This document shows positions 1 through 55,110 of a stretch of 55,110 nucleotides of DNA, piece after piece. The translations under genes were made by a program, and so were the position numbers. The DNA is from Nitrospirota bacterium (lineage in GTDB: Bacteria > Nitrospirota > Thermodesulfovibrionia > Thermodesulfovibrionales > JdFR-85): positions 1 through 55,110 of the forward strand of contig WGEZ01000110.1 of NCBI GenBank assembly GCA_015492515.1, written 5' to 3'. Within the stretch, counting starts at the first letter, position 1; each line of letters begins with the position of its first letter. Under the pieces are notes generated by a model that worked only from the letters and a program-made list of their open reading frames with translations, searched no databases and was not told the origin of the DNA.

Positions 1-1649
1 CATCGGCCGGTACTCGGAGACGTGCTCGGCTCCCAGGTCTTGCGCGGAGCACGTTTTCTGGGAGTCGATGCAGGCAATAGCGTCTGGCCGCAGTACTGCA
101 AGCTTGCCCGCGTGCGTGAAGTTCATGTTCGCGGACACACGAAAACGAATCGCAAAATCTGCTGCAAAGGAGTTTAGAACGTTGTACAGTTCGTGCGCGC
201 CGGTGCTTAGCACCGCCCCCCAGCAGGAGTTGCCGAATGCTGACCGTTTGGGAAGTACCGCGGCGATGCAGGTGCGCTCATCGGTGTTGCGGGCGATGGC
301 GCGGAAGACGAGCTTCGGGCCGGGATCGGGCGGTCTGTCGTACCTGCGCTCAGCGGCCTCGAGGCTCACCCAGCGCTCGATGGGCTTGATGTCCACCAGG
401 AACTGCTCGATGTGCTTGCCTTCATACAACGGCCAGAAGCCCGCTTCGGCCATGCGGGCGCGGATCTCGGGCCAGGCGGCCGGGTCGTAGTAGGGCGGAT
501 CGGCGGTGGTGCCGGGCACGGGGCCCAGGATCTGGCGGGGGTTGTAGAGCTTGCCGGTTTTCGGATCGGTCCAGAGGTCCCGGTCGTTGGTCATATTAAA
601 CTCCGTATAAAACCGCGCGTTCCAGGTGCCGGGGCCCTGGTCGCCGAGGAGCGGCCGGGGGCTGACGGGGTTTCCGTCGGCGTCGTAGCCGTACATCTTG
701 AGCAGGATCTCGCGGTCGCGGGGGCTGCGGTACTCCAGGAAGGCGAGGGTTCCGGGCGACAGGCGCTTGAGTTCCTTGCGGCGGATGGTGACGAGCCAGG
801 GGGCAGGGAAGGACTTCACCCTTTCCCGGCCCGGCTCGCGGTGGCGAGCCGTGGCCTCAAGCTCCGAGAGCTCATGGCGCATGAAGGCGGCCACAAAGCC
901 GTCCGCCCCGGGCTGGCCTTTGCGGAAGACAAGGCTCACGAACTTGTAGCGGGAATCGATCGGGAAGATCTTCTTCCGGTTCTCGAAGGCGTAGAAGCGC
1001 TCCACCGTGGCGTGCTCGAGCAGCAGGTGCCGCAGGCCGGTGCAGCCCTGGCCGAGGGGACGACGAAGCCCACGCGGCCGCCCTCGCGGGTGAGCTGCCA
1101 GGCCCGCTCGACGAAGAACTTGAAGGCATCCGGGTCGCCGCCGGTGGTCTTGCCGTCCACCGCCCAGTCCTGGAAGCGGTAGTCGCCGCCCTTCTTGAGG
1201 CACGAGGCGAGAGTCTTGAGGCGCGCCTCGTAGGCCTCGAACGCTGCAGCGAGCCCCGGGCGCTCGCGCTGGAGTTCCTGGATGCGGCGGTCCAGCTCGC
1301 CGCCGACAAAGGCGCGGATGAGGATGTCGTAACGGCCGTAGAACTCCTTTCGGTCCGGCTTGATCTTGTCCCACGTCTCGCGTACCAGCGTCGCGCCCAG
1401 GATGCGGTGCGCGTTGACCCATGCCGCGAGGGATTCCATCTGCGCGAGATCGAACGCGTGCCTCTCGTTGGGAAGAAGCCGCGGCTCCTCCGGTGGCACG
1501 GCGACCTGAAGTGTCTCGGGCCGATCGCCGTCGAGGGCCTCGAGCGCGAGAAGCCGATGCGCGTTCCCGGTCTCGGAGACCTGGCGCACGATCCAGGGGC
1601 GGTCCCGAAGCAGGATCCGGTCGTTTGGATGGATCGGGATTGCAGTCAC
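1..1649 (-). pseudogene. Disrupted, apparently chimeric type IIG restriction-modification-like DNA methyltransferase gene. The 3' end runs off the left edge and there is a frameshift near 1053-1060.
   Basis: ORF 936..1649 reads ...GGDPDAFKFFVERAWQLTREGGRVGFVVPS and then turns to nonsense. Shifting one frame at the G-run 1056-1059 (a C-run on the coding strand) gives an open frame down to base 1: GQGCTGLRHLLLEHATVERFYAFENRKKIFPIDSRYKF...LYEGKHIEQF...KLVFRAIARNTDERTCIAAVLP. This matches the post-catalytic and TaqI_C-like target-recognition half of Eco57I/MmeI/PglX-type enzymes. No motif I or NPPY is seen upstream of it. Confidence 0.6.
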
Positions 1650-2006
1650 TCAAAACCCTCCCTCACTGTTTCCGAGTTTTCCGGAAGCGGCCCAGGCACG
1701 CAGCATGAACATGCGTCCGCCCTCCTAATTACATTTTGCAAAACCCACCGAACGGCGCGAGGTGTGTTCACGGATCATGTCTTGACTACCCGCCGATCTT
1801 CCCCATGACCTGATCCGGGAGTTCCTCCAGCCCCTTTAGGCAACAGGCCGGGGTGGTGCTCCCGCCGCGCCTCGTCGGAGGCGAACGTCTTGCCAGGGCT
1901 TCGGACAGGCCTTACACTTCCGGAACATCTCCGGCGGTGTCAAAGGCAACTCTTCCGGCTTGCGAAGAGAGGTCTCAGGGGTGGGTGAAGAAACGAGGTT
2001 CCGCCC

Positions 2007-2291
2007 CTACAGGAACTTCAGGCCTGCTATACGGTAGGAGGATTCCTTTATAACCCACTTGACCACCGCCCGCCGCTCCTCGGCCTGGTTGGTGAACCTC
2101 AGCACCTGGCCGACCTCTATGGGAAAGACGGTCTTGATGCACATGCCCCCGATGCTCCTGTCCACCACCTCCGCCTTCCCGCCGGTCTCCCTCAGCCTTC
2201 CCATCTCCACCATGGGAGCGACGAAGCAGACCTCTTCCGAGACCAAGTACCTCGGATATCTCCTCCTTATGACCCCCATCCCCCCCTGCAT
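2007..2291 (-). CDS. PilZ domain protein (small c-di-GMP receptor-like)
   Basis: The 94-aa product carries RRRYPR (RxxxR) and DRSIGGMCI (D/NxSxxG), the two PilZ signature motifs. The start could instead be the second Met at 2279, which follows a G-rich SD. Confidence 0.7.
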   Translation of the reverse strand: MQGGMGVIRRRYPRYLVSEEVCFVAPMVEMGRLRETGGKAEVVDRSIGGMCIKTVFPIEVGQVLRFTNQAEERRAVVKWVIKESSYRIAGLKFL

Positions 2292-2332
2292 AAAAAAATT
2301 CTACTGAGGGCCAAAATCAAAAGTCAAGGGGG

Positions 2333-2361
2333 TTGATTTCTGTCCTATACATATGTATAGT
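2333..2361 (+). promoter_or_regulatory. sigma70-type promoter of lexA: TTGATT-17 nt-TATAGT
   Basis: -35 TTGATT lies at 2333-2338 and -10 TATAGT at 2356-2361. Only 7 nt separate the -10 from the lexA ATG at 2369, and no SD is present. Confidence 0.5.
2345..2360. promoter_or_regulatory. Candidate LexA operator (SOS box): perfect 16-bp palindrome CTATACATATGTATAG
   Basis: The sequence equals its own reverse complement. It overlaps the spacer and the -10 of the lexA promoter, the classic position for autoregulation. Confidence 0.5.
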
Positions 2362-2368
2362 ATTATGT

Positions 2369-2968
2369 ATGGGGTTGACCCGGAAGCAGGCCGAGGTCCT
2401 CAGGTACCTGAAGGATTACATCCTCCGGCGGGGCTGCCCGCCGACCGTGAGGGAGGTGGCGGAGGCCTTCGGCTACAGGAGCCCCCTTGCGGCGAAGCTC
2501 CATATCGATGCACTGGTGAAGAAGGGTTATCTGAGGAAGACCCCGGCCAGGTCGCGGGGGCTCGAGGTGGTCGGGTTGAGGCCCTATGGCGCCGTTGCGA
2601 TCCCCGTGGTCGGGAGGATCCGTGCAGGTGAGCCGATACCGGCGGTGGAGGAGATCGAGGAGCATATATCCCTGGACAGGCGTATCTTCAGGACCGAGGG
2701 AGGCTTCGGCCTCAGGGTCGTGGGCGAGAGCATGAGGGGAGCGGGGATACTCGATGGAGACATCGTCATCGTCAACCCCGGGGTTGAACCGAGACCCGGA
2801 GAGATCGTCGTGGCCCTCGTCGGCGACGAGGCCACGGTGAAGAGGTTCTACAGGGAGGGCGGAAAGGTGAGGCTCCAGCCTGAAAACCCGGAGATGAGCC
2901 CCCTCCTGGTCGACCCCGGGGAGGTAAGGATCATAGGGAAGGTCGTAGGTCTCGTGAGGAGGCTGTAA
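2369..2968 (+). CDS. lexA: LexA repressor
   Basis: MGLTRKQAEVLRYLKDYILRRGCPPTVREVAEAFG forms the wHTH. An AG cleavage site lies in GRIRAGEP. The Ser (GESMRGAG) and Lys (VKRF) dyad is present. The TTG at 2333 used by the ORF track would add a hydrophobic extension atypical of LexA. Confidence 0.93.
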   Translation: MGLTRKQAEVLRYLKDYILRRGCPPTVREVAEAFGYRSPLAAKLHIDALVKKGYLRKTPARSRGLEVVGLRPYGAVAIPVVGRIRAGEPIPAVEEIEEHISLDRRIFRTEGGFGLRVVGESMRGAGILDGDIVIVNPGVEPRPGEIVVALVGDEATVKRFYREGGKVRLQPENPEMSPLLVDPGEVRIIGKVVGLVRRL

Positions 2969-2993
2969 CGTCCGGGATGAGGAGAGGTCGGTC

Positions 2994-3242
2994 ATGACGA
3001 TGGTGGACGAACCGGTGGCGGTCATCGCCTCCTTCGGCGGCAGGGGAGGGATGAGGCCCCTCAGGTTCAGATGGAACGGCAGGGTGATCCATGTGAAGGG
3101 CGTCACCTACAGGTGGGTCCGGCGGGAAGGCTCCAGGAGGCTTCACCTCTTCTCCGTCACCGACGGCGGCACCCTCTACAGCCTCTGCTTCGATCCCGCC
3201 GGGCTGAGCTGGAGGCTCGAGGCGGTGGAGACGGAGATATAG
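2994..3242 (+). CDS. Hypothetical 82-aa protein encoded between lexA and dinB
   Basis: SD GAGGAGAGG at 2979-2987 lies 6 nt before the ATG. The gaps to lexA (25 nt) and dinB (15 nt) are short and all three genes share a strand. I recognised no family. Confidence 0.55.
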   Translation: MTMVDEPVAVIASFGGRGGMRPLRFRWNGRVIHVKGVTYRWVRREGSRRLHLFSVTDGGTLYSLCFDPAGLSWRLEAVETEI

Positions 3243-3257
3243 AAGAACCCAGACGCC

Positions 3258-4463
3258 ATGAGGACGATGCTCCTTGTCGACATGGATGCCTTCTTCGCCT
3301 CCGTCGAGCAGCGGCGCAACCCCGCCCTGAGGGGCAGGCCGATCGGAGTGATCGGCTCGGACCACAGGACGGTGATCACCACCGCCTCCTACGAGGCGAG
3401 GCGGTACGGCGTGAAGACGGGGATGAACATCTACGAGGCGAAGAGGCTCTGCCCCGGCCTGGTGCTCGTCATCGGAGACAACGACCGCTACATCCACACA
3501 TCTGAAGCCCTGAAGGATCTCTACCTCAGATACACCCCGGAGGTGGAGATCTACTCCGTGGATGAGGCCTTCCTGGATATAACGGGCTCATGCCATCTCT
3601 TCGGCGGCCCCCTCGAGGTGGGCAGGAGGATCAAGGAGGAGGTAAAGGGGCTCTTCGGGATCAACGCAACGGTGGGCATAGGCCCCAACAGGGTTGTGGC
3701 CAAGCTCGCCGCCGAGCTCTCCAAACCCGACGGCCTCCGATGGATAAAGGCCGAAGAGGTGGAGGGGGTGCTTGCAGACCTCCCCACGGAGATGCTCTGG
3801 GGTGTGGGCAGAAGGGTCTCCGAGAGGCTGAGGGCGATCGGCATCACCAGGTGCGGTGAACTCGGCAGGGCGCCTGCAGGACTGCTGAGGGCCCGCTTCG
3901 GAATCGTCGGTGAGAGGCTCAAGGCCCTCGGCCAGGGCAGGGAGCCCGAGGCCCGCGACCGCTGCGGAGAGGGGGTGCGATCCATCGGACACAGCACCAC
4001 CTTCCCCCGTGACCTCTGCTCCCCCGCCGAGATGGAGGGCTGGATACTCCGGCTTTCCGAGATGGTGGGTTCAAGGGCCAGGAGGCACGGACTCGGGGGA
4101 AGGACCGTCTCCGTGGTGGTGAGATACCGGAGCTTCGAGACCTTCTCCAGGCGGAAGGGGATGGGCCAGGCCACAAACGACACCCACAGGATCTTCCACA
4201 CGGCCATGGATATACTGAACTCGGCGGGACTGAAGGAGCCCGTCCGGCTGCTCGGTGTGGTGATCAGCGGCATCGAGCCCGTGAGCGGCCAGGTGCCGAT
4301 CTTTGAGGAGCAGAGGAGGAGGGCCGCCCTGCTCGAGGCGGTGGACGGGGTGAACCGGCGCCACGGCCCCTTCACGCTCACATGGGCGCCCTGTCTGAAG
4401 CGCCTCCGGAAGGGGGTGATCGCACCGGCCTGGCGGCCTTCGGGTGTGCGGAGGAGCCTCTGA
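3258..4463 (+). CDS. dinB: DNA polymerase IV (Y-family)
   Basis: LLVDMDAFFASVEQRRNP, YEARRYGVKTGM and SVDEAFLDIT are Y-family polymerase motifs. The start could be the ATG at 3267, which follows GAGGA. Confidence 0.92.
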   Translation: MRTMLLVDMDAFFASVEQRRNPALRGRPIGVIGSDHRTVITTASYEARRYGVKTGMNIYEAKRLCPGLVLVIGDNDRYIHTSEALKDLYLRYTPEVEIYSVDEAFLDITGSCHLFGGPLEVGRRIKEEVKGLFGINATVGIGPNRVVAKLAAELSKPDGLRWIKAEEVEGVLADLPTEMLWGVGRRVSERLRAIGITRCGELGRAPAGLLRARFGIVGERLKALGQGREPEARDRCGEGVRSIGHSTTFPRDLCSPAEMEGWILRLSEMVGSRARRHGLGGRTVSVVVRYRSFETFSRRKGMGQATNDTHRIFHTAMDILNSAGLKEPVRLLGVVISGIEPVSGQVPIFEEQRRRAALLEAVDGVNRRHGPFTLTWAPCLKRLRKGVIAPAWRPSGVRRSL

Positions 4464-4513
4464 GGATCGGCGTCTCAAGGGACTTTTGCCCGGAAGATTT
4501 GTTAAATTATCTC

Positions 4514-5884
4514 ATGGCCGATATACTGATCGTCGATGACGAGCCCCTGCAGAGGAGCATCCTCAAGACGATCCTCACCGAGGAGGGGCACGAGGTCCAC
4601 GAGGCCGGCTCCGGCACAGAGGCCCTCAAGGTGATGCGGAAGTTTCCCCCCCAGGTGGTGCTGACCGACCTCAGGATGCCGGACATGGATGGACTGCAGC
4701 TTCTGGAGAGGATAAACTCCCTCCAGAAGCAGCCTCCCACGGTGCTGATAATGACCGCCTACGGTACGATATCCTCCGCTGTCGAGGCGATCAAGAAGGG
4801 GGCCTTCGACTACCTGACGAAACCCCTCGACAAGGACGCCCTCCTCCTGAAGGTGAGACAGGCCCTCGAGAGGAACGAGCTGCTGAGGCAGAACATGGAG
4901 CTCCAGGACGCGCTCTGCGAGAGGTTCCGCATAGAGGGCATCGTGGGCAGGTCGGAGAGGATGGTCCACCTCATCGAGACCCTCAGGAAGGTCTCTCCCA
5001 CCAATGCCACGGTGTTGATAGTCGGCGAGAGCGGCACCGGCAAGGAACTCGTGGCAAAGGCGATCCACTACAACAGCCCGAGAAGGGGGAGGTCCTTCAC
5101 GGCGATAAACTGCGCATCCATACCGGAGAACCTGCTGGAGAGCGAGCTCTTCGGCTTCGAGCCCGGCGCGTTCACGGGCGCCACGTCCAGGAAGAAGGGG
5201 CTCATCGAACTCACCGCCGGCGGCACCCTCTTCCTCGACGAGATAGGGGACATGCCCTTGAATCTCCAGGCGAAGCTCCTCAGGGTACTTCAGGACGGCG
5301 AGGTGAGGAGGCTCGGCGGGAGGGAGTCTTTCAGGGTGGACATGAGGGTCGTGGCCGCCACCCACCAGGAGATCGAGGAGCTCATAGGGAAGGGCCTCTT
5401 CAGGGAGGACCTCTACTACAGGCTGAAGGTGGTGACCATAAAGCTCCCGCCCCTCAGGGAGCGGAAGGAGGACATCCCCCTGCTGGCCGGGTATTTCCTG
5501 AAGAGATACAACGAGGAGTTCGGCAAGAGGATCAAGGGGATCGAGGAGAGGGCCCTTGAGGCCCTTCGCGATTACCACTGGCCCGGCAACATCAGACAGC
5601 TCCAGTCCGTCATAGAGAGGGCCGTGATAATGGCCGACTCCGACACGATCACCTACGACGACATCAGGGAGGAGCTGACCGGGATGGCGCCGAAGGGGGT
5701 CATGGAGATAGAGATCCCCAGTGAGGGGATCGTCTTCGAGGAGCTCGAGAAGGCGCTCATGAGGAAGGCGATGCGGATGTCGAACAACGTGGCGAAGAGG
5801 GCGGCGGAGCTCCTCGGCATGAGCTACAAGACCTTCTGGTACAGGTGGGAGAAGTTCGGCCTCGGCAAAGAGGGTGAAAAATAA
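4514..5884 (+). CDS. sigma54-dependent response regulator (NtrC/Fis family)
   Basis: Receiver domain (ILIVDDE...LTDLRMPDMDG), AAA+ domain (GESGTGKE, GAFTGA, ESELFG) and a C-terminal Fis-type HTH are present. I chose the ATG at 4514 because it is the Met that opens the receiver domain. Confidence 0.9.
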   Translation: MADILIVDDEPLQRSILKTILTEEGHEVHEAGSGTEALKVMRKFPPQVVLTDLRMPDMDGLQLLERINSLQKQPPTVLIMTAYGTISSAVEAIKKGAFDYLTKPLDKDALLLKVRQALERNELLRQNMELQDALCERFRIEGIVGRSERMVHLIETLRKVSPTNATVLIVGESGTGKELVAKAIHYNSPRRGRSFTAINCASIPENLLESELFGFEPGAFTGATSRKKGLIELTAGGTLFLDEIGDMPLNLQAKLLRVLQDGEVRRLGGRESFRVDMRVVAATHQEIEELIGKGLFREDLYYRLKVVTIKLPPLRERKEDIPLLAGYFLKRYNEEFGKRIKGIEERALEALRDYHWPGNIRQLQSVIERAVIMADSDTITYDDIREELTGMAPKGVMEIEIPSEGIVFEELEKALMRKAMRMSNNVAKRAAELLGMSYKTFWYRWEKFGLGKEGEK

Positions 5885-5993
5885 CACCTTTCTGCTATAA
5901 TACCCCATTCCGCAGTGCCGGCTGTACCTCAGGGGTCGCCTTTTAACTCCCGGGGCGGAACGCTCAAAACTCAAATCAAACTCAGGAGGTGCA

Positions 5994-7166
5994 ATGTCTA
6001 CAGGAATCGAACTTGCCGACAGGGTGAAGAACCTTCCACCTTACCTCTTTGCAAGGATCGACCAGATGAAGGCCGAGGCCCTCAGGCGGGGTGCAGACCT
6101 GATCGACATGAGCATCGGAGACCCCGACATGCCCACCCCGGCCCACATCGTGGAGGCGATGAAGAGGGCCGTGGAGAAGCCCGAACATCACCGCTACCCA
6201 TCCTACGCCGGGATGTACTCCTTCCGCGAGGCCGTTGCAAGGTGGTACGAGAGACGGTTCAGCGTGAAGCTCGACCCTGAGAGCGAGGTCCTCTCACTCA
6301 TCGGCTCTAAGGAGGGCATAGGACATATCCCCCTCGCCTTCGTCAACCCGGGGGACGTCGTGCTCTGCCCCTCGCCCGCATACCCCGTCTACTCCATAGC
6401 CACCCTCTTCGCCGGTGGCGAGCCCCACTACATGCCCCTGACCGAGGACAGGGGCTTCCTGCCCGATCTCACCACCCTGCCCGAGGAGGTGCTGGGACGG
6501 GCGAAGATGATCTTCCTCAACTACCCGAACAACCCAACGAGCGTCTCGGCGGGTGAGGACTTCTTCAGGGAGGTGATCGACATGGCCCGCAGGCATGGGA
6601 TCATCGTCTGCCATGACGCGGCCTACTCCGAGATCTACTTCGACGGCAAGAGGCCCCTCAGCTTCCTCCAGGTGGAGGGCGCCATGGACGTGGGCGTCGA
6701 GTTCCATTCCCTCTCGAAGACCTACAACATGACGGGCTGGCGGATCGGCTTCGCCGTGGGCAACAGGGAGGTGATCCACGGGCTGGGCAGGATAAAGACC
6801 AACATCGACTCCGGTGTCTTCCAGGCGATACAGGAGGCCTCCATAACCGCCCTCGACACCGACGACGGCCTGCTCTCCGGAATGAGGGCGACCTACCAGG
6901 CCAGAAGGGACATACTCTACGAGGGGCTCAGGGGGTTGGGGATGGAGGTCGTCAAGCCCGAGGCCACCTTCTACCTCTGGGCGAAGGTGCCCGGAGGGTT
7001 CACCTCCGAGGGGTTCGCAGTACACCTCCTTGAGAAGGCGGGCGTGCTCGGCACCCCCGGTAACGGCTTCGGCGATCCCGGAGAGGGCTACATCAGGTTC
7101 GCCCTCACCGTGCCGGAGGAGAGGCTCAGGGAGGCGGTGGAGAGGATCGGGGAGGCCGTCCGTTGA
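5994..7166 (+). CDS. dapL: Class I aminotransferase resembling the short form of LL-diaminopimelate aminotransferase
   Basis: VKNLPPYLFARID, NYPNNPT and the PLP-lysine motif SLSKTYNMTGWRIGF are present. SD AGGAGG precedes the ATG. Substrate specificity is inferred only. Confidence 0.7.
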   Translation: MSTGIELADRVKNLPPYLFARIDQMKAEALRRGADLIDMSIGDPDMPTPAHIVEAMKRAVEKPEHHRYPSYAGMYSFREAVARWYERRFSVKLDPESEVLSLIGSKEGIGHIPLAFVNPGDVVLCPSPAYPVYSIATLFAGGEPHYMPLTEDRGFLPDLTTLPEEVLGRAKMIFLNYPNNPTSVSAGEDFFREVIDMARRHGIIVCHDAAYSEIYFDGKRPLSFLQVEGAMDVGVEFHSLSKTYNMTGWRIGFAVGNREVIHGLGRIKTNIDSGVFQAIQEASITALDTDDGLLSGMRATYQARRDILYEGLRGLGMEVVKPEATFYLWAKVPGGFTSEGFAVHLLEKAGVLGTPGNGFGDPGEGYIRFALTVPEERLREAVERIGEAVR

Positions 7167-7182
7167 TCCCTCCCCTGCGGTG

Positions 7183-7644
7183 ATGGCCACCATCTATATC
7201 GGTATAGGCTCCAACGTAGGGGACCGCAAGGCCAACTGCCTCAAGGCGGTGGAGGAGCTCGACTCCAGGGGGGTGAGGGTCACCAGGAGGTCCGGTCTCT
7301 ATGAGACAGAGCCCTGGGGGGTGAAGGACCAGCCGGGGTTTCTGAACATGGTGGTGGAGGCCGAGACCGACCTGACGCCGGAGGGGCTACTGGCGGTGAT
7401 GAAGGCCATAGAGGGGGCACTCGGCAGGAGAAGGACCAGCCGGTGGGGCCCCAGGGAGATCGACCTCGACATCCTACTCTACGATGAGCGGATCGTTGAT
7501 GAGCCTCACCTGAAGATCCCCCACCCCCACATGCATGAGAGGGGCTTTGTCCTCGAGCCGCTCTCGGAGATCGCCCCTGAGCTGATGCATCCCCTGTTGA
7601 AGAAGAGGGTGAGGGAGCTGCTCTCAAGGATCAGGCACGGCTGA
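7183..7644 (+). CDS. folK: 2-amino-4-hydroxy-6-hydroxymethyldihydropteridine diphosphokinase
   Basis: IYIGIGSNVGDR, YETEPWG, IDLDILLY and PHPHMHERGFVL are present. The start is set at the ATG at 7183, not the long ORF-track extension. Confidence 0.9.
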   Translation: MATIYIGIGSNVGDRKANCLKAVEELDSRGVRVTRRSGLYETEPWGVKDQPGFLNMVVEAETDLTPEGLLAVMKAIEGALGRRRTSRWGPREIDLDILLYDERIVDEPHLKIPHPHMHERGFVLEPLSEIAPELMHPLLKKRVRELLSRIRHG

Positions 7645-7646
7645 GC

Positions 7647-8270
7647 TCAACCCCTCCTCGCGAACTCTCCAAACCCCTTCAGCACCTTGAGGCCGAGGTG
7701 CTGGCTCTTTTCGGGATGAAACTGTGTGGCCACTATATTCTCCTTCCAGACGAGGGAGGTGAACTCCACCCCGTACTCGGTGGTGCCTGAGATCACCCCC
7801 TCCTCGGCGGGATCGACATAGTAGGAATGTACGAAGTAGAAGTAGCTGCCGTCCTCTATGCCCTCGAACACGGGCGGCCTCTTCCTGAACCTGACCGTGT
7901 TCCAGCCCATGTGGGGTATCTTCAGCTCAGACCTGGGGAACCTCACGACCCTCCCCTTGATCACATCGAGCCCCCTGCTGTGGCCGAACTCCTCGGACTC
8001 GCTGAAGAGTATCTGGAGGCCGAGGCAGATACCGAGGTAGGGCTTTCCGGACCGGATCGCCCTCAGGAGCGGTTCGATCAGCCCGAGGCCCTCGAGGTTC
8101 CTCATACAGTCACGGAACGCCCCCACACCGGGAAGTACGACCGCCGGAGCGTCCTCCACGTCGGAGGCACTTGAGGTCACCCTCGCATCGACCCCGACCT
8201 TGAGAAACCCCTTCTCCACGCTCCGGAGGTTGCCCATCCCGTAGTCAACGATGGCTATCGGCCCTCTCAC
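7647..8270 (-). CDS. hisH: Imidazole glycerol phosphate synthase, glutamine amidotransferase subunit
   Basis: IVDYGMGNLRSV, GICLGLQIL (catalytic Cys) and QFHPEKS are present. No other his genes are adjacent. Confidence 0.85.
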   Translation of the reverse strand: MRGPIAIVDYGMGNLRSVEKGFLKVGVDARVTSSASDVEDAPAVVLPGVGAFRDCMRNLEGLGLIEPLLRAIRSGKPYLGICLGLQILFSESEEFGHSRGLDVIKGRVVRFPRSELKIPHMGWNTVRFRKRPPVFEGIEDGSYFYFVHSYYVDPAEEGVISGTTEYGVEFTSLVWKENIVATQFHPEKSQHLGLKVLKGFGEFARRG

Positions 8271-8454
8271 CTCTCCCCCCTGATGTTGTGGACCCCTTCA
8301 AAGGGCACAGAGACCCTGAAGAGACCTTCCTCGCCCCTTGACCCTGCAGAGAACCTCCGCGTGCATGCTGAGCGGGGCGTCCTATTATGACACAACCGTT
8401 GAAGGAGGCTCAACTGCGGCGGCATCCGGCCCCTTTTGGGGTATAATCAAGAGG

Positions 8455-10824
8455 ATGAAGAGAGACCGTGCCATACTCCCCGTCGTCCTCATCGCCTCGC
8501 TCTGCAGCCTCTCATACGAGTTGAGCCTCGTGAGGGTCTTCTCCGTCTCGCTCTGGTACCACTTCGCCTTCATGGTGATAAGCATCGCCATGCTCGGCAT
8601 CGGAGCGAGCGGGACGTTGCTGGCGATCAGGCCGGGGCTCAGGGAGGACCGATACATTCCCCTGCACTGCCTGATGCTCGGCCTGAGCATCCCCGTCAGC
8701 TACCTGCTGACGAACAGCCTCCCCTTCGATCCCGCGAGACTCGCCTGGGACAGGGTCCAGCTCCTCTACATAAGCCTCTACTACCTACTGCTCTCCCTCC
8801 CCTTCCTCTTCTTCGGCCTCATCGTCTCCACCGCCCTCTCCACCATGGAGGGACGGACGGGTTACATCTACGGCGCGGACCTGACCGGTGCAGCCCTGGG
8901 CTCGCTCCTCACCCTCCTCCTCCTTCACACCGGAGGGCCCGAGAGGGTGGTCTTCATCCTCTCGGCGGTCTCGGCCTTCCCGCTCCTGTTTCACGGGAGG
9001 TGGAGGATGAAGACCGCCTCAGCCGCGCTCATCCTCGCCAACATCCTGATCCTCTCACTGCAGCCCCGGTTCATCACCCCCAGGATATCCCCCTACAAAC
9101 CCCTCCAGGTGGCACTGAGATACCCCGGCGCCGTACTGCTGAAGACCTACTACAGCCCCTATGCCAGGGTGGACATCTTCAGGAGCCCCGCCGTCAGGTA
9201 TGCACCGGGGTTGAGCCTCCGGTACCTCGAAGACCTCCCGGAGCAGACCGGCATCTCCGTCGATGCCGGCGATATCTACGCCGTCACCGACGACAGTGAC
9301 CCCGGCAGACTCGCCTTCCTCAGATACCTCCCCTCCTCCCTCCCCTACGAGCTCTCCAGGAAGGAGGACGTCCTCATACTCGATGCGAAGGGCGGGCTCG
9401 ATGTGCTGAAGGCCCGCTACTACGGTGCGCGCAACATCTACACGGTGGAGTCAAACCCCCTCGTGGTCCGCTCCGTCAGGGACTACTCCCGGAGGCTCAC
9501 CCATCACCTCTATGCCGAAAACACATGGACCGGGCTCGGAAGGAGCTGGCTCGCCTCCGGCGACAGAAGCTTCGACCTGATAGAGATATCCGTGATGGGC
9601 TCGATGCCCTCGGGTTCCTTCGGCTTCTCCGAGGATTACAGGTTCACCGTGGAGGCCTTCAGCAGCTACATCCAGCACCTGAAGCCCGGGGGGATGCTCT
9701 CGATAAACCTCTTCATCATCCCTCCGCCGAGGACGGAGCTCCGGCTGATCGACACGATCAGGGAGGCCCTGAGGGAAGAGGGCGTGGAGGACCCCGGCAG
9801 CCGTGTGGCGGCCGTCAGGAGCTGGGGAAGCATCACCATCGTCGTCAAGAACTCGCCGCTGACCGAGGGGGAGATCGAGCTGATCAGGGCCTTCGCCAGG
9901 GAGAGGAGGTTCGATCTTGTGTACTACCCCGGCATCAGGGAGGACGAAACCAACGTATATATCAAGATGCCCACCGGCGGATACGCCGATGCGTTCAGGA
10001 GGCTGCTGCTGGACCCTGAGACACGGGCACGGTTCGTCAGGGAGTATGTGTTCGACATCTCCCCGGTCCGTGACGAGAACCCCTTCTTCCACTACCACCT
10101 GAAGCTCGGAAGGATCGGAGAGATCTACGCCGTGATGGGTGAGAAGTGGCAGTACTTCCTCGAGGAGGGCTATCTGCTGCCGGTGATATTCCTGCAGGTC
10201 CTCTTCATCGGACTGCTGCTCGTCCTCCTGCCCGCGATGCAGGCGAGGGGAGGGGCCTCGGGCGGGGCCGGGACCCTCCGTAGCCTCTCCTACTTCGCCC
10301 TCCTCGGGGTGGGGTTCATGTTCATCGAGATATCCTTCATCCAGCGGATGATCCTTCCGCTGGAGAACCCTCCCTATGCAGTGGCTGCCGTGGTCTTCTC
10401 CATACTGATCGGCTCAGGCATCGGCAGCGCGCTGTCGCAGCGGTTCGAAAGGCTCAGGAGGCCGCCCATCGTGCTCGCCCTCGGCATCGTGATCCTTGCC
10501 TACAGCCTCACGCTCCGCCCCCTTACCGACGCCGTCCTGGGCCGTCCCATGGGGATGAAGCTCCTCTTCACCTTCTTCGTCCTGCTGCCCCCCGGACTCC
10601 TCATGGGCATACCCTTCCCCCTCGGGCTCTCCCTGCTCACCAGGGACAACCCCCGACTCGTCCCCTGGGCGTGGGCCGTGAACGGCTGCTTCTCCGTCCT
10701 TGCCCCCATACTGGCCGTGATGTTCGCCGTGGCCGCCGGGTTCAGGACGGTCATGATCTCCGGAGCGATGATCTACCTCCTGGCCTTCCTCTCCCTGCCC
10801 AAGAAGACGTATCCGCCCTCTTAA
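8455..10824 (+). CDS. Polytopic membrane protein with a central spermidine synthase-like (class I methyltransferase fold) domain
   Basis: Multiple N- and C-terminal hydrophobic helices flank a soluble block (DVLILDAKGGLDV...VESNPLVV...GGMLSINL). The start is set at the ATG at 8455, after AAGAGGA. Confidence 0.65.
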   Translation: MKRDRAILPVVLIASLCSLSYELSLVRVFSVSLWYHFAFMVISIAMLGIGASGTLLAIRPGLREDRYIPLHCLMLGLSIPVSYLLTNSLPFDPARLAWDRVQLLYISLYYLLLSLPFLFFGLIVSTALSTMEGRTGYIYGADLTGAALGSLLTLLLLHTGGPERVVFILSAVSAFPLLFHGRWRMKTASAALILANILILSLQPRFITPRISPYKPLQVALRYPGAVLLKTYYSPYARVDIFRSPAVRYAPGLSLRYLEDLPEQTGISVDAGDIYAVTDDSDPGRLAFLRYLPSSLPYELSRKEDVLILDAKGGLDVLKARYYGARNIYTVESNPLVVRSVRDYSRRLTHHLYAENTWTGLGRSWLASGDRSFDLIEISVMGSMPSGSFGFSEDYRFTVEAFSSYIQHLKPGGMLSINLFIIPPPRTELRLIDTIREALREEGVEDPGSRVAAVRSWGSITIVVKNSPLTEGEIELIRAFARERRFDLVYYPGIREDETNVYIKMPTGGYADAFRRLLLDPETRARFVREYVFDISPVRDENPFFHYHLKLGRIGEIYAVMGEKWQYFLEEGYLLPVIFLQVLFIGLLLVLLPAMQARGGASGGAGTLRSLSYFALLGVGFMFIEISFIQRMILPLENPPYAVAAVVFSILIGSGIGSALSQRFERLRRPPIVLALGIVILAYSLTLRPLTDAVLGRPMGMKLLFTFFVLLPPGLLMGIPFPLGLSLLTRDNPRLVPWAWAVNGCFSVLAPILAVMFAVAAGFRTVMISGAMIYLLAFLSLPKKTYPPS

Positions 10825-10937
10825 GGCGGTCGCAGGGGCAATCCTTCCGAACTCTATACCGCAGCATCTTCTCCCGCGGGTCATGATCAGAGGACTTGCC
10901 GCCCCCGGAGCAACAAACCCGGACCTCGGTGAAGATG

Positions 10938-10966
10938 TGGCAACGCCGCGTCCGTTCCTTTATAAT
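10938..10966 (+). promoter_or_regulatory. Candidate nhaA promoter: TGGCAA-17-TATAAT
   Basis: A consensus -10 TATAAT at 10961-10966 lies 8 nt before the ATG at 10975. No SD is present. The -35 is weak. Confidence 0.35.
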
Positions 10967-10974
10967 TAACTATC

Positions 10975-12354
10975 ATGAAGCTCTCTATCAGAAGGCTCGT
11001 GCCCGAGAGGAGGGAGGTCACACCCCATCTGATCCTCCCATTTCATCGTTTCTTCAAAAACGAGGCGTCGAGCAGCATCCTCCTCATCCTGGCCGCAGCG
11101 GTGGCCATTGCGTGGGCCAACTCACCGGTCCGGGAGACCTATCACCATTTCTGGGAGACCCCTCTTTCGGTCAGCCTTGGAGAGCTCAGCATCAGATTGA
11201 GCCTCAGGGAATGGATAAACGAGGCGGTAATGTGCGTCTTCTTCTTCGTGGTGGGCCTCGAGATAAAGAGGGAGGTCCTTGTGGGAGAGTTGTCCACAAG
11301 AAAGAAGGCCCTCCTGCCCGTCAGTGCAGCGGTGGGTGGCATGATGGTCCCTGCACTCATCTACTTCTCTCTGAACCTTGGCAGGGAAACCTCCGGAGGC
11401 TGGGGGATACCTATGGCCACAGACATCGCCTTTGCCCTGGGAGTACTCTATATCCTCGGGCAGAGGGTGCCGGCAGGGCTCAAGGTCTTTCTCTCCGCCT
11501 TTGCCATCGCCGACGACATGGGTGCGGTCCTGGTGATAGCCCTCTTCTATACCAGAGGGATAGCCGTGGATTATCTCCTCCTCAGCATACTCATACTCAT
11601 CGTCATCGCGATTGCCAGTTACTTCTGGATCAGGAGCACCCTGTTTTATGCATTGATGGCCCTTCTGCTCTGGTTCGCGGTCCTGGGAGCCGGCATCCAT
11701 TCCACCGTGGCCGGCATACTGGTGGCCCTGTTTATCCCCGCGAGGGGCAGGTACAATACGGACAGATTCCTTGAAGAGGTTGGTTACTATCTGAGTAGAT
11801 TTCAATGCCCCCCTCGGGGATGTGGTGAATCCATCCTCCTGAATCAGGAACACCTGAATTCGGTGCAGTCGATAGAGATGGCCTGCCATCATGTGGAGAC
11901 ACCCCTCCAGAGGCTCGAACACGCCCTCCATCCATGGGTGGCCTTCCTGGTGATACCCCTCTTTGCGCTTGCCAACGGAGGGGTCTCCCTGGAAGGGGTC
12001 GGTCTGACCCGTCTCTTCGACTCAAGGGTGGAGACGGGCATAATACTGGGGCTTCTCCTCGGCAAACCGATCGGTATAACCCTCTCTACGTGGCTTGCCG
12101 TAAAGACAGGCATGTCGGAGCTTCCCTACAGGGTGAGATGGGGCCATATACTCGGGGTTTCGGTGCTGGGCGGGATCGGCTTTACCATGTCTCTCTTCAT
12201 CGCCACCCTTTCTTTCCAGGAACAACGGCTTGTAGAGGAGGCGAAGTTCGGTATCCTTACAGCCTCTCTGCTGTCAGGGATAACGGGCATCTCGATCCTC
12301 TATCTCCTCTCAAGAAGAAACGAAGGACCCGGTCATGATCCAGGGCCGTCCTGA
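10975..12354 (+). CDS. nhaA: Na+/H+ antiporter NhaA
   Basis: FFKNEASSSILLILAAAVAIAWANSP, FFFVVGLEIKRE, IPMATDIAFALG and PLFALANGGV are present. Confidence 0.9.
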   Translation: MKLSIRRLVPERREVTPHLILPFHRFFKNEASSSILLILAAAVAIAWANSPVRETYHHFWETPLSVSLGELSIRLSLREWINEAVMCVFFFVVGLEIKREVLVGELSTRKKALLPVSAAVGGMMVPALIYFSLNLGRETSGGWGIPMATDIAFALGVLYILGQRVPAGLKVFLSAFAIADDMGAVLVIALFYTRGIAVDYLLLSILILIVIAIASYFWIRSTLFYALMALLLWFAVLGAGIHSTVAGILVALFIPARGRYNTDRFLEEVGYYLSRFQCPPRGCGESILLNQEHLNSVQSIEMACHHVETPLQRLEHALHPWVAFLVIPLFALANGGVSLEGVGLTRLFDSRVETGIILGLLLGKPIGITLSTWLAVKTGMSELPYRVRWGHILGVSVLGGIGFTMSLFIATLSFQEQRLVEEAKFGILTASLLSGITGISILYLLSRRNEGPGHDPGPS

Positions 12355-12534
12355 GAGACCTCGTTCGGTGACTCCCGAATCCGGCGACAGGAGTTGTCGA
12401 CGAAGATAACAGCCCTCGTTCCGTCCGTTATTTTGAGCGTTTCAAATCAAAATACAGGAAAATCAAGCACTTAGCTTGTCCCTTTGTGCTAAAATGACCC
12501 TTAACCGGTCCTGTTGCAGGGTGCTCTCTATACA

Positions 12535-13188
12535 CTAATCTCGATTATACTCTCCGGAGGGATCGACGAGGTTCGCTCCCTCTCCGTTCTCTGGCTTTAC
12601 GATGCGTTTGAGCCGATAGCTCAGATCTTTCGAGAAGGCTTCCGGGGAGTCTTTATGCTTCTTCAGAAAGTCCATCCATCTGCCGGGGTCGGCGGAGAAG
12701 ACCATCATGTCGTCCCCTTTCAGCCATATGAACGGCAGAGACGTCTCTTTTGATTCGACCCTCTCTTCAAGCCAGTCATAGTTGAGGGGCGTGAGTATCA
12801 GGACCTCGCCCTTCATATCGAGCCTCAAAAGGGAGTGGACCGGGATCACGTGCATGTACCACCACCTGTTGAGTCTGCTCTCATCGGGCTCACCCGCCGT
12901 GACGTCCATAAAGAGGGTGTCATCGATCTTGAAATACTTTATCCTGAGGATCGAACCGATTCCGTGTTCATCATAGGTCTGGACAACGGTACCGCGGAAC
13001 ACCCAGTGCTTTATTTTCTTACCGGAGACATCTTCACCGGCGTCCCTCAACAACGACCATTCCCCGTCGAGCTGAGGCAGCTCAACCACCGCCTCCTCGG
13101 TGTAAAATGGCTGAAGCGAGATGACTATGCAGCCTCCGAGCAGGATGGAGGCGGCAGCGAGGACGAGTATAAGGGCGATCCTTTTCAA
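12535..13188 (-). CDS. Hypothetical lipoprotein
   Basis: From the TTG at 13188 the product starts MKRIALILVLAAASILLGGC, a signal peptide with a lipobox. The ORF-track start at 13287 (also TTG) would add 33 residues that do not look like a signal peptide. The gene has lower GC than its neighbours. No family was recognised. Confidence 0.55.
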   Translation of the reverse strand: MKRIALILVLAAASILLGGCIVISLQPFYTEEAVVELPQLDGEWSLLRDAGEDVSGKKIKHWVFRGTVVQTYDEHGIGSILRIKYFKIDDTLFMDVTAGEPDESRLNRWWYMHVIPVHSLLRLDMKGEVLILTPLNYDWLEERVESKETSLPFIWLKGDDMMVFSADPGRWMDFLKKHKDSPEAFSKDLSYRLKRIVKPENGEGANLVDPSGEYNRD

Positions 13189-13345
13189 CGGTTCACCGGA
13201 TCTGAGGACTTTTATCCCTGACTCACCTAAGATATCATGAGGGGGAGGGAAAAATCCAACCGGGGTTGGACCGGACGGGCCTCGCAACCCTCGTCTGTAT
13301 TTGTCTCAAGACCGGAGGGGATAAACTCACCACAGAGCATCCATC

Positions 13346-13381
13346 GGGGGCCTCCGGATCTGAGGCCGGAGGAGGCCCCCC
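13346..13381 (-). terminator. Strong GC hairpin just downstream of pcm
   Basis: The minus-strand RNA GGGGGGCCUCCUCCGG-CCUCAGAU-CCGGAGGCCCCC forms 7 + 5 bp with a 3-nt bulge. There is no U-tract, so terminator function is uncertain. Confidence 0.35.
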
Positions 13382-13393
13382 TTGTGAAAGGGC

Positions 13394-14107
13394 TCATCTC
13401 CTCCCCCTCTGCACCTCTCCCACCATCGGGACGAAGGCCACGCTACCCAGCTGCTCCACCTCGAGCTCACCCCCCCTCTTTGTGATGAGGGTGAGGGTCT
13501 GGAAATAGACCGTGCTCCCCAGGGGGAGGATGAGCCTGCCGCCTTCCCTGAGCTGCCTGATCAGCGGCGGAGGGATGTGGTTGGCCGCAGCGGTGACGAT
13601 TATCGCATCGAAGGGTGCATGCTCCTCCCAGCCGAAGTACCCGTCGCCGTGTTTCACCTCTATGTTCCGGTAACCCAGGCGTTTCAGGAGCCTCTCCGCC
13701 CTCTCGGCAAGCCCCTCCCTGATCTCTATCGTGTACACCTCCGAGACGATCTCCGCCAGGACCGCAGCCTGATAACCCGAGCCCGTCCCGATCTCGAGCA
13801 CCCTGTCGGTGGGCTTCAGCCTCAGCGCCTCGGTCATCAGGGCCACCACGTAGGGCTGGGATATGGTCTGTCCCTCGCCTATGGGGAGGGGCTGGTCCTC
13901 GTACGCCCTGTCGACGTACCTCCTGTCGACGAAGAGGTGCCGCTCGACCCTGGACATCGCGGCGAGCACCGCCTCGTCCCTTATGCCCCTGGCCTTTATG
14001 TCATTCCGGACCATCGCCTGACGCCTCAAGGCGTGGACGTCGGAGCCGGTGCCCGACGGGGCCGAGACCAGTGTCAGCAGCGATATCATCAGGAGGAGGC
14101 TCTTCAT
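13394..14107 (-). CDS. pcm: Protein-L-isoaspartate O-methyltransferase with an N-terminal signal peptide
   Basis: [26 protein letters not shown] and GGRLILP are present. The N-terminus [17 protein letters not shown] looks like a signal peptide. Confidence 0.88.
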
Positions 14108-14210
14108 ACCCGGAACCTCTCAGCTCTATTCTAACCCAGGGCTGAGGGGGTGTGCAAACCCCTCCCTGCGGGAGCTGTATATTGCAGAGGGGGATGTTTT
14201 AAAATAGATC

Positions 14211-14912
14211 ATGACCATCGGCTCAAGGGTGCTCTACCCCGAGGAGGTGGGCCTCTGGAACGTGGAGCTCCTCCAGATATCCGTCTACAACGGGATGAAG
14301 GGCTGTCTGGACCTGATGAGGAACTGTGCCAGACAGTGCAGGGAGCTGGGCATACGGTACGTGGTGCACCCCGTGGGGTACTCCCTCCTGGAGAAGAGTA
14401 CGATGAAGGACCTGAGGGTGATGGCCGAATGGACGGACCTCGCCCTGATACTGCATGACGAAAAGGCGCCGGGAGGGGGGAGGCTCAGGGGAGGGTACGA
14501 AAGGAGCTTCAGGACGGCCCTCGACGAGCTCAGCTCCATAACCACCGTCTCCTTCGAGAACGCCGAGGATACGGCGGACGTCCTCTGGTTCTGGCGCAAC
14601 TATGCGGACTCGATCACCCTCGACCTGGGACACGTGGAGACGGCCGGGCTGGACGCCGTCCGGTTCATCGGCTCCCTCGACGACTCAAGCATCGGGAAGA
14701 TAGAGTTCGTGCATATCCACAGGAACAACGGCTGGCACGGCGGCATAAGGGACCACTGGCCCCTCAGCCCGGGTTGCAGGGAGCTGGAGGCGCTCAGAAC
14801 GCTCCTGAGGAGGAAACCCGACCTGAACGTGATCCTCGAGATCAACGAGACGGAGATGACCGGAGAGAGCCTCAAGCTGCTCAGGGAGCTCGAGGAGGAG
14901 CTTCGGGGCTGA
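14211..14912 (+). CDS. Xylose isomerase-like TIM-barrel protein (sugar phosphate isomerase/epimerase family)
   Basis: The metal-ligand pattern reads VVHP...FENAED...LDLGHV...VHIHRNNG...ILEINE. The assignment is by motif spacing only. Confidence 0.5.
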   Translation: MTIGSRVLYPEEVGLWNVELLQISVYNGMKGCLDLMRNCARQCRELGIRYVVHPVGYSLLEKSTMKDLRVMAEWTDLALILHDEKAPGGGRLRGGYERSFRTALDELSSITTVSFENAEDTADVLWFWRNYADSITLDLGHVETAGLDAVRFIGSLDDSSIGKIEFVHIHRNNGWHGGIRDHWPLSPGCRELEALRTLLRRKPDLNVILEINETEMTGESLKLLRELEEELRG

Positions 14913-14946
14913 CCCCGGCGGAGCTATCGAGCGGCACCAGGGCCGC

Positions 14947-15510
14947 TCAGCGCCTGCCTATGGTGAAGGCCTTTCCGAGAAACCTCCCCGTCCCGTAATA
15001 GGTGCGGCTCTCGGGGACGAAGGAGAAGGGTCTCACCTTCTCGATCTCCGGGATGTCCTTCTCACCGATCACGGTCTCCTCTGCCTTGAGGTCCATCACC
15101 TCGCCGATGAACTGTGTATGGAGCCCTATCTCGATGGTATGGGTCACCCTGCACTCCAGAACGAGGGGAAACTCCTTTATGTACGGTGCGTCCACATGCT
15201 CTGCCTTCAACGGCGTGAGCCCCGTCGCCGTGAACTTGTCCACGGTCCTGCCGGAGACAGTGCCGAAGTAATCCGCCTCCTTGATGTTGTCCTCCGAGGG
15301 GATGTTCACCGTGAAGGCCTTCCGTTGCATCACGTTCTCGTACGTATAGGTCGCCTTCCTCAGGGAGACGGCGATGCACGGCGGTCTCGAACAGCATATC
15401 CCGCCCCATGACGCGGTCATCGCATTCGGCCTGCCGTTCCGGTCATAGGTGCCAATGACCAGGACCGGCGTCGGATAGATTATGGTCTTCGGCCCCAGTG
15501 ACTTCTTCAT
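14947..15510 (-). CDS. Flavin reductase-like FMN-binding protein (flavoredoxin family)
   Basis: YPTPVLVIGTYDRNGRPNAMTASWGG and the overall length are typical of the flavin reductase-like domain. Confidence 0.75.
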   Translation of the reverse strand: MKKSLGPKTIIYPTPVLVIGTYDRNGRPNAMTASWGGICCSRPPCIAVSLRKATYTYENVMQRKAFTVNIPSEDNIKEADYFGTVSGRTVDKFTATGLTPLKAEHVDAPYIKEFPLVLECRVTHTIEIGLHTQFIGEVMDLKAEETVIGEKDIPEIEKVRPFSFVPESRTYYGTGRFLGKAFTIGRR

Positions 15511-15578
15511 CCAGACCTCCTTTCCGCAGGGATCAACTCATGGTGTGTACAGGGCTATTATAACACCGGAGGCCGAAC

Positions 15579-15607
15579 TTACAAAACCCGGGCTTTTGTT
15601 ATATACT
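15579..15607 (+). promoter_or_regulatory. sigma70-type promoter: TTACAA-17-TATACT
   Basis: -35 lies at 15579-15584 and -10 at 15602-15607. The ATG at 15613 follows after only 5 nt, with no SD. Confidence 0.5.
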
Positions 15608-15612
15608 GTAAC

Positions 15613-16458
15613 ATGAGGAAGGGACACGCGGAGACCGATGTGGAGGCGGCCGACCTGAGGGAGGAGATAACACTCCTGAGGCAGAGGCTCACCGAGCTCA
15701 CCCCTCCCCTCGAGGCCCTCCTCAGGAGGAGGGGGTTCAGCATCTTCAAGAAGGAGCCCTCGGAAGACCTCATCATCCCTGCAGAGAGGCATCTCGACTC
15801 CTACTACGAGACGATGAAGCGGTACTCCTTCAGGCTCTTCCTGAGGGAGGTGATAAAGCACCAGGAGGGGTTCACCCCCGGGGAGGTGACCACCTACGCC
15901 ACGGAGGAGATCACCGGAGAGTACATCGACTACCTCCTCGAGACAGGGTTGCTGGAGCGGGTCTCCGGCGGGTACAGGCTGAGGAAGAGGCCCGTCAAGA
16001 GCTTCGGCGAGACCCTCGAGTGGTTCGTTGCGGAGGTGTTGAAGAGGGAGTTCAGGATGGAGACCATCTGGGGCATCAAGTTCCGGGGCAGGAGGGTCGG
16101 CGGCGACTATGACCTGATCGCCAAGCTGGACAGCGGACTCCTGTACATCGAGGTGAAGTCCTCACCCCCGAAACAGATATACGACACCGAGATAAGCGCC
16201 TTCTGGTCGAGGGTCCAGGACCTGTGTCCGGAGATGGCGGTCTTCCTGATGGATACCCATCTCAGGATGAAGGACAAGCTCGTGCCGATGTTCGAGGAGG
16301 AGCTGAGCAAGAGGTTCGAGCGCCCTCCCGCTGTGGAGAGGCTGAAGGCGGAACTCTTCACCATCGACGGCAGGGTCTTCATAATCAACTCGAAACCCTC
16401 GATCGAGGGCAACATCGAGACACTCTTGAGCTACCATCTGAGAAGGAGGTGCAGATGA
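15613..16458 (+). CDS. Hypothetical protein: N-terminal coiled segment, wHTH-like region, then a PD-(D/E)xK (Hjc/restriction-endonuclease-like) core
   Basis: VGGDYDLIAKLDSGLLYIEVKSS matches the D...(D/E)xK nuclease signature, as in Hjc (xDLVA...IEVK). The upstream segment YIDYLLETGLLERVSGGYRLRK looks like a winged helix. Confidence 0.6.
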   Translation: MRKGHAETDVEAADLREEITLLRQRLTELTPPLEALLRRRGFSIFKKEPSEDLIIPAERHLDSYYETMKRYSFRLFLREVIKHQEGFTPGEVTTYATEEITGEYIDYLLETGLLERVSGGYRLRKRPVKSFGETLEWFVAEVLKREFRMETIWGIKFRGRRVGGDYDLIAKLDSGLLYIEVKSSPPKQIYDTEISAFWSRVQDLCPEMAVFLMDTHLRMKDKLVPMFEEELSKRFERPPAVERLKAELFTIDGRVFIINSKPSIEGNIETLLSYHLRRRCR

Positions 16459-16604
16459 AGGAGGAGCTCCCCGAGATATGCGCCGTCTGTGCCTGGAGGG
16501 CGACGTGCCAGAAGAAGTTCACCCTCTCCGGAAAGGACGTAAGGTGTCCTGACTTCGTCAGGGACGTTACGATAAGGAAGGAAGAGGAGGAGCCGAAGCA
16601 GTAG
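16455..16604 (+). CDS. 49-aa four-cysteine mini-protein (zinc-ribbon-like)
   Basis: MKEELPEICAVCAWRATCQKKFTLSGKDVRCPDF... has Cys at 9, 12, 18 and 31. Its ATG overlaps the upstream stop (ATGA), and AGGAGG lies at 16444-16449. Confidence 0.6.
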   Translation: MKEELPEICAVCAWRATCQKKFTLSGKDVRCPDFVRDVTIRKEEEEPKQ

Positions 16605-16606
16605 CG

Positions 16607-18295
16607 CTACACCGAGGGCCTCAGCGCCCTGAGATGGAGCTGGAGGGTCTTTCCGCCGTTCCACTCGTTGATCACAGGGGTGTAGACGGCGTCCACCTTC
16701 ACGGTGGGCTCGAACCATTCCATCATCCCACCCATGTCGAAGCCGATGGCATCGAGCACGCAGTGGCGGTGCTTCAGCCTCGTCTTGAGGTGGTTGTTGC
16801 CCACCACCCGCGGCCCCACCGCCTCGAGCCCCTTTGTCCCGAGCAGGGGCTCGGGATTGCCGTAGCCCAGGGGTTCAAGGAGTGAGATCTCCCTCACGAG
16901 GTGGAAGTTAACCTCCCTCAGCCCTACAGCGGCATCGATGGTGAGGGTGGGGACGAGGTCCTCCCCGGTGAGGCTCTCGGCTATCACCTGGTTCATCCTC
17001 TCTTCGAACTCCGGGAGGTCCTCCGCCCTGAGCCTCAGTCCCGCCGCCTGTCTGTGCCCTCCGAAGGACAGCAGCATCTCCCTGCACCTCGATATGCCCC
17101 TGTGGAGGTCGAAGGGCGGGATGGACCTTGCCGAGCCCCTTGCAACGCCCTCGCTTATGGTGAAGACGAAGGCGGGTCTGTAGAACGCCTCGGCGAGCCT
17201 TGAGGCGACGATCCCCACCACTCCCTCGTGCCACCGCTCCGAGGCGAGCAGTATGGAGAGGTCGTAGCCCTTCTCATCCAGCATGGCCATGGCCTCCTGG
17301 TGCATCTCGTCCTCGATGGCCTGCCGCTTCATGTTCAGCTCATGGAGCCTCCTCGCCATCTCGACGGCCTCGTCGAACTCCTCCGACAACAGCAGCCTGA
17401 CGACGTCCGTGGCGTTGTCGATCCTGCCCGAGGCGTTCAGCCTCGGTATGATCGTGAAGGAGAGGAGCCCTGCGCCCACCTTCCTCTCCCTCAGTCCCGA
17501 GACCTCCCTGAGCGCCCTTATGCCGGGTCTCAGCCCCTCGTTGATGAGCCTGAGGCCCTCCTTGACGATGATCCTGCTCTCCTCGATCAGGGGGACCACG
17601 TCGGCTATGGTCCCGAGGGCTGCAAGGTCGGCAAGGTCCATCGCCGCGTCCCGACCGAGCAGGGCCGTGGCAAGCTTGAAGGCCACGACGGAGCCGGAGA
17701 TCACCGGTGCCGCATCGCCGCCGAGCCTCGGGTTGACCACCGCGAGGGCCCTGGGCAGCAGGGGCCTTCCAGAGCCGTCCCTCGCGGGTTCATGGTGGTC
17801 CGTGATGACCACGCCGATGCCCGCGGAGGCAGCCGCTTCGGCAGCCTCCCGGGAGGTTATCCCGCAGTCCACGGTCACTATCAGGCCGGCCCCGGCCTCC
17901 CTGGCGTACTCCACACCCGCTGTATTGAACCCGTATCCATGGGCCATCCTGTCGGGGATGAAGTAGCAGGTCTCCGCACCGAGCCTCCTGAGCGCGGTCA
18001 TCATCACGGCGGTGCCCGTCAGCCCGTCGGCGTCGTAGTCGCCATGGACCATGACCCTCCTGCCGGCCTTTACGGCGTCACGGATCACCTCCACCGCCTC
18101 GGCCATCCCCGGAAGCTCAAAGGGGTCCGAGAGCCCCTCCACACCCGGGTCGAGGAAGGACCTGACGGCGCCGGGAGACTTTATGCCCCTGTTTATCAGC
18201 ACCTGGGCGAAGGCTGGAGAGACCGAGGCAGCCCTTGCGAGGTAGCTTATGTACTCAGGGTTCGTCCTCTGTACCAGCCATCTCCTCTCAGACAT
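16607..18295 (-). CDS. recJ: Single-stranded-DNA-specific exonuclease RecJ
   Basis: DHH motifs VMVHGDYDADGLTG, VTVDCG and VITDHH are present, plus a DHHA1 region. The start is set at the ATG at 18295, after GGGGGTGGA. Confidence 0.92.
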   Translation of the reverse strand: MSERRWLVQRTNPEYISYLARAASVSPAFAQVLINRGIKSPGAVRSFLDPGVEGLSDPFELPGMAEAVEVIRDAVKAGRRVMVHGDYDADGLTGTAVMMTALRRLGAETCYFIPDRMAHGYGFNTAGVEYAREAGAGLIVTVDCGITSREAAEAAASAGIGVVITDHHEPARDGSGRPLLPRALAVVNPRLGGDAAPVISGSVVAFKLATALLGRDAAMDLADLAALGTIADVVPLIEESRIIVKEGLRLINEGLRPGIRALREVSGLRERKVGAGLLSFTIIPRLNASGRIDNATDVVRLLLSEEFDEAVEMARRLHELNMKRQAIEDEMHQEAMAMLDEKGYDLSILLASERWHEGVVGIVASRLAEAFYRPAFVFTISEGVARGSARSIPPFDLHRGISRCREMLLSFGGHRQAAGLRLRAEDLPEFEERMNQVIAESLTGEDLVPTLTIDAAVGLREVNFHLVREISLLEPLGYGNPEPLLGTKGLEAVGPRVVGNNHLKTRLKHRHCVLDAIGFDMGGMMEWFEPTVKVDAVYTPVINEWNGGKTLQLHLRALRPSV

Positions 18296-18359
18296 TTCCA
18301 CCCCCAACAGGCTGAGCATCCGGCCCCCTGCCCGCGTCGGGGAGGCCGCTATCGGTCCA

Positions 18360-19277
18360 TCATCTCTTCTTCGAGGCCACGGGCCTCTTCTCCTTCCAGA
18401 GCAGGACGATCGGGCTGGCGACGAAGACCGAGGAGTATGTCCCGATCGTTATCCCCAGGATCATCGCCAGGGCGAAGTCATGGATCACCTCACCGCCGAA
18501 GAAGAAGAGCGCACCTGCGGCAAGCAGTGTGGTGATCGAGGTTATCAGTGTCCTCGACAGGACCTCGTTGATGCTCCTGTTGATCACCTTCTCGATGGGG
18601 TCCTTCGTTACGAACCTCAGGTTCTCCCTGATGCGGTCGAAGACCACCACCGAGTCGGTCAGCGAGTAACCGGCGATGGCCAGGAGCGCGCTTACGAGGA
18701 CCAGGTTTATCTCCCTGCCCATGATGTTGAAGAGCCCGAGCACGGCGAGCACGTCGTGGAAGGTCGCTGCCGTGGCGCCTATGCTGAACCTGAACTGGAA
18801 ACGCCAGGCGACGTATATCAGTATGCCCGCTGTGGCGGCCAGTATCGCCCACATCGCGTCCTTCCTCAGCTTGGCCCCCACCTTCGGACCGATCTCCGTG
18901 GTGGAGTCCACGGTGATCCCGTTGTCCCTGAAACCATCCTTCAGGGCCCTGATTATCTCCTCCGAGACCTTCCCCAGCTCCTCCTGCTCCTTCTTGACAC
19001 GGATCAGCACCTTGTTCACCGTGGGGAAGTCCTGGAGGTCGAAATCCTCCATCCCCCTCGCCTCGAGCACGGTCCTCACCTCCTGGAGGGTGACGGGCCT
19101 CTCGAACTTGACCTGTACGGCGGTGCCGCCCGCGAAATCTATGCCCAGGTTCGCGGTGCCTCTCGCCACCTGGTATATGGCCACGATCCCCAGCAGCACC
19201 AGCACGCCCGATATCATGAAGGCGAACCTCCTGAGGGCCATGAAGTCGATGTTTGTCTTCTTCACGATCTCGATCAT
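18360..19277 (-). CDS. secF: Protein translocase subunit SecF
   Basis: [10 protein letters not shown] and six predicted TM helices are present. The gene overlaps the secD stop by 4 nt. Confidence 0.92.
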
Positions 19278-20896
19278 ATGCTCAGCTTCCTCACTTCCTT
19301 CCTCGAGTGTATGATGTCGAAGACCGTCTTCGTACCGATGAGGGCTGTGAAGAGGTTGATGGCCACACCGAGGCCGAGGGTGACGGCGAAGCCCTTGATC
19401 GGTCCGGTGCCGAACTGGTAGAGGACCGCGGCGGTGATCAGCGTGGTGACGTGGGAGTCCACTATGGTGAGGAGGGCCTTGTCATAGCCGGAGTCCACCG
19501 CTGCCCTCGGCGTCTTGCCCGCCCGTAGTTCCTCCCTCATCCTCTCGAACATCAGCACGTTCGAGTCCACGGCCATCCCGACGGCGAGGATTATCCCCGC
19601 TATGCCGGGCAGTGTGAGCGTGGCGTTCAGGAAGGCCATCGCGCCGAGCAGGAGTATGACGTTGAGCACCATGGCGAAGTCGGCGATGAGACCCGAGAGC
19701 CTGTAGTAGAGGACCATGAAGAGCACCACCAGCACCACGGCGATCACCCCTGCCTTCTTGCCGGCCTCGATGGAGTCCCTCCCCAGGGAAGGACCGACGG
19801 TGATGTTCTGAAGGAGCTTCACCGGTGCGGGCAGGGCACCTGCCCTCAGCACTATGGCGAGGTCCTTCGCCTCCTGCATCGAGAAGGCCCCCGTTATCTG
19901 TGCATTGCCGCCGGCTATCCTCTCCCGGATCACCGGGGCGGAGTAGACGTTGCCGTCGAGCACGATGGCCAGGCGCTTCTGGACGTATTTGCCCGTGATC
20001 TCCTCGAAGATCTTCGCCCCCGTGCTGTTGAAGGTGAGCGATACGTAGGGTTCGTTGAACCTCTGGTCTATGGCCACCCTCGCCTCGGAGAGGAGGTCGC
20101 CCGTGAGGAGCACCTCCTTCTTCAGCAGGAAGGGCCTCTTCGAGACCTCTCCCGTCTCCTTGTCCACGATCCGCTGGAAGAGGATCACGTCGTCCCCGGG
20201 TATCCTGTCCTTGAACCTCTCTATGAGGGCCTGCTCCTCACCGGCCCTTATCCTCCGCGGCAGTTCAGCGGCGATCGGAGAGTCGTCGTCAACGAGCATG
20301 AACTCGAGCTGGGCGGTCTTGCCTATCAGTTCCACCGCCCTCCTGGGGTCCTTGTACCCGGGCAGCTGGACCACTATCTCGTTCTCCGCCTGTCGGTGGA
20401 TCACCGGCTCCGCGACGCCGAACTGATCCACCCTGTTGCGGATCGTCTCCAGGGCCTGATCGGTGGCGTTGTCACGGATCCTCCGGGCCTCCTCCTCGGA
20501 GAGGCGGAAGCCGAGCCCCTCCCCCGAGGAGGGGAGCTCCACCAGGTTGGGATAGGCGTCGAGGACCGCCTCCCTCACCTCAGGCTCTCCGGGTGAGATC
20601 CGGATGGTCTCCCCCTCGGCCTTCACCTCTGCCTCGATCTTCCGTTTCTCCAGGATATCCTCCAGGCGCTGGGCGATCCTCTGGACCGTTATCTCCACAG
20701 CCCTCTCCCCCTGGACCTCGAAGACGAGGTGGATGCCGCCCCGCAGGTCGAGGCCGAGGGCTATCCCCCGGTTGGGCATATTCTCCTGCCACCACCGGGG
20801 CATGTGCTTGAACAGGGGGGTGTTGGGCAGAAAGAATATCACGGCCAGGATGACCGTACCGACAATGAGGGCCACCTTCCACCTGATCTTCCTCAT
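19274..20896 (-). CDS. secD: Protein translocase subunit SecD
   Basis: [12 protein letters not shown], a large periplasmic domain and the C-terminal TM block [18 protein letters not shown] are present. Confidence 0.92.
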
Positions 20897-20912
20897 CCCT
20901 TGCTTCTCCTCC

Positions 20913-21611
20913 TCACGCCATCCTTGTATTGTTTATAAAGAGTTCGAACTCCGTACCGAGCACCTTCGCAGCCCTGCGGCAGGCCGTCATCCTGGAGAGG
21001 AAGATCTCGAAATACTCGATCACCTGGGATATCCTGGTGTCTATCACCAGGGAGAGCGTTATCAGCCTCCTGTCCGGCTCCACCGCCAGGTCCGACTCGG
21101 TCGCCGCATAGTTGACCCTGTCGTGTATGTCCTCCGTCAGCATCGAGGGGTTCCTCACCCTGCTCCGATGGACATCCGACTTGTCCGCTATCAGGAGCGC
21201 CGCTGCCACCTCGTCAGGGATCGCCCCCTCGTCCTCCTCGTGGACCACGATCGCCGTCATCACCCTTACGATATCAGCGGCAGAGAAGCCCACCTCCTCG
21301 AGCACCTCCTTCGCGAGGAGGGCTCCCATCTTGTGGTGCATGGACCTGCCGAGCATGTTCCCGATGTCGTGGAGGAAACCGGCGGATGCCGCGAGCATGG
21401 CGGTCTTCTCCGGATAGGAGAGTCTCTTCAGGATCCTGCTGGCGTTCTTCGAGACGATGCTGCAGTGTCTCAGCCCGTGCTCCGTGTAGCCGATGCTCTC
21501 GAGGTATCTGTCCGCCGCATCTATGTAGAGACGTGCCCTGGGGTTGTTTACGAGATTCTCTATATCCGGTTCGGGATCAGTCTTCTTCCGAAGTAGCTCT
21601 GAGCGCTGCAA
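20913..21611 (-). CDS. HD-domain phosphohydrolase
   Basis: EHGLRHC...AGFLHDIGN is present. The only in-frame start is the TTG at 21611, which overlaps the yajC 3' end by 35 nt, so the start is uncertain. Confidence 0.7.
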
Positions 21612-21912
21612 TGTAGCCCTTTCCGATCTTGATCTTTACGTTCTCGGCGATCTTGAGTGTGAGGGTCTTCTCTCCCACGGAGTCCACCACCCCGTAGATG
21701 CCGCCTGAGGTTATCACCTTGTCACCCTTTTTCAGAGAGGCCAGCATCTCCTTGTGCTGTTTGGCCTTCTTCTGCTGCGGCCTTATGAGAAGGAAATAAA
21801 AGATGGCAAATATAATAATCAGGGGCAGGAAACTCTGAAGCAGTGCCAACGGGCCGCCCTGCGCTCCACCCTCCGGTGCCGGTCCCATCGCCCAGGCTAT
21901 TGACTCAAACAT
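21577..21912 (-). CDS. yajC: Preprotein translocase subunit YajC
   Basis: One TM helix is followed by LLIRPQQKKAKQHKEMLASLKKGDKVITSGGIYG. SD GGAGGTG lies upstream. Confidence 0.9.
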   Translation of the reverse strand: MFESIAWAMGPAPEGGAQGGPLALLQSFLPLIIIFAIFYFLLIRPQQKKAKQHKEMLASLKKGDKVITSGGIYGVVDSVGEKTLTLKIAENVKIKIGKGYIAALRATSEED

Positions 21913-21987
21913 GCTTCACCTCCAGATCGATTGTTTTGGTTGTGGCTGAAATCGGTTGCATCCGTACGTCAAGAATTTTGGTCTAAT

Positions 21988-22016
21988 ATATTACCTGTTT
22001 CCACTCATTTTATCAA
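21988..22016 (-). promoter_or_regulatory. sigma70-type promoter of the yajC operon: TTGATA-17-TAATAT
   Basis: On the minus strand the -35 lies at 22011-22016 and the -10 at 21988-21993. It sits about 70 nt upstream of the yajC ATG. Confidence 0.5.
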
Positions 22017-22082
22017 GGCCGCCGGAGGCCGGGGAGAAACAGGGGTCGTGATCATGCAGAAACACGGGAGGGGGCTGTTTCC

Positions 22083-22112
22083 TTGACTTTTCCCCCTGGC
22101 TGGGGTTATGTT
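22083..22112 (+). promoter_or_regulatory. Candidate ileS promoter: TTGACT-18-TATGTT
   Basis: -35 lies at 22083-22088 and -10 at 22107-22112. The ATG at 22121 is 8 nt downstream, with no SD. Confidence 0.4.
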
Positions 22113-22120
22113 TATTAACT

Positions 22121-24907
22121 ATGCCCGGGGATTACAAGGATACACTGAACCTTCCACAGACCGCCTTCCCGATGAAGGCGAACCTCACCCAGAGGGAGCC
22201 GGAGATCCTCAGGTTCTGGCAGGAGAGGGGTATCTACGGGAAGCTCCAGGAGAAGAACCGTTCGGGCCGACCCTTCATACTCCACGACGGCCCCCCCTAT
22301 GCGAACGGCTACATCCATATGGGTCACGCCCTGAACAAGGTGCTCAAGGACATCATCGTGAAGTACAAGAGCATGAGGGGGTATTACTCGCCCTTCGTGC
22401 CCGGCTGGGACTGCCACGGGCTGCCGATCGAGCTCGAGGTGGACAAAAAGCTCGGCAAGAGGAAGCACTCCACCCCGATCCTCGAGAAGAGGGGGTTGTG
22501 CAGGGGGTATGCGGAGAGGTTCGTGGATATCCAGAGGGAGGAGTTCAAGAGGCTCGGCGTCTTCGGTGACTGGGAGAGGCCCTACCTCACCATGTCCTAC
22601 GAGTACGAGGCGTCGATCGCCGGGGAGTTCGCCAGGCTCGTGAAGGACGGCTACGTCTACAGGGGGAAGAAGCCCGTCCACTGGTGCCCCTCCTGCGTGA
22701 CCGCCCTGGCGGAGGCCGAGGTTGAGTACGCCGAGAAGACCTCGCCATCCATCTATGTCAGGTTCAGGGTCCTCGATGCCGATGCAGAGAGGGTCCTGCC
22801 GGCCGACCTCAGGGGGAAGGGGCTGTACTTCATCATCTGGACCACCACGCCCTGGACCCTCCCTGCAAACCTCGCCCTCGCCGTCCATCCGGAGACGGAC
22901 TATCTGGTGCTTGAGTCAGGAGACGGCTGCTACATCATTGCATCCGACCTCGCCGGGAGACTGGGCGACGAGATCGGCCTTGAGGGCAGGAGGGTGAAGA
23001 CCGTGAAGGGGAAGGCCCTGGAGGGGCTGAGGGCGAGACACCCCTTCCTGGAGAGGGACTCCCTCGTGATAACAGGCGAGTTCGTCACCACCTCCGAGGG
23101 CACCGGGGTGGTCCATATAGCACCGGGGCACGGAGAGGACGACTACCTCGCAGGGCTCCGTTACGGCCTCGAGATCCTCGCACCGGTGGATGAGCGCGGC
23201 AGGTTCACGGCCGACGTCGCGGACCTTGAAGGAAGGGCCGTCTTCGATGCAAACGGCCTGATCATGGAGATGCTGAGTGAGCGGGGTGCGCTGATGGGTT
23301 CAGGGGCCGTCACCCACTCCTACCCGCACTGCTGGAGGTGCAAGAAGCCCGTGATCTTCAGGGCCACTGAACAGTGGTTCATATCAGTGGAGCACAGGGA
23401 CCTGAGGAGGACCTGTCTGAGCGAGATAGACCGCGTGGAGTGGATACCGAGGTGGGGGAGGGAGAGGATCAGGGGCATGATGGAGCGGAGGCCGGACTGG
23501 TGCATCTCCAGGCAGAGGGCCTGGGGTGTCCCGATCACGCTGCTCACATGCCGGGGCTGCGGGGCACTGGTAAGCGACGAGGCTGTACTGGACAGGGTGG
23601 TCGAGCTCTTCAGACAGAAGGGGGCCGATGCCTGGTTCGAGGTGGAGGAGGGTGACCTCGTCCCCGCCGGATACAGGTGTCCCTCCTGCGGTGGTACGGA
23701 GTTCAGGAAGGAGACGGACATCCTCGACGTCTGGTTCGATTCGGGAGTGAGCCACGCCGCGGTGCTGGAGGCCGATGAGCGGCTGAGATGGCCCGCCGAT
23801 ATGTACCTGGAGGGGAGCGACCAGCACAGGGGATGGTTCCAGAGCTCCCTCATCACCTCCGTCGGCACCAGGGGGCGGGCGCCCTACGAGACCGTCCTCA
23901 CTCACGGGTTCGTCGTCGACGGTCAGGGGAAGAAGATGTCGAAATCGGTGGGTAACGTGATCGCACCGAACGACATCATCAGGAGAAACGGTGCAGAGAT
24001 ACTGAGGCTCTGGGTCTCCGCCGAGGACTACCGCGACGACGTCCGCCTCTCGGACGAGATCGTCACGCGCCTCGTGGAGGCCTACCGAAAGATAAGGAAC
24101 ACCTGCAGGTTCCTCCTTGGTAACCTCTACGACTTCGACCATGGGGACCATTCCAGGGCCCTGCTCGAGATAGACCGGTGGGCACTCAGCAGGCTCCAGG
24201 GGCTGATCAGCCGCGTCACCACGGCCTACGAGAGGTTCAACTTCCACGAGGTCTTCCACAGCATATACCACTTCTGCGTCGTCGAGATGAGCTCCTTCTA
24301 CCTCGACATCCTGAAGGACAGGCTCTACACCTTCGCCGCCGACTCCCCTGAAAGGAGGGCGGCCCAGTGGACCATGCACAGGATACTCACCTCGATGACC
24401 AGGCTCATGGCGCCGGTGATCTCCTTCACCGCGGAGGAGATCTGGCAGTCCATGCCTGGGGAGAGGACGGAGAGCGTCTTCCTGAGCGACTTTCCAGCGG
24501 TCGACGAAGGGCTCATAGACCGTGACCTCGAGAGGAGGTGGGAAGGGCTGATCGAGACGAGGGACGTCGTCAACAAGGCCATCGAACTCAAGAGGGCAGA
24601 GAAGATCATCGGCAACTCCCTCGAGGCAAAGGTGGTCCTCTTTGCAGAGGAGGAGAGGCTCTCGCTGCTCAGGGAGTACGAGGGGTTCCTGCCCACGCTC
24701 TTGATCGTCTCCCAGGCCGGCGTCAAGACCTACGGAGAGGCCCCGGGGGACGCCTTCAGGGACGAAGAGGCCGGGGGCCTCGCCGTGGTAGTGGGACGTG
24801 CAGAGGGCCGGAAGTGCCTCCGTTGCTGGAACTGGTCCCCCACGGTCGGCACCTTCGACGACGCGCCCGAGGTCTGCCAGAGGTGCTACAGGGTGCTGAA
24901 GGGTTGA
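22121..24907 (+). CDS. ileS: Isoleucine--tRNA ligase
   Basis: The N-terminus DYKDTLNLPQTAFPMKANL, HIGH-type HMGH, KMSKS and the C-terminal zinc cluster CLRCW...CQRC are present. Confidence 0.97.
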   Translation: MPGDYKDTLNLPQTAFPMKANLTQREPEILRFWQERGIYGKLQEKNRSGRPFILHDGPPYANGYIHMGHALNKVLKDIIVKYKSMRGYYSPFVPGWDCHGLPIELEVDKKLGKRKHSTPILEKRGLCRGYAERFVDIQREEFKRLGVFGDWERPYLTMSYEYEASIAGEFARLVKDGYVYRGKKPVHWCPSCVTALAEAEVEYAEKTSPSIYVRFRVLDADAERVLPADLRGKGLYFIIWTTTPWTLPANLALAVHPETDYLVLESGDGCYIIASDLAGRLGDEIGLEGRRVKTVKGKALEGLRARHPFLERDSLVITGEFVTTSEGTGVVHIAPGHGEDDYLAGLRYGLEILAPVDERGRFTADVADLEGRAVFDANGLIMEMLSERGALMGSGAVTHSYPHCWRCKKPVIFRATEQWFISVEHRDLRRTCLSEIDRVEWIPRWGRERIRGMMERRPDWCISRQRAWGVPITLLTCRGCGALVSDEAVLDRVVELFRQKGADAWFEVEEGDLVPAGYRCPSCGGTEFRKETDILDVWFDSGVSHAAVLEADERLRWPADMYLEGSDQHRGWFQSSLITSVGTRGRAPYETVLTHGFVVDGQGKKMSKSVGNVIAPNDIIRRNGAEILRLWVSAEDYRDDVRLSDEIVTRLVEAYRKIRNTCRFLLGNLYDFDHGDHSRALLEIDRWALSRLQGLISRVTTAYERFNFHEVFHSIYHFCVVEMSSFYLDILKDRLYTFAADSPERRAAQWTMHRILTSMTRLMAPVISFTAEEIWQSMPGERTESVFLSDFPAVDEGLIDRDLERRWEGLIETRDVVNKAIELKRAEKIIGNSLEAKVVLFAEEERLSLLREYEGFLPTLLIVSQAGVKTYGEAPGDAFRDEEAGGLAVVVGRAEGRKCLRCWNWSPTVGTFDDAPEVCQRCYRVLKG

Positions 24908-24938
24908 CCCTGCGGCATCGGGAGAGCTGCTGAAACCG

Positions 24939-25388
24939 ATGAAGAAGCCGACGGCCTATCTGACACTCTCCATCCTCGTACTGGTCCTGGACCAGGCCGC
25001 GAAGCTGATCGTCGTGAGGACGATCCAGCCCTTCGAGGAGATAAGGGTGCTGCCCTTCCTCCAGCTCGTGAACGTGAAGAACACCGGTGCCGCCTTCGGC
25101 CTCTTCCAGGGCCTCGGCAACCCCTTCTTCATCGCGGTCTCCCTGATCGCCGTGGCCGTGGTCACCGTGATGCTGATCAGGGGGAAGGAGGACGGCCTCT
25201 CCCTGTCGTTCATCCTCGGAGGGGCGCTGGGAAACCTCCTGGACAGGCTGAGGCTCGGCTATGTGGTCGACTTCATCGACCTCCACGCCGGCAGATACCA
25301 CTGGCCCGCCTTCAACGTGGCCGACTCGGCCCTCTCGGTGGGGATACTCCTGCTGCTTCTCAGCACCCTCCTGAAGGGCAGGACCTGA
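24939..25388 (+). CDS. lspA: Lipoprotein signal peptidase II
   Basis: NTGAAFG, VVDFID and FNVADS are present, with four predicted TM helices. Confidence 0.92.
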   Translation: MKKPTAYLTLSILVLVLDQAAKLIVVRTIQPFEEIRVLPFLQLVNVKNTGAAFGLFQGLGNPFFIAVSLIAVAVVTVMLIRGKEDGLSLSFILGGALGNLLDRLRLGYVVDFIDLHAGRYHWPAFNVADSALSVGILLLLLSTLLKGRT

Positions 25389-25622
25389 GGGGCTGACCCG
25401 ATCACCACGGAAATCCCCAACAGGGGATCACCCCTCCCGGTTTGGGGAGACCGTGGCGGCCTCATGGACCAGGGGAGAGAAGGAGAGGGACAGAGCACCC
25501 CCCTCCTGCACGCCTTCGCCGTCCACCGTCTTTTGTCCTGACACCTGGCATGGTTCTTGTAGGATCCTTCGCAGAGACCCGTGGGGTCCGATCATCACGG
25601 CAGTGCAGGAAAGGAGGACGGG

Positions 25623-25979
25623 ATGAAGAGGATACTGGTGATCTCCGTAATGGTCGTCCTGCTCGTTCCAGCGGTCTCCTCCGCAGGGAGCAGGTTCGGG
25701 GAGGCCTTTGAGTCCGGTGCAGGATGGGAACTGGGCAGACTCGCTGCCGACATCGGGGTGGCTCTGGTGGGCGGCGCCCTGGGAGGCACTTATTACACCG
25801 GTTACCACCAGCCGATCTATTACTACGAACGGCCGGTCCGCTACTACAGGGTGCGCTACTGGTACGGCAGGAGGTCCTACCGCCGTGGTTACCGTCACGG
25901 CTTCCGCGACGGCTACTTAAAGGGCTATGACGACGGATACTTCGACGGCAGCTACGGCTACCCTTACAGGGGCTGGTAG
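25623..25979 (+). CDS. Small secreted protein with a glycine-zipper segment and a Tyr/Arg/Gly-rich repetitive tail
   Basis: Signal peptide MKRILVISVMVVLLVPAVSSA, then ADIGVALVGGALGG. The last 62 residues contain 18 Tyr (RRGYRHGFRDGYLKGYDDGYFDGSYGYPYRGW). SD AGGAAAGGAGG lies upstream. Confidence 0.6.
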   Translation: MKRILVISVMVVLLVPAVSSAGSRFGEAFESGAGWELGRLAADIGVALVGGALGGTYYTGYHQPIYYYERPVRYYRVRYWYGRRSYRRGYRHGFRDGYLKGYDDGYFDGSYGYPYRGW

Positions 25980-25992
25980 AGGCCGCTGAAGG

Positions 25993-26017
25993 GGCAGGTT
26001 GAGCTCCTCAACCTGCC
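25993..26017. terminator. Perfect 10-bp hairpin between convergent genes (possible bidirectional terminator)
   Basis: GGCAGGTTGA-gctcc-TCAACCTGCC. The right arm overlaps the last codons of the nitroreductase gene. There is no clear U-tract. Confidence 0.45.
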
Positions 26018-26583
26018 AACACTATATCGTCGAGCCTCCTCTTCGGGACGTGGTGGACACCCTCGGCGTCCCTCCAGTACCTGATGCTCTCACCCTCTGA
26101 GACCTCCTCGATCACCACCTTCTCCTTCGGCCTCCCCAGTGCGATGACCAGGAGTATCTCGTACCTCTCGGGGATATCGAGCAGCTCCCTGAGCCTCCTC
26201 CTGTTCACCGTACCGATGATACAGCCGCCGAGGCCCTTCTCCACCGCACCAAGGAGGATGCTCTGGGCTGCGATACCGTGGTCGCACCCGAAGTTCCTGC
26301 TCACGCTGGTGTCACCGAGGATGACGATGTAGGCGGAGGGTCTCTCACCCTCCGGGGGGCCGGGCCAGTCCTTCAGATAACCGGCCCAGCCAAGGCATGA
26401 GAAGATCCTGCCGTTGGTCTCGGGGGAGTTCGAGAGGATGTAGCGGAGGGGCTGGAGGTTGCCTGCCGACGCCGAGAGCCTCGCCAGGTTGACGAGCCCC
26501 CTCAGGGTCTCCCCGTCGATGGGGACGTCCTCGTGGAAACGCCTGTAGCTCCGGTTCTTCCTGATCAGTTCCTCTATCATCAC
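26008..26583 (-). CDS. Nitroreductase family protein
   Basis: RSYRRF, ASAGNLQPLRY and DHGIAAQSILLGA are typical of the nitroreductase fold. Confidence 0.85.
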   Translation of the reverse strand: MMIEELIRKNRSYRRFHEDVPIDGETLRGLVNLARLSASAGNLQPLRYILSNSPETNGRIFSCLGWAGYLKDWPGPPEGERPSAYIVILGDTSVSRNFGCDHGIAAQSILLGAVEKGLGGCIIGTVNRRRLRELLDIPERYEILLVIALGRPKEKVVIEEVSEGESIRYWRDAEGVHHVPKRRLDDIVLAG

Positions 26584-26614
26584 CCAAAGGTCCCTTGCCG
26601 ATAATTCTACAACA

Positions 26615-28777
26615 TCAACGCGGCTTTTTTCCTTCCACCTGCCTCTTCAGGTCCTCCGCAAGGGCCTTCCCTATGGTGGGCACGGCCGCCAGCTCTCCGG
26701 CCGTCGCCTCCCTGATCTCCTTGAGCCCCCTGAATCCTGCATCGAAGAGCCTCCTCGCCCTCACCCTCCCGATCCCCCGGAGGGTAACGAGCTGCAGGAG
26801 CTCCTCCCTCACTCCGTAGACGACCCTCGTCCTGAGGAGGGAGACGGCCCTCACCGCCTCCCTCAGCCTGAAGACCCTGCCGATCTCTGCCGCTGAGTAG
26901 AGGAGCCAGTCGGAGAGCTCCACGAGGGTCCGGAGATCACCGGGTCCGATCCCGAAGCGGCTCACCATCCTCTCCTCCGGCGTCTCCTCTATCCACTGAA
27001 GGAGCAACGACGCCGTCTTCATCTCCGCCAGCAGCTCCTCCGAGGGGTACCGCTCCTCCTCCGGAAGGAGCAGCTCCCCTGCGTGGGCGTAGAAGAGCTC
27101 GATCATCTCGTCGTAATCACCCTTCCTGAGGGAGAGCACCATCATGTCCGGCGTATGGGCTATCATCTGGAAGATCGGCAGCGGCCCGCTCCCGTCGAAG
27201 CGGTGGAGGGCGTCCCTCAGCACCACGGCGGTGAGGGGATCGATGTACAGCTCCGAGACCCTCCGGCCGAACCTCGTGGCCGCCAGGGCCGCTCCCTCCC
27301 GGACCATCATCCCCTCGGCCTCGAGAAACCCCGTTATCTCCTCCGCTATGGAGGCGAGCCGTCCGGCTCCGCTCTGGAAGGCGAAGAAGGTCTTCTCCAG
27401 GAACCCTGCGAGCTCGGCATGGGTCGTCGTGAAGAGTCCTGCCACGGATGCGAGCACGTGGGTCCTGAGGGCGGGCTCGCTGCCGAGTCTGGACTCTATC
27501 CTCTCCAGCTCACCGGTGATGTACTTCCTGAAGAGGAACTCCTCATCCCTCTTGCTCCGTGCGACGATCACTGCCTCTCCGTACTCATCGAGCCCCGGCC
27601 TTCCGGCCCTCCCGGACATCTGTTTTATCTCGATGGCCGCCAGGGGGTGGATGCCGAGACCTGTCTCGTACCTCCACCAGTCCCTGATGACCACCCTCCT
27701 TGATGGGAGGTTCAGCCCCATGGCGAGGGTGGTGGTGGCGGCTATCAGCTTTATGCCGCCGGCCCTGAAGGCATCCTCTATGAGCCTCCTCTGGGCATGG
27801 TTGATACCCGCATGATGGAAGGCCACACCGCAGGCCACGCACTCGGCGAGCCTCCTGCAGATCCGTGTCGGTTCAGCGGTGACAGCCAGGACCCTTCCGG
27901 AGAGCTCCCTGAGGGAAAGCCTCTCCGCCTCTGAGAGGAGGCCTGTCACGTACGGAGAGGCGTTCCTGGCGACCGTCTCCGTTGATTTCCGCGTGTTCAC
28001 GAATACGAGCGCCTGCCCTCCGTCCCTGATGGTCTCGAGCGCGAGGTTCACCGCATCCCAGCGGCTCTCCCTCGGCACCCACCTGACGGTGCCGTCGTTG
28101 AAGATCTCTGCACCGTTGTAGAAGACCCCCTCCCTGAGGGGCACCGGCCTCCAGTCCGCCTCCACGAGCCTGGCGTTGAGCCACCCCGCGATCTCCACAG
28201 CATTCGGTATCGTGGCGCTCAGGGCTATCAGCCTGGGCTCCGGACTCATCAGCCTGAGGCGGGTGAGAACGACCTCGAGGGTCGGCCCCCTGTGAGGGTC
28301 TCCGAGGAGGTGTATCTCGTCGGCGATCACGAGGCCCACGTCCCTCAGCCAGGGGGCCCTGTGCCTGACGAGCGAGTCCATCTTCTCGTTGGTGGATATG
28401 ATCAGGTCAGCCCGTTGAAGCCACGGCTCCGCGCTGTCGTAGTCACCCGTGCTCTGGATCACCCTCACGCCGGCGGCCCTGTACTTCCTCGTGAACTCAT
28501 CGTACTTCTCCCTTGCCAGCGCCCTGAGGGGCACGAGGTATATCACCTTCCCTCCCCCCTCGAGGAAGACCTTCAGCATCGCCAGCTCCGCAATGAGGGT
28601 CTTCCCCGAGGCTGTGGGGGCAGCCACCACGAAGGGGGCCTCTCCGCTCAGGAGGCCCGCCTCAACGGCCATAGCCTGAGGGGGATAGAGGTCCCTCACC
28701 CCTGTGGAGGCAAGGACCTCCACGAGTCGCCTCGACCCTCCATATGCCTCCAGTACCTCAATATCCACGGCCTGCAT
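26615..28777 (-). CDS. hel308: Hel308/Ski2-like DExH DNA helicase (archaeal-type architecture)
   Basis: LYPPQAMAV, Walker A AAPTASGKT and DEIH (ADEIHLLGD) are present. Motif VI is QMSGRAGRPG. A ratchet-like central region is followed by a C-terminal HhH (LRGIGRVRARRLFDAGF). Confidence 0.85.
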   Translation of the reverse strand: MQAVDIEVLEAYGGSRRLVEVLASTGVRDLYPPQAMAVEAGLLSGEAPFVVAAPTASGKTLIAELAMLKVFLEGGGKVIYLVPLRALAREKYDEFTRKYRAAGVRVIQSTGDYDSAEPWLQRADLIISTNEKMDSLVRHRAPWLRDVGLVIADEIHLLGDPHRGPTLEVVLTRLRLMSPEPRLIALSATIPNAVEIAGWLNARLVEADWRPVPLREGVFYNGAEIFNDGTVRWVPRESRWDAVNLALETIRDGGQALVFVNTRKSTETVARNASPYVTGLLSEAERLSLRELSGRVLAVTAEPTRICRRLAECVACGVAFHHAGINHAQRRLIEDAFRAGGIKLIAATTTLAMGLNLPSRRVVIRDWWRYETGLGIHPLAAIEIKQMSGRAGRPGLDEYGEAVIVARSKRDEEFLFRKYITGELERIESRLGSEPALRTHVLASVAGLFTTTHAELAGFLEKTFFAFQSGAGRLASIAEEITGFLEAEGMMVREGAALAATRFGRRVSELYIDPLTAVVLRDALHRFDGSGPLPIFQMIAHTPDMMVLSLRKGDYDEMIELFYAHAGELLLPEEERYPSEELLAEMKTASLLLQWIEETPEERMVSRFGIGPGDLRTLVELSDWLLYSAAEIGRVFRLREAVRAVSLLRTRVVYGVREELLQLVTLRGIGRVRARRLFDAGFRGLKEIREATAGELAAVPTIGKALAEDLKRQVEGKKPR

Positions 28778-29042
28778 CCTCTATGTGCTGAAGATCACGA
28801 AACGGCGGGTATCGGGGCTGCAGATGGACCCGCCCCCCGGAACCCCTCTGAAAAGCCCTCCATGGGCTCGTCAACACCCCCTTTACGTTCCCTGCCCCCT
28901 CAGGGGCCTCGAAGAGCAGGCAGACCCCTCTCCCGGAGATCATCCCTGAGAAGGGGGCAGAGGCGAGCCTCTGGATGGAGAGCCCTGAGAGGAACCACCT
29001 GAACATTCTTGAAGTTTAGCAGAGGAGTCCCCACCGTTACAA

Positions 29043-29072
29043 CCGGGGTCAGGTCTCAACATTTGACATTCC
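29043..29072. repeat. Left inverted repeat CCGGGGTCAGGTCTCAACATTTGACATTCC
   Basis: It matches the reverse complement of 30012-30041 at 30 of 30 positions. Confidence 0.95.
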
Positions 29073-29097
29073 GGACCGTTTCTGTTAAACTCTCTCC

Positions 29098-30003
29098 ATG
29101 GCCAGACCTCTGAGGCTCTCCTTCGAGAACGCTGTCTATCACATAACCGCAAGGGGCAACCGGAAGGAGGAGATCTTCTACAGTGACGACGACAGGCGCT
29201 CCTTTCTGGAGAAGATGGAGGAGACGTGGGGGAAATACTCCATAGTATGTTACGCCTACTGTCTGATGAGCAACCATTACCACCTCTTTATAAAGACCCC
29301 TCTTGCCAATATATCAGAAGCGATGCATTACCTGAACGCCTCTTACGCAAACTGGTTCAGGGTAAGGCACGGGATCGTCGGGGCGGTGTTTCAGGGCAGA
29401 TACAGATCGATCATTGTTGATGAAGACAGATACGCTGTTCAGCTCTCCGCCTATATCCATGCAAATCCCGTGCGGGCGGGTATGGTGAAGGACCCTCTGG
29501 AGTATCCCTGGAGCAGCTATCCTGAGTATATGGGCAGGAGGAATCCCCTGGCGAGGCTCGAGACGGGCTTCATCCTGGGACAGTTTGACGATGACCTCCG
29601 GAGGGCACGGAGGAGGTACAGGGCCTACGTCATCAGAAATCTCTATGCAAAGGACCCGGTTAAGGAGGCATACAAGGGCGTCGCCCTCGGTGGGGAGGGG
29701 TTCATAGAATCGATAAAGGAAAGGATGCGATCCATTGGGCGGAGCAGAGAGATCGCCGCGACAAGGGATGCAGAGACGTATACGGCGGAGGAGATCATCC
29801 AGCAGGTGATGGAGCGGGCCTCGGTCAGCCGCGATGAGATATTCGACCGCAGACGTGGGAACATCTATAGACAAATGACGCTCTATCTGCTGAAGAGATA
29901 CACGCCGATGAGCCTGAGGGAGATAGGGGAGATGTTCGGGATGGATTATGCCGCTGTGTCTCAGGCCTGCAGGAGGTATGAGGAGAGGATAAGAGGGGGA
30001 TGA
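29098..30003 (+). CDS. HUH/Y1 tyrosine transposase (IS200-like, REP-associated RAYT-like) with a C-terminal DnaA-C-like HTH
   Basis: HUH motif SNHYHLFIK, catalytic Tyr motif LSAYIHANPVRAG, and a C-terminal HTH (LLKRYTPMSLREIGEMFGMDYAAVSQACRR) are present. Confidence 0.8.
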   Translation: MARPLRLSFENAVYHITARGNRKEEIFYSDDDRRSFLEKMEETWGKYSIVCYAYCLMSNHYHLFIKTPLANISEAMHYLNASYANWFRVRHGIVGAVFQGRYRSIIVDEDRYAVQLSAYIHANPVRAGMVKDPLEYPWSSYPEYMGRRNPLARLETGFILGQFDDDLRRARRRYRAYVIRNLYAKDPVKEAYKGVALGGEGFIESIKERMRSIGRSREIAATRDAETYTAEEIIQQVMERASVSRDEIFDRRRGNIYRQMTLYLLKRYTPMSLREIGEMFGMDYAAVSQACRRYEERIRGG

Positions 30004-30011
30004 GGTCGGGA

Positions 30012-30041
30012 GGAATGTCAAATGTTGAGACCTGACCCCGG
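30012..30041. repeat. Right inverted repeat GGAATGTCAAATGTTGAGACCTGACCCCGG
   Basis: It is the exact reverse complement of 29043-29072 and ends one base before the ATG at 30042. Confidence 0.95.
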
Positions 30042-31115
30042 ATGAGGACCGGTACGGCGATACTGCCGCTGCACCACGGGAGGGCGCCGAGGTGGCTCTT
30101 CGAGAGGATGACGGCCCTCTCGAGGGAGATCACCGCAGCCATCGTGGCCGAGTTCGGCCAGAGGGCGTTCCTGGAGAGGCTCTCCGATCCCTGCTGGTTC
30201 CAGGCCCTGGGCTGTGCCCTCGGCTTCGACTGGCACTCAAGCGGTCTCACCACGACGGTGACCGGTGCGCTGAAGGAAGGACTGAAGGGCATGGAGGGAG
30301 AGCTCGGCCTCTTCATCGCCGGAGGCAAGGGCGGAGCATCGAGAAAGACGCCGGAAGAGATAAGGATGTATGCCGACAGGCACACCGTGGACCCCGCCCC
30401 ACTGATCCATGCAAGCAGGATGGCCGCCAAGGTGGACAACTCTGCCGTGCAGGACGGGTATCAGCTCTACCATCACGTCTTCGTCTTCACGGACCGGGGA
30501 CAGTGGGCCGTTATTCAGCAGGGTATGAACGAACAGAAGAGATCGGCGAGACGCTACCACTGGCTGGGAGAGAACGTGGCGGACTTCGTGGTGGAGCCGC
30601 ACACCGCTGTCTGCTGCGATGAGAGAGGCGCGGTCATCAACATGGTCGCCTCCGAGAGCGAAGGGGCGAGGCGGATATCCACCGCCCTGTCAAGGGAGAG
30701 GCCGGAGAAGGTGCTTAAGGAGATGACGAGGATCAGGGAGATAGAGCTCTCCAGGAGGCACCACATAACGGCTGCAGACATAGATCCGGCGAGGCTGCAC
30801 CGTACACTGACAAAGACGTACGAGAGACAGCCCGAGGGCTTCGAGGAGCTCCTCGGCATCAGAGGGGTGGGACCCAAGACGGTAAGGGCGCTGAGCCTGC
30901 TGTCGGAGATCATATACGGAAGGCCTCCGAGTTATCGGGACCCTGCAAGGTTCAGCTTCGCCCACGGCGGAAAGGACGGTACACCCTTCCCGGTCGACCG
31001 GGAGACCTACGACAGGACGATCGAGGTCATGAGGAGGGCCATCAGGACGGCGAAGGTGGGCCACAGGGATAGAATGGAGGCCCTGAAGAGGCTGGCGAGG
31101 TTCTACGGAGCTTGA
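30042..31115 (+). CDS. DUF763-like protein with a helix-hairpin-helix motif
   Basis: The N-terminus AILPLHHGRAPRWLFERM matches my recollection of the DUF763 family. HhH motif LLGIRGVGPKTVRAL is present. An in-frame TGA at 30033-30035 rules out an upstream start. Confidence 0.55.
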   Translation: MRTGTAILPLHHGRAPRWLFERMTALSREITAAIVAEFGQRAFLERLSDPCWFQALGCALGFDWHSSGLTTTVTGALKEGLKGMEGELGLFIAGGKGGASRKTPEEIRMYADRHTVDPAPLIHASRMAAKVDNSAVQDGYQLYHHVFVFTDRGQWAVIQQGMNEQKRSARRYHWLGENVADFVVEPHTAVCCDERGAVINMVASESEGARRISTALSRERPEKVLKEMTRIREIELSRRHHITAADIDPARLHRTLTKTYERQPEGFEELLGIRGVGPKTVRALSLLSEIIYGRPPSYRDPARFSFAHGGKDGTPFPVDRETYDRTIEVMRRAIRTAKVGHRDRMEALKRLARFYGA

Positions 31116-31190
31116 TGCCCCCTCCTCCGTGGAAACCACCCGGAGGATCGCCGGAAACCTCACCGCAGCCGCCGCATCATCGAGACGGAC

Positions 31191-32036
31191 TCATCCCGCG
31201 TCCGGTGCTCCGAGCACCTCGTTCATCGAACCCGTCCTGTAACCGAGGAGGTCGACGGTGACATAGCTGAACCCGATCCTCTTGAGGGAGGCATCGATCC
31301 TCAGCCTGAGCTCCGCGTCGCTGAAGAGCCCCATCTCCTCGGGTATGAACTCAAGCCTCGCTATGCCGTCGTGGTGTCTCACCCTGAACTGGGTGAACCC
31401 CATCTCCCTCAGGAGCCTCTCGGCCTCCTCGACCTTCCTCAGCTTCTCCTCCGTTATCCTCTCACCGTAGGGGAAACGCGATGAGAGGCAGGCGAAGGAG
31501 GGCTTGTTCCAGGTGCTCAGCCCCGCCTGCTTCGAGAGGTAGCGGATCTCGTCCTTTGTGAGTCCAGCCTCGCAGAGGGGGCTCCTCACCCCTGACTCCC
31601 GGGCGGCCCTCCTGCCGGGACGGTAGTCCGCCGTGTCGTCGAGGTTCGTACCGTCGACAACGGTGCGCACACCGTACCCCTCGGCGATCCCGGAGAGCTT
31701 CCGGAAGAGCTCGCTCTTGCAGTGGTAGCAGCGGTCCCTGCCGTTGTCGGAGAATCCCGGGATCTCGAGTTCGTTGGAATGGATAACGATGTGCTTCACT
31801 CCCATGGAGCCAGCAAGCCGTTTCGCCTCCTGCAGTTCCGACTCCGGATAGGTCGGTGAGGCGGCGGTCACGGCGATCACCCTCTCACCGAGGGCATCCC
31901 TGGCCACCCGGAGGAGGAAGGTGCTGTCTACCCCGCCTGAGAAGGCGACGCAGACGCTCTCCATCGAGGTCAGAAGCCCCTTCAGCCGGAGGAGCTTGGC
32001 CTCTGCAGTACTTCTGTCCACGACGATATCCGTCAT
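31191..32036 (-). CDS. larE: ATP-dependent sacrificial sulfur transferase LarE-like PP-loop protein
   Basis: PP-loop VAFSGGVDST, CYHCK and ACLSSRFPYG are present. The start is set at the ATG at 32036, after GGAG. Confidence 0.8.
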   Translation of the reverse strand: MTDIVVDRSTAEAKLLRLKGLLTSMESVCVAFSGGVDSTFLLRVARDALGERVIAVTAASPTYPESELQEAKRLAGSMGVKHIVIHSNELEIPGFSDNGRDRCYHCKSELFRKLSGIAEGYGVRTVVDGTNLDDTADYRPGRRAARESGVRSPLCEAGLTKDEIRYLSKQAGLSTWNKPSFACLSSRFPYGERITEEKLRKVEEAERLLREMGFTQFRVRHHDGIARLEFIPEEMGLFSDAELRLRIDASLKRIGFSYVTVDLLGYRTGSMNEVLGAPDAG

Positions 32037-32100
32037 CGTCTCCGGACCTCCGCGTTGATCTCCTGAGGCCCCCCTCGTCTTCACCACGAAGTCGCGCTTC

Positions 32101-32781
32101 CTAAGGAGCGGCTGGACGATCAAGGGAGCCGGCCCACGGTATCTTTTTCGAGCCTGTATCCCTCTGACGCATCCTGCGGGATGGGGCGGTGGGCCTCTCT
32201 TCCGAGGTCTTGGGCTCCGGCTTCACCTTCTTCTTCTTCGCCCTCTTCACCGCTGCTTTCTGCTTCGGGGCAGGTGAGGCCACCCTCTTCTTCGGCTCCG
32301 TCACCCTCACCTCGACCCGCTCCCCGCCCCTGACCAGGACGACCCTGTCCTGGTATATCTCGGCGACGGTATAGCCGCTTATCGAGCCTCCGAGGCCGAG
32401 GACCAGGTGCCTCTTCCCCCTGCCGGGGGTCCTGTAGGGAGCCTTCCTGTCCTCGAGGAAGGCGAGGCCCTTCCCGTCGGTCATGACCGTTCCGTAGAGC
32501 ACGAACTCTGGTTCGTGTCTCACCATGTCCTTCGTCTTCGCCGCAACAGGCTTCCTCTCCGGGTGGAAGAGGTTCTTCTTCTCTATGATGCTGTACTCGG
32601 GCATGGGCATCATCCCCGGCGTATCTGCAGGGATCACGGTCTCTTCCGGCCTCTCCTCCCCCGGCGGCGGGAGATCGGGACTCGACGAACCGATGTCGAG
32701 ATACCCCTGGTAGAGCCTGACACCGAGGAAGAGGAGCACCGCTGTGAAGACGAGGTTTATGACGGTGAGATGTCTGGTCAT
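32101..32781 (-). CDS. Membrane-anchored GspC/PilP-like domain protein with a Lys-rich tail
   Basis: An N-terminal TM helix, the KKNLFHPE motif and a beta-rich block (FVLYGTVMTDGKGLAFLED...GYTVAEIYQDRVVLVRGGERVEVRV) are present. No other T2SS or T4P genes are nearby. Confidence 0.5.
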   Translation of the reverse strand: MTRHLTVINLVFTAVLLFLGVRLYQGYLDIGSSSPDLPPPGEERPEETVIPADTPGMMPMPEYSIIEKKNLFHPERKPVAAKTKDMVRHEPEFVLYGTVMTDGKGLAFLEDRKAPYRTPGRGKRHLVLGLGGSISGYTVAEIYQDRVVLVRGGERVEVRVTEPKKRVASPAPKQKAAVKRAKKKKVKPEPKTSEERPTAPSRRMRQRDTGSKKIPWAGSLDRPAAP

Positions 32782-32914
32782 GAGGGACCCCCTGCTGGCT
32801 CGATCGATATCGACGGAAGATCTTCACCTTTCCGGCCTATGGAAGGCATGGAGGCCTTCCTGTATCCGGAGGGAGATCGGCCGACGTCCGATGAGAGGAC
32901 TCTGTTCATTATGA

Positions 32915-32990
<76 letters not shown>

Positions 32991-33089
32991 ACGGTTGTCA
33001 CGGTTACAGGAAACTCGCTATTCGAGAACATCGTTCTCTTTCGTATGTCCGTACAACGACAGCCGCAATTCCTGCAGAGTAAATTTTGT

Positions 33090-33166
33090 TGGTGCGCCTG
33101 AGAGGATTCGAACCTCCGACCTGAGGTTCCGGAGACCTCCGCTCTATCCAACTGAGCTACAGGCGC
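33090..33166 (-). tRNA. tRNA-Arg (anticodon CCG), CCA encoded
   Basis: The reverse complement reads GCGCCTGTAGCTCAGTTGGATAGAGCGGAGGTCTCCGGAACCTCAGGTCGGAGGTTCGAATCCTCTCAGGCGCACCA, with anticodon loop CTCCGGA. Confidence 0.93.
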
Positions 33167-33226
33167 TTAGTCGATATTAAAGGATTTTCCGAACTTATGT
33201 CAACACTCTACGTCTCCGGCAGACGT

Positions 33227-34759
33227 TCAGAGAGGCATCCAGGCCCGGCCGTCCCGCTGCAGCAGGGCGTCGGCCTCTGGAGGACCCGTGGAGCCGGCCT
33301 CGTAGTTGGGGACACCGGGCCTTACCGACGCAAGCCGCTCCAGGATCGGCGTGAGGAGGGCCCAGCTCTCCTCCACACCGTCGGCCCTCACGAAGAGCAT
33401 CTGGTCTCCCTGCATGCAGTCGAGCAGCACCCGCTCATAGGCATCCATCATGAGGGCCTTCCTGTAGGAGAAGTCCATCAGTACAGGGGTGAGGCATATC
33501 CTGGAGCCTGGGTTCTTCGTCTGGATGACGAGCCTGATACCCTCGTCGGGCTGCACCCTGAGCATCAGGGTGTTGGGCTCTATCCGCTCCTCCATCTCCT
33601 CTGCAAACATCAGGTGGGGCACCGGCCTGAAGTGTATGGAGATCTCCGCCTTCTGTGCCGAGAGCCTCTTGCCCGAACGGAGGTAGAAGGGCACGCCGTG
33701 CCACCTCCAGTTGTCGATGTAGAGCCTCAGAGCGGCGAAGGTCGGCGTAAGGGACTCGGGTGAGACCCCGGGCTCCTCCCTGTACCCGACGACGTCAAGA
33801 CCGTTTATCCTGCCCCTGCCGTACTGGCCGATGACCAGATGCTCCTCAAGCCTCTCGAGGGGGAGGGGCCTTATGGAGCGGAAGACCTTAACCCTCTCGT
33901 CCCTCACCCTCTCGGCCTCGAAGACCGAGGGCGGCTCCATCGCGGTGAGGGCGAGGAGCTGGAGCAGGTGGTTCTGGAACATGTCCCTCAGCACGCCGGC
34001 CCTCTCGTAGTAGCCGGCCCTGTGCCCCACGCCGTCCGTCTCCGAGACGGTTATCTGGACGTGGTCGATGTAGCGGCTGTTCCAGAGGGGTTCGAATATG
34101 GAGTTGGCGAACCTGAAGATGAGGATGTTCTGGACGTTCTCCTTCGCCAGGTAGTGGTCCATCCGGTAGATCTGTCTTTCTTCGAAGTACCTGCCGAGCC
34201 CGGCGTTCAGCCTGCGGGCCGATTCGAGGTCGTGGCCGAAGGGCTTCTCCACCACGATATGGGTGTAGCCGACCTCGCTCCGGGAAAGACCTGCACGGCC
34301 GAGGTTCTCTATGATGGTCTCATAGACAGCGGGCGGGGTGGCGATGTAGAAGATCCGGTTTCCCCCTGTTGCGTGTCTCTTCTCCAGAGCGGGGAGCCTC
34401 CTCTTGAGGCGCCTGTAGGTGCCGGTCACGTCGTAGTCGATCTGCATGTAGTGGAGCCTCTCGGCGAACCCCGTCCAGTCCGCATCGGTAAATCCCTCCG
34501 CAGCAGCAGCCCTGACAGCCTCACGCATCAGCTCCCGGAAGGCCCTGTCGTCCATTCCGGTCCTGGCGGCGCCGAGGACGCAGAACCCCTCTGGAAGGAG
34601 GCCGAGTCTCTGGAGACGGTAGACCGCAGGGATTATCCTCCGCCTGGTGAGGTCTCCCGAGGCCCCGAAGATCGTGAGGCAGAAGGGCCCGGGGATATCG
34701 ATCCGGCAGCCCTCCGGGGCCTCGGCCATCACCCTGCCCTTCACCTCCGGAGGGTTCAT
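33227..34759 (-). CDS. zwf: Glucose-6-phosphate dehydrogenase
   Basis: IFGASGDLTRRR, RMDHYLAKE and the overall length fit G6PD. The start overlaps the gnd stop. Confidence 0.93.
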   Translation of the reverse strand: MNPPEVKGRVMAEAPEGCRIDIPGPFCLTIFGASGDLTRRRIIPAVYRLQRLGLLPEGFCVLGAARTGMDDRAFRELMREAVRAAAAEGFTDADWTGFAERLHYMQIDYDVTGTYRRLKRRLPALEKRHATGGNRIFYIATPPAVYETIIENLGRAGLSRSEVGYTHIVVEKPFGHDLESARRLNAGLGRYFEERQIYRMDHYLAKENVQNILIFRFANSIFEPLWNSRYIDHVQITVSETDGVGHRAGYYERAGVLRDMFQNHLLQLLALTAMEPPSVFEAERVRDERVKVFRSIRPLPLERLEEHLVIGQYGRGRINGLDVVGYREEPGVSPESLTPTFAALRLYIDNWRWHGVPFYLRSGKRLSAQKAEISIHFRPVPHLMFAEEMEERIEPNTLMLRVQPDEGIRLVIQTKNPGSRICLTPVLMDFSYRKALMMDAYERVLLDCMQGDQMLFVRADGVEESWALLTPILERLASVRPGVPNYEAGSTGPPEADALLQRDGRAWMPL

Positions 34760-35664
34760 CCCCTCCTCTTCCTGACGCCGTGGCCCCCGAACTCAGCCCT
34801 CAGGGCGGCGAGGAGCCTGTCGGAGAAGGAGTTCCTCTGGCGGGAACGGAACCGCTGATAGAGTGCGGAGGTGATCACCGGGGCGGGCACGGCCGTCTCG
34901 ACGGCCTGCTGAACCGTCCAGCGTCCCTCTCCGGAGTCCTCCACATAAGCCTCGATGCCGGAGAGGTCCCTGTCCTTCCTGAAGGCTGCCTCGACAAGCT
35001 CAAGGAGCCACGACCTGACGATGCTGCCCCGGTTCCAGAGGTGTGCGACCCTGGAGAGGTCGAGATTCCCTCCGTAGGGGGAGGACCTCAGGATCTCGAA
35101 GCCCTCTCCATAGGCAGACATCATCGCGTACTCGATCCCGTTGTGCACCATCTTGAGGAAGTGTCCCGCCCCTGTGGACCCGCAGTAGAGGTATCCATCC
35201 TTTGGGGCGAGCGTCCTGAAGAGGGGCTCGAGGTGCCTGTAGATCCTCCTCTCGCCCCCCACCATCAGGCAGTACCCCATCTTCAGTCCCCATACGCCGC
35301 CGCTGACCCCCACGTCCATGTAGTGGATGCCGAGGGAGCTGAGGCGCTCCTCACGCCGGATATCGTCCTTGTAGAAGCTGTTTCCTCCGTCTATGACGAT
35401 ATCCCCCCTCGAGAGGAGACCGGCGAGGGCCTCGATGGTATCATCCACGGGCCTGCCAGCGGGCAGCATCAGCCATACCGGTCTCGGCGGCTTCAGCTTG
35501 CTGACCAGCTCCTCCAGCGAGTACGCCCCCCTTGCGCCGCCCTTCACTATCTCGTCCACCTTCTCCGGGGACCTGTTGTAGGCGACCACGCGATGCCTGC
35601 CGCGGAGAAGCCGTCTGGCCATGTTCATCCCCATCCGGCCGAGCCCGATCAATCCTATCTGCAT
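34756..35664 (-). CDS. gnd: 6-phosphogluconate dehydrogenase, short (decarboxylating, YqeC-like) form
   Basis: IGLIGLGRMGMNMARRL, DGGNSFY and GVSGGVWG are present. Confidence 0.88.
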   Translation of the reverse strand: MQIGLIGLGRMGMNMARRLLRGRHRVVAYNRSPEKVDEIVKGGARGAYSLEELVSKLKPPRPVWLMLPAGRPVDDTIEALAGLLSRGDIVIDGGNSFYKDDIRREERLSSLGIHYMDVGVSGGVWGLKMGYCLMVGGERRIYRHLEPLFRTLAPKDGYLYCGSTGAGHFLKMVHNGIEYAMMSAYGEGFEILRSSPYGGNLDLSRVAHLWNRGSIVRSWLLELVEAAFRKDRDLSGIEAYVEDSGEGRWTVQQAVETAVPAPVITSALYQRFRSRQRNSFSDRLLAALRAEFGGHGVRKRRG

Positions 35665-35838
35665 CTCTCAACCCTCCCGTCGATGGTCTCAGCAGGGAGC
35701 AGCCATCCCCCGCTCCCTGCATCGTACAGGGTCCCTGAGGGCGGGGGCGTCTCCTTAATTATAGTACAAAACCCTGCTGAAGGATCATGGGATTACCCTT
35801 CCGACCGGAAAAGAGGGGTTCTGGTGAGCCGGGGGCTC

Positions 35839-37029
35839 TCAGGGAAGCCGTGTAAGGCCGTGCTTGATCTTCCAGAGGTAGTACTTCTCGAAGCCGGCCT
35901 TGAGCCACCTGTAATGGATCCCCGCCTTCAGCTTGGCCTCCTCCCGCGGCGGAAGGACGGGGCTGGCCTTCATGTAGGCCGCCGTGTTGCCCATGTCCAT
36001 CAGGCAGACGGCGCTGAGCGGCCCGGTCTCGGGGGTGGGTCTGCCGAGGATCTCCGCTGCTATGGTCTTCGCTGCATCCTTTGCCATCACCACGGTCATG
36101 TAGCCTGTCTTCGGGACACCTGTAGGCACCGGTGTGGGCTCAGGCGGCGCCATCGCCACAGCCACACCCACGGAGAGGATGTTCCTGTGGTCTCTGTGCC
36201 TGTAGTTTTCATCGACGGGTATGAACCCCTTCGGGTTGCCCAGGTGGGAGACCGCCTTCACACCGGTCATCGGAGGGGCGAACATGGAGAGCTTGAAGGG
36301 GAGCCTCGTCCCGTCGGCAAGCCTCACCTCATCGGGCGTGAACTCCTCCACCGAGATGTTCGCCGCCACCTTGATATCCCTCGCTGCAAAGACGTCCTCC
36401 ATCATCCTCCTGGAAGTGCCGAGACCTCCTATCCCGAAGTGACCGACGTAGGGCTCGGAGGTGACGAAGGTGATCGGGACCCTGTGCCGGATCCTCCTCC
36501 TCCTCAGCTCGGCGTCCACCTCGAAGACGTACTCATAGGCCGGGCCGAAACAGCTCACACCCTGCACAGAGCCTACCACGACGGGCCCGGGGTCTTCGAG
36601 CAGGCCTTCCCATGCCCTGCGGCACCTGAGGGCCTGCTCAAGGAGAAAGATGCATTCCGTGTACCCCTGCTCAGGACCGAGCCCCGGCACCGCTGAGAAG
36701 GCGAGGGCGGGGCCTGTGGCTATGACGAGGTAGTCATACTCGATCTCTCTCGTCCTCGTGCTCACCTTCGAGGCTGCGGCGTCGACACCCGTCGCCTCCT
36801 CATGGATGAACTCTATCCCTTTGGGCTCGAGGATACCGGCAAGGGGGAGGGTTATATCCTCGGGCCTCCTCCATCCCATGGAGACCCACGGGAGGGAGGG
36901 GATGAATACGAACCTCTCAAGGTCGCACAGGAGTGTTACGCGGGCCTTACCGCCGAGATGCCTCCTCAGCTCGAAGGCCGCCGTGAGCCCCCCGAAGGAC
37001 CCTCCCAAGACGACTATCCTTGCAGCCAT
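35839..37029 (-). CDS. sqr: Sulfide:quinone oxidoreductase-like flavoprotein
   Basis: FAD motif IVVLGGSFGG is present. Conserved redox Cys contexts are GVSCFGPAYE and SAVCLMDMG. The C-terminal amphipathic helices are typical of SQR. Confidence 0.8.
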   Translation of the reverse strand: MAARIVVLGGSFGGLTAAFELRRHLGGKARVTLLCDLERFVFIPSLPWVSMGWRRPEDITLPLAGILEPKGIEFIHEEATGVDAAASKVSTRTREIEYDYLVIATGPALAFSAVPGLGPEQGYTECIFLLEQALRCRRAWEGLLEDPGPVVVGSVQGVSCFGPAYEYVFEVDAELRRRRIRHRVPITFVTSEPYVGHFGIGGLGTSRRMMEDVFAARDIKVAANISVEEFTPDEVRLADGTRLPFKLSMFAPPMTGVKAVSHLGNPKGFIPVDENYRHRDHRNILSVGVAVAMAPPEPTPVPTGVPKTGYMTVVMAKDAAKTIAAEILGRPTPETGPLSAVCLMDMGNTAAYMKASPVLPPREEAKLKAGIHYRWLKAGFEKYYLWKIKHGLTRLP

Positions 37030-37070
37030 AACGTTGCTCTCCTGCCAGGTCCGATCCGGCGTGGCGGGGT

Positions 37071-37355
37071 TCAGAACGCGCCCACGACCTTCTCCTCCTC
37101 CTCCGCCATCAGCTCTATCAGTTCGTCCCAGTCGATCAGCTTCAGCCCCCGCTCGAGCTCCTCCTCCCTCAGTCCCCTGAGGTTGACATCCTCCTCCACT
37201 GCACAGGCGGTGCCGCAGAAACCGTCAAGCTGCTCCCTCAATGCAAAGTAGACCCCGTTCTGCAGAAGCACTATATCAGACGACATGTCCCTTGCGAGCT
37301 TCAGGGCCCTCCTGCCTTCCGATGTGTCGGGCCCGCTCTTTATGATCGTAAGCAT
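37071..37355 (-). CDS. dsrH: DsrH/TusB-like sulfur relay protein
   Basis: MLTIIKSGPD...IVLLQNGVY. The start is set at the ATG at 37355, which follows AGGAGG. The ORF-track GTG lies 9 nt upstream. Confidence 0.75.
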   Translation of the reverse strand: MLTIIKSGPDTSEGRRALKLARDMSSDIVLLQNGVYFALREQLDGFCGTACAVEEDVNLRGLREEELERGLKLIDWDELIELMAEEEEKVVGAF

Positions 37356-37367
37356 CCCCTCCACCTC

Positions 37368-37718
37368 CTAAAATATCATGGTCCTGTCCGATTCCTTCAC
37401 CGCCTCGGAGAGCTCGTAGCCGTTGACGATCCTGACCCCTTCGATGACATCCTCCGGCTCGAGACCGAACTCCCTCACCGAACCCCTGTCGGCGATGACG
37501 TCTCCGCCCATCTCGATCACGTCCTTCAGGGACTCACCGAGGTTGGTGTATCCGGTATCGCCTTCAGACTGCCCCTTCTTCGCCACCATCACCCCGGCGT
37601 CACAGAGGATCAGCCTCACCTCCATATCCTCGCCGATGGCGCCGAGGGCGTGCCTTACGGCCTCGGCGGCCTGAACGTCACCGTAGGGCGGCCTCGTCAA
37701 TATCACTGAAAGCCTCAT
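37368..37718 (-). CDS. dsrF: DsrF/TusC-like sulfur relay protein
   Basis: MRLSVILTRPPYG...RLILCDAGV has the DsrE/F fold pattern. SD AGGAGG lies upstream. Confidence 0.78.
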   Translation of the reverse strand: MRLSVILTRPPYGDVQAAEAVRHALGAIGEDMEVRLILCDAGVMVAKKGQSEGDTGYTNLGESLKDVIEMGGDVIADRGSVREFGLEPEDVIEGVRIVNGYELSEAVKESDRTMIF

Positions 37719-37758
37719 CTCATCCTCCTGTGAAAGACCATCGTCGTTTCCGTCAACC

Positions 37759-38109
37759 TCAGAGATTGAGCCACACGTCGGTCTCGGCCATCGTCTTGAA
37801 GAGCCCCTTCAGCGAGCCGACCTCTGTGCCGTCAAGGTAGTCCTCTTTCGCCGCACGGCGATAGTTTATGCAGCCGCCTCAGAGATAGACCTTCAACCCC
37901 CTGGCTATCAGCCCGGCGAAGAGATCGCCGGCATGGGGGATCCCCTTCGCCTTCTGACCCTTCAGGAAGCAGTAGACACCATCACCCGATGCGATCAGGT
38001 TGACGCGGTGGCCCTTCCCCAGGGCGCTCTCCGCAACCCTGACGGCCGTGAGCGTGTTCTCGTGTGTATAGGGTGCAGTGGTGAGAAATATCGTGAACGT
38101 CTTCGCCAT
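37759..38109 (-). CDS. dsrE: DsrE/TusD-like sulfur relay protein with a predicted selenocysteine (in-frame TGA at 37879-37881)
   Basis: The ORF track stops at ...GLKVYL*. The same frame continues GGCINYRRAAKEDYLDGTEVGSLKGLFKTMAETDVWLNL* to 37759. The TGA aligns with the TusD/DsrE active-site Cys (NICVAAALRRG). The full length of 116 aa is normal for the family. Confidence 0.7.
37845..37864 (-). promoter_or_regulatory. Candidate bacterial SECIS hairpin
   Basis: The RNA CUAUCGCC-GUGC-GGCGAAAG forms 8 bp with one A.A mismatch and a GU-containing loop. It starts 14 nt after the in-frame UGA. Confidence 0.4.
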
Positions 38110-38125
38110 GCCGCCTCCTTCCTCC

Positions 38126-38500
38126 TCAGATCTCCCTTGCCGAGGGGCCCCGGCCCTTCCGGCGCCTCCTCTTTCCCGGGTATTTCCCCCTCCTGGTCAC
38201 CGGGCAGCATGCCGGTGCCGGGAGTGCCTCGGGATAGTCCCTTCCGAGCAGCTCGATGATCTCGGGGATGATGGGGTCGACGAGATAGTAACACCTCAGC
38301 CTGCCGTCCATGTAGTAGTCGATGACACCGTGGTTCCTGAGCAGCCCGAGATGCTGGGAGATGTTGGGCTGGCTCACATCGAGAAACTCCTCGAAGTCAC
38401 TCACACACTTCACGCCCTTCATGAGCTCCTCGAGTATCCTGATCCTGACGGGATGGGCTATGATCCTCAGCAGCTCCACCTTCTGCCCGAGTGACCTCAT
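38126..38500 (-). CDS. ArsR/SmtB-family regulator with two-cysteine, SqrR/BigR-like spacing
   Basis: The wHTH reads AHPVRIRILEEL...VSQPNISQHLGLLRNHGV. Cys32 (KCVSDF) and Cys98/99 (PACCP) are 66 residues apart. There is no ELCVCDL metal site. Confidence 0.8.
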   Translation of the reverse strand: MRSLGQKVELLRIIAHPVRIRILEELMKGVKCVSDFEEFLDVSQPNISQHLGLLRNHGVIDYYMDGRLRCYYLVDPIIPEIIELLGRDYPEALPAPACCPVTRRGKYPGKRRRRKGRGPSAREI

Positions 38501-38567
38501 TCGACCCCCCTTCCTTCCGCGGAGGCCGTGAGGACCGGATACGGCTGCGTCGTCTCTCCGGAAAACA

Positions 38568-38597
38568 TCATATGCAAATATTATAATATTTTTATGA
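38568..38597. promoter_or_regulatory. Candidate operator: perfect palindrome AAATATTATAATATTT (38576-38591) inside the imperfect inverted repeat TCATA...TATGA
   Basis: The 16-bp core equals its own reverse complement. It lies in the arsR/CDF divergent intergenic region and overlaps the arsR -10. Confidence 0.5.
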
Positions 38598-38606
38598 AAA
38601 AGTCAA
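38578..38606 (-). promoter_or_regulatory. sigma70-type promoter of the arsR-dsrEFH-sqr operon: TTGACT-17-TAATAT
   Basis: On the minus strand the -35 lies at 38601-38606 and the -10 at 38578-38583. Confidence 0.45.
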
Positions 38607-38691
38607 GGGGTCTTCTCTGCTCTCACCTCTGCAGGGCGTTCCTCTCACCCCCTGTATGAGAAAAAGCGCATCTTTTTAGTATACTTCAGGT

Positions 38692-41771
<3,080 letters not shown>

Positions 41772-42398
41772 TCAACCGCCCCCGGGGTTCACCATCCTGT
41801 AGCGGAGCCCTCTTATGAACCGGGCGATATCCCTGCCGAGCTTCACCCCCGCCCTCCTGAAGTCCGACCCCCCTTCGAAGCGGCTCTCGTGGCTGAAATC
41901 CGCCAGGGGCCTGCCTGTGGAGGCCTCCAGGAGCTCGCCGTCCACCGCCACAGTGGTGGAACCCCTCGACAGGAACCCCCCTGGCTCGGAGGCGAGGGTG
42001 GTGAACCTCGCCCTCAGTATCACCGCTGAGGCAGAGGGATAGTCGATCGTCGAGGCCCTCTCCACCTTATCAAAGAGACCCCACCGCCTAAGGCTCCCGG
42101 CAACCACGTCGGGGACCATGGTGGCGAGGGACCTCACCGAGTCGTTGAACCCACCACCGCCGGGACCGCTTACGACCGTGCCTTCCAGGGAGAAGTCCAG
42201 GATCACTATCTCGCTGTACCTTTCACCAAGTCCCCTGGCGGTGTAGACATGTTCGGCACCGAGCCCCCTCTCCGGGACCTTCCCCGCCCCTCCCACCGGC
42301 CCCTCCGTCAGGGCCCTGCCTCCGGCACAGCCGGTCAGCAGCAGGAGGCCCGCCAGGACTCCGGCGATCCTACCCCTGAATGCACCTGGATCCATCAC
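41772..42398 (-). CDS. Hypothetical lipoprotein
   Basis: The signal peptide with lipobox reads GVLAGLLLLTGC. No family was recognised. Confidence 0.5.
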   Translation of the reverse strand: MMDPGAFRGRIAGVLAGLLLLTGCAGGRALTEGPVGGAGKVPERGLGAEHVYTARGLGERYSEIVILDFSLEGTVVSGPGGGGFNDSVRSLATMVPDVVAGSLRRWGLFDKVERASTIDYPSASAVILRARFTTLASEPGGFLSRGSTTVAVDGELLEASTGRPLADFSHESRFEGGSDFRRAGVKLGRDIARFIRGLRYRMVNPGGG

Positions 42399-42455
42399 GA
42401 GTTACGACGCCTGAACAAGCCCCCCCTGAGGCAGGAACGGTGGTTGATCAGACCC

Positions 42456-42770
42456 TCAGAGGGCCTCCTCACCGCTGAAGGGTTTCAGGTACTCCTCCCA
42501 CTCCATGGGCAGCATGTACTTCTTCCTGCTGTTGCACTCCTTACAGGCTGTGACGATATTGGACCTTATGCTCTTCCCACCCCTTATGAGCGGCACCACA
42601 TGGTCCATGGTCAGCTCACGGGGTGAGGTCCTTCTGCCGCAGTAGAAGCAGACCCCCCGCCCCTTCTTCTGCCTCCACCACCTGGTGGCCCTGAGCTGCC
42701 TTGCCTTCTCCTTCTCCCTCTTTATCTCCTCATCCGTCACCTGAGGAGAGAAGCCTTGATCAACAGACAT
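42456..42770 (-). CDS. Small stand-alone HNH endonuclease
   Basis: CFYCG...DHVVPLIRGG...NIVTACKECNSRK is an HNH/zinc-finger motif, preceded by a basic N-terminal helix. The start is set at the ATG at 42770. Confidence 0.8.
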   Translation of the reverse strand: MSVDQGFSPQVTDEEIKREKEKARQLRATRWWRQKKGRGVCFYCGRRTSPRELTMDHVVPLIRGGKSIRSNIVTACKECNSRKKYMLPMEWEEYLKPFSGEEAL

Positions 42771-42777
42771 GATCCCT

Positions 42778-42786
42778 ATTATACCA
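42778..42786 (-). promoter_or_regulatory. Extended -10 promoter element TGGTATAAT
   Basis: On the minus strand TGnTATAAT lies 7 nt upstream of the HNH ATG. No SD is present. Confidence 0.45.
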
Positions 42787-42823
42787 GAAACCACCGCTTA
42801 CAGGCCCCGCCGAGCGGTGCCGG

Positions 42824-44803
42824 TCACGGCAGATCACTGTAGAGGACCGTCCGATCCCTCCCCTGCTCCTTTGCGGCATAGAGGGCCCTGTCCGCGCGCT
42901 CGATCAGCTGGTCCTTCCTGAGGGCGTCTGAGGGGTACGAGGCTATCCCGAGGCTGGTCGTAACCCTGAACCGATGGCCGTCGACGTCGAACTCCCTGTC
43001 CTTGACGCTCTTCCTCACACGTTCGGCTATCCTCCTTGCACTCCTCGCCTCGGCCTTCACCACCATCACCGCGAACTCCTCCCCGCCGTACCGTGCGGGC
43101 AGATCGATCTCCCTCACCCCCTCCCTTATCGTTTCAGCCACGCCCCTCAGCACCACGTCACCGACGGGATGGCCGTAGGTGTCGTTCACCTTCTTGAAGT
43201 GGTCGATATCGATCAGTATCAACGAGAGGGGGTCGTTGAAACGCATCGACCTTCTGAACTCGTCCGAGAGCCTCTCCTGGAAGTGGCGGTGGTTTATCAG
43301 GCCGGTCAGCCCGTCGGTGAAGGCCATCATCTTGATCTCCTCGTGCAGAAGGACGTTGGAGATGTTGACGGAGACCTGGTTCACCAGGATCTTGAGCAGC
43401 TCGATCTGCTGCGGGCTGAAGGCGTCCCTCTCCTGAGAGAGGGACGTCAGTATACCCTTGAGCCTCGATTCATGGAAGAGGGGCAGAGCGAGGACCGATC
43501 TCACACCCTTATGAGCGAAGGGAAGCACCCGCGTCTTGAAGGTGCTCACGTCGGGGTGGTAGAAGGGGTCGAGGTTTGCATCAACCATCTCGAGGACGGT
43601 GCCCTTCAGGGAGGCAACGGTCCTCTCCTTCGGCCTGATCCCGCCCTTTGCGAAGACATCGTATGAGCGTTCCCCCTTCAGCAGCAGCACCACCGTGCCG
43701 CCCGAGACCCTCTCGGCGCTGTCCACTATCCTCATGCAGAGCTCGGGCAGATCCAGGGACTCCGCAAGCCTCAGCCCCTCCTCGTGGAGGATGTGCAGCC
43801 CCCTGTAGTCCAGCCGTATCCGGGAGTGTATCCTCTGCCGCTTCAGGACCCTGGCGATCTCCCGGGCGAAGAGTTCCATCAGGTGCAGGTCCCGCTGGTC
43901 GAAGGCATGATGTCTTGAGCTGTCGGCGCAGAGCACACCCAGGGGGGTGGAGTGCTCCATCACCGGCACGGAGAGGAAGGCGACGGTCCCCTCATCGGTC
44001 AGATAACCCGGCTCGACACCCCTCTCACCGGGTCCGGCGGAGTAGAGCGCCGGCTCCCCCCTCCGGAATACGGAGTAAACCAGCCCTTCTCCGGTGGTCA
44101 CCACCTCCGGCCTGCTTGAAGACAACGCCCGCGTGAACCCGCCTCCGCCGTCGAGGAAGAGGTTGACCGAGTCCGCCTCCACCGCCTCCTCGGCCGTCCT
44201 GAGGAGCCCCTGGATCTCGTCATCGAACTCGAGCACCTCTGATGAGAGCTGCCCCCTGCCACCCCCTGGAGGGTAGGAGGCGTCAGCAGCCGTCCTCCCT
44301 CCGTGAGCCGGTTCCCTCCTCGTCCTCCTCAGCCTGTAGAGATAGAGGCGCGGGGGAAGGAGCGTCAGTGTGAGTATGCCCAGGAGGACCAGGGCATCCC
44401 CACTTCGGCTCGCGAGCTCCCGGATGTGGAGCAGGGGCTGAAGGAGGAGGACCACCGCGAGGCCCCTTAGGTCGAGGAAGAGCCCTGCGGCCGTGACGGC
44501 GGGGATATGGAGAAGATGGAGCCCTCCGAACCCCGTTGCCTGGTGGAGCGCCTCGAGGCCCGCCTGGAGACCGAATACCATGAGGAAGTGCCTGCCCAGG
44601 CCCCTCAGATAGTTCAGCACGTTGAGGGAGAGAAAGAGGAGGAGCAGGATCAAGAAGGGGATGATCCTCTCCGACGGAAGGTCGTAGTACAGGGAGAGAG
44701 CTAACAGCAGGAGGAATAGATATGGAAGGAGGCTGGTCAGCCCGAATGTCTGCCTCTTCTTCTCTCCTCCTCGGCGAAGAATTTTCTGTACAGTACTTCC
44801 CAC
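42824..44803 (-). CDS. Membrane-anchored GAF-GAF-GGDEF diguanylate cyclase
   Basis: N-terminal TM helices and two GAF-like regions are present. The GGDEF domain has active site RYGGEEFAV. The GTG start overlaps the DUF507 3' end by 67 nt. Confidence 0.85.
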   Translation of the reverse strand: MGSTVQKILRRGGEKKRQTFGLTSLLPYLFLLLLALSLYYDLPSERIIPFLILLLLFLSLNVLNYLRGLGRHFLMVFGLQAGLEALHQATGFGGLHLLHIPAVTAAGLFLDLRGLAVVLLLQPLLHIRELASRSGDALVLLGILTLTLLPPRLYLYRLRRTRREPAHGGRTAADASYPPGGGRGQLSSEVLEFDDEIQGLLRTAEEAVEADSVNLFLDGGGGFTRALSSSRPEVVTTGEGLVYSVFRRGEPALYSAGPGERGVEPGYLTDEGTVAFLSVPVMEHSTPLGVLCADSSRHHAFDQRDLHLMELFAREIARVLKRQRIHSRIRLDYRGLHILHEEGLRLAESLDLPELCMRIVDSAERVSGGTVVLLLKGERSYDVFAKGGIRPKERTVASLKGTVLEMVDANLDPFYHPDVSTFKTRVLPFAHKGVRSVLALPLFHESRLKGILTSLSQERDAFSPQQIELLKILVNQVSVNISNVLLHEEIKMMAFTDGLTGLINHRHFQERLSDEFRRSMRFNDPLSLILIDIDHFKKVNDTYGHPVGDVVLRGVAETIREGVREIDLPARYGGEEFAVMVVKAEARSARRIAERVRKSVKDREFDVDGHRFRVTTSLGIASYPSDALRKDQLIERADRALYAAKEQGRDRTVLYSDLP

Positions 44804-45021
44804 TCAGAGCTGCCTTCGACTATCTTCCTCGAATAGGAAAGGATCTTCTCTCTGACAGCCTCATCTATCTCCTCCCCTGCCTTCAACTCTTCCGTTATGG
44901 AACGTCTTATCCGGCGTCTGACCCTCCCCTCGTCCTCGTTGATCTTGACGAGCCCCCTCTCCTTCAACCCCCTCAGCAGGATGTGGCTCATATGGGTGAT
45001 CTTTTCATCGGAGAGCATCAT
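44737..45021 (-). CDS. DUF507 family protein
   Basis: [25 protein letters not shown]... matches my recollection of the DUF507 pattern. It is a paralog of the upstream gene. Confidence 0.6.
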   Translation of the reverse strand: MMLSDEKITHMSHILLRGLKERGLVKINEDEGRVRRRIRRSITEELKAGEEIDEAVREKILSYSRKIVEGSSEWEVLYRKFFAEEERRRGRHSG

Positions 45022-45299
45022 AGGACGAGGTTCCTCTCCCTCACGAGCCTCTTCTTGGTGAGTTCGAAGAGCCTCCTGTAATCGAGGCGGTTCTGTTCGA
45101 TCTCAGGGGCGTGCTCTCTCAGTATCTCCCTCACTTCCTCGTTCAGCCTGTCCTCGACCATCAGTTCATCGAGGAGCAGCTCCTCCGTGGCTGAGAGGAG
45201 TTCCTTCTCGGGTACGGCTGGCTCTATGTAACCCTCCCTGATGAGGTCGTCGATTATCCTCTTGGCCATAGGCGCCACCCACGACCTGGGGATCCTCAT
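45018..45299 (-). CDS. DUF507 family protein
   Basis: [25 protein letters not shown].... Its ATG overlaps the rpsR stop (ATGA), and its stop overlaps the next start. Confidence 0.6.
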
Positions 45300-45514
45300 C
45301 TTTCCATGAACGGCAGCAGCGATATGTTCCTTGCCCTCTTGATAGCGGAGGTGAGCTCCCTCTGGTGCCTGGCGCATGTACCGGTCATCCTCCGGGGCAG
45401 GATCTTTCCCCTCTCGGTTATATACATCCTCAAGGTCTTGGTGTCCTTGTAGTCGATAAAGGGGACGTCGTCCGCACAGAACTTGCAGTATCGTCTGCGC
45501 TGAAACCTCCTCAT
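45296..45514 (-). CDS. rpsR: 30S ribosomal protein S18
   Basis: [19 protein letters not shown]...[24 protein letters not shown]. Confidence 0.95.
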
Positions 45515-45628
45515 CCTTCTCCGGCTCCTTTCGTCAATGGTTTGATCTGCACAGCGAAGGGATCAAGAGGGTCCTCGCTGCATATCGAAAAACAGCTGGG
45601 ACGCCTCCCCAGGCCCTTCATCCAGCGT

Positions 45629-46021
45629 TCAGAACGGTTCGATCCCCGTCGTCTCTTCCGGAGGGGAGAGCTCTTCCTCGCCCCCGTACTCCGGCGAGGA
45701 GTCCCTCCTGGGCATGAACCTCACACTGTTTGCGACAACCTCGAACTTGCTCTTCTGCTGGCCCTCGTACTCCCAGCGCCTCTCCTTCAATCTACCCTCC
45801 ACGAGCACGCTCCTCCCTTTGCTGAGATACTGCGTGACGTTTTCGGCCTGTTTGCCGAAGACCACCGTGTCTATGAAGAGGGTCTCGTCCTTGAATTCCT
45901 CGCCCTGCTTGACACGGGAGTTGACAGCGATCCGCATGTTCGTCACCGGTGTGCCCTGGGGCGTGTATCTCAGTTCAGGGTCCTTGGTGAGGTTGCCTAT
46001 GAGGATCACCTTGTTGAACAT
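45629..46021 (-). CDS. ssb: Single-stranded DNA-binding protein
   Basis: MFNKVILIGNLTKDPELRYTP forms the OB fold, and the acidic C-terminal tip reads TGIEPF. Confidence 0.93.
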   Translation of the reverse strand: MFNKVILIGNLTKDPELRYTPQGTPVTNMRIAVNSRVKQGEEFKDETLFIDTVVFGKQAENVTQYLSKGRSVLVEGRLKERRWEYEGQQKSKFEVVANSVRFMPRRDSSPEYGGEEELSPPEETTGIEPF

Positions 46022-46023
46022 CG

Positions 46024-46386
46024 CTATGCTCCTTCGACGCTCTCCTGAGGCTCTGACTCGGGAGATTCCTTCAGCTCCTCCATAAGGGCTGATATCTGTT
46101 TCTTGCCGAGTTTTACGATCATATACTTGAAGACGGGATCGTAGACCCTGTAGAAATCCTCGAGCTTCTTTACCGATGAGGGTTGGGCCTTGTAGATGAA
46201 GAGGATATAGTAGCCCTGGTTCCGCTTGTTCAGCTCATAGGCGAGCTTTCTTCTGCCCCAGCGGTCTTCCTTCAGTATCTCGCCTCCGGACTTCGTTAGG
46301 ACCTCTTTGATCTTCTGTGAGGCTGCCTCGATCTCTTCGTCGCCGAGGGTGGGTTCGATGATCACGATATTCTCGTAATAGTTCAT
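46024..46386 (-). CDS. rpsF: 30S ribosomal protein S6
   Basis: MNYYENIVIIEPTL...WGRRKLAYE. Confidence 0.93.
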   Translation of the reverse strand: MNYYENIVIIEPTLGDEEIEAASQKIKEVLTKSGGEILKEDRWGRRKLAYELNKRNQGYYILFIYKAQPSSVKKLEDFYRVYDPVFKYMIVKLGKKQISALMEELKESPESEPQESVEGA

Positions 46387-46409
46387 CCTGACCTCCTTAC
46401 GGATATGAA

Positions 46410-46431
46410 GCCCCCTCCTTCGGAAGGGAGC
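46410..46431 (-). ncRNA. 5'-UTR hairpin of rpsF (candidate S6:S18 autoregulatory leader)
   Basis: The minus-strand RNA GCUCCCUUC-CGAA-GGAGGGGGC forms 9 bp including two G.U pairs. It lies between the predicted promoter and the SD AAGGAGG. Confidence 0.3.
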
Positions 46432-46467
46432 AAGGAGTGAGACCGCGATGAATCATCGGGTCCGTTC

Positions 46468-46497
46468 TTTATACCATAAACAGGGGTGTTAAATCAA
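46468..46497 (-). promoter_or_regulatory. sigma70-type promoter of rpsF: TTGATT-18-TATAAA
   Basis: On the minus strand the -35 lies at 46492-46497 and the -10 at 46468-46473. Confidence 0.45.
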
Positions 46498-46512
46498 GCA
46501 GAGGGGACTCCG

Positions 46513-47445
46513 TCAGTCCTTCATCACCTCCTCCTTCTTCAGCAGGACGTCGGCGAGCCTGTAGGAGGGGACCCTGTAGAAGAACTCGCCACCCTCGGGA
46601 TGCGCCCACCAGTGGGTGCCGCCTTTCCCTTTCACGAAGCTCACCTCGGCGAGCCTCTCGCCCCCGGCACCGAACACGCGGAGGACGGTTCGGTCCCCGG
46701 CCTTGCTGAACTCCTTCACCTCTTCCTCCTGGAGGAACCCGGAGGCCTCAAGGGAGGCGAGGGCTGAAAGGAGCCTCCCGGCGGTCTGCTCCTCGAGCCG
46801 GACCGTCCTGCCCGAGGCCTCGGCCTGCCACTTCCCCTCCTCCGTCCTGGTTATCGTGAGCAGCTCCGGCCCCGAGGCTATCTCGATCCTCCTCACCGAA
46901 TCGGGGGGGACGGCCAGGACCACCCTGTCGCGCCAGGCGGTGACGTCCTGAGAGAGCTTCTCAAGCAGCCTCCCTGAAACGAGGTAGAGCCTCTCAGAGC
47001 CCTCCTTCTTCGCATAGAAGGAGCCGGGGCCAGGACCCCGCCTGCCGATCAGGTACGTCCTGGATGCACCACCTCCGCTGAAGGTGACGACGTAGCCCTT
47101 CTCCTCGGTGGCGTCGAAGCCTCCGTGGTTGGCGGGATTCCTCGATACGAGGGACTCGACCCTCAGTCCGCCGATGACCTCGAAGAGATCCTCCACCTCC
47201 TTCCCGGAGGCCTTGAAGCCGTTTATACTCCAGCCCTCCCTCCCCTTGACAAGCCTCTTCTGCTGTCCACCCTTCCTTATGGTGATCTCCTCCGTCCACT
47301 CAGGGGTGACCGCGGAGAACCCGAGATCGGCCTCTACAGAACGGGGGGCTCTCAAGCCGAGGGGTCCGCTCCACCACGGTGCACTCGCCGCCGCGAGCAA
47401 GATGATGAAGAGGCCCAGCAGAATGATCATGCTCTTGCTGCTCAT
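46513..47445 (-). CDS. DUF4340-like exported protein (accessory to the GldG-type ABC system)
   Basis: It has an N-terminal signal anchor, a 4-nt overlap with the upstream GldG-like gene, and the usual gene order ABC-GldF/G-DUF4340. Confidence 0.5.
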   Translation of the reverse strand: MSSKSMIILLGLFIILLAAASAPWWSGPLGLRAPRSVEADLGFSAVTPEWTEEITIRKGGQQKRLVKGREGWSINGFKASGKEVEDLFEVIGGLRVESLVSRNPANHGGFDATEEKGYVVTFSGGGASRTYLIGRRGPGPGSFYAKKEGSERLYLVSGRLLEKLSQDVTAWRDRVVLAVPPDSVRRIEIASGPELLTITRTEEGKWQAEASGRTVRLEEQTAGRLLSALASLEASGFLQEEEVKEFSKAGDRTVLRVFGAGGERLAEVSFVKGKGGTHWWAHPEGGEFFYRVPSYRLADVLLKKEEVMKD

Positions 47446-49670
47446 GAGCGCTCTCCGTAGCTGAACCTCCTGAGCCTCCTCCTCCGGATGAGGCGGAGGG
47501 CTCCGAACCCGGCGGGCACCAGGACGGCGGCCGCCATGTTGCCGTACTTCACCATGGCCGCCTGCACCGGGCTCTGGAAGAGGAGCTTCCTCCTGACCCG
47601 CTGTTTTATCCGGAGCCCTGCGATCGAGTCCTCCTGTCCGAGCCAGGAGAGGGCCTCCAGGCCGAAGACGATGTTCTCAGGGGTGTTCCGGGTGAACCGG
47701 TCGAGGAGGAAGTCGGAGTCGCCGACGACGACGATCCTCGTCCCCCGCTGCCGGTCGCTGAGGCTCACGGCCATCACCTGCTCCCCGAGGGCCTCACCGG
47801 GAGGGGCCCCTCCCGGCGAGATGGAGAAGCTGCCCACCTGTCTGCCGCCGAACCCGCTCGTGGTGAGCAGGACCTCTGCATCGAGGCCTTTCTCCTTCAA
47901 CCTCTCCGTATCAAGGTCCACCGTGGCCGCCCAGGGCAGGAGGATGCTCCCGACCCTCCTGGCTATCGGTGAGGTGGAGTCCTCCACCCCGAAGACCCGC
48001 GCCCAGAACGGGTAGGGGAGCAGATAACTCACCACCCCTCCGCCGAACCTCACCGTCTCGTTGGCCCTCAGGTCGTAGACGATGTCTTCCTCCACGGTGA
48101 CGCCGTAGGGGTGGAGGAAGTCGGCGAAGCTCTCCCTGTTCGGGTAGGCCGTCAGCGTCCCCGGGCTCACCTTCACCGTATCTATCAGGAAGAGGGCCGA
48201 TCCGCCCCTGGAGAGGAAGTCCCTCACGGCGGAGCGGGCCTCTTCCCCTATCCTCTGCGTCGGACCGGCCACCACGACCACCCTCGTGCCTTCCGGCAGT
48301 GTGGAACCCTCTTCATCGAGGGAGACGGTCTCGACCTGGAACTGCTTGTCGAGCTCGCCGGAGAAGATGCGGTAGTCGCTGTAGAGGTTCTTCTCTCCAT
48401 GGCCGGCGAGGAAGGCTATCTTCGGCTTCTCCTTCACCGTGAGCTGCCTTATGAAACTCGTGAGCTGGTACTCGAGGTCCGAGGTGTCCTCGATGAAGGG
48501 GATGGCCTCGCTCTCACCGGCGTATGAGACGGCCAGGCCGAGGTAACCCGTCTTCACCTTGAACTCTCCCTCACCGATCACGTTGAACCGCACCTCGCTC
48601 ACACCCATCGCCGCCGCCTCGCCCGCCGCCCGGGGGTCCTTCCCGGGGTCCTTAACGCTCACCACCACGTTCCCCCTGCCCAGGGTCTCGTAGTCGCGGA
48701 GTGTATCCTTCACCTCCCTCAGCACGGGCTTGAGCTGTGCCGGTAGCCTGTCAGAGGCGAAGAGGGTGATGTTCACCACGTCATCCAGGCCGGAGAGGAC
48801 CCTCCTGGTGGCGTCGCCGAGGGTGTAGATGCGGTCCCGGGTAAGGTCCACCCTGCCGGGGATGCGTGCGCCCACCACGTTCGTCAGTACGGCTATCCCG
48901 ATGAAGAGCGCCACGCCGAGCCTGTAGCTCCTGTAGACGGAGCGTCGGTTTCCGAACCTTCGCCTCATCAGCTGCAGGTAGGCGAGACCGAGGAAGACCG
49001 CTGCAGCAGAGAGATAATACCAGAGGTCCCTCAGGTCCAGGACCCCTCTGGCGGTGGAGCTGAAATGGGACAGCAGGCTCAGCCGCTCGAAGAGGGAGGC
49101 GAGGGTCATGGGGAGGCTTGCAGTCACAAACTCGAAACCCATTATGACCAGGAAGAAGGCCAGGGCCACGCCGGTCATGAGGGAGGCTATCTGGCTCCTG
49201 AAGAGGCTCGAGACGAAGATACCGAGGGAGACGAGGACCGCCGCCATAAAGAGCCCTCCAAGGTACTGGCCGAGCACGACCCCCCAGTCAGGCTCTCCGA
49301 AGATCTCGAAGCTTGCAGCGAGGGGGAAGACGAAGAGGAGCGCGATCGCTGTAAAGATCATGGCGGCAAGGAACTTGCCGGCAAGGAGCTCGTGATCCCT
49401 GAGCGGATGGGTGAGGAGGAACTCGAGCGTGCCCTCACCCCTCTCCTGGGATATGCTGCCCATGGTGACGGCGGGGACGAGGAAGATGAGGAGCCAGGGG
49501 AGTATATCGAAGAGGATCCTCAGAGACGCCTCGCCGACGAGGAAGGCGCTCCTGAAGAAGAGGTATTCCCAGAGGAGGAGGAAGACCACCAGGACGATAT
49601 AGGCCGTGGGGCCGTCGAAGTAGCCCTTCAGCTCCTTCCTGGTTATCGAGATCACGTTCCTGAGGTTCAT
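47442..49670 (-). CDS. Fused ABC-2 permease (GldF-like) and GldG-like auxiliary component
   Basis: An N-terminal six-TM ABC-2 permease is followed by a large extracytoplasmic domain and a C-terminal TM helix. The gene overlaps the ATPase gene by 4 nt. Confidence 0.7.
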   Translation of the reverse strand: MNLRNVISITRKELKGYFDGPTAYIVLVVFLLLWEYLFFRSAFLVGEASLRILFDILPWLLIFLVPAVTMGSISQERGEGTLEFLLTHPLRDHELLAGKFLAAMIFTAIALLFVFPLAASFEIFGEPDWGVVLGQYLGGLFMAAVLVSLGIFVSSLFRSQIASLMTGVALAFFLVIMGFEFVTASLPMTLASLFERLSLLSHFSSTARGVLDLRDLWYYLSAAAVFLGLAYLQLMRRRFGNRRSVYRSYRLGVALFIGIAVLTNVVGARIPGRVDLTRDRIYTLGDATRRVLSGLDDVVNITLFASDRLPAQLKPVLREVKDTLRDYETLGRGNVVVSVKDPGKDPRAAGEAAAMGVSEVRFNVIGEGEFKVKTGYLGLAVSYAGESEAIPFIEDTSDLEYQLTSFIRQLTVKEKPKIAFLAGHGEKNLYSDYRIFSGELDKQFQVETVSLDEEGSTLPEGTRVVVVAGPTQRIGEEARSAVRDFLSRGGSALFLIDTVKVSPGTLTAYPNRESFADFLHPYGVTVEEDIVYDLRANETVRFGGGVVSYLLPYPFWARVFGVEDSTSPIARRVGSILLPWAATVDLDTERLKEKGLDAEVLLTTSGFGGRQVGSFSISPGGAPPGEALGEQVMAVSLSDRQRGTRIVVVGDSDFLLDRFTRNTPENIVFGLEALSWLGQEDSIAGLRIKQRVRRKLLFQSPVQAAMVKYGNMAAAVLVPAGFGALRLIRRRRLRRFSYGERS

Positions 49671-50590
49671 TCCTCGCTCGTAAGCCTGTGGAAGACGTCC
49701 TCCAGCGTATGCCCCTCCTCCGCGAGCCTCCAGACGGTCCAGCCCCTCTCCCTCACGAGCCTCGATATCTCGCGCTGCACCTCCACCTCCATCCCGACGG
49801 TCAGCCTCGCCCTCACCCTTCCGTCCCGCTCTTCCATCTCCACCTGCCTGACCCCCTGGAGGGTGTCCAGGGCCTGCGCCGCGCCGTCCCCTTCGAGCTC
49901 CACCACCACCGTCTGTTCACGCCGGGCGAGCCTGGAGAGCTCCTCGGGCGCGCCGTCGGCGACGAGCCTTCCCTTGTTCATGATGAATATCCTGGAGCAG
50001 ACGGCCTGGGCCTCCTGCATCACGTGGGTGCTGAGTATGACGGTGTGGTTCCTGGCGAGCTCCTTTATGAGGCCGCGTATCTCCGTCCTCTGGTTCGGAT
50101 CGAGACCCTCCGTCGGTTCGTCGAGGATGAGGATGTCAGGCCGGTGGAGGAGTGCAGCGGCAAGCCCCACCCTCTGCCTGTAGCCCTTGGAGAGCTCCCC
50201 TACGGGCCTGTAGAAGACATCCCCGATGGCCACCGATGAGACGGCGAAGTCGAGGGCCTCCCTCCTCTCTCCCTTCGGGATCTGCTTCAGGTCTGCGGCG
50301 AGGCCCAGGAACTCGCTGACCAGCATCTCCCTGTAGAGGGGGTTGTTCTCGGGAAGGTAGCCTATATGCCTCTGGGCCTCCGTCGGCTGACCGTCCATCG
50401 CAATACCGGCGATCTCCACGGTGCCGCGGTCGGGGCTGTAGTATCCGGTGAGCAGACGCATGATGGTCGTCTTCCCGGCACCGTTGGGACCGAGGAATCC
50501 CACGACCTCCCCCTTCCGGATGGTGAAGGAGACGCCGTCCACCGCCTTTAGCTGTCCGAAGGATTTGGTGAGGTCTTCGGCCCTTATCAT
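49667..50590 (-). CDS. ABC transporter ATP-binding protein (GldA-like)
   Basis: Walker A GPNGAGKTT, signature LSKGYRQR and Walker B ILILDEP are present. An alternative GTG start lies at 50611. Confidence 0.9.
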   Translation of the reverse strand: MIRAEDLTKSFGQLKAVDGVSFTIRKGEVVGFLGPNGAGKTTIMRLLTGYYSPDRGTVEIAGIAMDGQPTEAQRHIGYLPENNPLYREMLVSEFLGLAADLKQIPKGERREALDFAVSSVAIGDVFYRPVGELSKGYRQRVGLAAALLHRPDILILDEPTEGLDPNQRTEIRGLIKELARNHTVILSTHVMQEAQAVCSRIFIMNKGRLVADGAPEELSRLARREQTVVVELEGDGAAQALDTLQGVRQVEMEERDGRVRARLTVGMEVEVQREISRLVRERGWTVWRLAEEGHTLEDVFHRLTSEE

Positions 50591-50637
50591 CGTGATCTCG
50601 GACGATTTCACAATGACTCAAGCGCGATGCAGGAACT

Positions 50638-50666
50638 ATTTTAACGAAAACCGGCCGGGCTGTCAA
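50638..50666 (-). promoter_or_regulatory. Near-consensus sigma70 promoter: TTGACA-17-TAAAAT
   Basis: On the minus strand the -35 lies at 50661-50666 and the -10 at 50638-50643, upstream of the ABC operon. Confidence 0.6.
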
Positions 50667-50760
50667 GGCCTCGGCTTCCGCCTTCACCACCGCCTCTTCG
50701 TCAACCAGCCATGCGGCACACGCTCCTGTACAGGAGTGACAGGCCAGGCAGGGCACAGCC

Positions 50761-51990
50761 TCAGAATTCATACCTCAGCTGAATATAGAGGTTGTCGTCC
50801 TCATCGAGCTGTCCGAACCGGCTCCAGGCCTCCCCGCCTCCGAAGATGACCGCACCGGCGGCTGCCCATACACTGTCCGTAAAGCTGTATCTCACCTCAG
50901 GGTTTATCAGGTAATCGCCCTCCGAGGGGCTCCAGAAGGAGAAGAAGGAGAGCCTCAATGTCTGGTGCATGAGGAGCTGGGTGAGCCTCAGCGATACGAG
51001 CTGGCTCAGCCTCCTGTCCTTCGGCAGCCCGGCGGGGAGGTGCCCTTCATAGGCCCCGTAGCGGTGCATGTACTCTGCATAGTACTGGACGGCAGCGGTG
51101 AGGTCCTCCCGCAGCTGCCTCTGGTAGCCGACGAGGAACCTCGTCTGGGAGTTCGGCACCACCGGGTCGGAGCCGTCGCGGTCCTGCCTCGAGTCGTAGT
51201 AGCCTGCCTCAAGGCTCAGGATGCCGTCGAAGGCCCTTCCCTGAAGACTCACGCCGTAAACAGAGAGTTCAGGATAAAAGAGCGTCACCCCCGAGGGGCT
51301 GCGGGGCATCATCGAGGGCTGGCGGAAGAAACCCCTGTACAGATAGAGCGATGTGTCAAAGCCGGCCAGATCCCCGTAGACCCTGACGGCCAGTTCCGTA
51401 TTGTCAATGCTTGATGAGGGCTCTTCCTCCTCCCTCTCCGCAACCATGGGCATCGGATCATACAGCCAGAACCTCCTTGCATCGGGAAAGTTGCTGGGCT
51501 CGAAGAAGGGTATCACCACGACCTCCATGGAAACAGGCCCGGGATATATCCCCACCTTGAGGCCGTCGACACCCTTCTTCAGGTATTCGAGGGGTCTGCC
51601 GGAGAAGAAGGCCTCATAGTCCTTCGGGAATACGTCGTTGATGAAGAGGAGGTCTCCGAGGCCCCAGGTGATTACCTGTCTCCCTGCGCGGAGATCGAAG
51701 ACCTCCGCCGTGTAGTCGAGATAGAGCTCCCTGAACTCAGGGTCTGCCTCCTCCTGTATATGGTCGTAATAGAGGTCGGTCTTTGAAAAGAGCCTCAGTG
51801 CCTCTCCGCTCAGATCGAGCCTCAACTGCAGTCTCTCCTCCGCCCATTTGAGATCACCTCCGTCGGGATTGCTCCTTGTGACGGAGTAGGAGTAGTTGGC
51901 CTGCAGGAACCCGTTCAGGGAGAGATCCGCACCGTAGAGGGGTCCGGAGAGGAGGGAAAGGACCGCCATCAGCACCCAGGTCTTCTTCAT
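50761..51990 (-). CDS. Outer-membrane beta-barrel protein (porin-like, uncharacterised)
   Basis: A signal peptide (MKKTWVLMAVLSLLSGPLYG), alternating beta-strand pattern and C-terminal LRYEF (aromatic beta-signal) are present. Confidence 0.6.
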   Translation of the reverse strand: MKKTWVLMAVLSLLSGPLYGADLSLNGFLQANYSYSVTRSNPDGGDLKWAEERLQLRLDLSGEALRLFSKTDLYYDHIQEEADPEFRELYLDYTAEVFDLRAGRQVITWGLGDLLFINDVFPKDYEAFFSGRPLEYLKKGVDGLKVGIYPGPVSMEVVVIPFFEPSNFPDARRFWLYDPMPMVAEREEEEPSSSIDNTELAVRVYGDLAGFDTSLYLYRGFFRQPSMMPRSPSGVTLFYPELSVYGVSLQGRAFDGILSLEAGYYDSRQDRDGSDPVVPNSQTRFLVGYQRQLREDLTAAVQYYAEYMHRYGAYEGHLPAGLPKDRRLSQLVSLRLTQLLMHQTLRLSFFSFWSPSEGDYLINPEVRYSFTDSVWAAAGAVIFGGGEAWSRFGQLDEDDNLYIQLRYEF

Positions 51991-52009
51991 CCCTTCCCCT
52001 GTCCGCCTG

Positions 52010-52798
52010 CTACCTTATCCACTTCTTCGGCGGCCTTCTGAGGAACCTCTCCGAGAAGAGGCTGTCCTTGATGCCGATGTCGTAGTCCACGGTCACAAAC
52101 CTCACCTCTGTCCTGTGTCCGCTCCGGACGTTCCGCATGGTCCTTTCCGTGACGGTGGGGAACCCCTCTATCTCCTTGACCTCATCCGCTGTGAAGACCC
52201 GGTGGAGCTGGCCCTTGAGGTCGTAGTACTCCTCCTTCAGGGGGAGGAAACTCCCCTTCTCGATCCAGGAGAGCCTGTAGAGGTAGTCCCCGTCCTCCCC
52301 CTTCGGGGTGCTCCTGATCACGAAGCAGTCCCTGCCGTCAAGGGGTTCTTCCCTGAGGAGTTCATGGTTGTCGTCCTCAATATCCCTTCCCGATATATCC
52401 TCGTAGGTGAAGTCCGAGCCCACGAAGCTCGACCTCTTGTCCCTTGCAGCGATCCTCCTGACCATATCTATGGCAGGCACGTAGAGCCATCTGTCGTCGT
52501 CCTTCTCGGGGTACTTGTACACCATGAAGGTCATCCCCTTGACGTCAGCGGGCCTGAAGAAGTAGATGAAGTACTTCTGCTCTCCACCGGGGGCGCCGTA
52601 GTTCTTCCTGAGCATCGTGAGCTCCCTTATCCTCTCTCGACCGCTCTTGTCTATCAGCTTCATCACCACCCTGGCCTTGAAGTCCCTGCCCGGGTACAGG
52701 AAGGCCGCCTGTGACCTCTTCATGATATCCTTCGCCGTGACGGCGGATGCCTGAAGAGGAAGAAGCATCACCAGTAAGACAACGGCAAACCTTGACAT
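52010..52798 (-). CDS. LolA-like outer membrane lipoprotein-sorting protein family
   Basis: A signal peptide is followed by DIMKRSQAA...RELTMLRKNYG...WLYVPAIDMVRRIA...FVGSDFTYEDI. The start is set at the ATG at 52798, after GAGGAGG. Confidence 0.65.
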   Translation of the reverse strand: MSRFAVVLLVMLLPLQASAVTAKDIMKRSQAAFLYPGRDFKARVVMKLIDKSGRERIRELTMLRKNYGAPGGEQKYFIYFFRPADVKGMTFMVYKYPEKDDDRWLYVPAIDMVRRIAARDKRSSFVGSDFTYEDISGRDIEDDNHELLREEPLDGRDCFVIRSTPKGEDGDYLYRLSWIEKGSFLPLKEEYYDLKGQLHRVFTADEVKEIEGFPTVTERTMRNVRSGHRTEVRFVTVDYDIGIKDSLFSERFLRRPPKKWIR

Positions 52799-52883
52799 CT
52801 TGACCTCCTCGATCTGCTTCCGTTGTAAGGGATTATAGACCATCCCGAAGGCCTCCGGCGGGACGGTGGTTACCGCCCTTCCG

Positions 52884-55110
52884 TCAACCCCTCCGCTCCG
52901 TCTTCAGCAACACCCCCCTGAAACCGCCGATCAGTGCAGGCAGAAAGACCAGGGTGGCGATGCCTGCAAAGAATGCGAGGGAGCCGAAGAAGAGGCCCAC
53001 CGTCACATAGGGGGTGAGGCTTGCGATCATCATCGGAGAGAAGCCGAGGGCCACGACCAGGGCGTTCCTGAATATCGCCAGCGCGGGCTCCCCTCCCATC
53101 GTCCAGTCCATCGCCTCCTGAAGCCCCCCCTTTTCCCTGAACTTATCCCTGAACCTGTGGAGGAAGTGTACTGCAAAATCGACCCCCAACCCCAGGGCGA
53201 GGGTCGAGCAGACCGCGATCGGCATGTCGTACTCCTTTCCTGCAAAGCCGATGAGCCCGTAGCTGAAGACGACGGAGAAGCCCAGGGGGAGCATACCCAC
53301 GAGCCCCCACCAGAAGGATCGGAACTGAATGATCAGCAGGATGAGTATGACCCACCATGAGCCCATGGTCGCCTCGAGCATCCCCACCACCATGAGCCTC
53401 TGCCACGTTATGTTCAGGTAGGGCAGCCCGGACCACCGGAGCTTCACGCCCTCAGGCGGGGGATGCCCCTCTGTGTATCCCTGGAGATCCTTCACCACGG
53501 CGGACATGTCCTTGTTGTCGCCGGACCTGAGCTGGACCCATATGTTCGCCTTTCTGAAGGAGTAGTCGACGAAGTTGTCAAGCTCCTCAGGCGGGGAGGA
53601 CATCAGGAAGAGGAAGAGATACTGGCCGATCGTCTTCTTCTCCCCCGGGAGCGACTCATAGGCCTTCTCCTCGTCATGGAGCACGTAGTTTATCCTCTTC
53701 ACTATATCAGCCACGGATGTGGTCTTCCCGACAAGGGGGTTGGCCTCGAGGTGCCTCTGGAGCCCTTCCATGTAGCCCATCACCTCCGGGCTCTTTACCG
53801 CCTCCTCCGAACCGCCGTCCACGACGAGATAGGAGATGTAGGTGCCGCCGATGAGCCTGTTCAGCTCTGCATCGGCGACCCTGATGGGGTGGTCCTTCTT
53901 GAACCACTTCACGGGGTTGTCGTTGACAGTGAGTGTTGTGACACCGTATACAGCCACTGCAAGGAGGACTGCTCCGGCTGCAACAAGGCCCCTGCTCTTT
54001 CCGAGGGAGAACCTGCCGAGCCTGCCCAGGAGCGGGCTCCCTTCCGCTCCCTCCTGAATCGGCTTCCTCTCCCTCAGGAGGACGAGTGCGGCCGGGATGA
54101 ACGTCATGGACAGCAGCCATGCGACCATGACACCGGAGGCGACGAAGAGCCCGAAGACCCTCACCGGCGGGATGTCCGCCCAGGCGAGCATGGAGAAACC
54201 GACCGCCGTGGTCACGGATGTGAAGAACATGGGCTTCACCAGCCCGTCAAAGACCTGGAGGACGGCCTTCTTTCTGTCTCTGAGTTTCGGCAGCTTTTCA
54301 TAGAAGTCGCTCAGTATATGCACGCTGTCGCATATGGCGATGGGCATCAGGAAGACGGGGATCATGGATGACATTATATGCACCGTGAAGCCGAGCCCGA
54401 TCATCGCACCCATCGTCCATACCACGGAGAGCATGGCGAGGATCATGGGTGGGATGACGAGGGAGACCCTCCTGAAGATGATGAAGAGCACCAGCATCAA
54501 CACCCCGCCCGCCATCGGTGCGAAGAGAGCCATCTGGAGGAACATCTCGTAGCCGAAGGTGTCCTCGGCAAGGGGGAGCCCTGCCATGTAATACCTCTCC
54601 GGGCCTTCCTCCTTCTCGTAGAGGGCCCTGATCCGCCTGCCCACGTCGTGGGCTATCTCCTTGCTCTCTATCGGTACGTATATGGCGGCACCCCTGCCGT
54701 CTGAGGATACGAGCCTGTCCCTGAAGAGGGGGTTGTCGAGGACCTCTCTCTTGAGGGCCTCCATACCCTCCTCGGTCTCCGGCACCTCGACCATCGGCGG
54801 CCTTACATTCAGAACCCCTCCGCTCGCCACCACGTTGTTCGTCACCGTGAGGCTGACCACATCGTCGCTTATAACACCCTTTATCTTCAGGACCCCGTCG
54901 GTGATCCTCTTTATCCTCTCGAGGCTGTCCCTCTGGAATATCCCGTCATCCCTCACTATGCCCAATACGATGAGCTCCTCGATGCCGAACTCCTTCTTCA
55001 CCTCGTTGTGGAAGACCCTTATCGGCTCGTCCTCCCTGAGCATGTTTTCAGGGTCTGTGTCTATCTTTATCCTCGGAAACTGGATGCCGAACAAGAGGGT
55101 CAGGACCACC
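52884..55110 (-). CDS. RND/MMPL-superfamily exporter (HpnN-like); N-terminus lies off the right edge
   Basis: Two blocks of about six TM helices alternate with periplasmic loops. The frame stays open to the window edge. Confidence 0.8.
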   Translation of the reverse strand, partial: VVLTLLFGIQFPRIKIDTDPENMLREDEPIRVFHNEVKKEFGIEELIVLGIVRDDGIFQRDSLERIKRITDGVLKIKGVISDDVVSLTVTNNVVASGGVLNVRPPMVEVPETEEGMEALKREVLDNPLFRDRLVSSDGRGAAIYVPIESKEIAHDVGRRIRALYEKEEGPERYYMAGLPLAEDTFGYEMFLQMALFAPMAGGVLMLVLFIIFRRVSLVIPPMILAMLSVVWTMGAMIGLGFTVHIMSSMIPVFLMPIAICDSVHILSDFYEKLPKLRDRKKAVLQVFDGLVKPMFFTSVTTAVGFSMLAWADIPPVRVFGLFVASGVMVAWLLSMTFIPAALVLLRERKPIQEGAEGSPLLGRLGRFSLGKSRGLVAAGAVLLAVAVYGVTTLTVNDNPVKWFKKDHPIRVADAELNRLIGGTYISYLVVDGGSEEAVKSPEVMGYMEGLQRHLEANPLVGKTTSVADIVKRINYVLHDEEKAYESLPGEKKTIGQYLFLFLMSSPPEELDNFVDYSFRKANIWVQLRSGDNKDMSAVVKDLQGYTEGHPPPEGVKLRWSGLPYLNITWQRLMVVGMLEATMGSWWVILILLIIQFRSFWWGLVGMLPLGFSVVFSYGLIGFAGKEYDMPIAVCSTLALGLGVDFAVHFLHRFRDKFREKGGLQEAMDWTMGGEPALAIFRNALVVALGFSPMMIASLTPYVTVGLFFGSLAFFAGIATLVFLPALIGGFRGVLLKTERRG

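What the first reader, a model, noticed from the sequence alone, without database searches (positions are those of the whole stretch)
15579..16604. wHTH plus Hjc-like PD-(D/E)xK protein translationally coupled to a 49-aa four-Cys peptide, tail-to-tail with recJ
The 281-aa ORF ends its soluble core with VGGDYDLIAKLDSGLLYIEVKSS. This is the D...(D/E)xK signature in the same local context as archaeal Holliday-junction resolvase Hjc (xDLVA...IEVK). A winged-helix-like segment and an N-terminal coiled region precede it.

Its stop overlaps (ATGA) the start of a 49-aa ORF with Cys at 9, 12, 18 and 31 (CAVC...C...C) and an acidic tail. A consensus AGGAGG lies 5 nt upstream of that ATG.

The pair has its own promoter, TTACAA-17-TATACT, which ends 5 nt before the first ATG. 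It converges on recJ with a 2-nt gap.

I recognised no named family for either protein. Hjc has been reported to work with Hel308/Hjm in archaea, and a Hel308 homolog lies 10 kb away. This two-gene unit could be a novel nuclease with a zinc-ribbon partner, acting in repair or defence.
Basis: partly seen in the sequence, partly recalled or inferred. Interest (0 to 1): 0.6.

Follow-up and report, generated by a model that had tools for sequence, protein, structure and literature searches.

The report
Uncharacterised nuclease gene with four-cysteine mini-gene
This is a real, conserved two-gene unit of unknown function in Nitrospirota bacteria: a DNA-binding nuclease whose catalytic part resembles that of CRISPR helper nucleases but has no signal sensor, followed by a tiny four-cysteine metal-binding protein. 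Its position next to recJ and near Hel308 is coincidental.

Summary
Observation: confirmed. ORF A (15613-16458, 281 aa) overlaps ORF B (16455-16604, 49 aa; Cys 9/12/18/31) by ATGA. An AGGAGG lies 5 nt upstream of B, and the -10 box ends 5 nt before A's ATG.

A matches no Pfam, NCBIfam or PADLOC model. It has more than 3000 homologues, nearly all single-copy, in 63 of 201 sampled Nitrospirota genomes. E136, D165, D167, E180 and K182 are conserved in all 51 aligned members or nearly all.

The AlphaFold2 model (pLDDT 96) shows a long N-terminal helix, a winged helix and a PD-(D/E)xK core. The nearest structures are Can2, Card1 and VC1899 (Foldseek E 5e-6; hhalign 90%), not Hjc. There is no CARF domain and no cas context.

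B is truly coding and its four Cys are invariant. It directly follows A in 55 of 80 species, often with a 4-nt overlap. In two families it is fused to a THEP1-type NTPase, and in one of them the fusion still follows A.

The pairing is facultative: B occurs without A, and A without B.

recJ adjacency was absent from all 29 relatives checked. Hel308 is present in only 8 of 201 genomes.

The first-stage scan had flagged the same family in at least six other genomes, without follow-up.

Verdict: a new variant of a known nuclease kind, of moderate interest.

The parts
15578..15607 (+). Sigma-70-like promoter (CTTACA-18-TATACT, or TTACAA-17-TATACT). The -10 box ends 5 nt before the ATG of ORF A, which implies a leaderless or near-leaderless mRNA.
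   Evidence: The promoter scan finds 9 of 12 matches. The motif TTATATACT plus 5-6 nt plus ATG is conserved in three relatives with 75-80% identical A (L044-L046), whose upstream DNA is otherwise unalignable. No Shine-Dalgarno sequence precedes the ATG.
15613..16458 (+). ORF A, 281 aa: an uncharacterised protein with an N-terminal helix, a winged helix and a PD-(D/E)xK nuclease core.
   Evidence: ORF and sequence. No Pfam, NCBIfam or PADLOC family matches. There are more than 3000 homologues and 453 clusters at 50% identity. AF2 model has pLDDT 96.4 and pTM 0.91.
15619..15699 (+). N-terminal long alpha-helix (residues 3-29), a candidate coiled-coil dimerisation element. It occupies the position of the CARF domain in Can2/Card1.
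   Evidence: The AF2 secondary structure shows helix H3-29. The region varies in sequence and length across the family. Dimerisation is inferred.
15784..15981 (+). Winged helix-turn-helix (residues ~58-123), including the conserved YSFRLFLR helix with invariant R74.
   Evidence: The A1 profile hits an ArsR-family regulator (7r22) at E 0.0057 over positions 55-130. AF2 shows helices 58-68, 71-82 and 98-110 and wing strands 114-117 and 120-123.
16006..16386 (+). PD-(D/E)xK nuclease core (residues ~132-258). Key residues: E136 (16018-16020), D165 and D167 (16105-16113), E180-V-K182 (16150-16158); also invariant R200 and D214.
   Evidence: D165, D167, E180 and K182 are invariant and E136 at least 90% conserved in 51 diverse members. 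The alpha-beta-beta-beta-alpha-beta topology appears in the AF2 model. Foldseek hits Can2 (8bao, 7bdv), VC1899 (1xmx) and Cdn1 at E 5e-6 to 1e-3, probability 1.00. hhalign against Can2-like proteins gives probability 90.3%, E 1.5e-6, with the motifs aligned.
16444..16449 (+). Shine-Dalgarno AGGAGG, 5 nt upstream of the ATG of ORF B and inside the 3' end of ORF A.
   Evidence: Read directly from the sequence.
16455..16604 (+). ORF B, 49 aa: a conserved mini-protein with the pattern CX2CX5CX12C (Cys codons at 16479-81, 16488-90, 16506-08 and 16545-47) and a Glu/Lys-rich tail. Its start overlaps the stop of A (ATGA).
   Evidence: 78 database homologues, all unnamed. C9, C12, A13, W14, C18, K20, C31, F34 and D37 are invariant in 39 sequences. 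The coding signature shows in codon-position differences of 6017, 3656 and 16979. B lies directly downstream of A in 55 of 80 species. It is fused to a Pfam NTPase_1 domain in two other Nitrospirota families.

Best explanation
ORF A encodes a metal-dependent PD-(D/E)xK endonuclease of a previously unmodelled family. It is built from the same 'winged-helix insert plus nuclease' module as the CRISPR ancillary nucleases Can2/Card1 and VC1899 (DUF1887). It lacks their CARF sensor and has a long N-terminal helix in that position.

Shown:
- The fold, and the conserved E136/D165/D167/E180/K182 site.
- Remote homology to Can2-type nuclease domains.
- A single-copy, lineage-wide distribution in Nitrospirota, with outliers in Dictyoglomus, Caldisericota and Coprothermobacterota.
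- No cas or defence context.

Inferred:
- The N-terminal helix dimerises the protein, bringing two nuclease domains together as the CARF dimer does in Can2.
- The winged helix binds nucleic acid.
- The enzyme nicks or cleaves DNA, and possibly RNA, in a housekeeping role in DNA metabolism rather than in defence.

ORF B is a genuine 49-aa four-Cys metalloprotein, binding either Zn or a [4Fe-4S]-type cluster. It is co-translated with A from what is probably a leaderless transcript.

B stays directly behind A across several families. In one sampled family of another class (f15) it is the N-terminal domain of a THEP1-type P-loop NTPase that still sits directly behind A. I therefore infer that B is an accessory or regulatory partner of the nuclease. 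This genome also encodes a free THEP1-type NTPase on another contig.

The partnership is facultative, because each gene also occurs without the other.
For: Fold and active site:
- AF2 model pLDDT 96.4 with the canonical alpha-beta-beta-beta-alpha-beta core.
- The 51-sequence alignment has G164, D165, D167, E180, K182, R200 and D214 invariant, and T134, L135, E136 and W137 at least 90% conserved.

Relationship to Can2/Card1:
- The top 19 Foldseek hits in PDB are Can2, VC1899 and Cdn1 (E 4.8e-6 to 1.9e-3, TMq 0.41-0.52).
- An HMM search of PDB finds Can2 7bdv with LEW/FEH, DyDV/LDV and EvK/ECK aligned.
- hhalign of A1 against eight genuine Card1_endonuc proteins from the same phylum gives probability 90.3%, E 1.5e-6.
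- The Can2 paper describes the extra four-helix, two-strand motif attached to the nuclease core (PMC7969007).

Housekeeping-like distribution:
- A is in 63 of 201 sampled genomes, single copy in all but one (G042 has two), and 53-65% identical across the order.
- yjbQ lies directly upstream on the same strand in 46 of 77 species, and lpxK in 31.
- Genuine Can2 homologues are patchy (13 of 201) and coexist with A in four genomes.
- In distant phyla A lies in holB-PSP1-A-rarA and nth-A-cinA...recA arrangements.

B:
- Invariant Cys4 core and coding signature.
- B follows A in 55 of 80 species. Of these, 23 have a 4-nt overlap and 37 overlap or abut within -19 to +3 nt.
- The Cys4-NTPase_1 fusion (PF03266, E 3e-50) lies directly downstream of A in family f15.
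- This genome has a free NTPase_1 at G000:C56:11345-11833.
- In this genome the A-B pair sits apart from both yjbQ copies and has its own conserved -10 box.
Against:
- A does not match Pfam Card1_endonuc even at E <= 10, so the Can2 relationship is remote.
- The A-B link is not obligate. B is present without A in families f6 (10 of 10) and f7 (3 of 3), and next to argS, atpH/atpA or recO elsewhere. A is present without B in f17 (31 of 44 against 0 of 44) and in Dictyoglomus and Caldisericota.
- Gene contexts of distant members are mostly metabolic and inconsistent, so the 'DNA metabolism' role rests on the fold plus a few anecdotal neighbourhoods.
- The model of B is poor (pLDDT 60.6), so its metal site is inferred from the Cys pattern alone.
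Confidence: 0.6

Rival explanations
1. A and B are functionally independent. A is a nuclease, but B is a stand-alone small metalloprotein with its own role. Their adjacency and overlap are inherited gene order within one bacterial class, not a partnership.
For: - B occurs without A in f6 (10 of 10), f7 (3 of 3), most of f14, f26 and Thermosulfuriphilus-like contigs. There it lies beside recO/marC, atpH/atpA or argS.
- A occurs without B in f17 (31 of 44 against 0 of 44) and in other phyla.
- B is more widespread in the order than either A or NTPase_1.
Against: - Adjacency persists across several families and in a different class (f15, where A is only ~45% identical), even after B was fused to an NTPase.
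- Of the 55 species with B downstream, 37 have the two genes overlapping or abutting.
- In this genome and its close relatives the pair has moved away from yjbQ as a unit with its own promoter.
Confidence: 0.3
2. A is a non-catalytic DNA-binding regulator. The winged helix would act as a transcription factor, for example for the yjbQ/lipid A gene cluster, and the nuclease-like domain would serve only as a dimerisation or ligand-binding scaffold.
For: - The profile matches an ArsR-family wHTH (E 0.0057).
- A has a conserved position behind lpxK-yjbQ.
- VC1899, a structural relative, is inactive in vitro apart from weak RNase activity (PMC7969007).
Against: The full catalytic set, E136 (>=90% conserved) and invariant D165, D167, E180 and K182, is retained in 51 sequences down to 26% identity. 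Inactivated PD-(D/E)xK domains normally lose these residues.
Confidence: 0.1
3. The pair is a toxin-antitoxin or anti-phage defence module. A would be a nuclease toxin and B a small acid-tailed inhibitor.
For: - A small, translationally coupled, charged-tail partner sits next to a nuclease.
- There is a weak PADLOC hit to HEC-02B (E 0.0097, 13.6 bits).
- The nearest structures are CRISPR ancillary nucleases.
Against: - The 'toxin' exists without the 'antitoxin' in a whole family (f17) and in other phyla.
- A is single copy in all but one carrier, 53-65% identical across an order, and stably syntenic with lpxK-yjbQ.
- No cas, methylase or other defence genes recur in 77 sets of flanks.
- There is no CARF or other sensor domain.
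- Genuine Can2 homologues show the patchy pattern expected of defence genes, and A does not.
Confidence: 0.07
4. This is the first reader's reading: an Hjc-like Holliday-junction resolvase acting with Hel308 and/or RecJ.
For: - The local motif xDL(I/V)A...IEVK resembles Hjc.
- recJ is convergent 2 nt away, and Hel308 lies 10 kb away.
- Some distant members sit beside rarA, nth, cinA or recA.
Against: - The Pfam Hjc model finds nothing in this genome, and no Hjc structure is in the Foldseek top 50.
- A canonical RuvC is present.
- recJ is not adjacent to A in 29 relatives.
- Hel308 is in only 8 of 201 genomes and is unlinked to A where both occur.
Confidence: 0.05

Closest known systems
Can2 / Card1 / VC1899 (DUF1887; Pfam PF09002 Card1_endonuc), the cA4-activated CRISPR type III ancillary nucleases (PMC7969007)
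   Same: - The PD-(D/E)xK nuclease core carries the same attached four-helix, two-strand (winged-helix-like) motif.
- The catalytic E...D...ExK residues align (LEW/LEE, DYDV/EFDV, EVKS/ECKT).
- These are the best Foldseek hits (E 5e-6) and hhalign gives 90% probability.
   Different: - A has no CARF domain. A ~30-residue helix plus a conserved LxRRGF segment take its place.
- A does not match the Pfam model even at E <= 10.
- A has no CRISPR or cas neighbourhood.
- A is single-copy and vertically conserved across Nitrospirota, whereas genuine Can2 is patchy in the same phylum (13 of 201).
- A has a Cys4 mini-protein partner that Can2 lacks.
Hjc, the archaeal Holliday-junction resolvase (Pfam PF01870)
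   Same: Both belong to the PD-(D/E)xK superfamily, and the local motif around the D and ExK residues is similar.
   Different: - Hjc is a ~120-140-aa single-domain archaeal protein (from general knowledge).
- A is 281 aa with a wHTH and an N-terminal helix.
- The Hjc model gives no match, and Hjc is not among the top structural hits.
THEP1 / NTPase_1 (Pfam PF03266; Aquifex aeolicus aq_1292, PMC1079890)
   Same: In families f14 and f15 the B module is the N-terminal ~45 residues of a protein whose remainder is a full NTPase_1 domain (E 3e-50). This genome carries a free NTPase_1.
   Different: - In this window B is free-standing and the NTPase lies on another contig.
[quoted passage not shown]
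- NTPase_1 is patchier in the order than B.
Nbp35 / NUBP1 N-terminal [4Fe-4S] motif CX13CX2CX5C on a P-loop NTPase (PMC8007109)
   Same: Both are short four-Cys N-terminal modules containing CX2CX5C, fused to a P-loop NTPase. This is an architectural analogy to the Cys4-THEP1 fusions.
   Different: - The order of the Cys differs (CX2CX5CX11-13C here).
- The NTPase family differs (THEP1, not Mrp/MinD).
- No sequence homology was shown.
- The metal content of B is unknown.

Membership tests
PD-(D/E)xK nuclease superfamily | An alpha-beta-beta-beta-alpha-beta core fold. | tested here: met
   The AF2 model (pLDDT 96.4) has H132-147, E151-157, E166-172, E175-182, H191-204 and E208-213. Foldseek gives probability 1.00 to solved PD-(D/E)xK nucleases.
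PD-(D/E)xK nuclease superfamily | Conserved acidic and lysine catalytic residues: E on helix 1, D at the start of strand 2, (D/E)xK on strand 3. | tested here: met
   D165, D167, E180 and K182 are invariant and E136 is at least 90% conserved in 51 sequences. They align to the Can2 catalytic residues.
PD-(D/E)xK nuclease superfamily | Metal-dependent phosphodiester cleavage. | not testable with these tools
   This needs a biochemical assay.
Can2/Card1 (DUF1887, Pfam PF09002) | A match to the family's sequence model. | tested here: not met
   No Pfam hit at E <= 1. PF09002 finds nothing in the genome at E <= 10. Only profile-profile and structural similarity was found.
Can2/Card1 (DUF1887, Pfam PF09002) | An N-terminal CARF (Rossmann-like) cyclic-oligoadenylate sensor domain. 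| tested here: not met
   Residues 1-57 are modelled as two helices and one short strand. hhalign aligns only residues 96-226 to the C-terminal part of the Can2-like proteins.
Can2/Card1 (DUF1887, Pfam PF09002) | Association with type III CRISPR-cas loci. | tested here: not met
   The recurrent neighbours in 77 sets of +/-4-kb flanks are yjbQ, lpxK, waaA and other housekeeping genes. The recurrent clusters were identified by eye from their sequences, not scanned against cas models.
Can2/Card1 (DUF1887, Pfam PF09002) | A nuclease core with an attached helical/two-strand (wH-like) motif. | tested here: met
   Foldseek alignments of 250-290 columns to 7bdv, 8bao and 1xmx. The motif is described in PMC7969007.
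Hjc Holliday-junction resolvase (Pfam PF01870) | A match to the family model, with Hjc as the closest structure. | tested here: not met
   No Pfam hit. PF01870 finds nothing in the genome while it does hit four control genomes. No Hjc entry is in the Foldseek top 50.
Hjc Holliday-junction resolvase (Pfam PF01870) | Cleavage of four-way DNA junctions. | not testable with these tools
   This needs an assay. The genome already encodes RuvC.
Type II toxin-antitoxin / defence pair | Obligate co-occurrence of the two genes, with a patchy, mobile distribution. | tested here: not met
   A occurs without B in f17, and B without A in f6 and f7. A is single-copy in all but one carrier and syntenic.
Zinc ribbon (for ORF B) | Two CxxC-type knuckles on beta-hairpins that chelate one Zn. 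| tested here: inconclusive
   There is only one CxxC; the pattern is CX2CX5CX12C. The AF2 model is poor (pLDDT 60.6) and predicts a helix over residues 10-24. The metal was not determined.
NTPase_1 / THEP1 (Pfam PF03266), for the fusion partner of B in relatives | A match above the Pfam gathering score, with a Walker A motif. | tested here: met
   170.9 and 167.0 bits against a cut-off of 23.9, with a GxPGxGKTT motif. The window's own B is not fused.

The most novel reading that the evidence does not exclude
The A family would be the free-living, CARF-less counterpart of the Can2/Card1 nuclease module. It would act as a housekeeping nuclease of anaerobic, largely thermophilic lineages. Instead of a cyclic-nucleotide sensor, its activity would be gated by a four-Cys (possibly Fe-S, redox-sensitive) mini-protein, acting alone or as the N-terminal domain of a THEP1-type NTPase. 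This would define a new three-part nuclease / Cys4 / NTPase system. It would give a first biological context to THEP1-type NTPases, whose function I know of no paper establishing. It would also point to the kind of cellular nuclease from which the CRISPR ancillary nucleases were recruited.
Probability: 0.15. Interest if true: 0.7.

Novelty: new variant of a known kind. Interest (0 to 1): 0.45.

Why it matters
- A conserved, probably active nuclease present in about a third of sampled Nitrospirota (63 of 201 genomes), and in some Dictyoglomus, Caldisericota and Coprothermobacterota, has no family model and no name in the libraries searched.
- It links the nuclease module of the CRISPR ancillary effectors Can2 and Card1 to a non-defence, vertically inherited cellular gene. 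This bears on where those effectors came from.
- Its partner is a previously undescribed four-Cys mini-protein family. The fusion of that mini-protein to THEP1-type NTPases is a 'Rosetta-stone' clue for an NTPase family whose cellular role I know of no paper establishing.
- None of this answers a long-standing question directly. It does define a clean, small, testable system.

Tried and rejected
- Pfam, NCBIfam, PADLOC and PHROGs scans of A and B gave only sub-threshold noise: PRK14683 E 0.11, HEC-02B E 0.0097, and a plant Cys-rich domain E 0.04.
- Pfam on ten longer or distant family members found nothing.
- phmmer of A against PDB gave only noise.
- recJ, secF, flavin-reductase and pcm synteny was tested in 29 relatives and found in none. 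The recJ link is rejected.
- The Hel308 phyletic link is rejected: 8 of 201 genomes, unlinked to A.
- The RuvC-replacement idea is rejected, because RuvC is present.
- Membership in Hjc and in Card1_endonuc is rejected at the sequence-model level.
- The search for related loci with the 51-sequence alignment failed because no conserved stretch was found. It was repeated with a 14-sequence alignment.
- AF2 on B gave a low-confidence model, so no fold search was run on it.
- A search for other fusion partners of the Cys4 module returned only three NTPase_1 fusions; its sensitivity was limited.
- Contexts of distant members showed no common partner.
Full report
**1. Observation**

- ORF A runs 15613-16458 (+) and encodes 281 aa.
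- ORF B runs 16455-16604 (+) and encodes 49 aa: MKEELPEICAVCAWRATCQKKFTLSGKDVRCPDFVRDVTIRKEEEEPKQ.
- The two overlap in ATGA. AGGAGG (16444-16449) lies 5 nt before B's ATG.
- B's TAG stop is 2 nt from the stop of the convergent 570-aa recJ ORF (16607-18319, minus strand).

The promoter scan returns CTTACA-18-TATACT at 15578-15607. Its -10 box ends 5 nt before A's ATG, and no Shine-Dalgarno sequence intervenes.

In three relatives whose A proteins are 75-80% identical (L044-L046) the upstream DNA cannot be aligned. The exception is TTATATACT followed by 5-6 nt and the ATG. A conserved promoter that yields a leaderless or near-leaderless mRNA is therefore likely.

**2. What ORF A is**

*Sequence searches.*
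- No Pfam, NCBIfam, PADLOC or PHROGs family matches. Ten longer or more distant family members also have no Pfam domain.
- The family is nevertheless large. There are more than 3000 hits in the 90%-clustered database, all unnamed or 'hypothetical', and 453 clusters at 50% identity.
- A 51-sequence alignment reaching down to 26% identity has G41, R74, G132, G164, D165, D167, E180, K182, R200 and D214 invariant. T134, L135, E136, W137, P185 and P186 are at least 90% conserved.

*Structure.* AlphaFold2 on that alignment gives a very confident model (pLDDT 96.4, pTM 0.91) with three parts:
- a long helix (residues 3-29) and a short conserved LxRRGF segment;
- a winged helix (about residues 58-123);
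- an alpha-beta-beta-beta-alpha-beta nuclease core, with E136 on the first helix, D165 and D167 at the start of strand 2, and E180-x-K182 on strand 3.

*Nearest relatives.*
- The alignment profile hits an ArsR-family wHTH (E 0.0057) and the Can2 nuclease domain (E 0.14, catalytic motifs aligned) in PDB.
- The top 19 Foldseek hits are Can2, VC1899 (1xmx) and Cdn1 (E 4.8e-6 to 1.9e-3). AF1548, McrC, DdmD and Can1 follow. No Hjc structure is in the top 50.
- I collected eight genuine Card1_endonuc (PF09002) proteins from the same phylum. hhalign against the A alignment gives 90.3% probability and E 1.5e-6. It aligns A residues 96-226 with the C-terminal nuclease part, matching LEW/LEE, DYDV/EFDV and EVKS/ECKT.
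- The Can2 paper describes the same 'four helices flanking two strands' appended to the nuclease core (PMC7969007).

*Membership.*
- A works like, and is remotely related to, the Can2/Card1 nuclease module. It is not a member of that family: the Pfam model does not match even at E <= 10, there is no CARF domain, and there is no cas context.
- It is also not Hjc. PF01870 finds nothing in the genome, and the genome has a normal RuvC.

**3. Distribution and context of A**

- In an even sample of 201 genomes of the phylum, A is present in 63. All but one carry a single copy (G042 has two). Identity is 53-65% across the window's order and 42-58% in other classes.
- Genuine Can2 homologues in the same sample are patchy (13 of 201) and coexist with A in four genomes.
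- Among 80 GTDB species representatives, nearly all labelled Nitrospirota or Thermodesulfovibrionia, 77 could be used for neighbourhood clustering. The recurrent same-strand upstream neighbours are yjbQ/UPF0047 (46 of 77), lpxK (31) and waaA (12). No recurrent neighbour looked like a defence gene.
- In this genome both yjbQ copies lie on other contigs. Here, and in the closest relatives, the A-B pair stands alone with its own promoter.
- Distant members occur in Dictyoglomus, Caldisericota and Coprothermobacterota. There A sits in tmk-darA-holB-PSP1-A-rarA, with an 8-nt overlap with rarA, and in nth-A-cinA...recA. Other distant contexts are metabolic.
- recJ, secF and the other window neighbours are not next to A in any of 29 related genomes.
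- Hel308 is found in only 8 of 201 genomes and is unlinked to A where both occur.

The overall pattern (single copy, lineage-wide, syntenic) is that of a housekeeping gene, not a defence island.

**4. What ORF B is**

- B has 78 database homologues of 46-73 aa, all unnamed.
- C9, C12, A13, W14, C18, K20, C31, F34 and D37 are invariant in 39 sequences.
- Across 82 loci the core shows 6017, 3656 and 16979 differences at codon positions 1, 2 and 3, a clear coding signature.
- B lies directly downstream of A in 55 of 80 species. Of these, 23 have a 4-nt overlap and 37 overlap or abut within -19 to +3 nt.

*The fusion clue.* In families f14 and f15 the same Cys4 motif is the first ~45 residues of a 218-223-aa protein. 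The rest of that protein is a full Pfam NTPase_1 (THEP1-type) domain (E about 3e-50; confirmed in the large database). In f15 the fusion gene still sits immediately downstream of the A homologue. The window's genome has a free 176-aa NTPase_1 on another contig.

*The limits of the pairing.*
- B is present in every sampled genome of families f6 (10 of 10) and f7 (3 of 3), which lack A. It is absent from f17 (0 of 44), where A is common (31 of 44).
- Where A is missing, B lies next to recO/marC, between atpH and atpA, or overlapping argS.
- NTPase_1 is patchier than B within the order.

*Metal site.* AF2 on B is uninformative (pLDDT 60.6). The CX2CX5C core followed by a distant fourth Cys, often as Cys-Pro, is compatible with Zn. 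It also recalls the [4Fe-4S] motif CX13CX2CX5C at the N-terminus of the P-loop NTPases Nbp35 and NUBP1 (PMC8007109). That resemblance is an analogy, not a tested homology.

**5. Most likely mechanism**

*Shown:* A has an intact, invariant PD-(D/E)xK site on a Can2-type nuclease module with a wHTH. B is a real, conserved Cys4 protein, commonly co-translated with A.

*Inferred:*
- A dimerises through its N-terminal helix, which replaces the CARF dimer of Can2.
- A binds nucleic acid through the winged helix and cleaves or nicks it in a metal-dependent way, in a housekeeping role.
- B, either alone or as the head of a THEP1-type NTPase, is an accessory or regulatory subunit.

I give this about 0.6 overall. 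The A-B partnership on its own is roughly even odds.

*Rivals:*
- A and B are independent (0.3).
- A is a non-catalytic regulator (0.1).
- The pair is a toxin-antitoxin or defence module (0.07).
- A is an Hjc-type resolvase acting with Hel308 or RecJ (0.05).

**6. Novelty and verdict**

The superfamily and the structural class are known. Four things are new:
- an unmodelled, widely conserved CARF-less family;
- its non-defence distribution;
- the Cys4 mini-protein family;
- the Cys4-THEP1 fusion.

First-stage notes of this scan flagged the same family in at least six other genomes. Those notes recorded yjbQ coupling, PolX coupling and a radical-SAM neighbour, but none was followed up. My yjbQ counts agree with them.

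I rate this a new variant of a known kind, with interest 0.45.

Noticed in passing
L031:2690-3352 (-), L032:2906-3568 (+), L033:2423-3079 (-), L034:1343-2014 (+), L035:3206-3874 (+), L041, L042: In two other Nitrospirota families the four-Cys module is the N-terminal ~45 aa of a THEP1-type NTPase (Pfam NTPase_1). I know of no description of this domain fusion, for an NTPase family whose cellular role I know of no paper establishing.
   Followed up: partly
window 15557-15584 (-): A strong promoter-like site with a TG-extended -10 box (TTGTAA-16-TATAAT, 10 of 12 matches) faces the divergent flavin-reductase-like gene (14947-15510, minus strand). It overlaps the -35 region of the ORF A promoter, so the two are back-to-back promoters.
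   Followed up: no
L040:3014-3181 (G124:C161): A free-standing copy of the Cys4 mini-gene sits between atpH and atpA inside an F-type ATPase operon, ending just at the atpA start.
   Followed up: no
L150:4001-4198, L151, L152: In Thermosulfuriphilus-like contigs from another phylum, a 65-aa Cys4 mini-gene overlaps the start of argS by about 59 nt. No A homologue is nearby.
   Followed up: no
L036-L038 (genus g7, which lacks ORF A): The mini-gene lies in era-DUF151-recO-[variable nucleotidyltransferase/HEPN pair]-mini-marC-cobO-...-lpxK. A nucleotidyltransferase gene, with a HEPN gene in L038, is inserted between recO and the mini-gene in two of the three genomes.
   Followed up: no
G012:C2:219570-220442 (-): Here the A homologue matches as two pieces (query residues 9-163 and 162-277) in different frames. 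It is a likely frameshifted or pseudogenised copy, and is still followed by the Cys4-NTPase gene.
   Followed up: no
G031:C4:32498-34627 and G031:C4:37260-37736: In one related genome the Hel308 homologue and the free NTPase_1 gene lie 2.6 kb apart on the same strand. This is a single case and may be chance.
   Followed up: no
L123 (JBLMWN010000115.1) and L051 (JAHILQ010000254.1): Contigs labelled 'Betaproteobacteria bacterium' and 'Nitrospinota bacterium' carry A homologues 58-63% identical to the window's. This suggests mis-binning, mislabelling or recent transfer.
   Followed up: no
window 15730-15750 (ORF A residues 37-46): The segment LxRRGF (invariant G41, near-invariant L37 and R40) lies between the N-terminal helix and the winged helix. 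It is among the best-conserved parts of the family and has no counterpart in Can2. Its role is unexplained.
   Followed up: no

Follow-up and report, generated by a model that had tools for sequence, protein, structure and literature searches.

Hel308/Hjm helicases are represented by archaeal proteins, such as P. furiosus Hjm (2ZJ2), A. fulgidus Hel308 (2P6R), and the S. solfataricus protein (2VA8), and by metazoan HELQ, and have been described as "absent in bacteria" (PMC12278908). In the same publication, HamB is presented as functionally similar to Hel308. Motif IVa, F/YHHAGL, is given as specific to Hel308 and HELQ in PMC10484726. Mobile units of the RAYT/TnpA_REP type are recognized by a Y1 HUH transposase, inverted REP copies at both sides, and dispersal of the repeat in the genome. 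Family DUF763 (PF05559) occurs in archaea and bacteria and is uncharacterised; the literature found for DUF763, PF05559, or COG1415 is limited to one domain census from 2005, in which no function is given.

Representatives of all three are located together in a 55,110-nt Nitrospirota contig, the whole of which is referred to here as the window. The Hel308 gene, the DUF763 gene, and the cassette of about 1 kb between them were confirmed, and their coordinates are listed in Table 1. If the cassette is taken out, the start codons of the helicase and DUF763 genes are divergent and 262 nt apart, an arrangement which the preliminary description explained as a co-acquired and co-regulated two-gene module. 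We consider it rather probable that the three are independent genetic units, neighbours by chance in this one lineage. The divergent adjacency was found at this locus only, among about 170 loci examined, which points to a local accident and not to a two-gene repair module.

Table 1. Features of the Hel308-DUF763 locus, with coordinates in the window.
Feature	Coordinates	Strand	Basis
Nitroreductase-family gene	26008-26583	-	Pfam Nitroreductase, 70.5 bits
Hel308/Hjm-family SF2 DNA helicase gene, 720 aa	26615-28777	-	Pfam, NCBIfam, PDB alignment
Spacer, 262 nt, from helicase start codon to left cassette repeat	28778-29039	.	Direct sequence reading
Left 33-nt inverted repeat of the cassette, REP-like	29040-29072	+	Repeat search
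RAYT-like Y1 (HUH) transposase fused to DnaA C-terminal helix-turn-helix, 301 aa	29098-30003	+	Pfam
Right 33-nt inverted repeat of the cassette	30012-30044	-	Repeat search, sequence reading
DUF763 (PF05559) gene, 357 aa	30042-31115	+	Pfam, 457 bits

The 720-aa helicase is a true orthologue of Hel308/Hjm. Motifs AAPTASGKT, DEIH, FHHAGI, QMSGRAGRPG, and GIGRVRARRLFDAGF can be read in its open reading frame, which is matched by the Pfam profiles DEAD (109 bits), Helicase_C (46 bits), Helicase_dom4_arc, the archaeal ratchet domain (PF21280; 114.5 bits, residues 534-655), and HHH_5 (PF14520; 34 bits, residues 662-712). Five domains are comprised in the protein: two RecA-like, a winged helix, a ratchet, and a C-terminal HhH. 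Residues 16-709 align with archaeal Hel308/Hjm structures (2zj2, 524 bits; 2p6r, 509 bits), and further full-length alignments were obtained with 9b15 and 2va8. Matched to 2zj2 and 2p6r, AAPTASGKT, DEIH, and QMSGRAGRPG correspond to SF2 motifs I (GKT), II (DExH), and VI (QxxGRAGR), AFHHAGI is aligned to AFHHAGL of both at motif IVa, and GIGRVRARRLF in the C-terminal HhH to HIGRVRARKLY of A. fulgidus Hel308. The Pfam matches, the motifs, and the PDB alignment thus bear out the archaeal-type Hel308 with full layout that had been claimed.

The five-domain layout and a similar length are common to this helicase, the three archaeal proteins, and metazoan HELQ. Motifs I, II, and VI are shared as well, together with FHHAG at motif IVa, the ratchet, and RVRAR within the C-terminal HhH; the N-terminal extension of HELQ is missing here. 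The helicase falls just under the NCBIfam equivalog cut-off, scoring 820.5 bits with the euryarchaeal Hel308 model NF002654 (cut-off 887), a near miss of the kind anticipated when a bacterial branch is divergent. The other equivalog models also place it below their cut-offs (NF001308, 665 vs 1216; NF040935, 581 vs 1200).

The helicase might instead be an anti-phage defence sensor, like Hachiman HamB or similar, having defence partners as neighbours. PADLOC HamB models do match it with up to 184 bits, and the HamB structure 8vx9 with 110 bits, but these similarities are limited to the RecA core, whereas Hel308 models extend through the full length with 500-820 bits. Furthermore, no neighbour matches HamA or any other PADLOC family, the genes around the locus are housekeeping ones (ileS, lspA, nitroreductase, larE), and GC content of the helicase region is typical of the genome. 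Such a role is therefore highly improbable, and membership in a Hachiman (HamA-HamB) system was rejected, as there is no adjoining HamA (DUF1837) nuclease and PADLOC matches cover the helicase core only. Phage origin of the locus was also rejected; PHROG profiles gave a single match among the three genes, to a helicase family with the helicase gene, and none with the other two.

Hel308 was detected in 8/201 Nitrospirota and 7/121 Brocadiia genomes, and in 0/50 DUF763-containing genomes of other phyla (threshold E <= 1e-60, anywhere in the genome), so its rarity in bacteria, as suggested earlier, is supported. In the Hel308 tree the distribution is patchy, and Brocadiaceae (Brocadia) copies nest among those of Nitrospirota; the gene appears to have moved between these phyla. 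The helicase studied here belongs to this bacterial clade scattered in Nitrospirota and Brocadiaceae. As the clade is closest to the euryarchaeal model NF002654, an old transfer from archaea, followed by spread from bacterium to bacterium, is the probable source, in agreement with HMM scores and PDB similarity. Its most likely role, by homology, is that of a 3'-to-5' DNA helicase/annealase which acts by itself at stalled forks and recombination intermediates. Full-length orthologues in Nitrospirota and Brocadiaceae correct the "absent in bacteria" statement of PMC12278908 and offer a way to study the helicase without its archaeal and eukaryotic partners RPA, PCNA, and Hjc. An Hjc-like PD-(D/E)xK gene is present in the window (15613-16458); it was dropped as a candidate partner, being found in 32 of 41 relatives irrespective of Hel308.

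To address linkage of the two genes, we inspected loci centred on each of them. None of 80 bacterial DUF763 loci, representing at least 15 phyla and flanks of up to 10 kb, contains Hel308, and the 50 genomes without it mentioned above come from among these. In metagenomic DUF763 loci, Hel308 is nearby in 1/80 (contig L127), where the two genes are convergent, tail-to-tail, and 10 nt apart. Conversely, DUF763 was missing from all six Hel308 loci inspected (flanks of 7-10 kb), three of them in homologue contigs and three in relatives, the latter with flanks of roughly 9-10 kb. The 40 relatives include 18 genomes with DUF763 and four with Hel308; three carry both, always on different contigs. In 22 genomes of the same family, DUF763 was found in 13 and Hel308 in none. 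In each of the ten other genomes with both genes, the six from Brocadiia among them, the two are placed on separate contigs or lie 390 kb from one another.

Co-occurrence was evaluated in a bacterial sample (Nitrospirota 201, Brocadiia 121, other phyla 50). DUF763 is carried by 11 of the 15 Hel308-bearing genomes, with frequencies of 5/8 in Hel308-positive vs 11/193 in Hel308-negative Nitrospirota, and 6/7 vs 33/114 in Brocadiia. The association is significant at the phylum (p=8e-5) and class (p=0.004) levels, but not when restricted to one order (p=0.16) or one family (p=0.23). With odds ratios of about 4-5 within these clades, a weak co-occurrence remains, and a loose functional tie would be compatible with it. 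DUF763 is missing in the remaining 4/15, three of which (G026, G210, and G224) are listed as 100% complete, and the fourth (G333) is given without a completeness figure.

Phylogenies of the two proteins are discordant. Brocadia Hel308 is positioned inside Nitrospirota, but Brocadia DUF763 is widely separated from the Nitrospirota DUF763 sequences with which the gene of this locus is grouped, and congruence anticipated under co-transfer is not observed. Hel308 and DUF763 have different evolutionary histories. A module for stalled forks or DNA repair, acquired by horizontal transfer and co-regulated in divergent orientation, with DUF763 as the uncharacterised companion of Hel308 and a shared control region later interrupted by insertion of the cassette, is unlikely, and largely refuted with regard to physical linkage. 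The features in line with it are HhH elements in both proteins, a cassette that is independent and hence insertable, the phylum- and class-level enrichment, the additional adjacency in L127, and DUF763 next to repair genes, including that of Lhr helicase, in other lineages. Against these stand the uniqueness of the divergent arrangement, absence of Hel308 in all 50 genomes of other phyla and of DUF763 in 4/15 Hel308 genomes, enrichment that loses significance within order or family, and the discordant trees. In addition, no empty site stands behind a former direct divergent pairing. With one DUF763 locus out of 160 elsewhere adjoining Hel308, and that one convergent, neither the proposed module nor conservation of its neighbourhood could be upheld, and chance proximity of independent units remains the preferred reading.

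The DUF763 assignment held in the HMM search, where PF05559 scored 457.2 bits (cut-off 35.5) over profile positions 1-319 of 319. All family-invariant residues are present (e.g. D63, W64, S66-G68, G94-K96, D132, R170-H173, and G309-D312); the protein is a full-length member, and nothing sets it apart from the rest of the family, in which identity across bacterial phyla is 55-65%. Its HhH motif, LLGIRGVGPKTVRAL, remains under Pfam thresholds (HHH_5, E=0.0017; HHH, E=0.0028). The AlphaFold2 model (mean pLDDT 84, pTM 0.84) includes a confidently predicted helix-hairpin-helix at residues 267-292 (pLDDT 93-98), and a probable HhH can be placed there, consistent with the motif noticed initially. No relative was disclosed by a sequence search of PDB, and comparison of the model with PDB by Foldseek gave nothing with E below 0.9. 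Judging from the model, the fold is not represented in PDB.

The possibility that DUF763 is a base-excision glycosylase of the HhH-GPD type was rejected. There is no Pfam HhH-GPD match and no Foldseek match to any glycosylase, and the model is alpha/beta, in contrast to the two-domain all-helical HhH-GPD fold. In hhalign, DUF763 and Nth are aligned in the HhH alone (26 columns, probability 25%). Invariant residues G293...D300-P301 past the HhH show mere resemblance to the Gly/Pro loop and catalytic Asp of HhH-GPD proteins.

In the DUF763 tree, sequences are grouped largely by phylum, and this copy is located in the Nitrospirota clade of a tight pan-bacterial clade. Because of this position, and as the family is found in many phyla without Hel308, the archaeal flavour attributed to DUF763 is not specific to it here. 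The gene would thus be a stand-alone one that tracks the Nitrospirota lineage, independently of Hel308.

In other lineages, DUF763 adjoins repair genes, among them PolX, Nth, Ogg, PolB, and Lhr helicase. DUF763-PolX-Nth operons of Actinomycetota and DUF763-PolX of Omnitrophota incorporate the same DUF763 protein (about 58-60% identity), translationally coupled to DNA-repair genes. At this locus, by contrast, DUF763 is without a PolX or Nth neighbour, and Hel308 is divergent, lies beyond a mobile cassette, and does not recur as a partner. Among 275 genes directly next to DUF763, clustering of ORFs and counts of Pfam and NCBIfam families revealed only small recurrent sets (PCMT 5, PD-(D/E)xK 5, DCD/dUTPase 4, PolX 3). 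EndoQ does not belong to the neighbours that recur in these samples. The share of DNA metabolism genes, about 5%, is not clearly above that in genomes in general, according to a rough estimate.

The genes with which DUF763 is tightly coupled in those lineages (PolX-Nth, Ogg, PolB, a PD-(D/E)xK nuclease, and Lhr) suggest, as a best guess held with somewhat less than even confidence, that it may be a DNA-binding repair enzyme. A more specific proposal, that of an HhH-guided repair enzyme of undescribed fold, acting in damage pathways with Hel308, Lhr, PolX, Nth, and Ogg and in a real but loose partnership with Hel308, is doubtful. If true, the DUF763 excess in Hel308 bacteria (11/15) and the two adjacencies, here and in L127, would reflect partnership instead of chance or ancestry. 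Irrespective of Hel308, DUF763 is a very conserved orphan family, and its couplings, scattered but tight, with genes of base excision and replication render a repair role testable.

The cassette differs from its surroundings in GC content (54% vs 62-65% in the flanks). Its gene is matched by Y1_Tnp (50 bits) and Bac_DnaA_C (48.6 bits), and the 33-nt repeats are 97% complementary, the outer end of the right one overlapping the DUF763 ATG. The Y1/DnaA_C gene is present in a single copy in this genome, while the repeat is found elsewhere in it as about seven near-identical copies and palindromic variants. Orthologues of this gene (72-73% identity), flanked by the same repeats, occupy other sites in relatives of genus g5 which have neither Hel308 nor DUF763. 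The HUH cassette is thus a unit independent of both genes.

All three RAYT/REP hallmarks listed in the introductory paragraph were recognized, the Y1 HUH domain bearing HYH and YIHANP and the gene being single-copy, as in RAYT/TnpA_REP. The cassette departs from this group in the fusion of its transposase to a DnaA C-terminal HTH, in the score with NF047646 REP_Tyr_transpos (70.4 bits, under the cut-off of 80), in the repeat reaching only about 7-12 genomic copies, and in the multi-copy state of the cassette family in some relatives.

Shortly before the Y1 gene there is a promoter-like site, TTGACA-17-TAAACT (29063-29091; 10/12 positions), whose -35-like TTGACA falls within the left repeat. 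Composed of repeat, Y1-transposase/DnaA_C gene, and repeat, the cassette would bring this site between helicase and DUF763, which is why DUF763 is probably transcribed by read-through from the cassette and not from a region that it shares with the helicase gene. The spacer on the helicase side shows no Rfam match and no called promoter-like site, and the Rfam scan of the entire region gave zero matches.

It can be asked whether the meaningful pair is in fact the cassette and DUF763, in which case the RAYT-like gene would make up one transcription unit with DUF763 under the cassette promoter. This is possible, albeit with odds below even: only 38 nt separate the two genes, the right repeat abuts the DUF763 start codon, and no other promoter-like site or terminator precedes DUF763, but the basis is in consensus scans, and a Y1/DnaA_C gene is beside DUF763 in no other locus examined. 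Any coupling would accordingly be a local regulatory accident and not a functional partnership, and we retain the interpretation of three independent units.

On the other side of the locus, the nitroreductase gene is missing from Hel308 loci of relatives and homologues and is not a conserved partner. In the window the helicase and nitroreductase genes share a strand, the latter following after a gap of 31 nt, and they may be co-transcribed.

On the best reading, the locus brings together three independent units, side by side in a single lineage: a Hel308-type helicase gene, a transposase cassette and a gene of the DUF763 family. Reading frames, Pfam and NCBIfam matches, repeats and base composition (54% GC in the cassette and 62-65% in its flanks) bore out every detail of the preliminary description of these features at their positions. 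Its interpretation, a horizontally acquired, divergent DNA-repair module split by the cassette, fared unevenly. The identities of the genes stood, as did the infrequency of Hel308 among bacteria, while the module was not supported, as no recurrent linkage between the two genes was found. The interest of the locus is modest.

Features of the window and gene arrangements around DUF763 homologues at other loci (L-numbers)
Feature	Position or locus	Strand	Basis or remark
Hel308-type helicase, 720 aa	26615-28777	-	ORF; Pfam, NCBIfam and PDB matches
Left 33-nt inverted repeat of cassette	29040-29072		repeat search
Y1 (HUH) transposase fused to DnaA C-terminal HTH, 301 aa	29098-30003	+	Pfam, NCBIfam
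Right 33-nt inverted repeat of cassette	30012-30044		overlaps DUF763 ATG
DUF763 gene, 357 aa	30042-31115	+	PF05559
PCMT - DUF763 - PolX - Nth	L045, L063 (Actinomycetota)
DUF763-PolX	L057 (Omnitrophota single-cell genome)
Cas4-like PD-(D/E)xK nuclease beside DUF763	five loci (Dehalococcoidia)		probably one lineage
Ogg 8-oxoguanine glycosylase, 38 nt upstream of DUF763	L125:7229-9050	same strand
Family-B DNA polymerase, 20 nt upstream of DUF763	L155:2470-5959	same strand
dCTP deaminase/dUTPase adjoining DUF763	four loci
Lhr-type helicase, 1713 aa, 120 nt downstream of DUF763	L124:8001-14363 (Thermoplasmatota)	same strand

With this helicase, the known Hel308 family gains a new bacterial member. 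Pfam recognises DEAD (109 bits) and Helicase_C, the archaeal ratchet domain (Helicase_dom4_arc, 114.5 bits) and, at the C terminus, HHH_5. In NCBIfam, the top matches by a wide margin are its four archaeal Hel308 equivalog models; the highest-scoring of these, the euryarchaeal NF002654, reaches 820.5 bits, narrowly under its cut-off of 887 bits. Residues 16-709 align end-to-end with P. furiosus Hjm (2zj2, 524 bits) and A. fulgidus Hel308 (2p6r, 509 bits), and the same holds for 9b15 and S. solfataricus Hel308 (2va8). PDB matches ranking below these (ASCC3, Brr2, Pol theta and Ski2) cover the helicase core only. In the alignment, motif IVa (AFHHAGI), which is specific to Hel308/HELQ, and the segment GIGRVRARRLF of domain 5 fall opposite their archaeal counterparts, as do motifs I, II and VI.

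Hel308 was detected in 8 of 201 Nitrospirota genomes (0/22 in the window's own family) and 7 of 121 from Brocadiia. No copy turned up in 50 DUF763-carrying genomes from other phyla, searched with a query that recovered Hel308 where it was already known. Hel308 is thus uncommon in bacteria, as had been proposed, and the window's genome is not the sole case. The names of homologues point to Nitrospirota/Thermodesulfovibrionales as the placement of this genome. Many homologues with 58-69% identity are present in a large protein database; those with a named source all belong to Nitrospirota or Brocadia/Brocadiaceae, and are annotated merely as “DEAD/DEAH box helicase” or “ATP-dependent DNA helicase”. 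This bacterial clade is a counter-example to the published statement that Hel308 is absent in bacteria (PMC12278908). In a midpoint-rooted tree of these bacterial homologues, the Brocadia clade (support 1.0) is nested among Nitrospirota sequences, which, given this root, indicates that Hel308 was probably transferred between the lineages of Nitrospirota and Brocadia. From HMM and structure similarity, rather than from a rooted tree, we infer an archaeal origin of the bacterial Hel308. Among 14 control genomes, the NF002654 cut-off was passed in two, and matches with E <= 1e-50 were obtained in Haloferax, Methanosarcina, Methanocaldococcus, Sulfolobus and Synechococcus; the match in Synechococcus elongatus may represent another Hel308/Ski2-like branch in cyanobacteria. 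Two genomes carry altered copies, one apparently split into two overlapping frames of 543 and 300 aa (G026:C33:76390-78533) and the other down to a 278-aa N-terminal piece (G293:C3:3361388-3362221). Both are possible pseudogenes, which would fit ongoing loss.

Assignment of the second gene to DUF763 was upheld by a match across the whole PF05559 profile (457 bits). The family counts more than 8000 matching proteins, and reference genomes of Dehalococcoidia, Actinomycetota, Acidobacteriota, Gemmatimonadota, WOR-3 and others encode homologues 54-65% identical to the window copy, a range that also includes those of Thermodesulfobacteriota, Firmicutes, Omnitrophota and Brocadia. In a tree rooted on Thermoplasmatota sequences, bacterial genes form one tight clade with subclades largely by phylum, and the bulk of sequence diversity falls outside it. 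The window gene lies inside a Nitrospirota subclade, and therefore looks vertically inherited rather than a recent import. The “archaeal flavour” ascribed to this protein does not specifically characterise the family here, and the trees of the two proteins, with Brocadia Hel308 nested among Nitrospirota and DUF763 subclades following phyla, do not favour the acquired module.

Linkage of the two genes was addressed in relatives and in wider samples. Among 40 relatives, DUF763 is present in 18 and Hel308 in four, and the three that have both carry them on separate contigs. When all window proteins were compared by tblastn with the loci in these relatives, neither gene was found near the other or near the cassette. 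Three contigs with close Hel308 homologues have no DUF763 in the vicinity of the helicase, whose neighbours are Peptidase_M54 and radical SAM genes in one, GGDEF and ABC transporter genes in another, and phosphoribosyltransferase and HicAB genes in the third. Hel308 is absent from all 80 reference-genome DUF763 loci (flanks up to 10 kb), and occurs in one of 80 metagenomic loci, for which the query was built from aligned DUF763 sequences that are AT-rich and probably from archaea. In this sole other adjacency (L127:8001-11198, on a 246-kb contig) the genes are arranged tail-to-tail, with a Hel308 42% identical to that of the window lying 10 nt from the DUF763 stop; a single case in 80 was judged to be about the chance expectation. 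Local synteny is preserved in only one relative, G030, where recJ-secF-secD-HD-yajC lies ~4.6 kb from DUF763 with other genes between, and Hel308 is on a different contig. Because this synteny exists without Hel308, the adjacency of Hel308 and DUF763 is a derived feature of the window's lineage.

Co-occurrence of the two genes was scored as well. In 201 Nitrospirota genomes both genes were found in 5, Hel308 only in 3, DUF763 only in 11 and neither in 182 (naive Fisher p = 8e-5), although both are concentrated in one order, within which significance is lost (p = 0.16). Likewise, DUF763 accompanies Hel308 in 6/7 Brocadiia genomes vs 33/114 of those lacking it (121 genomes, p = 0.004), while all seven belong to a single family, in which DUF763 occurs in 29/47 genomes and p rises to 0.23. 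The residual odds ratios within the order and the family are 4-5, so that a loose link may exist but is not established. DUF763 shows no dependence on Hel308, as its 50 host genomes from other phyla lack the helicase, and is itself absent from 4/15 Hel308 genomes, three of them with a listed completeness of 100%.

The window's genome contains a single copy of the Y1/DnaA_C gene, whose family is patchy, with multiple copies in some relatives. The repeat GGGGTCAGGTCTCAACATTTGACAT occurs in about seven genomic places, in addition to palindromic variants. Closest orthologues (72-73% identity) reside in a genus of relatives, g5, in other genomic contexts, and are bracketed by these repeats with unchanged spacing, nearly identical 25-nt cores being kept despite the protein divergence (L205, L206, L207 and L209). 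Since g5 has neither DUF763 nor Hel308, and repeats are dispersed, the cassette is an autonomous REP/RAYT-like unit. The suggestion that it landed between the two genes is reasonable, but there is no empty site to show that they once stood directly divergent. The palindromic variant GGTCAGGTCTCAACAGGCTGTTGAGACCTGACC forms perfect hairpins in the window's genome at C114:50937-50967, C146:14217-14250 and C56:13169.

The left repeat harbours a site that strongly resembles a sigma-70 promoter (TTGACA-17-TAAACT plus an upstream TG, 29063-29091); it lies only 7 nt before the Y1 ATG, and could produce a near-leaderless Y1 mRNA. A consensus scan disclosed no other promoter-like or terminator-like site before DUF763, the ATG of which (30042-30044) forms the end of the right repeat, so DUF763 may now be transcribed from the cassette.

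DUF763 is still an orphan family: no function is assigned in the literature, no sequence relative exists in the PDB, and Foldseek found no structural relative of the predicted model (best E ~1, TM <= 0.15). The helix-hairpin-helix (HhH) attributed to it is nevertheless probable. Its isolated C-terminal part gives sub-threshold Pfam matches to HHH_5 (E = 0.0017) and HHH (E = 0.0028), the hairpin “P..FE.L...GVG.KT” is the only part aligning with the endonuclease III profile, and the AlphaFold2 model (mean pLDDT 84, pTM 0.84) confidently has helices 267-271 and 278-292 joined by a hairpin (pLDDT 93-98). Invariant polar residues (D63, W64, S66/S67, K96, D132, Q137/D138, Y143, R170-H173, D300, K311/D312) suggest that the protein may be an enzyme. 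Model confidence is lowest in the invariant loop 307-316, and the family-invariant D300-P301...H-G-G-K-D-G-x-P (residues 301-320, pLDDT 50-58) could represent a mobile loop, either catalytic or substrate-related.

Immediate neighbours of DUF763 are heterogeneous, with several tight same-strand couplings to DNA metabolism genes; in L063 the stop of DUF763 and the start of PolX overlap, and the Lhr-type helicase of L124 has DEAD, Helicase_C, WHD_Lhr and DEAD_assoc domains. DNA metabolism genes account for ~5% of neighbours, by our rough estimate not clearly above the genome-wide expectation, and a repair role is thus a lead. That DUF763 would be an HhH-guided DNA-repair enzyme is a tentative proposal, to which we give somewhat less than an even chance. 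Elsewhere in the window, a 281-aa protein without a Pfam match (15613-16458), previously called Hjc-like, is conserved in 32 of 41 relatives, whether or not they carry Hel308.

What the first reader, a model, noticed from the sequence alone, without database searches (positions are those of the whole stretch)
29043..30044. RAYT-like HUH transposase cassette with perfect 30-bp inverted repeats whose outer end abuts the start codon of the next gene
CCGGGGTCAGGTCTCAACATTTGACATTCC (29043-29072) and its exact reverse complement (30012-30041) bracket a single gene. That gene encodes a Y1/HUH enzyme (HYHLFI; YIHANPVRAG) fused to a DnaA-C-like HTH. The interior has lower GC than the flanks.

Classical IS200/IS605 elements lack terminal inverted repeats. 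By contrast, REP-associated tyrosine transposases are typically flanked by inverted REP copies, so this looks like a single-copy RAYT/REP unit.

The right repeat ends at 30041 and the DUF763-like ORF starts at 30042. An in-frame TGA inside the repeat (30033-30035) excludes any upstream start. The downstream gene therefore has no native SD or promoter of its own.

Its expression must either depend on the cassette or be silenced by it. The 30-bp arms could pair in ssDNA or in a read-through RNA.
Basis: seen in the sequence. Interest (0 to 1): 0.65.

Follow-up and report, generated by a model that had tools for sequence, protein, structure and literature searches.

The report
TIR-flanked tyrosine transposase cassette (TIRtron)
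This is a real 1-kb mobile-element-type cassette of a kind described in 2013 (a TIRYT/"TIRtron"), wedged directly against the start codon of a neighbouring gene; it is a new example of a known but little-studied class, not a new kind of system.

Summary
A perfect 30-nt inverted repeat (29043-29072 / 30012-30041) brackets one gene (29098-30003). That gene encodes a Y1/HUH nuclease fused to a DnaA-domain-IV-like HTH. The cassette has lower GC than its surroundings, and its right arm ends one base before the DUF763 ATG (30042).

The interpretation needs refining. The arms are not REP hairpins. The unit matches the published TIRYT/TIRtron class (Di Nocera 2013; TnpA_REP subclass 2.1.2 of Quentin 2018), including the TIR signature GGGGWSAS (here GGGGTCAG).

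Homologues down to 34% identity carry related TIRs in unrelated gene contexts. The 24-nt core also occurs without a gene, as 45-210-bp TIR-spacer-TIR doublets and as solo copies, in MAGs labelled with about a dozen phylum-level names. The ends are sharp and there is no target duplication.

In one lineage the cassette is syntenic between two species, so it behaves more like a resident RAYT-type gene than a hopping IS.

The left TIR supplies a conserved -35 for an apparently leaderless transposase mRNA. DUF763 lost its upstream region and probably depends on read-through; this is inferred. No empty site and no whole-genome copy count could be obtained.

Verdict: new member of a known kind, modest interest.

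The parts
29043..29072 (+). Left terminal inverted repeat. The family-conserved core is 29045-29069 (GGGGTCAGGTCTCAACATTTGACAT). The outer CC and inner TCC are specific to this element.
   Evidence: The core is conserved at homologous cassettes and in 120 genome loci.
29063..29091 (+). Promoter-like site for the transposase gene. TTGACA (inside the TIR), a 17-nt spacer, then TG-n-TAAACT, ending 6 nt before the ATG. This implies a leaderless mRNA (inferred).
   Evidence: 10 of 12 consensus positions matched, with TG. The same layout occurs in 10 of 12 cassettes of the closest subfamily although the spacer sequence differs.
29098..30003 (+). TIRYT gene, 301 aa. It has an N-terminal Y1/HUH nuclease (HYH 60-62, catalytic Y119 in YIHANP) and a C-terminal DnaA-domain-IV-like HTH (about 231-296).
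   Evidence: The AlphaFold model has pLDDT 85.6. Foldseek gives 4ER8 at E 2e-6 and 1J1V at TM 0.72.
30012..30041 (-). Right terminal inverted repeat, the exact reverse complement of the left arm. Its conserved core is 30015-30039.
30008..30045 (+). SD-like GGGAGG (30008-30013), 8 nt, then ATG 30022. This opens a 7-codon mini-ORF (MLRPDPG) that reads out of the right TIR. Its TGA (30043-30045) overlaps the DUF763 ATG as ATGA. It is a possible translational-coupling route and is speculative.
   Evidence: Sequence. There are analogous junctions in L004 (TAATG) and L153 (CCCCGGATGA), and an in-frame fusion in L219. Enrichment was not shown.
30042..31115 (+). DUF763 gene, the neighbour whose start codon abuts the right TIR. 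It is intact at 357 aa.

Best explanation
**What it is.** Positions 29043-30041 are a TIRtron. This is a single-gene cassette encoding a TIRYT, that is, a class-2 TnpA_REP-like Y1/HUH nuclease with a C-terminal DnaA-domain-IV-type HTH. It is bounded by about 25-bp terminal inverted repeats that begin GGGGTCAG. Its composition is foreign to the host. It sits in the divergent Hel308/DUF763 intergenic region, with its right end against the DUF763 ATG.

**How it most likely works (inferred).**
- The TIR is the enzyme's cis site. The HTH reads the TIR as duplex, either in ordinary dsDNA or in the stem formed when the two inverted TIRs pair in single-stranded DNA.
- The Y1 domain then nicks at the GGGG/CCCC boundary. 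The unit moves without a target-site duplication into A/T-rich sites.
- Short gene-less TIR-spacer-TIR doublets are the usual passengers, analogous to REPINs. The gene itself tends to stay put and be inherited vertically.

**Expression (inferred).**
- The gene is transcribed from a promoter whose -35 (TTGACA) lies inside the left TIR, and the mRNA is leaderless. Protein bound to the TIR would therefore repress its own gene.
- With no terminator downstream, this transcript runs on into DUF763, whose original upstream region the cassette has displaced.
For: **Identity**
- Pfam Y1_Tnp plus Bac_DnaA_C.
- HUH, the catalytic Tyr and Y---NP are conserved.
- The model's best PDB matches are TnpA_REP 4ER8 (E 2e-6, TMt 0.72) and DnaA domain IV 1J1V.
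- The TIR motif GGGGWSAS and the HTH architecture are as published for TIRYTs and subclass 2.1.2.

**The TIR is functional**
- 54 of 67 metagenomic homologue loci (34-60% identity) carry the motif on at least one side, and 29 carry it on both.
- The gene contexts differ: Hel308|DUF763 here, hyp|murJ in L003, ftsH|folP in L004.
The MAGs carry about a dozen different phylum-level labels.
- Those loci hold 59 doublets of 45-210 bp, 10 full cassettes of 998-1231 bp, and 76 solo copies.
- Two 116-bp doublets in one contig are 99% identical with unrelated flanks.
- Ends are sharp, 39 of 69 elements have no TSD, and the flanks are A-rich.

**Resident behaviour**
- The identical protein is found only at this one locus.
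- The ftsH|folP cassette is syntenic in two species. The TIRYT is 86% identical, and its neighbours are 80-91% identical.

**Expression**
- The promoter layout is conserved.
- No terminator-like site lies in 28700-30400.
Against: - No biochemistry exists for any TIRYT. DNA binding by the HTH, the cleavage site and the need for single-stranded DNA are all inferred by analogy with TnpA_REP and IS608.
- The TIR does not resemble a DnaA box (noted in PMC6006769).
Activity in this host is therefore unshown.
- No empty Hel308|DUF763 site was found. Five sampled DUF763 orthologues, 69-72% identical, all have other neighbours.
- Perfect arms, low GC and differing contexts fit recent whole-cassette insertion equally well.
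- Read-through expression of DUF763 is untested.
Confidence: 0.75

Rival explanations
1. It is a classical RAYT/REP unit (REPtron). On this reading, a domesticated REP-associated tyrosine transposase is flanked by two inverted REP hairpins.
For: - The closest solved structure is TnpA_REP.
- The best NCBIfam hit is REP_Tyr_transpos.
- Some sources name homologues 'REP element-mobilizing transposase RayT'.
- Gene-less inverted doublets exist, like REPINs.
Against: - Each arm alone is not a palindrome (z -0.5 to -1.6), and there is no GTAG or CGTC tag.
- The NCBIfam score of 70.4 is below the 80-bit cut-off.
- The protein carries an extra HTH domain that canonical RAYTs lack.
- The literature separates these as TIRYTs, and found no REP-like sequences next to subclass 2.1 genes.
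Confidence: 0.08
2. It is an autonomous, currently active insertion sequence. The whole 1-kb unit recently transposed or was horizontally acquired into the DUF763 leader, as an IS with TIRs driven by a Y1 enzyme.
For: - The arms are perfect over 30 nt.
- GC is 7 points, and GC3 10-13 points, below the neighbours.
- Related cassettes sit in unrelated contexts.
- Subclass 2.1.2 has a patchy, HGT-like taxonomic distribution.
- Many homologues lie on very short contigs, as repeats do.
- The insertion disrupts a promoter-to-ATG junction, which looks recent rather than adapted.
Against: - The identical protein appears only at this locus.
- P0013, P0024 and P0032 each occur in one context only.
- The ftsH|folP cassette has diverged in step with its neighbours.
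- Only 10 full cassettes were seen against 59 doublets and 76 solo TIRs in genomes.
- Class 2 genes have low copy number within a genome.
Confidence: 0.3
3. It is a fixed, domesticated regulatory module. On this reading, the protein acts as a DNA-binding regulator through its DnaA-like HTH on the two TIR operators, controlling DUF763 and/or Hel308 and no longer moving DNA.
For: - The cassette is kept syntenically in another lineage, with neighbouring genes' ends embedded in the TIRs. The ftsH stop lies inside the left TIR, and the folP start is called inside the right TIR.
- The TIR overlaps the promoter's -35.
Against: - HUH and the catalytic Tyr are invariant across the family, which argues for retained nuclease activity.
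- The neighbouring genes differ between cassettes.
- Dispersed gene-less TIR copies need a mobilising activity.
Confidence: 0.07

Closest known systems
TIRYT / TIRtron (Di Nocera, De Gregorio and Rocco 2013, BMC Genomics 14:522), equivalent to TnpA_REP subclass 2.1.2 (Quentin et al. 2018, BMC Genomics 19:475)
   Same: - A RAYT-like Y1/HUH protein, longer than RAYTs, with a C-terminal Bac_DnaA_C-type HTH.
- The gene is bracketed at short distance by long TIRs that carry GGGGWSAS.
- The same TIRs form moderately abundant single, dimeric or grouped repeats in some genomes.
- Copy number of the gene is low.
   Different: - Nothing essential differs.
- The host here is an uncultured, probably Nitrospirota, MAG.
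- The TIR abuts a neighbour's start codon.
RAYT-REPIN systems (Nunvar 2010; Bertels and Rainey 2011; E. coli TnpA_REP structure 4ER8)
   Same: - The same fold and the class-2 Y---NP motif.
- One resident gene flanked by inverted copies of its cis element.
- Gene-less inverted doublets are dispersed in intergenic DNA, often just after stop codons (25 of 126 ends within 12 nt).
- Vertical inheritance in at least one lineage.
   Different: - The cis element is a 25-bp non-palindromic TIR rather than a GTAG-tagged hairpin.
- There is an extra dsDNA-type HTH domain.
- The NCBIfam RAYT model scores below its cut-off.
IS200/IS605 (IS608, ISDra2 TnpA)
   Same: - The Y1/HUH catalytic domain (Pfam Y1_Tnp; Foldseek hits 2XQC, 2VJV).
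- No target-site duplication.
   Different: - IS200/IS605 elements have subterminal imperfect hairpins and no TIRs.
- They are usually multi-copy with near-identical copies and often carry tnpB.
- Their Y motif differs and they have no HTH domain.

Membership tests
TIRYT/TIRtron (TnpA_REP subclass 2.1.2) | Y1 nuclease with an HUH motif, a catalytic Tyr and the class-2 Y---NP signature | tested here: met
   HYH at 60-62 and YIHANP at 119-124. H60, Y61, H62, Y119 and P124 are invariant, and N123 nearly so, in 24 homologues. Pfam Y1_Tnp E 4e-13.
TIRYT/TIRtron (TnpA_REP subclass 2.1.2) | Gene bracketed by long terminal inverted repeats unrelated to GTAG REPs | tested here: met
   Perfect 30-nt arms lie 25 nt before the ATG and 8 nt after the stop.
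TIRYT/TIRtron (TnpA_REP subclass 2.1.2) | TIR carries the motif GGGGWSAS | tested here: met
   GGGGTCAG at 29045-29052, and its complement at 30032-30039. The motif is quoted.
TIRYT/TIRtron (TnpA_REP subclass 2.1.2) | C-terminal HTH extension (Bac_DnaA_C, HTH_23 or HTH_28) | tested here: met
   Bac_DnaA_C at 231-293, E 8e-13. 1J1V by sequence and by fold, TMt 0.72.
TIRYT/TIRtron (TnpA_REP subclass 2.1.2) | The enzyme binds or cleaves its TIR | not testable with these tools
   No biochemistry was found in the literature for any TIRYT.
RAYT/REPtron | Flanking repeats are short self-complementary REP hairpins with a GTAG (or similar) tag | tested here: not met
   Single arms fold at -3.5 to -4.6 kcal/mol, z -0.5 to -1.6 against shuffles. 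There is no GTAG in the arm.
RAYT/REPtron | Passes NCBIfam equivalog NF047646 (REP_Tyr_transpos) | tested here: not met
   70.4 bits against a cut-off of 80.
RAYT/REPtron | Single copy per genome, vertically inherited, and flanking repeat abundant genome-wide | tested here: inconclusive
- Family level: synteny in the ftsH|folP lineage, and many gene-less copies in other genomes.
IS200/IS605 | Subterminal hairpins without TIRs; multi-copy near-identical elements; often tnpB | tested here: not met
   TIRs are present. There is no tnpB-like ORF in the cassette. The identical protein occurs at one locus only.
DDE-type IS with TIRs | DDE transposase and a fixed-length target-site duplication | tested here: not met
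   There is no DDE domain. 39 of 69 elements have no direct repeat at their ends, and the rest share only 1-4 nt of A/T-rich sequence.

The most novel reading that the evidence does not exclude
The roughly 25-nt TIR (GGGGTCAGGTCTCAACATTTGACAT) may be the cis element of a very widespread TIRYT and TIR-doublet partnership. This would be the functional counterpart of RAYT-REPIN. The difference is that a DnaA-type HTH would read the element as duplex DNA, and the sequence would be held almost invariant across about a dozen phyla while the proteins diverge to about 36% identity.

Within that system, the TIR would double as an expression module. It would give an inward -35 for a leaderless transposase mRNA. 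It would also give an outward ATG whose mini-ORF can couple translation into the adjacent host gene, as at DUF763 here and at folP in L004 and L219.
Probability: 0.3. Interest if true: 0.55.

Novelty: new member of a known kind. Interest (0 to 1): 0.3.

Why it matters
For this window, the result assigns the feature to a named class, so it need not be treated as a new system.

More broadly, TIRYTs are common: 4315 homologues at E<=1e-5, and subclass 2.1 occurs in 14.9% of strains in Quentin et al. Yet I found only two papers that name them, and no biochemistry.

The data gathered here give concrete substrates for a first biochemical test of how a Y1/HUH enzyme can use terminal inverted repeats instead of hairpins:
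- a nearly invariant 24-nt TIR;
- sharp GGGG/CCCC ends with no target duplication;
- REPIN-like doublets;
- a conserved promoter embedded in the TIR.

The DUF763 junction is a natural case for asking how a host gene stays expressed after losing its promoter to such an insertion.

Tried and rejected
- **Empty site.** The closest DUF763 orthologues are at most 73% identical. The five looked up (69-72% identical) have other neighbours: SIS/CBS, PLD, an FMN-oxidoreductase fragment, a YHS protein, and a small ORF. No Hel308|DUF763 locus without the cassette could be found. I ran no further search on Hel308.
- **Whole-genome copy number.** This remains untested.
- **Viral contigs.** No match to the TIR.
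- **PDB by sequence.** The N-terminal domain gave no hit, even with a profile. Only the fold search found TnpA_REP.
- **RNA structure at the tnp-stop/DUF763-start junction.** Not better than shuffles (z -0.21), so no special riboregulatory hairpin is claimed.
- **Outward promoter in the right TIR.** TTGAGA is a 5-of-6 match to a -35, but no -10 follows, so this was rejected (sequence).
- **Mini-ORF coupling as a general rule.** In the survey listing (my count), about 11 of 43 non-fused cases have the mini-ORF stop within 4 nt of a downstream start. Several of those genes have their own SD, and no proper null model was built. It is kept only as a speculation.
- **Abutment to start codons as a family trait.** Rejected. 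Of 126 element ends, 11 have an outward start within 12 nt and none at offset 0. By contrast, 25 lie within 12 nt after a stop codon.
- **Half-site flip.** I considered that GGTCAGGTC versus GGTCAGACC variants reflect an inverted half-site. The variable dinucleotide takes many values (GT, AC, AT, TT, CC, GG), so this was dropped.
- **The 253-bp duplication in L001 as a transposition product.** Rejected, because it includes 8 nt of DUF763 and its junction lies in microhomology.
Full report
**1. The observation**

The sequence is as described. CCGGGGTCAGGTCTCAACATTTGACATTCC occupies 29043-29072, and its exact reverse complement occupies 30012-30041. The repeat can be extended to 33 nt with one mismatch. 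None of 100 dinucleotide-preserving shuffles of the window produced two matches. There is no third copy in the 55 kb. A search with the 16-nt core and three mismatches found only one chance-level hit, at 44241.

The only gene between the arms is 29098-30003 (+), 301 aa. It matches Pfam Y1_Tnp (residues 10-122) and Bac_DnaA_C (231-293). The cassette has GC 0.545, against 0.616 for the rest of the window. Its GC3 is 0.71, against 0.81-0.84 for the flanking genes.

The next gene is DUF763 (30042-31115, Pfam E 4e-137). It begins one base after the right arm. Orthologues begin MPKTG/MRKTG where the window has MRTG, so this is the real start. The in-frame TGA at 30033-30035 is there.

**2. What the protein is**

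In an alignment of 24 homologues at 57-100% identity, the HUH histidines (H60, H62), the catalytic tyrosine (Y119) and much of the HTH are invariant. The tyrosine motif is YIHANP. That is the Y---NP signature Quentin et al. give for all class 2 (TnpA_REP-like) Y1 proteins.

An AlphaFold model (mean pLDDT 85.6) matches E. coli TnpA_REP bound to a REP hairpin best (4ER8, E 2e-6, target TM 0.72). Next come the ISDra2, IS200 and IS608 transposases. The C-terminal domain matches DnaA domain IV bound to a DnaA box (1J1V, TM 0.72, rmsd 1.4 Å). It also matches 1J1V by sequence.

NCBI's RAYT equivalog model is the best NCBIfam hit but falls below its cut-off (70.4 against 80 bits).

**3. The arms are a family-wide cis element**

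The protein family is large: 4315 database proteins at E<=1e-5. All 120 listed share the two-domain architecture, and those that carry a name are from Nitrospirota, Desulfobacterota/Deltaproteobacteria, Acidobacteriota and unclassified bacterial MAGs.

At homologous loci the gene is again bracketed by inverted repeats with the same core, while the neighbouring genes differ:
- L003 (72% identity) lies between a small ORF and murJ.
- L004 (63%) lies between ftsH and folP.

In 67 metagenomic loci of relatives at 34-60% identity with enough flank, a GGGGWSAS-type motif lies beside the gene on at least one side in 54, and on both sides in 29. The best bracketing repeat typically begins GGGGTCAG-NN-CT.

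**4. The class is already described**

Di Nocera et al. (2013, PMC3733652) named RAYT-like genes flanked by long TIRs 'TIRtrons', and their proteins 'TIRYTs'. They noted the shared TIR motif GGGGWSAS. They also noted that some TIRs form moderately abundant families of single, dimeric or grouped repeats.

Quentin et al. (2018, PMC6006769) place 20 of the 26 described TIRYTs in TnpA_REP subclass 2.1. Its subgroup 2.1.2 carries Bac_DnaA_C, HTH_23 or HTH_28 C-terminal domains and has a patchy taxonomic distribution. They found no REP-like hairpins beside these genes, and observed that the TIR motif does not resemble a DnaA box.

GGGGTCAG at 29045-29052 fits GGGGWSAS exactly. These are the only two works in the searchable library that use the terms. 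The TIR sequence itself appears in no relevant paper text.

A single arm does not form a hairpin better than shuffled sequence. So 'REP' is the wrong word for it, and 'TIR' is the right one.

**5. Gene-less copies and mobility**

A scan of one genome per species for GGGGTCAGGTCTCAAYATTTRACA stopped at its 120-locus limit. The hits are in MAGs labelled:
- Atribacterota, Clostridia/Eubacteriales, Nitrospirota, and Desulfobacterota and other 'delta' groups;
- Aerophobetes, Aminicenantes, Dadabacteria, Stahlbacteria, Cloacimonadota and Omnitrophota;
- Campylobacterales, Bacteroidales families, Spirochaetes and Dehalococcoidales;
- a Kazan bacterium and one Woesearchaeota bin.

Allowing five mismatches to find partners, these loci contain three kinds of element:
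- 59 TIR-spacer-TIR doublets of 45-210 bp, most commonly about 80 bp;
- 10 full cassettes of 998-1231 bp with a TIRYT gene, whose proteins are 36-61% identical to the window's;
- 76 solo TIRs. Of the 66 good matches, 52 have no partner within 1.6 kb.

Several MAGs have at least 4-8 TIR loci. In four of them a TIRYT gene flanked by the same TIR is among those loci: DAOVGU01 (L145), CAYMYS01 (L119), JAQYWL01 (L100) and CAZIXA01 (L135).

Element ends are sharp at GGGG...CCCC. The outside flanks are A-rich (40-50% A at each of the eight positions). 39 of 69 elements share no direct repeat at their ends, so there is no DDE-style target duplication.

Two 116-bp doublets 1.1 kb apart in one Eubacteriales contig are 99% identical over the element plus 5 nt, with otherwise unrelated flanks. 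This is the clearest sign that a doublet copies as a unit.

One fifth of element ends (25 of 126) lie within 12 nt after the stop codon of a long ORF. The figure for random positions is 0.9%. This is REP-like placement.

**6. Resident or hopping?**

For four TIRYT proteins that occur on several contigs, every contig shows the same context.

P0013 (L004) and P0032 (L219) sit at the same place, between ftsH and folP, in two related species. The two proteins are 86% identical. The neighbouring RNase PH, FtsH, FolP and inositol phosphatase are 90, 91, 80 and 85% identical. That cassette therefore predates the split and has evolved in step with its neighbours.

At that locus the ftsH reading frame ends inside the left TIR. 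In L219, the folP start is called at the ATG inside the right TIR.

This is the RAYT pattern: a stable single gene with dispersed small repeats. It is not the pattern of a multi-copy IS. It agrees with the low intragenomic copy number reported for class 2.

For the window's own cassette, the low GC and perfect arms suggest a younger arrival. I could not decide this. No relative closer than about 73% identity was available, and five sampled DUF763 orthologues (69-72% identical) have different neighbours.

**7. Expression (inferred)**

The left TIR contains TTGACA (29063-29068). Seventeen bases later comes TG-n-TAAACT (29086-29091), and the ATG follows six bases after that. There is no SD.

In 10 of 12 cassettes of the closest subfamily, the same layout recurs although the spacer sequence is not conserved. 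The layout is TTGACA in the TIR, a 17-nt spacer, TAnnnT (mostly TAAnnT) usually preceded by TG, then 6 or 9 nt to the ATG. This is what a promoter for a leaderless mRNA looks like. It also places the -35 inside the presumed protein-binding site, the usual arrangement for transposase autoregulation. Both points are inferences.

No terminator-like site lies between 28700 and 30400, so this transcript should continue into DUF763. A transcript from this promoter lacks the left arm. Arm-to-arm RNA pairing would therefore need a start upstream of 29043.

**8. The DUF763 junction**

Absence of an SD is not informative here. By a crude count, only 14 of 46 long ORFs in the window have one.

Three of five sampled DUF763 orthologues have a -10 box 6-7 nt before the ATG and no SD:
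- L213: TATAAT-agagct-ATG;
- L222: TATAAT-ttatta-ATG;
- L221: TACAAT-taactat-ATG.

The cassette now occupies exactly that position. What DUF763 has lost is most likely its promoter. The gene is intact in all three assemblies of this population.

One possible rescue route is visible in the sequence. GGGAGG (30008-30013) lies 8 nt before ATG 30022. That ATG opens a 7-codon ORF reading out of the TIR, and its TGA overlaps the DUF763 ATG as ATGA. Three other loci show related junctions:
- In L004 the same TIR-borne ORF ends TAATG on the folP start.
- In L153 the junction is again CCCCGGATGA.
- In L219 the ORF is fused in frame to folP.

Across all loci I could not show enrichment, so this stays a hypothesis. 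Direct abutment to a start codon is not a family trait: none of the 126 surveyed ends showed it.

**9. Verdict**

The feature is real and correctly located. It is a TIRtron encoding a TIRYT of TnpA_REP subclass 2.1.2, that is, a new member of a known but biochemically uncharacterised class.

It is wrong on the REP nature of the arms, and it missed that the class is already named.

The step from anatomy to mechanism rests on analogy and comparative anatomy only. That step covers an HTH reading the duplex TIR, a Y1 nick at the GGGG boundary, doublets as the mobile passengers, and read-through expression of DUF763.

Interest is modest for the finding itself. The family-level picture assembled here would be worth a focused study.

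Noticed in passing
L001 10689-11194 (same locus as window 29786-30050): The ENA assembly of the same population is 99.98% identical upstream. It carries a 253-bp tandem duplication of the cassette's 3' end, the right TIR and the first 8 nt of DUF763. This creates a 64-aa DnaA_C-only ORF and a second right TIR. The junction lies in microhomology. The window and the NCBI MAG contig L002 lack the duplication. It could be a real strain variant or an assembly artefact.
   Followed up: partly
L004 5947-6972 and L219 2947-3965: In the ftsH|folP lineage the ftsH reading frame ends inside the left TIR (…E G V R S Q Y L T stop). In L219 the folP start is called at the ATG inside the right TIR. The cassette is syntenic in two species whose neighbouring proteins are 80-91% identical.
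   Followed up: partly
L213 3975-4003, L221 3470-3503, L222 3480-3503: DUF763 orthologues that head their own transcription unit have a near-consensus -10 box 6-7 nt before the ATG and no SD. This suggests leaderless mRNAs are common for this gene and lineage.
   Followed up: no
L096 about 3330, L143 about 2560, L201 about 700: Degenerate partner TIRs repeatedly lack the same four bases (GAGACC[TGAC]CCC). This looks like slippage between the two GACC/TGAC repeats in the TIR tip.
   Followed up: no
L092 6569-6684 and 7663-7778: Two 116-bp TIR doublets of a variant TIR (GGGGTCGCATCTTAACATTTGACAT) are 99% identical and lie 1.1 kb apart, with unrelated flanks apart from a shared TAATA on the left.
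   Followed up: partly
L150 567-590: One exact TIR 24-mer lies on a 2.8-kb contig binned as a Woesearchaeota archaeon. This is either cross-domain spread or a binning error.
   Followed up: no
L090, L102, L112, L120, L134, L152, L159, L176, L181: Atribacterota doublets keep a constant length of 81-83 bp and a longer arm (…GACATAACTT / AAGTTATGTC…) across different MAGs, while the loop sequence varies. This suggests a lineage-specific doublet family.
   Followed up: no
window 32915-33166 (-): tRNA-Lys(CTT) and tRNA-Arg(CCG) genes lie about 2 kb downstream of the DUF763 region. They are unrelated to the cassette.
   Followed up: no

What the first reader, a model, noticed from the sequence alone, without database searches (positions are those of the whole stretch)
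37759..38109. In-frame UGA at the active-site cysteine column of DsrE/TusD: a predicted selenoprotein split by the ORF track
The ORF track ends the DsrE/TusD homolog after 76 aa (...GLIARGLKVYL*) at a TGA (37879-37881, minus strand). The same frame continues for 39 codons (GGCINYRRAAKEDYLDGTEVGSLKGLFKTMAETDVWLNL) to a second TGA at 37759-37761. This restores a family-typical length of 116 aa.

The internal TGA aligns with the persulfide-carrying Cys of TusD/DsrE. E. coli TusD Cys78 sits in ...LNICVAAALRRG; here the context is ...LKVYL-U-GGCINYRRA.

Fourteen nt downstream is a hairpin, CUAUCGCC-GUGC-GGCGAAAG (37845-37864). Its apical GU-containing loop is at a distance compatible with bacterial SECIS elements.

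To my recollection, DsrE-like proteins have appeared in computational selenoproteome surveys, so the family may not be new. A Sec-DsrE inside a complete dsrEFH-sqr operon under a persulfide-type regulator is still unusual and would normally be mis-annotated as a truncated gene.
Basis: partly seen in the sequence, partly recalled or inferred. Interest (0 to 1): 0.75.

Follow-up and report, generated by a model that had tools for sequence, protein, structure and literature searches.

The report
Selenocysteine-containing DsrE-like sulfur-relay protein gene
A small sulfur-carrier gene that databases annotate as truncated at a TGA stop is almost certainly a full-length protein with selenocysteine in place of its catalytic cysteine; this selenoprotein family is already catalogued, so the new part is a large, misannotated Nitrospirota branch and its operon context.

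Summary
On the minus strand a 76-codon ORF (38109-37882) ends at TGA 37881-37879, and the frame continues for 39 codons to a second TGA at 37761-37759.

The TGA is almost certainly a selenocysteine codon:
- All 82 unique orthologous sequences have TGA at this codon, while the real terminator varies among TAG, TAA and TGA.
- The downstream codons are under the same purifying selection as the upstream ones (dN/dS about 0.10 against 0.085).
- Full-length homologs carry Cys at exactly this column (…KVYL-C-GGC…).
- The column aligns with Cys78 of E. coli YchN and A. vinosum DsrE.
- A 20-nt hairpin 14 nt after the TGA coincides with the strongest synonymous-site constraint in the gene.
- The two distinct Cys-form genes examined lack the hairpin; sister clades in two other phyla have it with different stem sequences.

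In five related contigs, a selD gene with its own in-frame TGA lies in the same cluster. Sec machinery could not be checked in the window's own genome.

The protein is the first gene of a conserved arsR–dsrE(Sec)–dsrF–dsrH–sqr operon. "DsrE-like protein, UxxC" has been a catalogued selenoprotein family since 2005, so this is a new member of a known kind. Interest is moderate.

The parts
37759..38109 (-). Complete gene for a 116-aa DsrE/YchN-family selenoprotein (ATG 38109; Sec77; true stop TGA 37761-37759). An AAGGAGG ribosome-binding site lies at 38120-38114.
   Evidence: the read-through product matches PF02635 over its full length; 87 orthologs have the same architecture; the AlphaFold model of a Cys-form homolog has the DsrE/DsrF/YchN fold (TM 0.6-0.69) and needs the C-terminal 39 residues.
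37879..37881 (-). In-frame UGA, codon 77, predicted selenocysteine; first residue of the U-G-G-C (UxxC) motif.
   Evidence: TGA in 82 of 82 unique orthologs, while the terminator varies TAG/TAA/TGA. Cys at this column in P0002, P0005, P0011 and wider relatives. It aligns to YchN Cys78 and A. vinosum DsrE Cys78.
37870..37872 (-). Cys80 codon (TGC), the resolving or partner cysteine of the UxxC motif.
   Evidence: Invariant Cys in alignment A2, with TGC/TGT synonymous variation.
37845..37864 (-). SECIS-like hairpin CUAUCGCC-GUGC-GGCGAAAG, 14 nt after the UGA. The apical loop starts 22 nt after the UGA and contains G-U.
   Evidence: lowest synonymous diversity of the whole gene (0.19 against a median of 0.61; CGC and GCG third positions invariant); 87% of cells paired against 47-58% for slid controls; absent from the Cys-form genes examined; equivalent hairpins with different stems in the Rokubacteria and Desulfobacterales-type clades.
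37368..37718 (-). DsrF/TusC-like subunit gene (116 aa) with no cysteine at the catalytic column.
   Evidence: PF02635, E 1e-15. TIGR03010 gives 28.8 bits against a cutoff of 94. Conserved next to the Sec gene in other loci.
37071..37364 (-). DsrH/TusB-like subunit gene (97 aa).
   Evidence: PF04077, E 1.5e-9. TIGR03011 gives 41.1 bits against a cutoff of 49.2. Conserved position.
35839..37029 (-). Sulfide:quinone reductase gene (396 aa).
   Evidence: E 1e-102 to Aquifex aeolicus SQR 3HYV over the full length, with the GVSCFGPAYE and SAxCxxDxG cysteines conserved. Follows dsrH in most loci.
38126..38500 (-). ArsR/SmtB-family transcription regulator gene directly upstream, with four conserved cysteines (C32, C70, C98, C99).
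   Evidence: HTH_5; NF033788 at 70 bits against a cutoff of 55; BigR at 45 bits against a cutoff of 155; the four Cys are conserved in at least 67 of 69 homologs. Present upstream of the Sec gene in nearly all loci.

Best explanation
Gene 38109-37759 (minus strand) encodes a 116-residue DsrE/YchN-family protein. Codon 77, a UGA, is translated as selenocysteine.

Decoding (inferred). The hairpin 14 nt downstream (37864-37845) acts as a bacterial SECIS element. It would recruit SelB carrying Sec-tRNA(Sec) to the ribosome as it reaches the UGA. The 76-aa product in public annotation is a gene-calling artefact.

Position in the protein (shown by alignment; the structural placement comes from a model of moderate confidence). 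Sec77 sits at the end of strand beta-4, at the column of the sulfur-carrying Cys78 of DsrE and YchN. It forms a U-G-G-C redox motif with Cys80.

Function (inferred from family knowledge and gene context, not shown). The protein is the catalytic 'E' subunit of a DsrEFH/TusBCD-like complex, made with the products of the two following genes. It would accept sulfane sulfur produced by the co-transcribed sulfide:quinone reductase, as a Se-S (selenopersulfide) intermediate that Cys80 or a downstream partner could resolve. Expression would be controlled by the cysteine-rich ArsR-type regulator.

Shown here: the recoding signature, the homology, the Cys/Sec pairing, the hairpin conservation and the operon conservation.
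For: 1. TGA is present at codon 77 in 47/47 metagenome and 41/41 genome orthologs, that is 82 of 82 unique sequences. The real terminator is TAG/TGA/TAA = 22/16/9 and TAG/TAA/TGA = 19/15/7 in the two sets.
2. Purifying selection is equal on both sides of the TGA. dN/dS is 0.085 upstream and 0.104 downstream. Diversity by codon position downstream is 0.17/0.12/0.50. Similarity collapses after the second stop.
3. Full-length homologs have Cys at this column, encoded TGC/TGT: KVYL-C-GGCLGYRR. Wider relatives carry LCGTC, ACGVC and VCKTC.
4. The column aligns with YchN Cys78 (1JX7) and A. vinosum DsrE Cys78 (hhalign probability 79%, E 1.6e-5).
5. Codons 78-80 (G, G, C) are conserved as amino acids with free third positions, and there is no start codon between them and the TGA. 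Ribosomes must therefore read through.
6. The hairpin is the most synonymously constrained 6-codon window of 106 in the gene. It is 87% paired against 47-58% for slid controls. The Cys-form genes lack it. The Rokubacteria and Desulfobacterales-type Sec clades have hairpins at the same distance with different stems (loops AGGG and GGUCU; L101 z = -2.97).
7. TGA terminates 17 of 21 identified genes in the window, so the genetic code is standard.
8. In five related contigs, SelD passes the TIGR00476 cutoff (365 bits against 125). It sits in the same cluster and has its own in-frame TGA at the Cys17 position.
9. The literature catalogues 'DsrE-like, PF02635, UxxC' as a selenoprotein family (PMC1088965, PMC1794560, PMC13188914). 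It also reports complete selABCD in Thermodesulfovibrio genomes (PMC5389517) and selB/selC in Nitrospirae (PMC8124441).
10. The operon arsR-dsrE(U)-dsrF-dsrH-sqr(-MMPL) is conserved in most of about 95 loci. The SQR is genuine.
Against: - No selA, selB, selC or selD lies in the 55-kb window. The rest of this genome could not be reached, and its assembly could not be identified.
- No tRNA-Sec was found in about 1 Mb of fetched flanks.
- Within the Nitrospirota clade the hairpin shows no two-sided compensatory change. RNAalifold gives only -2.6 kcal/mol.
- The window's own hairpin has an A·A mismatch and is not thermodynamically exceptional (-7.7 kcal/mol; z = +0.45 for the 46-nt segment).
- No Rfam family matches.
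- The Cys-form control rests on only two distinct sequences.
- There is no protein-level evidence.
- The functional part (selenopersulfide relay from SQR) is entirely inference.
- The three subunits score below the curated TusBCD/DsrEFH cutoffs.
Confidence: 0.87

Rival explanations
1. The UGA is recoded through the SelB/SECIS route, but the residue inserted is partly or wholly cysteine. It would be delivered by a tRNA-Sec-like tRNA-Cys (selC*) of the kind described in Thermodesulfovibrio, Nitrospirae and Deltaproteobacteria. The protein would then be Sec or Cys depending on selenium supply.
For: [quoted passage not shown] It shows experimentally that a UCA-anticodon selC* tRNA can translate the opal codon of a selD gene as Cys. 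Cys is clearly functional at this column in homologs.
Against: According to the same paper, selC*-containing genomes also have the complete selA/B/C/D apparatus. No selC* or any other unusual tRNA was seen in the window or the flanks. If Cys were the intended residue, TGC/TGT would be a one-step change, yet 82 of 82 orthologs keep TGA. SelD with its own TGA in the same cluster argues for selenium use.
Confidence: 0.06
2. The module is primarily a selenium-handling system rather than a sulfide-oxidation accessory. The Sec/Cys UxxC site would carry selenium (or Se-S species) toward selenophosphate synthetase or toward detoxification and export. The SQR-type flavoprotein would act on the chalcogen substrate. 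The Sec reading of the codon is unchanged; only the physiological role differs.
For: - SelD(U) lies inside the cluster in two independent arrangements: upstream in L015/L028, downstream in L038/L043/L044.
- The sub-clade with downstream SelD lacks SQR. In L043 it has an extra DsrE-like gene, a SAM methyltransferase and a DnaJ-like gene instead.
- TauE/SafE transporters are adjacent in five loci.
- YedF, a SelD-linked selenium-metabolism protein, has a DsrE-like domain with the same CGxC motif (PMC5322559).
- NCBIfam holds an SQR-like 'Nterm_to_SelD' family and a selenoprotein SQR subtype.
Against: - Most loci, the window included, have no SelD nearby.
- The window's SQR is a close, full-length homolog of characterised sulfide:quinone reductases with all catalytic Cys. 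It scores far below the SelD-associated families (48 bits against a cutoff of 310).
- Selenoprotein genes often sit next to sel genes without sharing a substrate.
Confidence: 0.12
3. The TGA is a genuine stop. The cell makes a 76-residue N-terminal DsrE fragment, and the downstream 39 codons are either a decaying remnant or a separately translated micro-ORF.
For: This is how every public annotation treats it: 76-aa 'DsrE family protein', e.g. GBE00564.1 and NOX19909.1. Some pipelines call the C-terminal piece as a 36-38-aa ORF (P0238, P0244). One genome (L100) has a 10-nt deletion just after the TGA that breaks the frame.
Against: - The downstream region has dN/dS 0.10 and stays in frame in 87 orthologs with no indels, which excludes decay.
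- Codons 78-80 are conserved as amino acids, and there is no start codon between them and the TGA. The window has ATA at the only position where some orthologs have ATG/GTG.
- The stop is always TGA and never TAA or TAG.
- A 76-aa fragment lacks two strands and a helix of the fold.
- Cys-form homologs are single 114-116-aa proteins.
Confidence: 0.02

Closest known systems
'DsrE-like protein' selenoprotein family (PF02635, redox motif UxxC), found in the Sargasso Sea selenoproteome (Zhang et al. 2005, PMC1088965), listed for Desulfovibrio vulgaris (PMC1794560) and in the 2026 review (PMC13188914; representative WP_014524487.1)
   Same: Same Pfam domain. Same UxxC motif (U-G-G-C here). Sec paired with Cys homologs. 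Bacterial SECIS-type stem-loop with a G in a small apical loop just after the UGA. A related clade with TGA at the same column exists in Desulfobacterales/Deltaproteobacteria.
   Different: In the passages I read, the published entries are catalogue lines with no operon context or function. Here the protein is the first gene of a conserved arsR-dsrE(U)-dsrF-dsrH-sqr-MMPL cluster in Nitrospirota. The clade has at least 82 distinct sequences and 42 species-level genomes, all annotated as truncated.
DsrEFH of Allochromatium vinosum (PDB 2HY5) and TusBCD of E. coli: heterohexameric sulfur-relay complexes whose E/D subunit carries sulfur on Cys78
   Same: Three consecutive genes of the E, F and H types (PF02635, PF02635, PF04077). 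Only the first has a reactive residue at the Cys78 column, and that column aligns with the Sec. The fold matches DsrEFH chains.
   Different: All three score below the curated equivalog cutoffs: 19 against 89, 29 against 94, and 41 against 49 bits. The active site is a two-residue UxxC motif rather than a lone Cys. The partner is SQR rather than DsrC/DsrAB or TusA/TusE/MnmA. The catalytic residue is Sec.
E. coli YchN (PDB 1JX7), a DsrE-family protein of unknown function with a C-x-x-C motif
   Same: Best sequence match among solved structures, over the full length (E 1.5e-4). LCKTC aligns with L-U-GGC, and the first Cys is residue 78. Same fold.
   Different: From my own knowledge of entry 1JX7, not checked here: YchN is a stand-alone homo-oligomeric protein. 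The protein here sits in a three-subunit operon and uses Sec.
YedF (TIGR03527), a SelD-linked selenium-metabolism protein with a C-terminal DsrE-like domain carrying CGxC (PMC5322559)
   Same: DsrE-like domain with a C/U-G-x-C motif. Genomic association with SelD in some lineages.
   Different: YedF has an N-terminal SirA/TusA-like domain and is a single two-domain protein. The protein here has no such domain, and its usual neighbour is SQR, not SelD. No direct sequence comparison to YedF was made.

Membership tests
Bacterial selenoprotein (UGA-Sec with SECIS) | In-frame UGA conserved among orthologs, never replaced by another stop codon | tested here: met
   82 of 82 unique orthologous sequences have TGA. 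The true terminator varies TAG/TAA/TGA. Two further phyla have TGA at the same column.
Bacterial selenoprotein (UGA-Sec with SECIS) | Cys-containing homologs aligning exactly at the UGA column | tested here: met
   P0002, P0005 and P0011 read KVYL-C-GGC, with TGC/TGT codons. Many wider CxxC relatives exist. YchN Cys78 and DsrE Cys78 align to the same column.
Bacterial selenoprotein (UGA-Sec with SECIS) | Protein-coding conservation continues downstream of the UGA in the same frame | tested here: met
   dN/dS is 0.104 downstream and 0.085 upstream. Third-position-dominated variation, no indels, and a Pfam match across the UGA.
Bacterial selenoprotein (UGA-Sec with SECIS) | Stem-loop immediately downstream of the UGA with a small apical loop containing G (criterion as quoted in PMC1088965) | tested here: met
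   Hairpin 37864-37845, with loop GUGC starting 22 nt after the UGA. Strongest synonymous constraint in the gene. 87% paired against 47-58% in controls. Different stems at the same place in other phyla; absent in the two distinct Cys-form genes examined. Weak points: no two-sided covariation within the clade, and modest stability in the window itself.
Bacterial selenoprotein (UGA-Sec with SECIS) | selA, selB, selC and selD present in the same genome | tested here: inconclusive
In five related contigs SelD, itself with an in-frame TGA, lies in the same cluster. The literature reports a complete apparatus in Thermodesulfovibrio genomes and selB/selC in a groundwater Nitrospirae lineage (PMC5389517, PMC8124441).
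Bacterial selenoprotein (UGA-Sec with SECIS) | Selenium demonstrated in the protein (75Se labelling or mass spectrometry) | not testable with these tools
   Needs an experiment.
Catalogued 'DsrE-like' selenoprotein family (PF02635, UxxC) | PF02635 domain with Sec in a UxxC motif | tested here: met
   PF02635 at 60.3 bits against a cutoff of 22.7. Motif U77-G-G-C80, with C80 invariant. Family definition from PMC1088965 and PMC13188914.
Catalogued 'DsrE-like' selenoprotein family (PF02635, UxxC) | Orthology to the published representatives (D. vulgaris; WP_014524487.1) | not tested
A Deltaproteobacteria/Desulfobacterales clade with TGA at the same column was found, which makes it likely.
TusD/DsrE sensu stricto (NCBIfam TIGR03012 equivalog) within TusBCD/DsrEFH | Score above the curated equivalog cutoffs for the E/D, F/C and H/B subunits | tested here: not met
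   TIGR03012: 19.3 bits against 89.25. TIGR03010: 28.8 against 94.15. TIGR03011: 41.1 against 49.2. PDB DsrE 2HY5_A aligns by sequence only over the N-terminal 45 residues.
TusD/DsrE sensu stricto (NCBIfam TIGR03012 equivalog) within TusBCD/DsrEFH | Reactive residue at the Cys78 column in the E/D subunit only; three-gene E-F-H arrangement | tested here: met
The DsrF-like protein has no Cys there. The E-F-H gene order is conserved.
   NF040642 BigR scores 45.4 bits against a cutoff of 155, so it is not met. The general ArsR/SmtB subfamily NF033788 is met (70 against 55). Four Cys are conserved in at least 67 of 69 homologs. The ligand cannot be deduced.

The most novel reading that the evidence does not exclude
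The conserved arsR–dsrE(Sec)–dsrF–dsrH module, found in Nitrospirota, Rokubacteria/Methylomirabilia and Desulfobacterota, is a dedicated chalcogen relay whose Sec-Cys (UxxC) site carries selenium or mixed Se–S species. It would link a flavoprotein (SQR or another pyridine-nucleotide disulfide oxidoreductase) to selenophosphate synthetase and/or to an MMPL-type exporter. That would make it an undescribed selenium delivery or detoxification pathway, not just a sulfide-oxidation accessory with a Sec upgrade.
Probability: 0.12. Interest if true: 0.75.

Novelty: new member of a known kind. Interest (0 to 1): 0.45.

Why it matters
1. Annotation. Every public record I saw for this gene is a 76-residue fragment: 117 of the 120 closest database proteins end right after …KVYL, at the Sec column. 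The gene occurs in 42 species-level Nitrospirota genomes, and there are sister clades in Rokubacteria and Desulfobacterota. A simple rule would correct them: TGA after …KV[YFD]L followed by G-x-C, plus the hairpin.

2. Biology. The finding places selenocysteine at the sulfur-carrying position of a DsrEFH-type relay that is co-transcribed with a genuine sulfide:quinone reductase. A selenopersulfide intermediate would be more nucleophilic and a better leaving group than a persulfide. This is a testable idea about how anaerobic Nitrospirota handle sulfide.

3. Selenium link. The occasional presence of a Sec-containing selD inside the same cluster hints at a connection between this relay and selenium metabolism that is worth testing.

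None of this overturns current understanding, because the selenoprotein family itself has been catalogued since 2005.

Tried and rejected
- Rfam at gathering thresholds over the whole window, and at E<=10 over 37700-37950, gave no SECIS or other relevant family.
- RNAalifold on 42 Nitrospirota sequences gave only a weak consensus (-2.6 kcal/mol) with no compensatory pairs. Support for the hairpin therefore rests on synonymous-site constraint, slid controls, the Cys-form control and cross-phylum comparison.
- Folding the window's 66-nt and 46-nt segments alone gave unremarkable z-scores.
- ARAGORN found no tRNA-Sec in the window or in about 1 Mb of fetched flanks.
The two 'SelB-like' hits turned out to be LepA and PrfC.
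- The window's source assembly could not be identified. The exact-sequence look-up of P0001 found nothing, and the species-representative genome collection holds no identical copy (best 84%). The selABCD test on the same genome was therefore not possible.
- Profile alignment to E. coli TusD covered only the N-terminal 45 residues. The claim about the TusD column thus rests on the DsrE and YchN alignments.
- A reassigned genetic code was rejected, because TGA ends 17 of 21 identified genes.
- A pseudogene or sequencing error was rejected, because the pattern is identical in 87 independent assemblies.
- A separately initiated C-terminal ORF was rejected: there is no start codon before the conserved G78-G79-C80, and the window has ATA where some orthologs have ATG.
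Full report
**1. The observation**

On the minus strand an ORF starts at ATG 38109, preceded by AAGGAGG at 38120-38114. It runs for 76 codons (…GLIARGLKVYL) to TGA at 37881-37879. The same frame continues without interruption for 39 codons (GGCINYRRAAKEDYLDGTEVGSLKGLFKTMAETDVWLNL) to TGA at 37761-37759.

With Cys substituted at the TGA, the 116-residue product matches the Pfam DsrE/DsrF-like family from end to end: residues 4-113 on profile positions 2-113 of 116, E 2.6e-16. All stated coordinates are right.

**2. Is the TGA read through?**

A search of 5.8 billion proteins returned more than a hundred close homologs, nearly all from Nitrospirota or Thermodesulfovibrionales MAGs. Of the 120 listed, 117 end right after …KVYL, at the Sec column (most are exactly 76 aa). 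The other three are full-length proteins of 114-116 aa that read …KVYL-C-GGCLGYRR….

I fetched the DNA of 50 metagenomic loci and 42 species-level genome loci. In every one of 87 orthologs (82 unique nucleotide sequences) codon 77 is TGA. The real terminator 40-42 codons later is TAG, TAA or TGA in comparable numbers.

The translated downstream stretch is strongly conserved, and similarity disappears after the second stop. Nei-Gojobori dN/dS is 0.085 upstream and 0.104 downstream of the TGA. Diversity by codon position downstream is 0.17/0.12/0.50, the signature of a translated sequence.

Codons 78-80 (Gly, Gly, Cys) are conserved as amino acids while their third positions vary freely. No start codon lies between them and the TGA, and the window has ATA at the only position where some orthologs have ATG or GTG. 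Translation must therefore come from upstream, through the TGA.

TGA terminates 17 of 21 confidently identified genes in the window, so the genetic code is standard and this codon needs a dedicated mechanism.

One genome (L100) has a 10-nt deletion right after the TGA that breaks the frame. This is a lone pseudogene or an assembly error.

**3. Which residue, and where in the fold?**

The Cys-form homologs use TGC or TGT at this column.

An exhaustive profile search of 1.84 billion representative proteins found 216 relatives. The full-length ones sampled mostly carry a C-x-x-C motif here (LCGTC, ACGVC, VCKTC and others).

The closest solved structure by sequence is E. coli YchN (1JX7). Its LCKTC aligns with L-U-GGC, and counting through the alignment the first Cys is residue 78.

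A profile-sequence comparison with A. vinosum DsrE puts the Sec column on Cys78, the sulfur-binding cysteine (hhalign probability 79%, E 1.6e-5). E. coli TusD aligned only over the N-terminal part.

An AlphaFold model of a Cys-form homolog (pLDDT 76) places the residue at the end of strand 74-77, before a short helix. The best structural matches are all DsrE, DsrF or YchN family members (TM 0.6-0.69). A 76-residue product would lack two strands and a helix.

**4. The hairpin**

In the pooled alignment, the 6-codon window with the lowest third-position diversity in the whole gene is codons +5 to +10 after the TGA. Its value is 0.19 against a median of 0.61, the lowest of 106 windows, and it coincides exactly with the hairpin. 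The CGC (Arg) and GCG (Ala) third positions are invariant.

The proposed 8-pair helix is formed in 87% of cells, against 47-58% when the 3' partners are slid by 1-3 columns. All changes are one-sided (G-C to G-U, U-A to U-G). There is no two-sided compensatory change within the clade, and RNAalifold gives only a weak consensus. One ortholog (L011) keeps a 6-7-bp hairpin through a register shift that accompanies an Ala-to-Arg change.

Two controls strengthen the case:
- The Cys-form genes encode the same Y-R-R stretch as TAT CGC AGA GTA ACT, which cannot form the hairpin. Only two distinct Cys-form sequences were available.
- Sister clades in other phyla have TGA at the same column. A Rokubacteria MAG (GCA_016179965.1) reads …VDL-TGA-GSCLRFRG. 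A contig carrying a gene product that NCBI labels Desulfobacterales reads …VDL-TGA-GTCFSFRG. Each has a hairpin starting at about the same distance but with an unrelated stem sequence: a 9-bp stem with loop AGGG (z = -2.97), and a 5-6-bp stem with loop GGUCU.

The apical loops start 18-22 nt after the UGA and contain G. [quoted passage not shown]

The window's own hairpin is modest. It has an A·A mismatch because of Tyr TAT and folds at -7.7 kcal/mol, which is not exceptional against shuffles. No Rfam family matches.

**5. Sec machinery**

The window contains only tRNA-Lys and tRNA-Arg, and no selA, selB or selD. I could not identify or reach the rest of its genome.

A rough tblastn probe found full-length SelD homologs within 1-2 kb of the Sec-DsrE gene in five contigs, in two different arrangements. 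The L028 protein passes the curated SelD equivalog cutoff (365 bits against 125).

In all five, SelD itself has an in-frame TGA in …SCAG-TGA-AAKF…. From my knowledge of E. coli SelD, this is the position of Cys17, three residues before Lys20. A stem-loop with a G-U-containing apical loop follows it. At least some organisms carrying this DsrE therefore encode a second selenoprotein, the selenium-activating enzyme, in the same cluster.

On the literature side, Mukai et al. (PMC5389517) found the complete selA/B/C/D apparatus in all selC*-containing genomes, which include Thermodesulfovibrio isolates. PMC8124441 describes selB/selC in a groundwater Nitrospirae lineage.

The same paper raises a rival: a tRNA-Sec-like tRNA-Cys that can insert Cys at UGA. 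I consider this a minor possibility. Its cited support is in the Rival explanations section of this report.

**6. Context and likely function**

The gene order arsR – dsrE(U) – dsrF-like – dsrH-like – sqr, usually followed by an MMPL/RND exporter module, is conserved in most loci long enough to show it.
- The SQR is genuine: E 1e-102 over the full length to Aquifex aeolicus SQR (3HYV), with the catalytic cysteines conserved.
- The F-like subunit has no cysteine at the catalytic column, as in DsrEFH and TusBCD.
- The three subunits score below the curated TusBCD/DsrEFH equivalog cutoffs. The system works like DsrEFH but is not an ortholog of it.
- The regulator is an ArsR/SmtB member with four nearly invariant cysteines, but it is not a BigR equivalog. 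'Persulfide-sensing' is plausible, not shown.

My best mechanistic reading is inferred, not demonstrated. SQR oxidises sulfide to sulfane sulfur. Sec77 of the E subunit attacks it to form a Se-S adduct. Cys80 or a downstream acceptor resolves the adduct. Sec gives a faster and more oxidation-tolerant relay than Cys.

A less likely but more novel reading is that the module handles selenium itself. The points in favour are SelD in the cluster in two lineages, a sub-clade that lacks SQR (in L043 it has an extra DsrE-like gene, a methyltransferase and a DnaJ-like gene next to SelD), TauE/SafE neighbours, and the CGxC DsrE-like domain of the SelD-linked YedF (PMC5322559).

**7. Comparison with what is known, and novelty**

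'DsrE-like protein, PF02635, UxxC' was listed as a new selenoprotein family in the Sargasso Sea survey of 2005 (PMC1088965). It was recorded in Desulfovibrio vulgaris in 2006 (PMC1794560) and appears in a 2026 review, which notes that the functions of such families remain largely uncharacterised (PMC13188914). The window protein has the same domain and the same motif, so the kind is known.

What I did not find described:
- the large Nitrospirota clade (at least 82 distinct sequences, 42 species-level genomes) and the Rokubacteria clade;
- the protein's role as the E subunit of a three-gene DsrEFH-like module next to SQR under an ArsR regulator;
- the SelD linkage.

Public annotations are uniformly truncated.

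I rate it a new member of a known kind, of moderate interest: solid, useful for annotation and for sulfur and selenium physiology, but not surprising to a selenoprotein specialist.

Noticed in passing
L028:6442-7488, L015:~2071-2910, L038:~1912-2922, L043:~2774-3817, L044:~5504-6547: A selenophosphate synthetase (SelD) gene lies inside or next to the Sec-DsrE cluster in two different arrangements. It has its own in-frame TGA (…SCAG-TGA-AAKF…, at the position of E. coli Cys17), followed by a stem-loop with a G-U-containing apical loop. Gene callers start it downstream of the TGA.
   Followed up: partly
window 50761-55109 (minus strand): An MMPL/HAE3-type RND transporter (52884-55109; it runs to the contig end), a 277-aa protein (52010-52843) and a 409-aa protein (50761-51990) are 65-78% identical to the three-gene module that directly follows the dsrEFH-sqr operon in 38-45 other loci. 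In the window the module sits about 13 kb away on the same strand, so the cluster has been split here. Its substrate is unknown.
   Followed up: partly
L101:6001-6366 (Rokubacteria MAG GCA_016179965.1) and L102:6001-6372: Sister clades in Rokubacteria/Methylomirabilia and Desulfobacterales-type bacteria have TGA at the same column (U-G-S-C and U-G-T-C) and the same arsR-E-F-H core. Their partners differ: in L101 an MMPL exporter with no SQR, in L102 a Pyr_redox_2/Pyr_redox_dim flavoprotein. All are annotated as 75-76-aa proteins.
   Followed up: partly
L100:4218-4557: One Nitrospirae MAG has a 10-nt deletion immediately after the TGA (CTCTGAGCTGAACTTTCGCC…), which shifts the frame of the C-terminal part. 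It is either a pseudogene or an assembly error, and it is the only exception among 88 loci.
   Followed up: no
L043:1229-2673; also L028:10799-11122, L034:~2712, L072:~9657, L084:~501, L093:~4954: A further small DsrE-family gene (107-118 aa) recurs next to the operon. In L043, from the sub-clade that lacks SQR, it is followed by a SAM-dependent methyltransferase and a DnaJ-domain protein before SelD.
   Followed up: partly
L028:7579-8268, L048:~930, L054:~175, L080:~2, L098:~8771: A TauE/SafE-family (sulfite-exporter-type) membrane protein gene sits just upstream of the Sec-DsrE gene in five loci.
   Followed up: no
window 35839-37029: The best NCBIfam hit for the window's SQR is 'type III sulfide quinone reductase, selenoprotein subtype' (NF049943), but at 94 bits against a cutoff of 525. 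It is not a member, and its ORF has no in-frame TGA. The hit shows that Sec-containing SQRs are a recognised family.
   Followed up: partly
window 29098-30003 (+): A 301-aa ORF combines an N-terminal REP-associated tyrosine transposase-like region (residues 6-139) with a C-terminal stretch resembling the DNA-binding domain of DnaA (residues 222-298).
   Followed up: no
window 26615-28777 (-): A 720-aa Hel308/Ski2-type DNA helicase matches models that are mostly archaeal (PRK02362, 820 bits against a cutoff of 887). This is unusual for a bacterial contig.
   Followed up: no
window 39635-41170 (-): Seryl-tRNA synthetase, the enzyme that also charges tRNA-Sec with serine, is encoded about 1.1 kb upstream of the arsR gene on the same strand, separated from it by a divergently oriented transporter-like ORF (38692-39642, not identified by any search here). 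This is probably coincidental. The serS call rests on reading the ORF translation; no family search was run on it.
   Followed up: no
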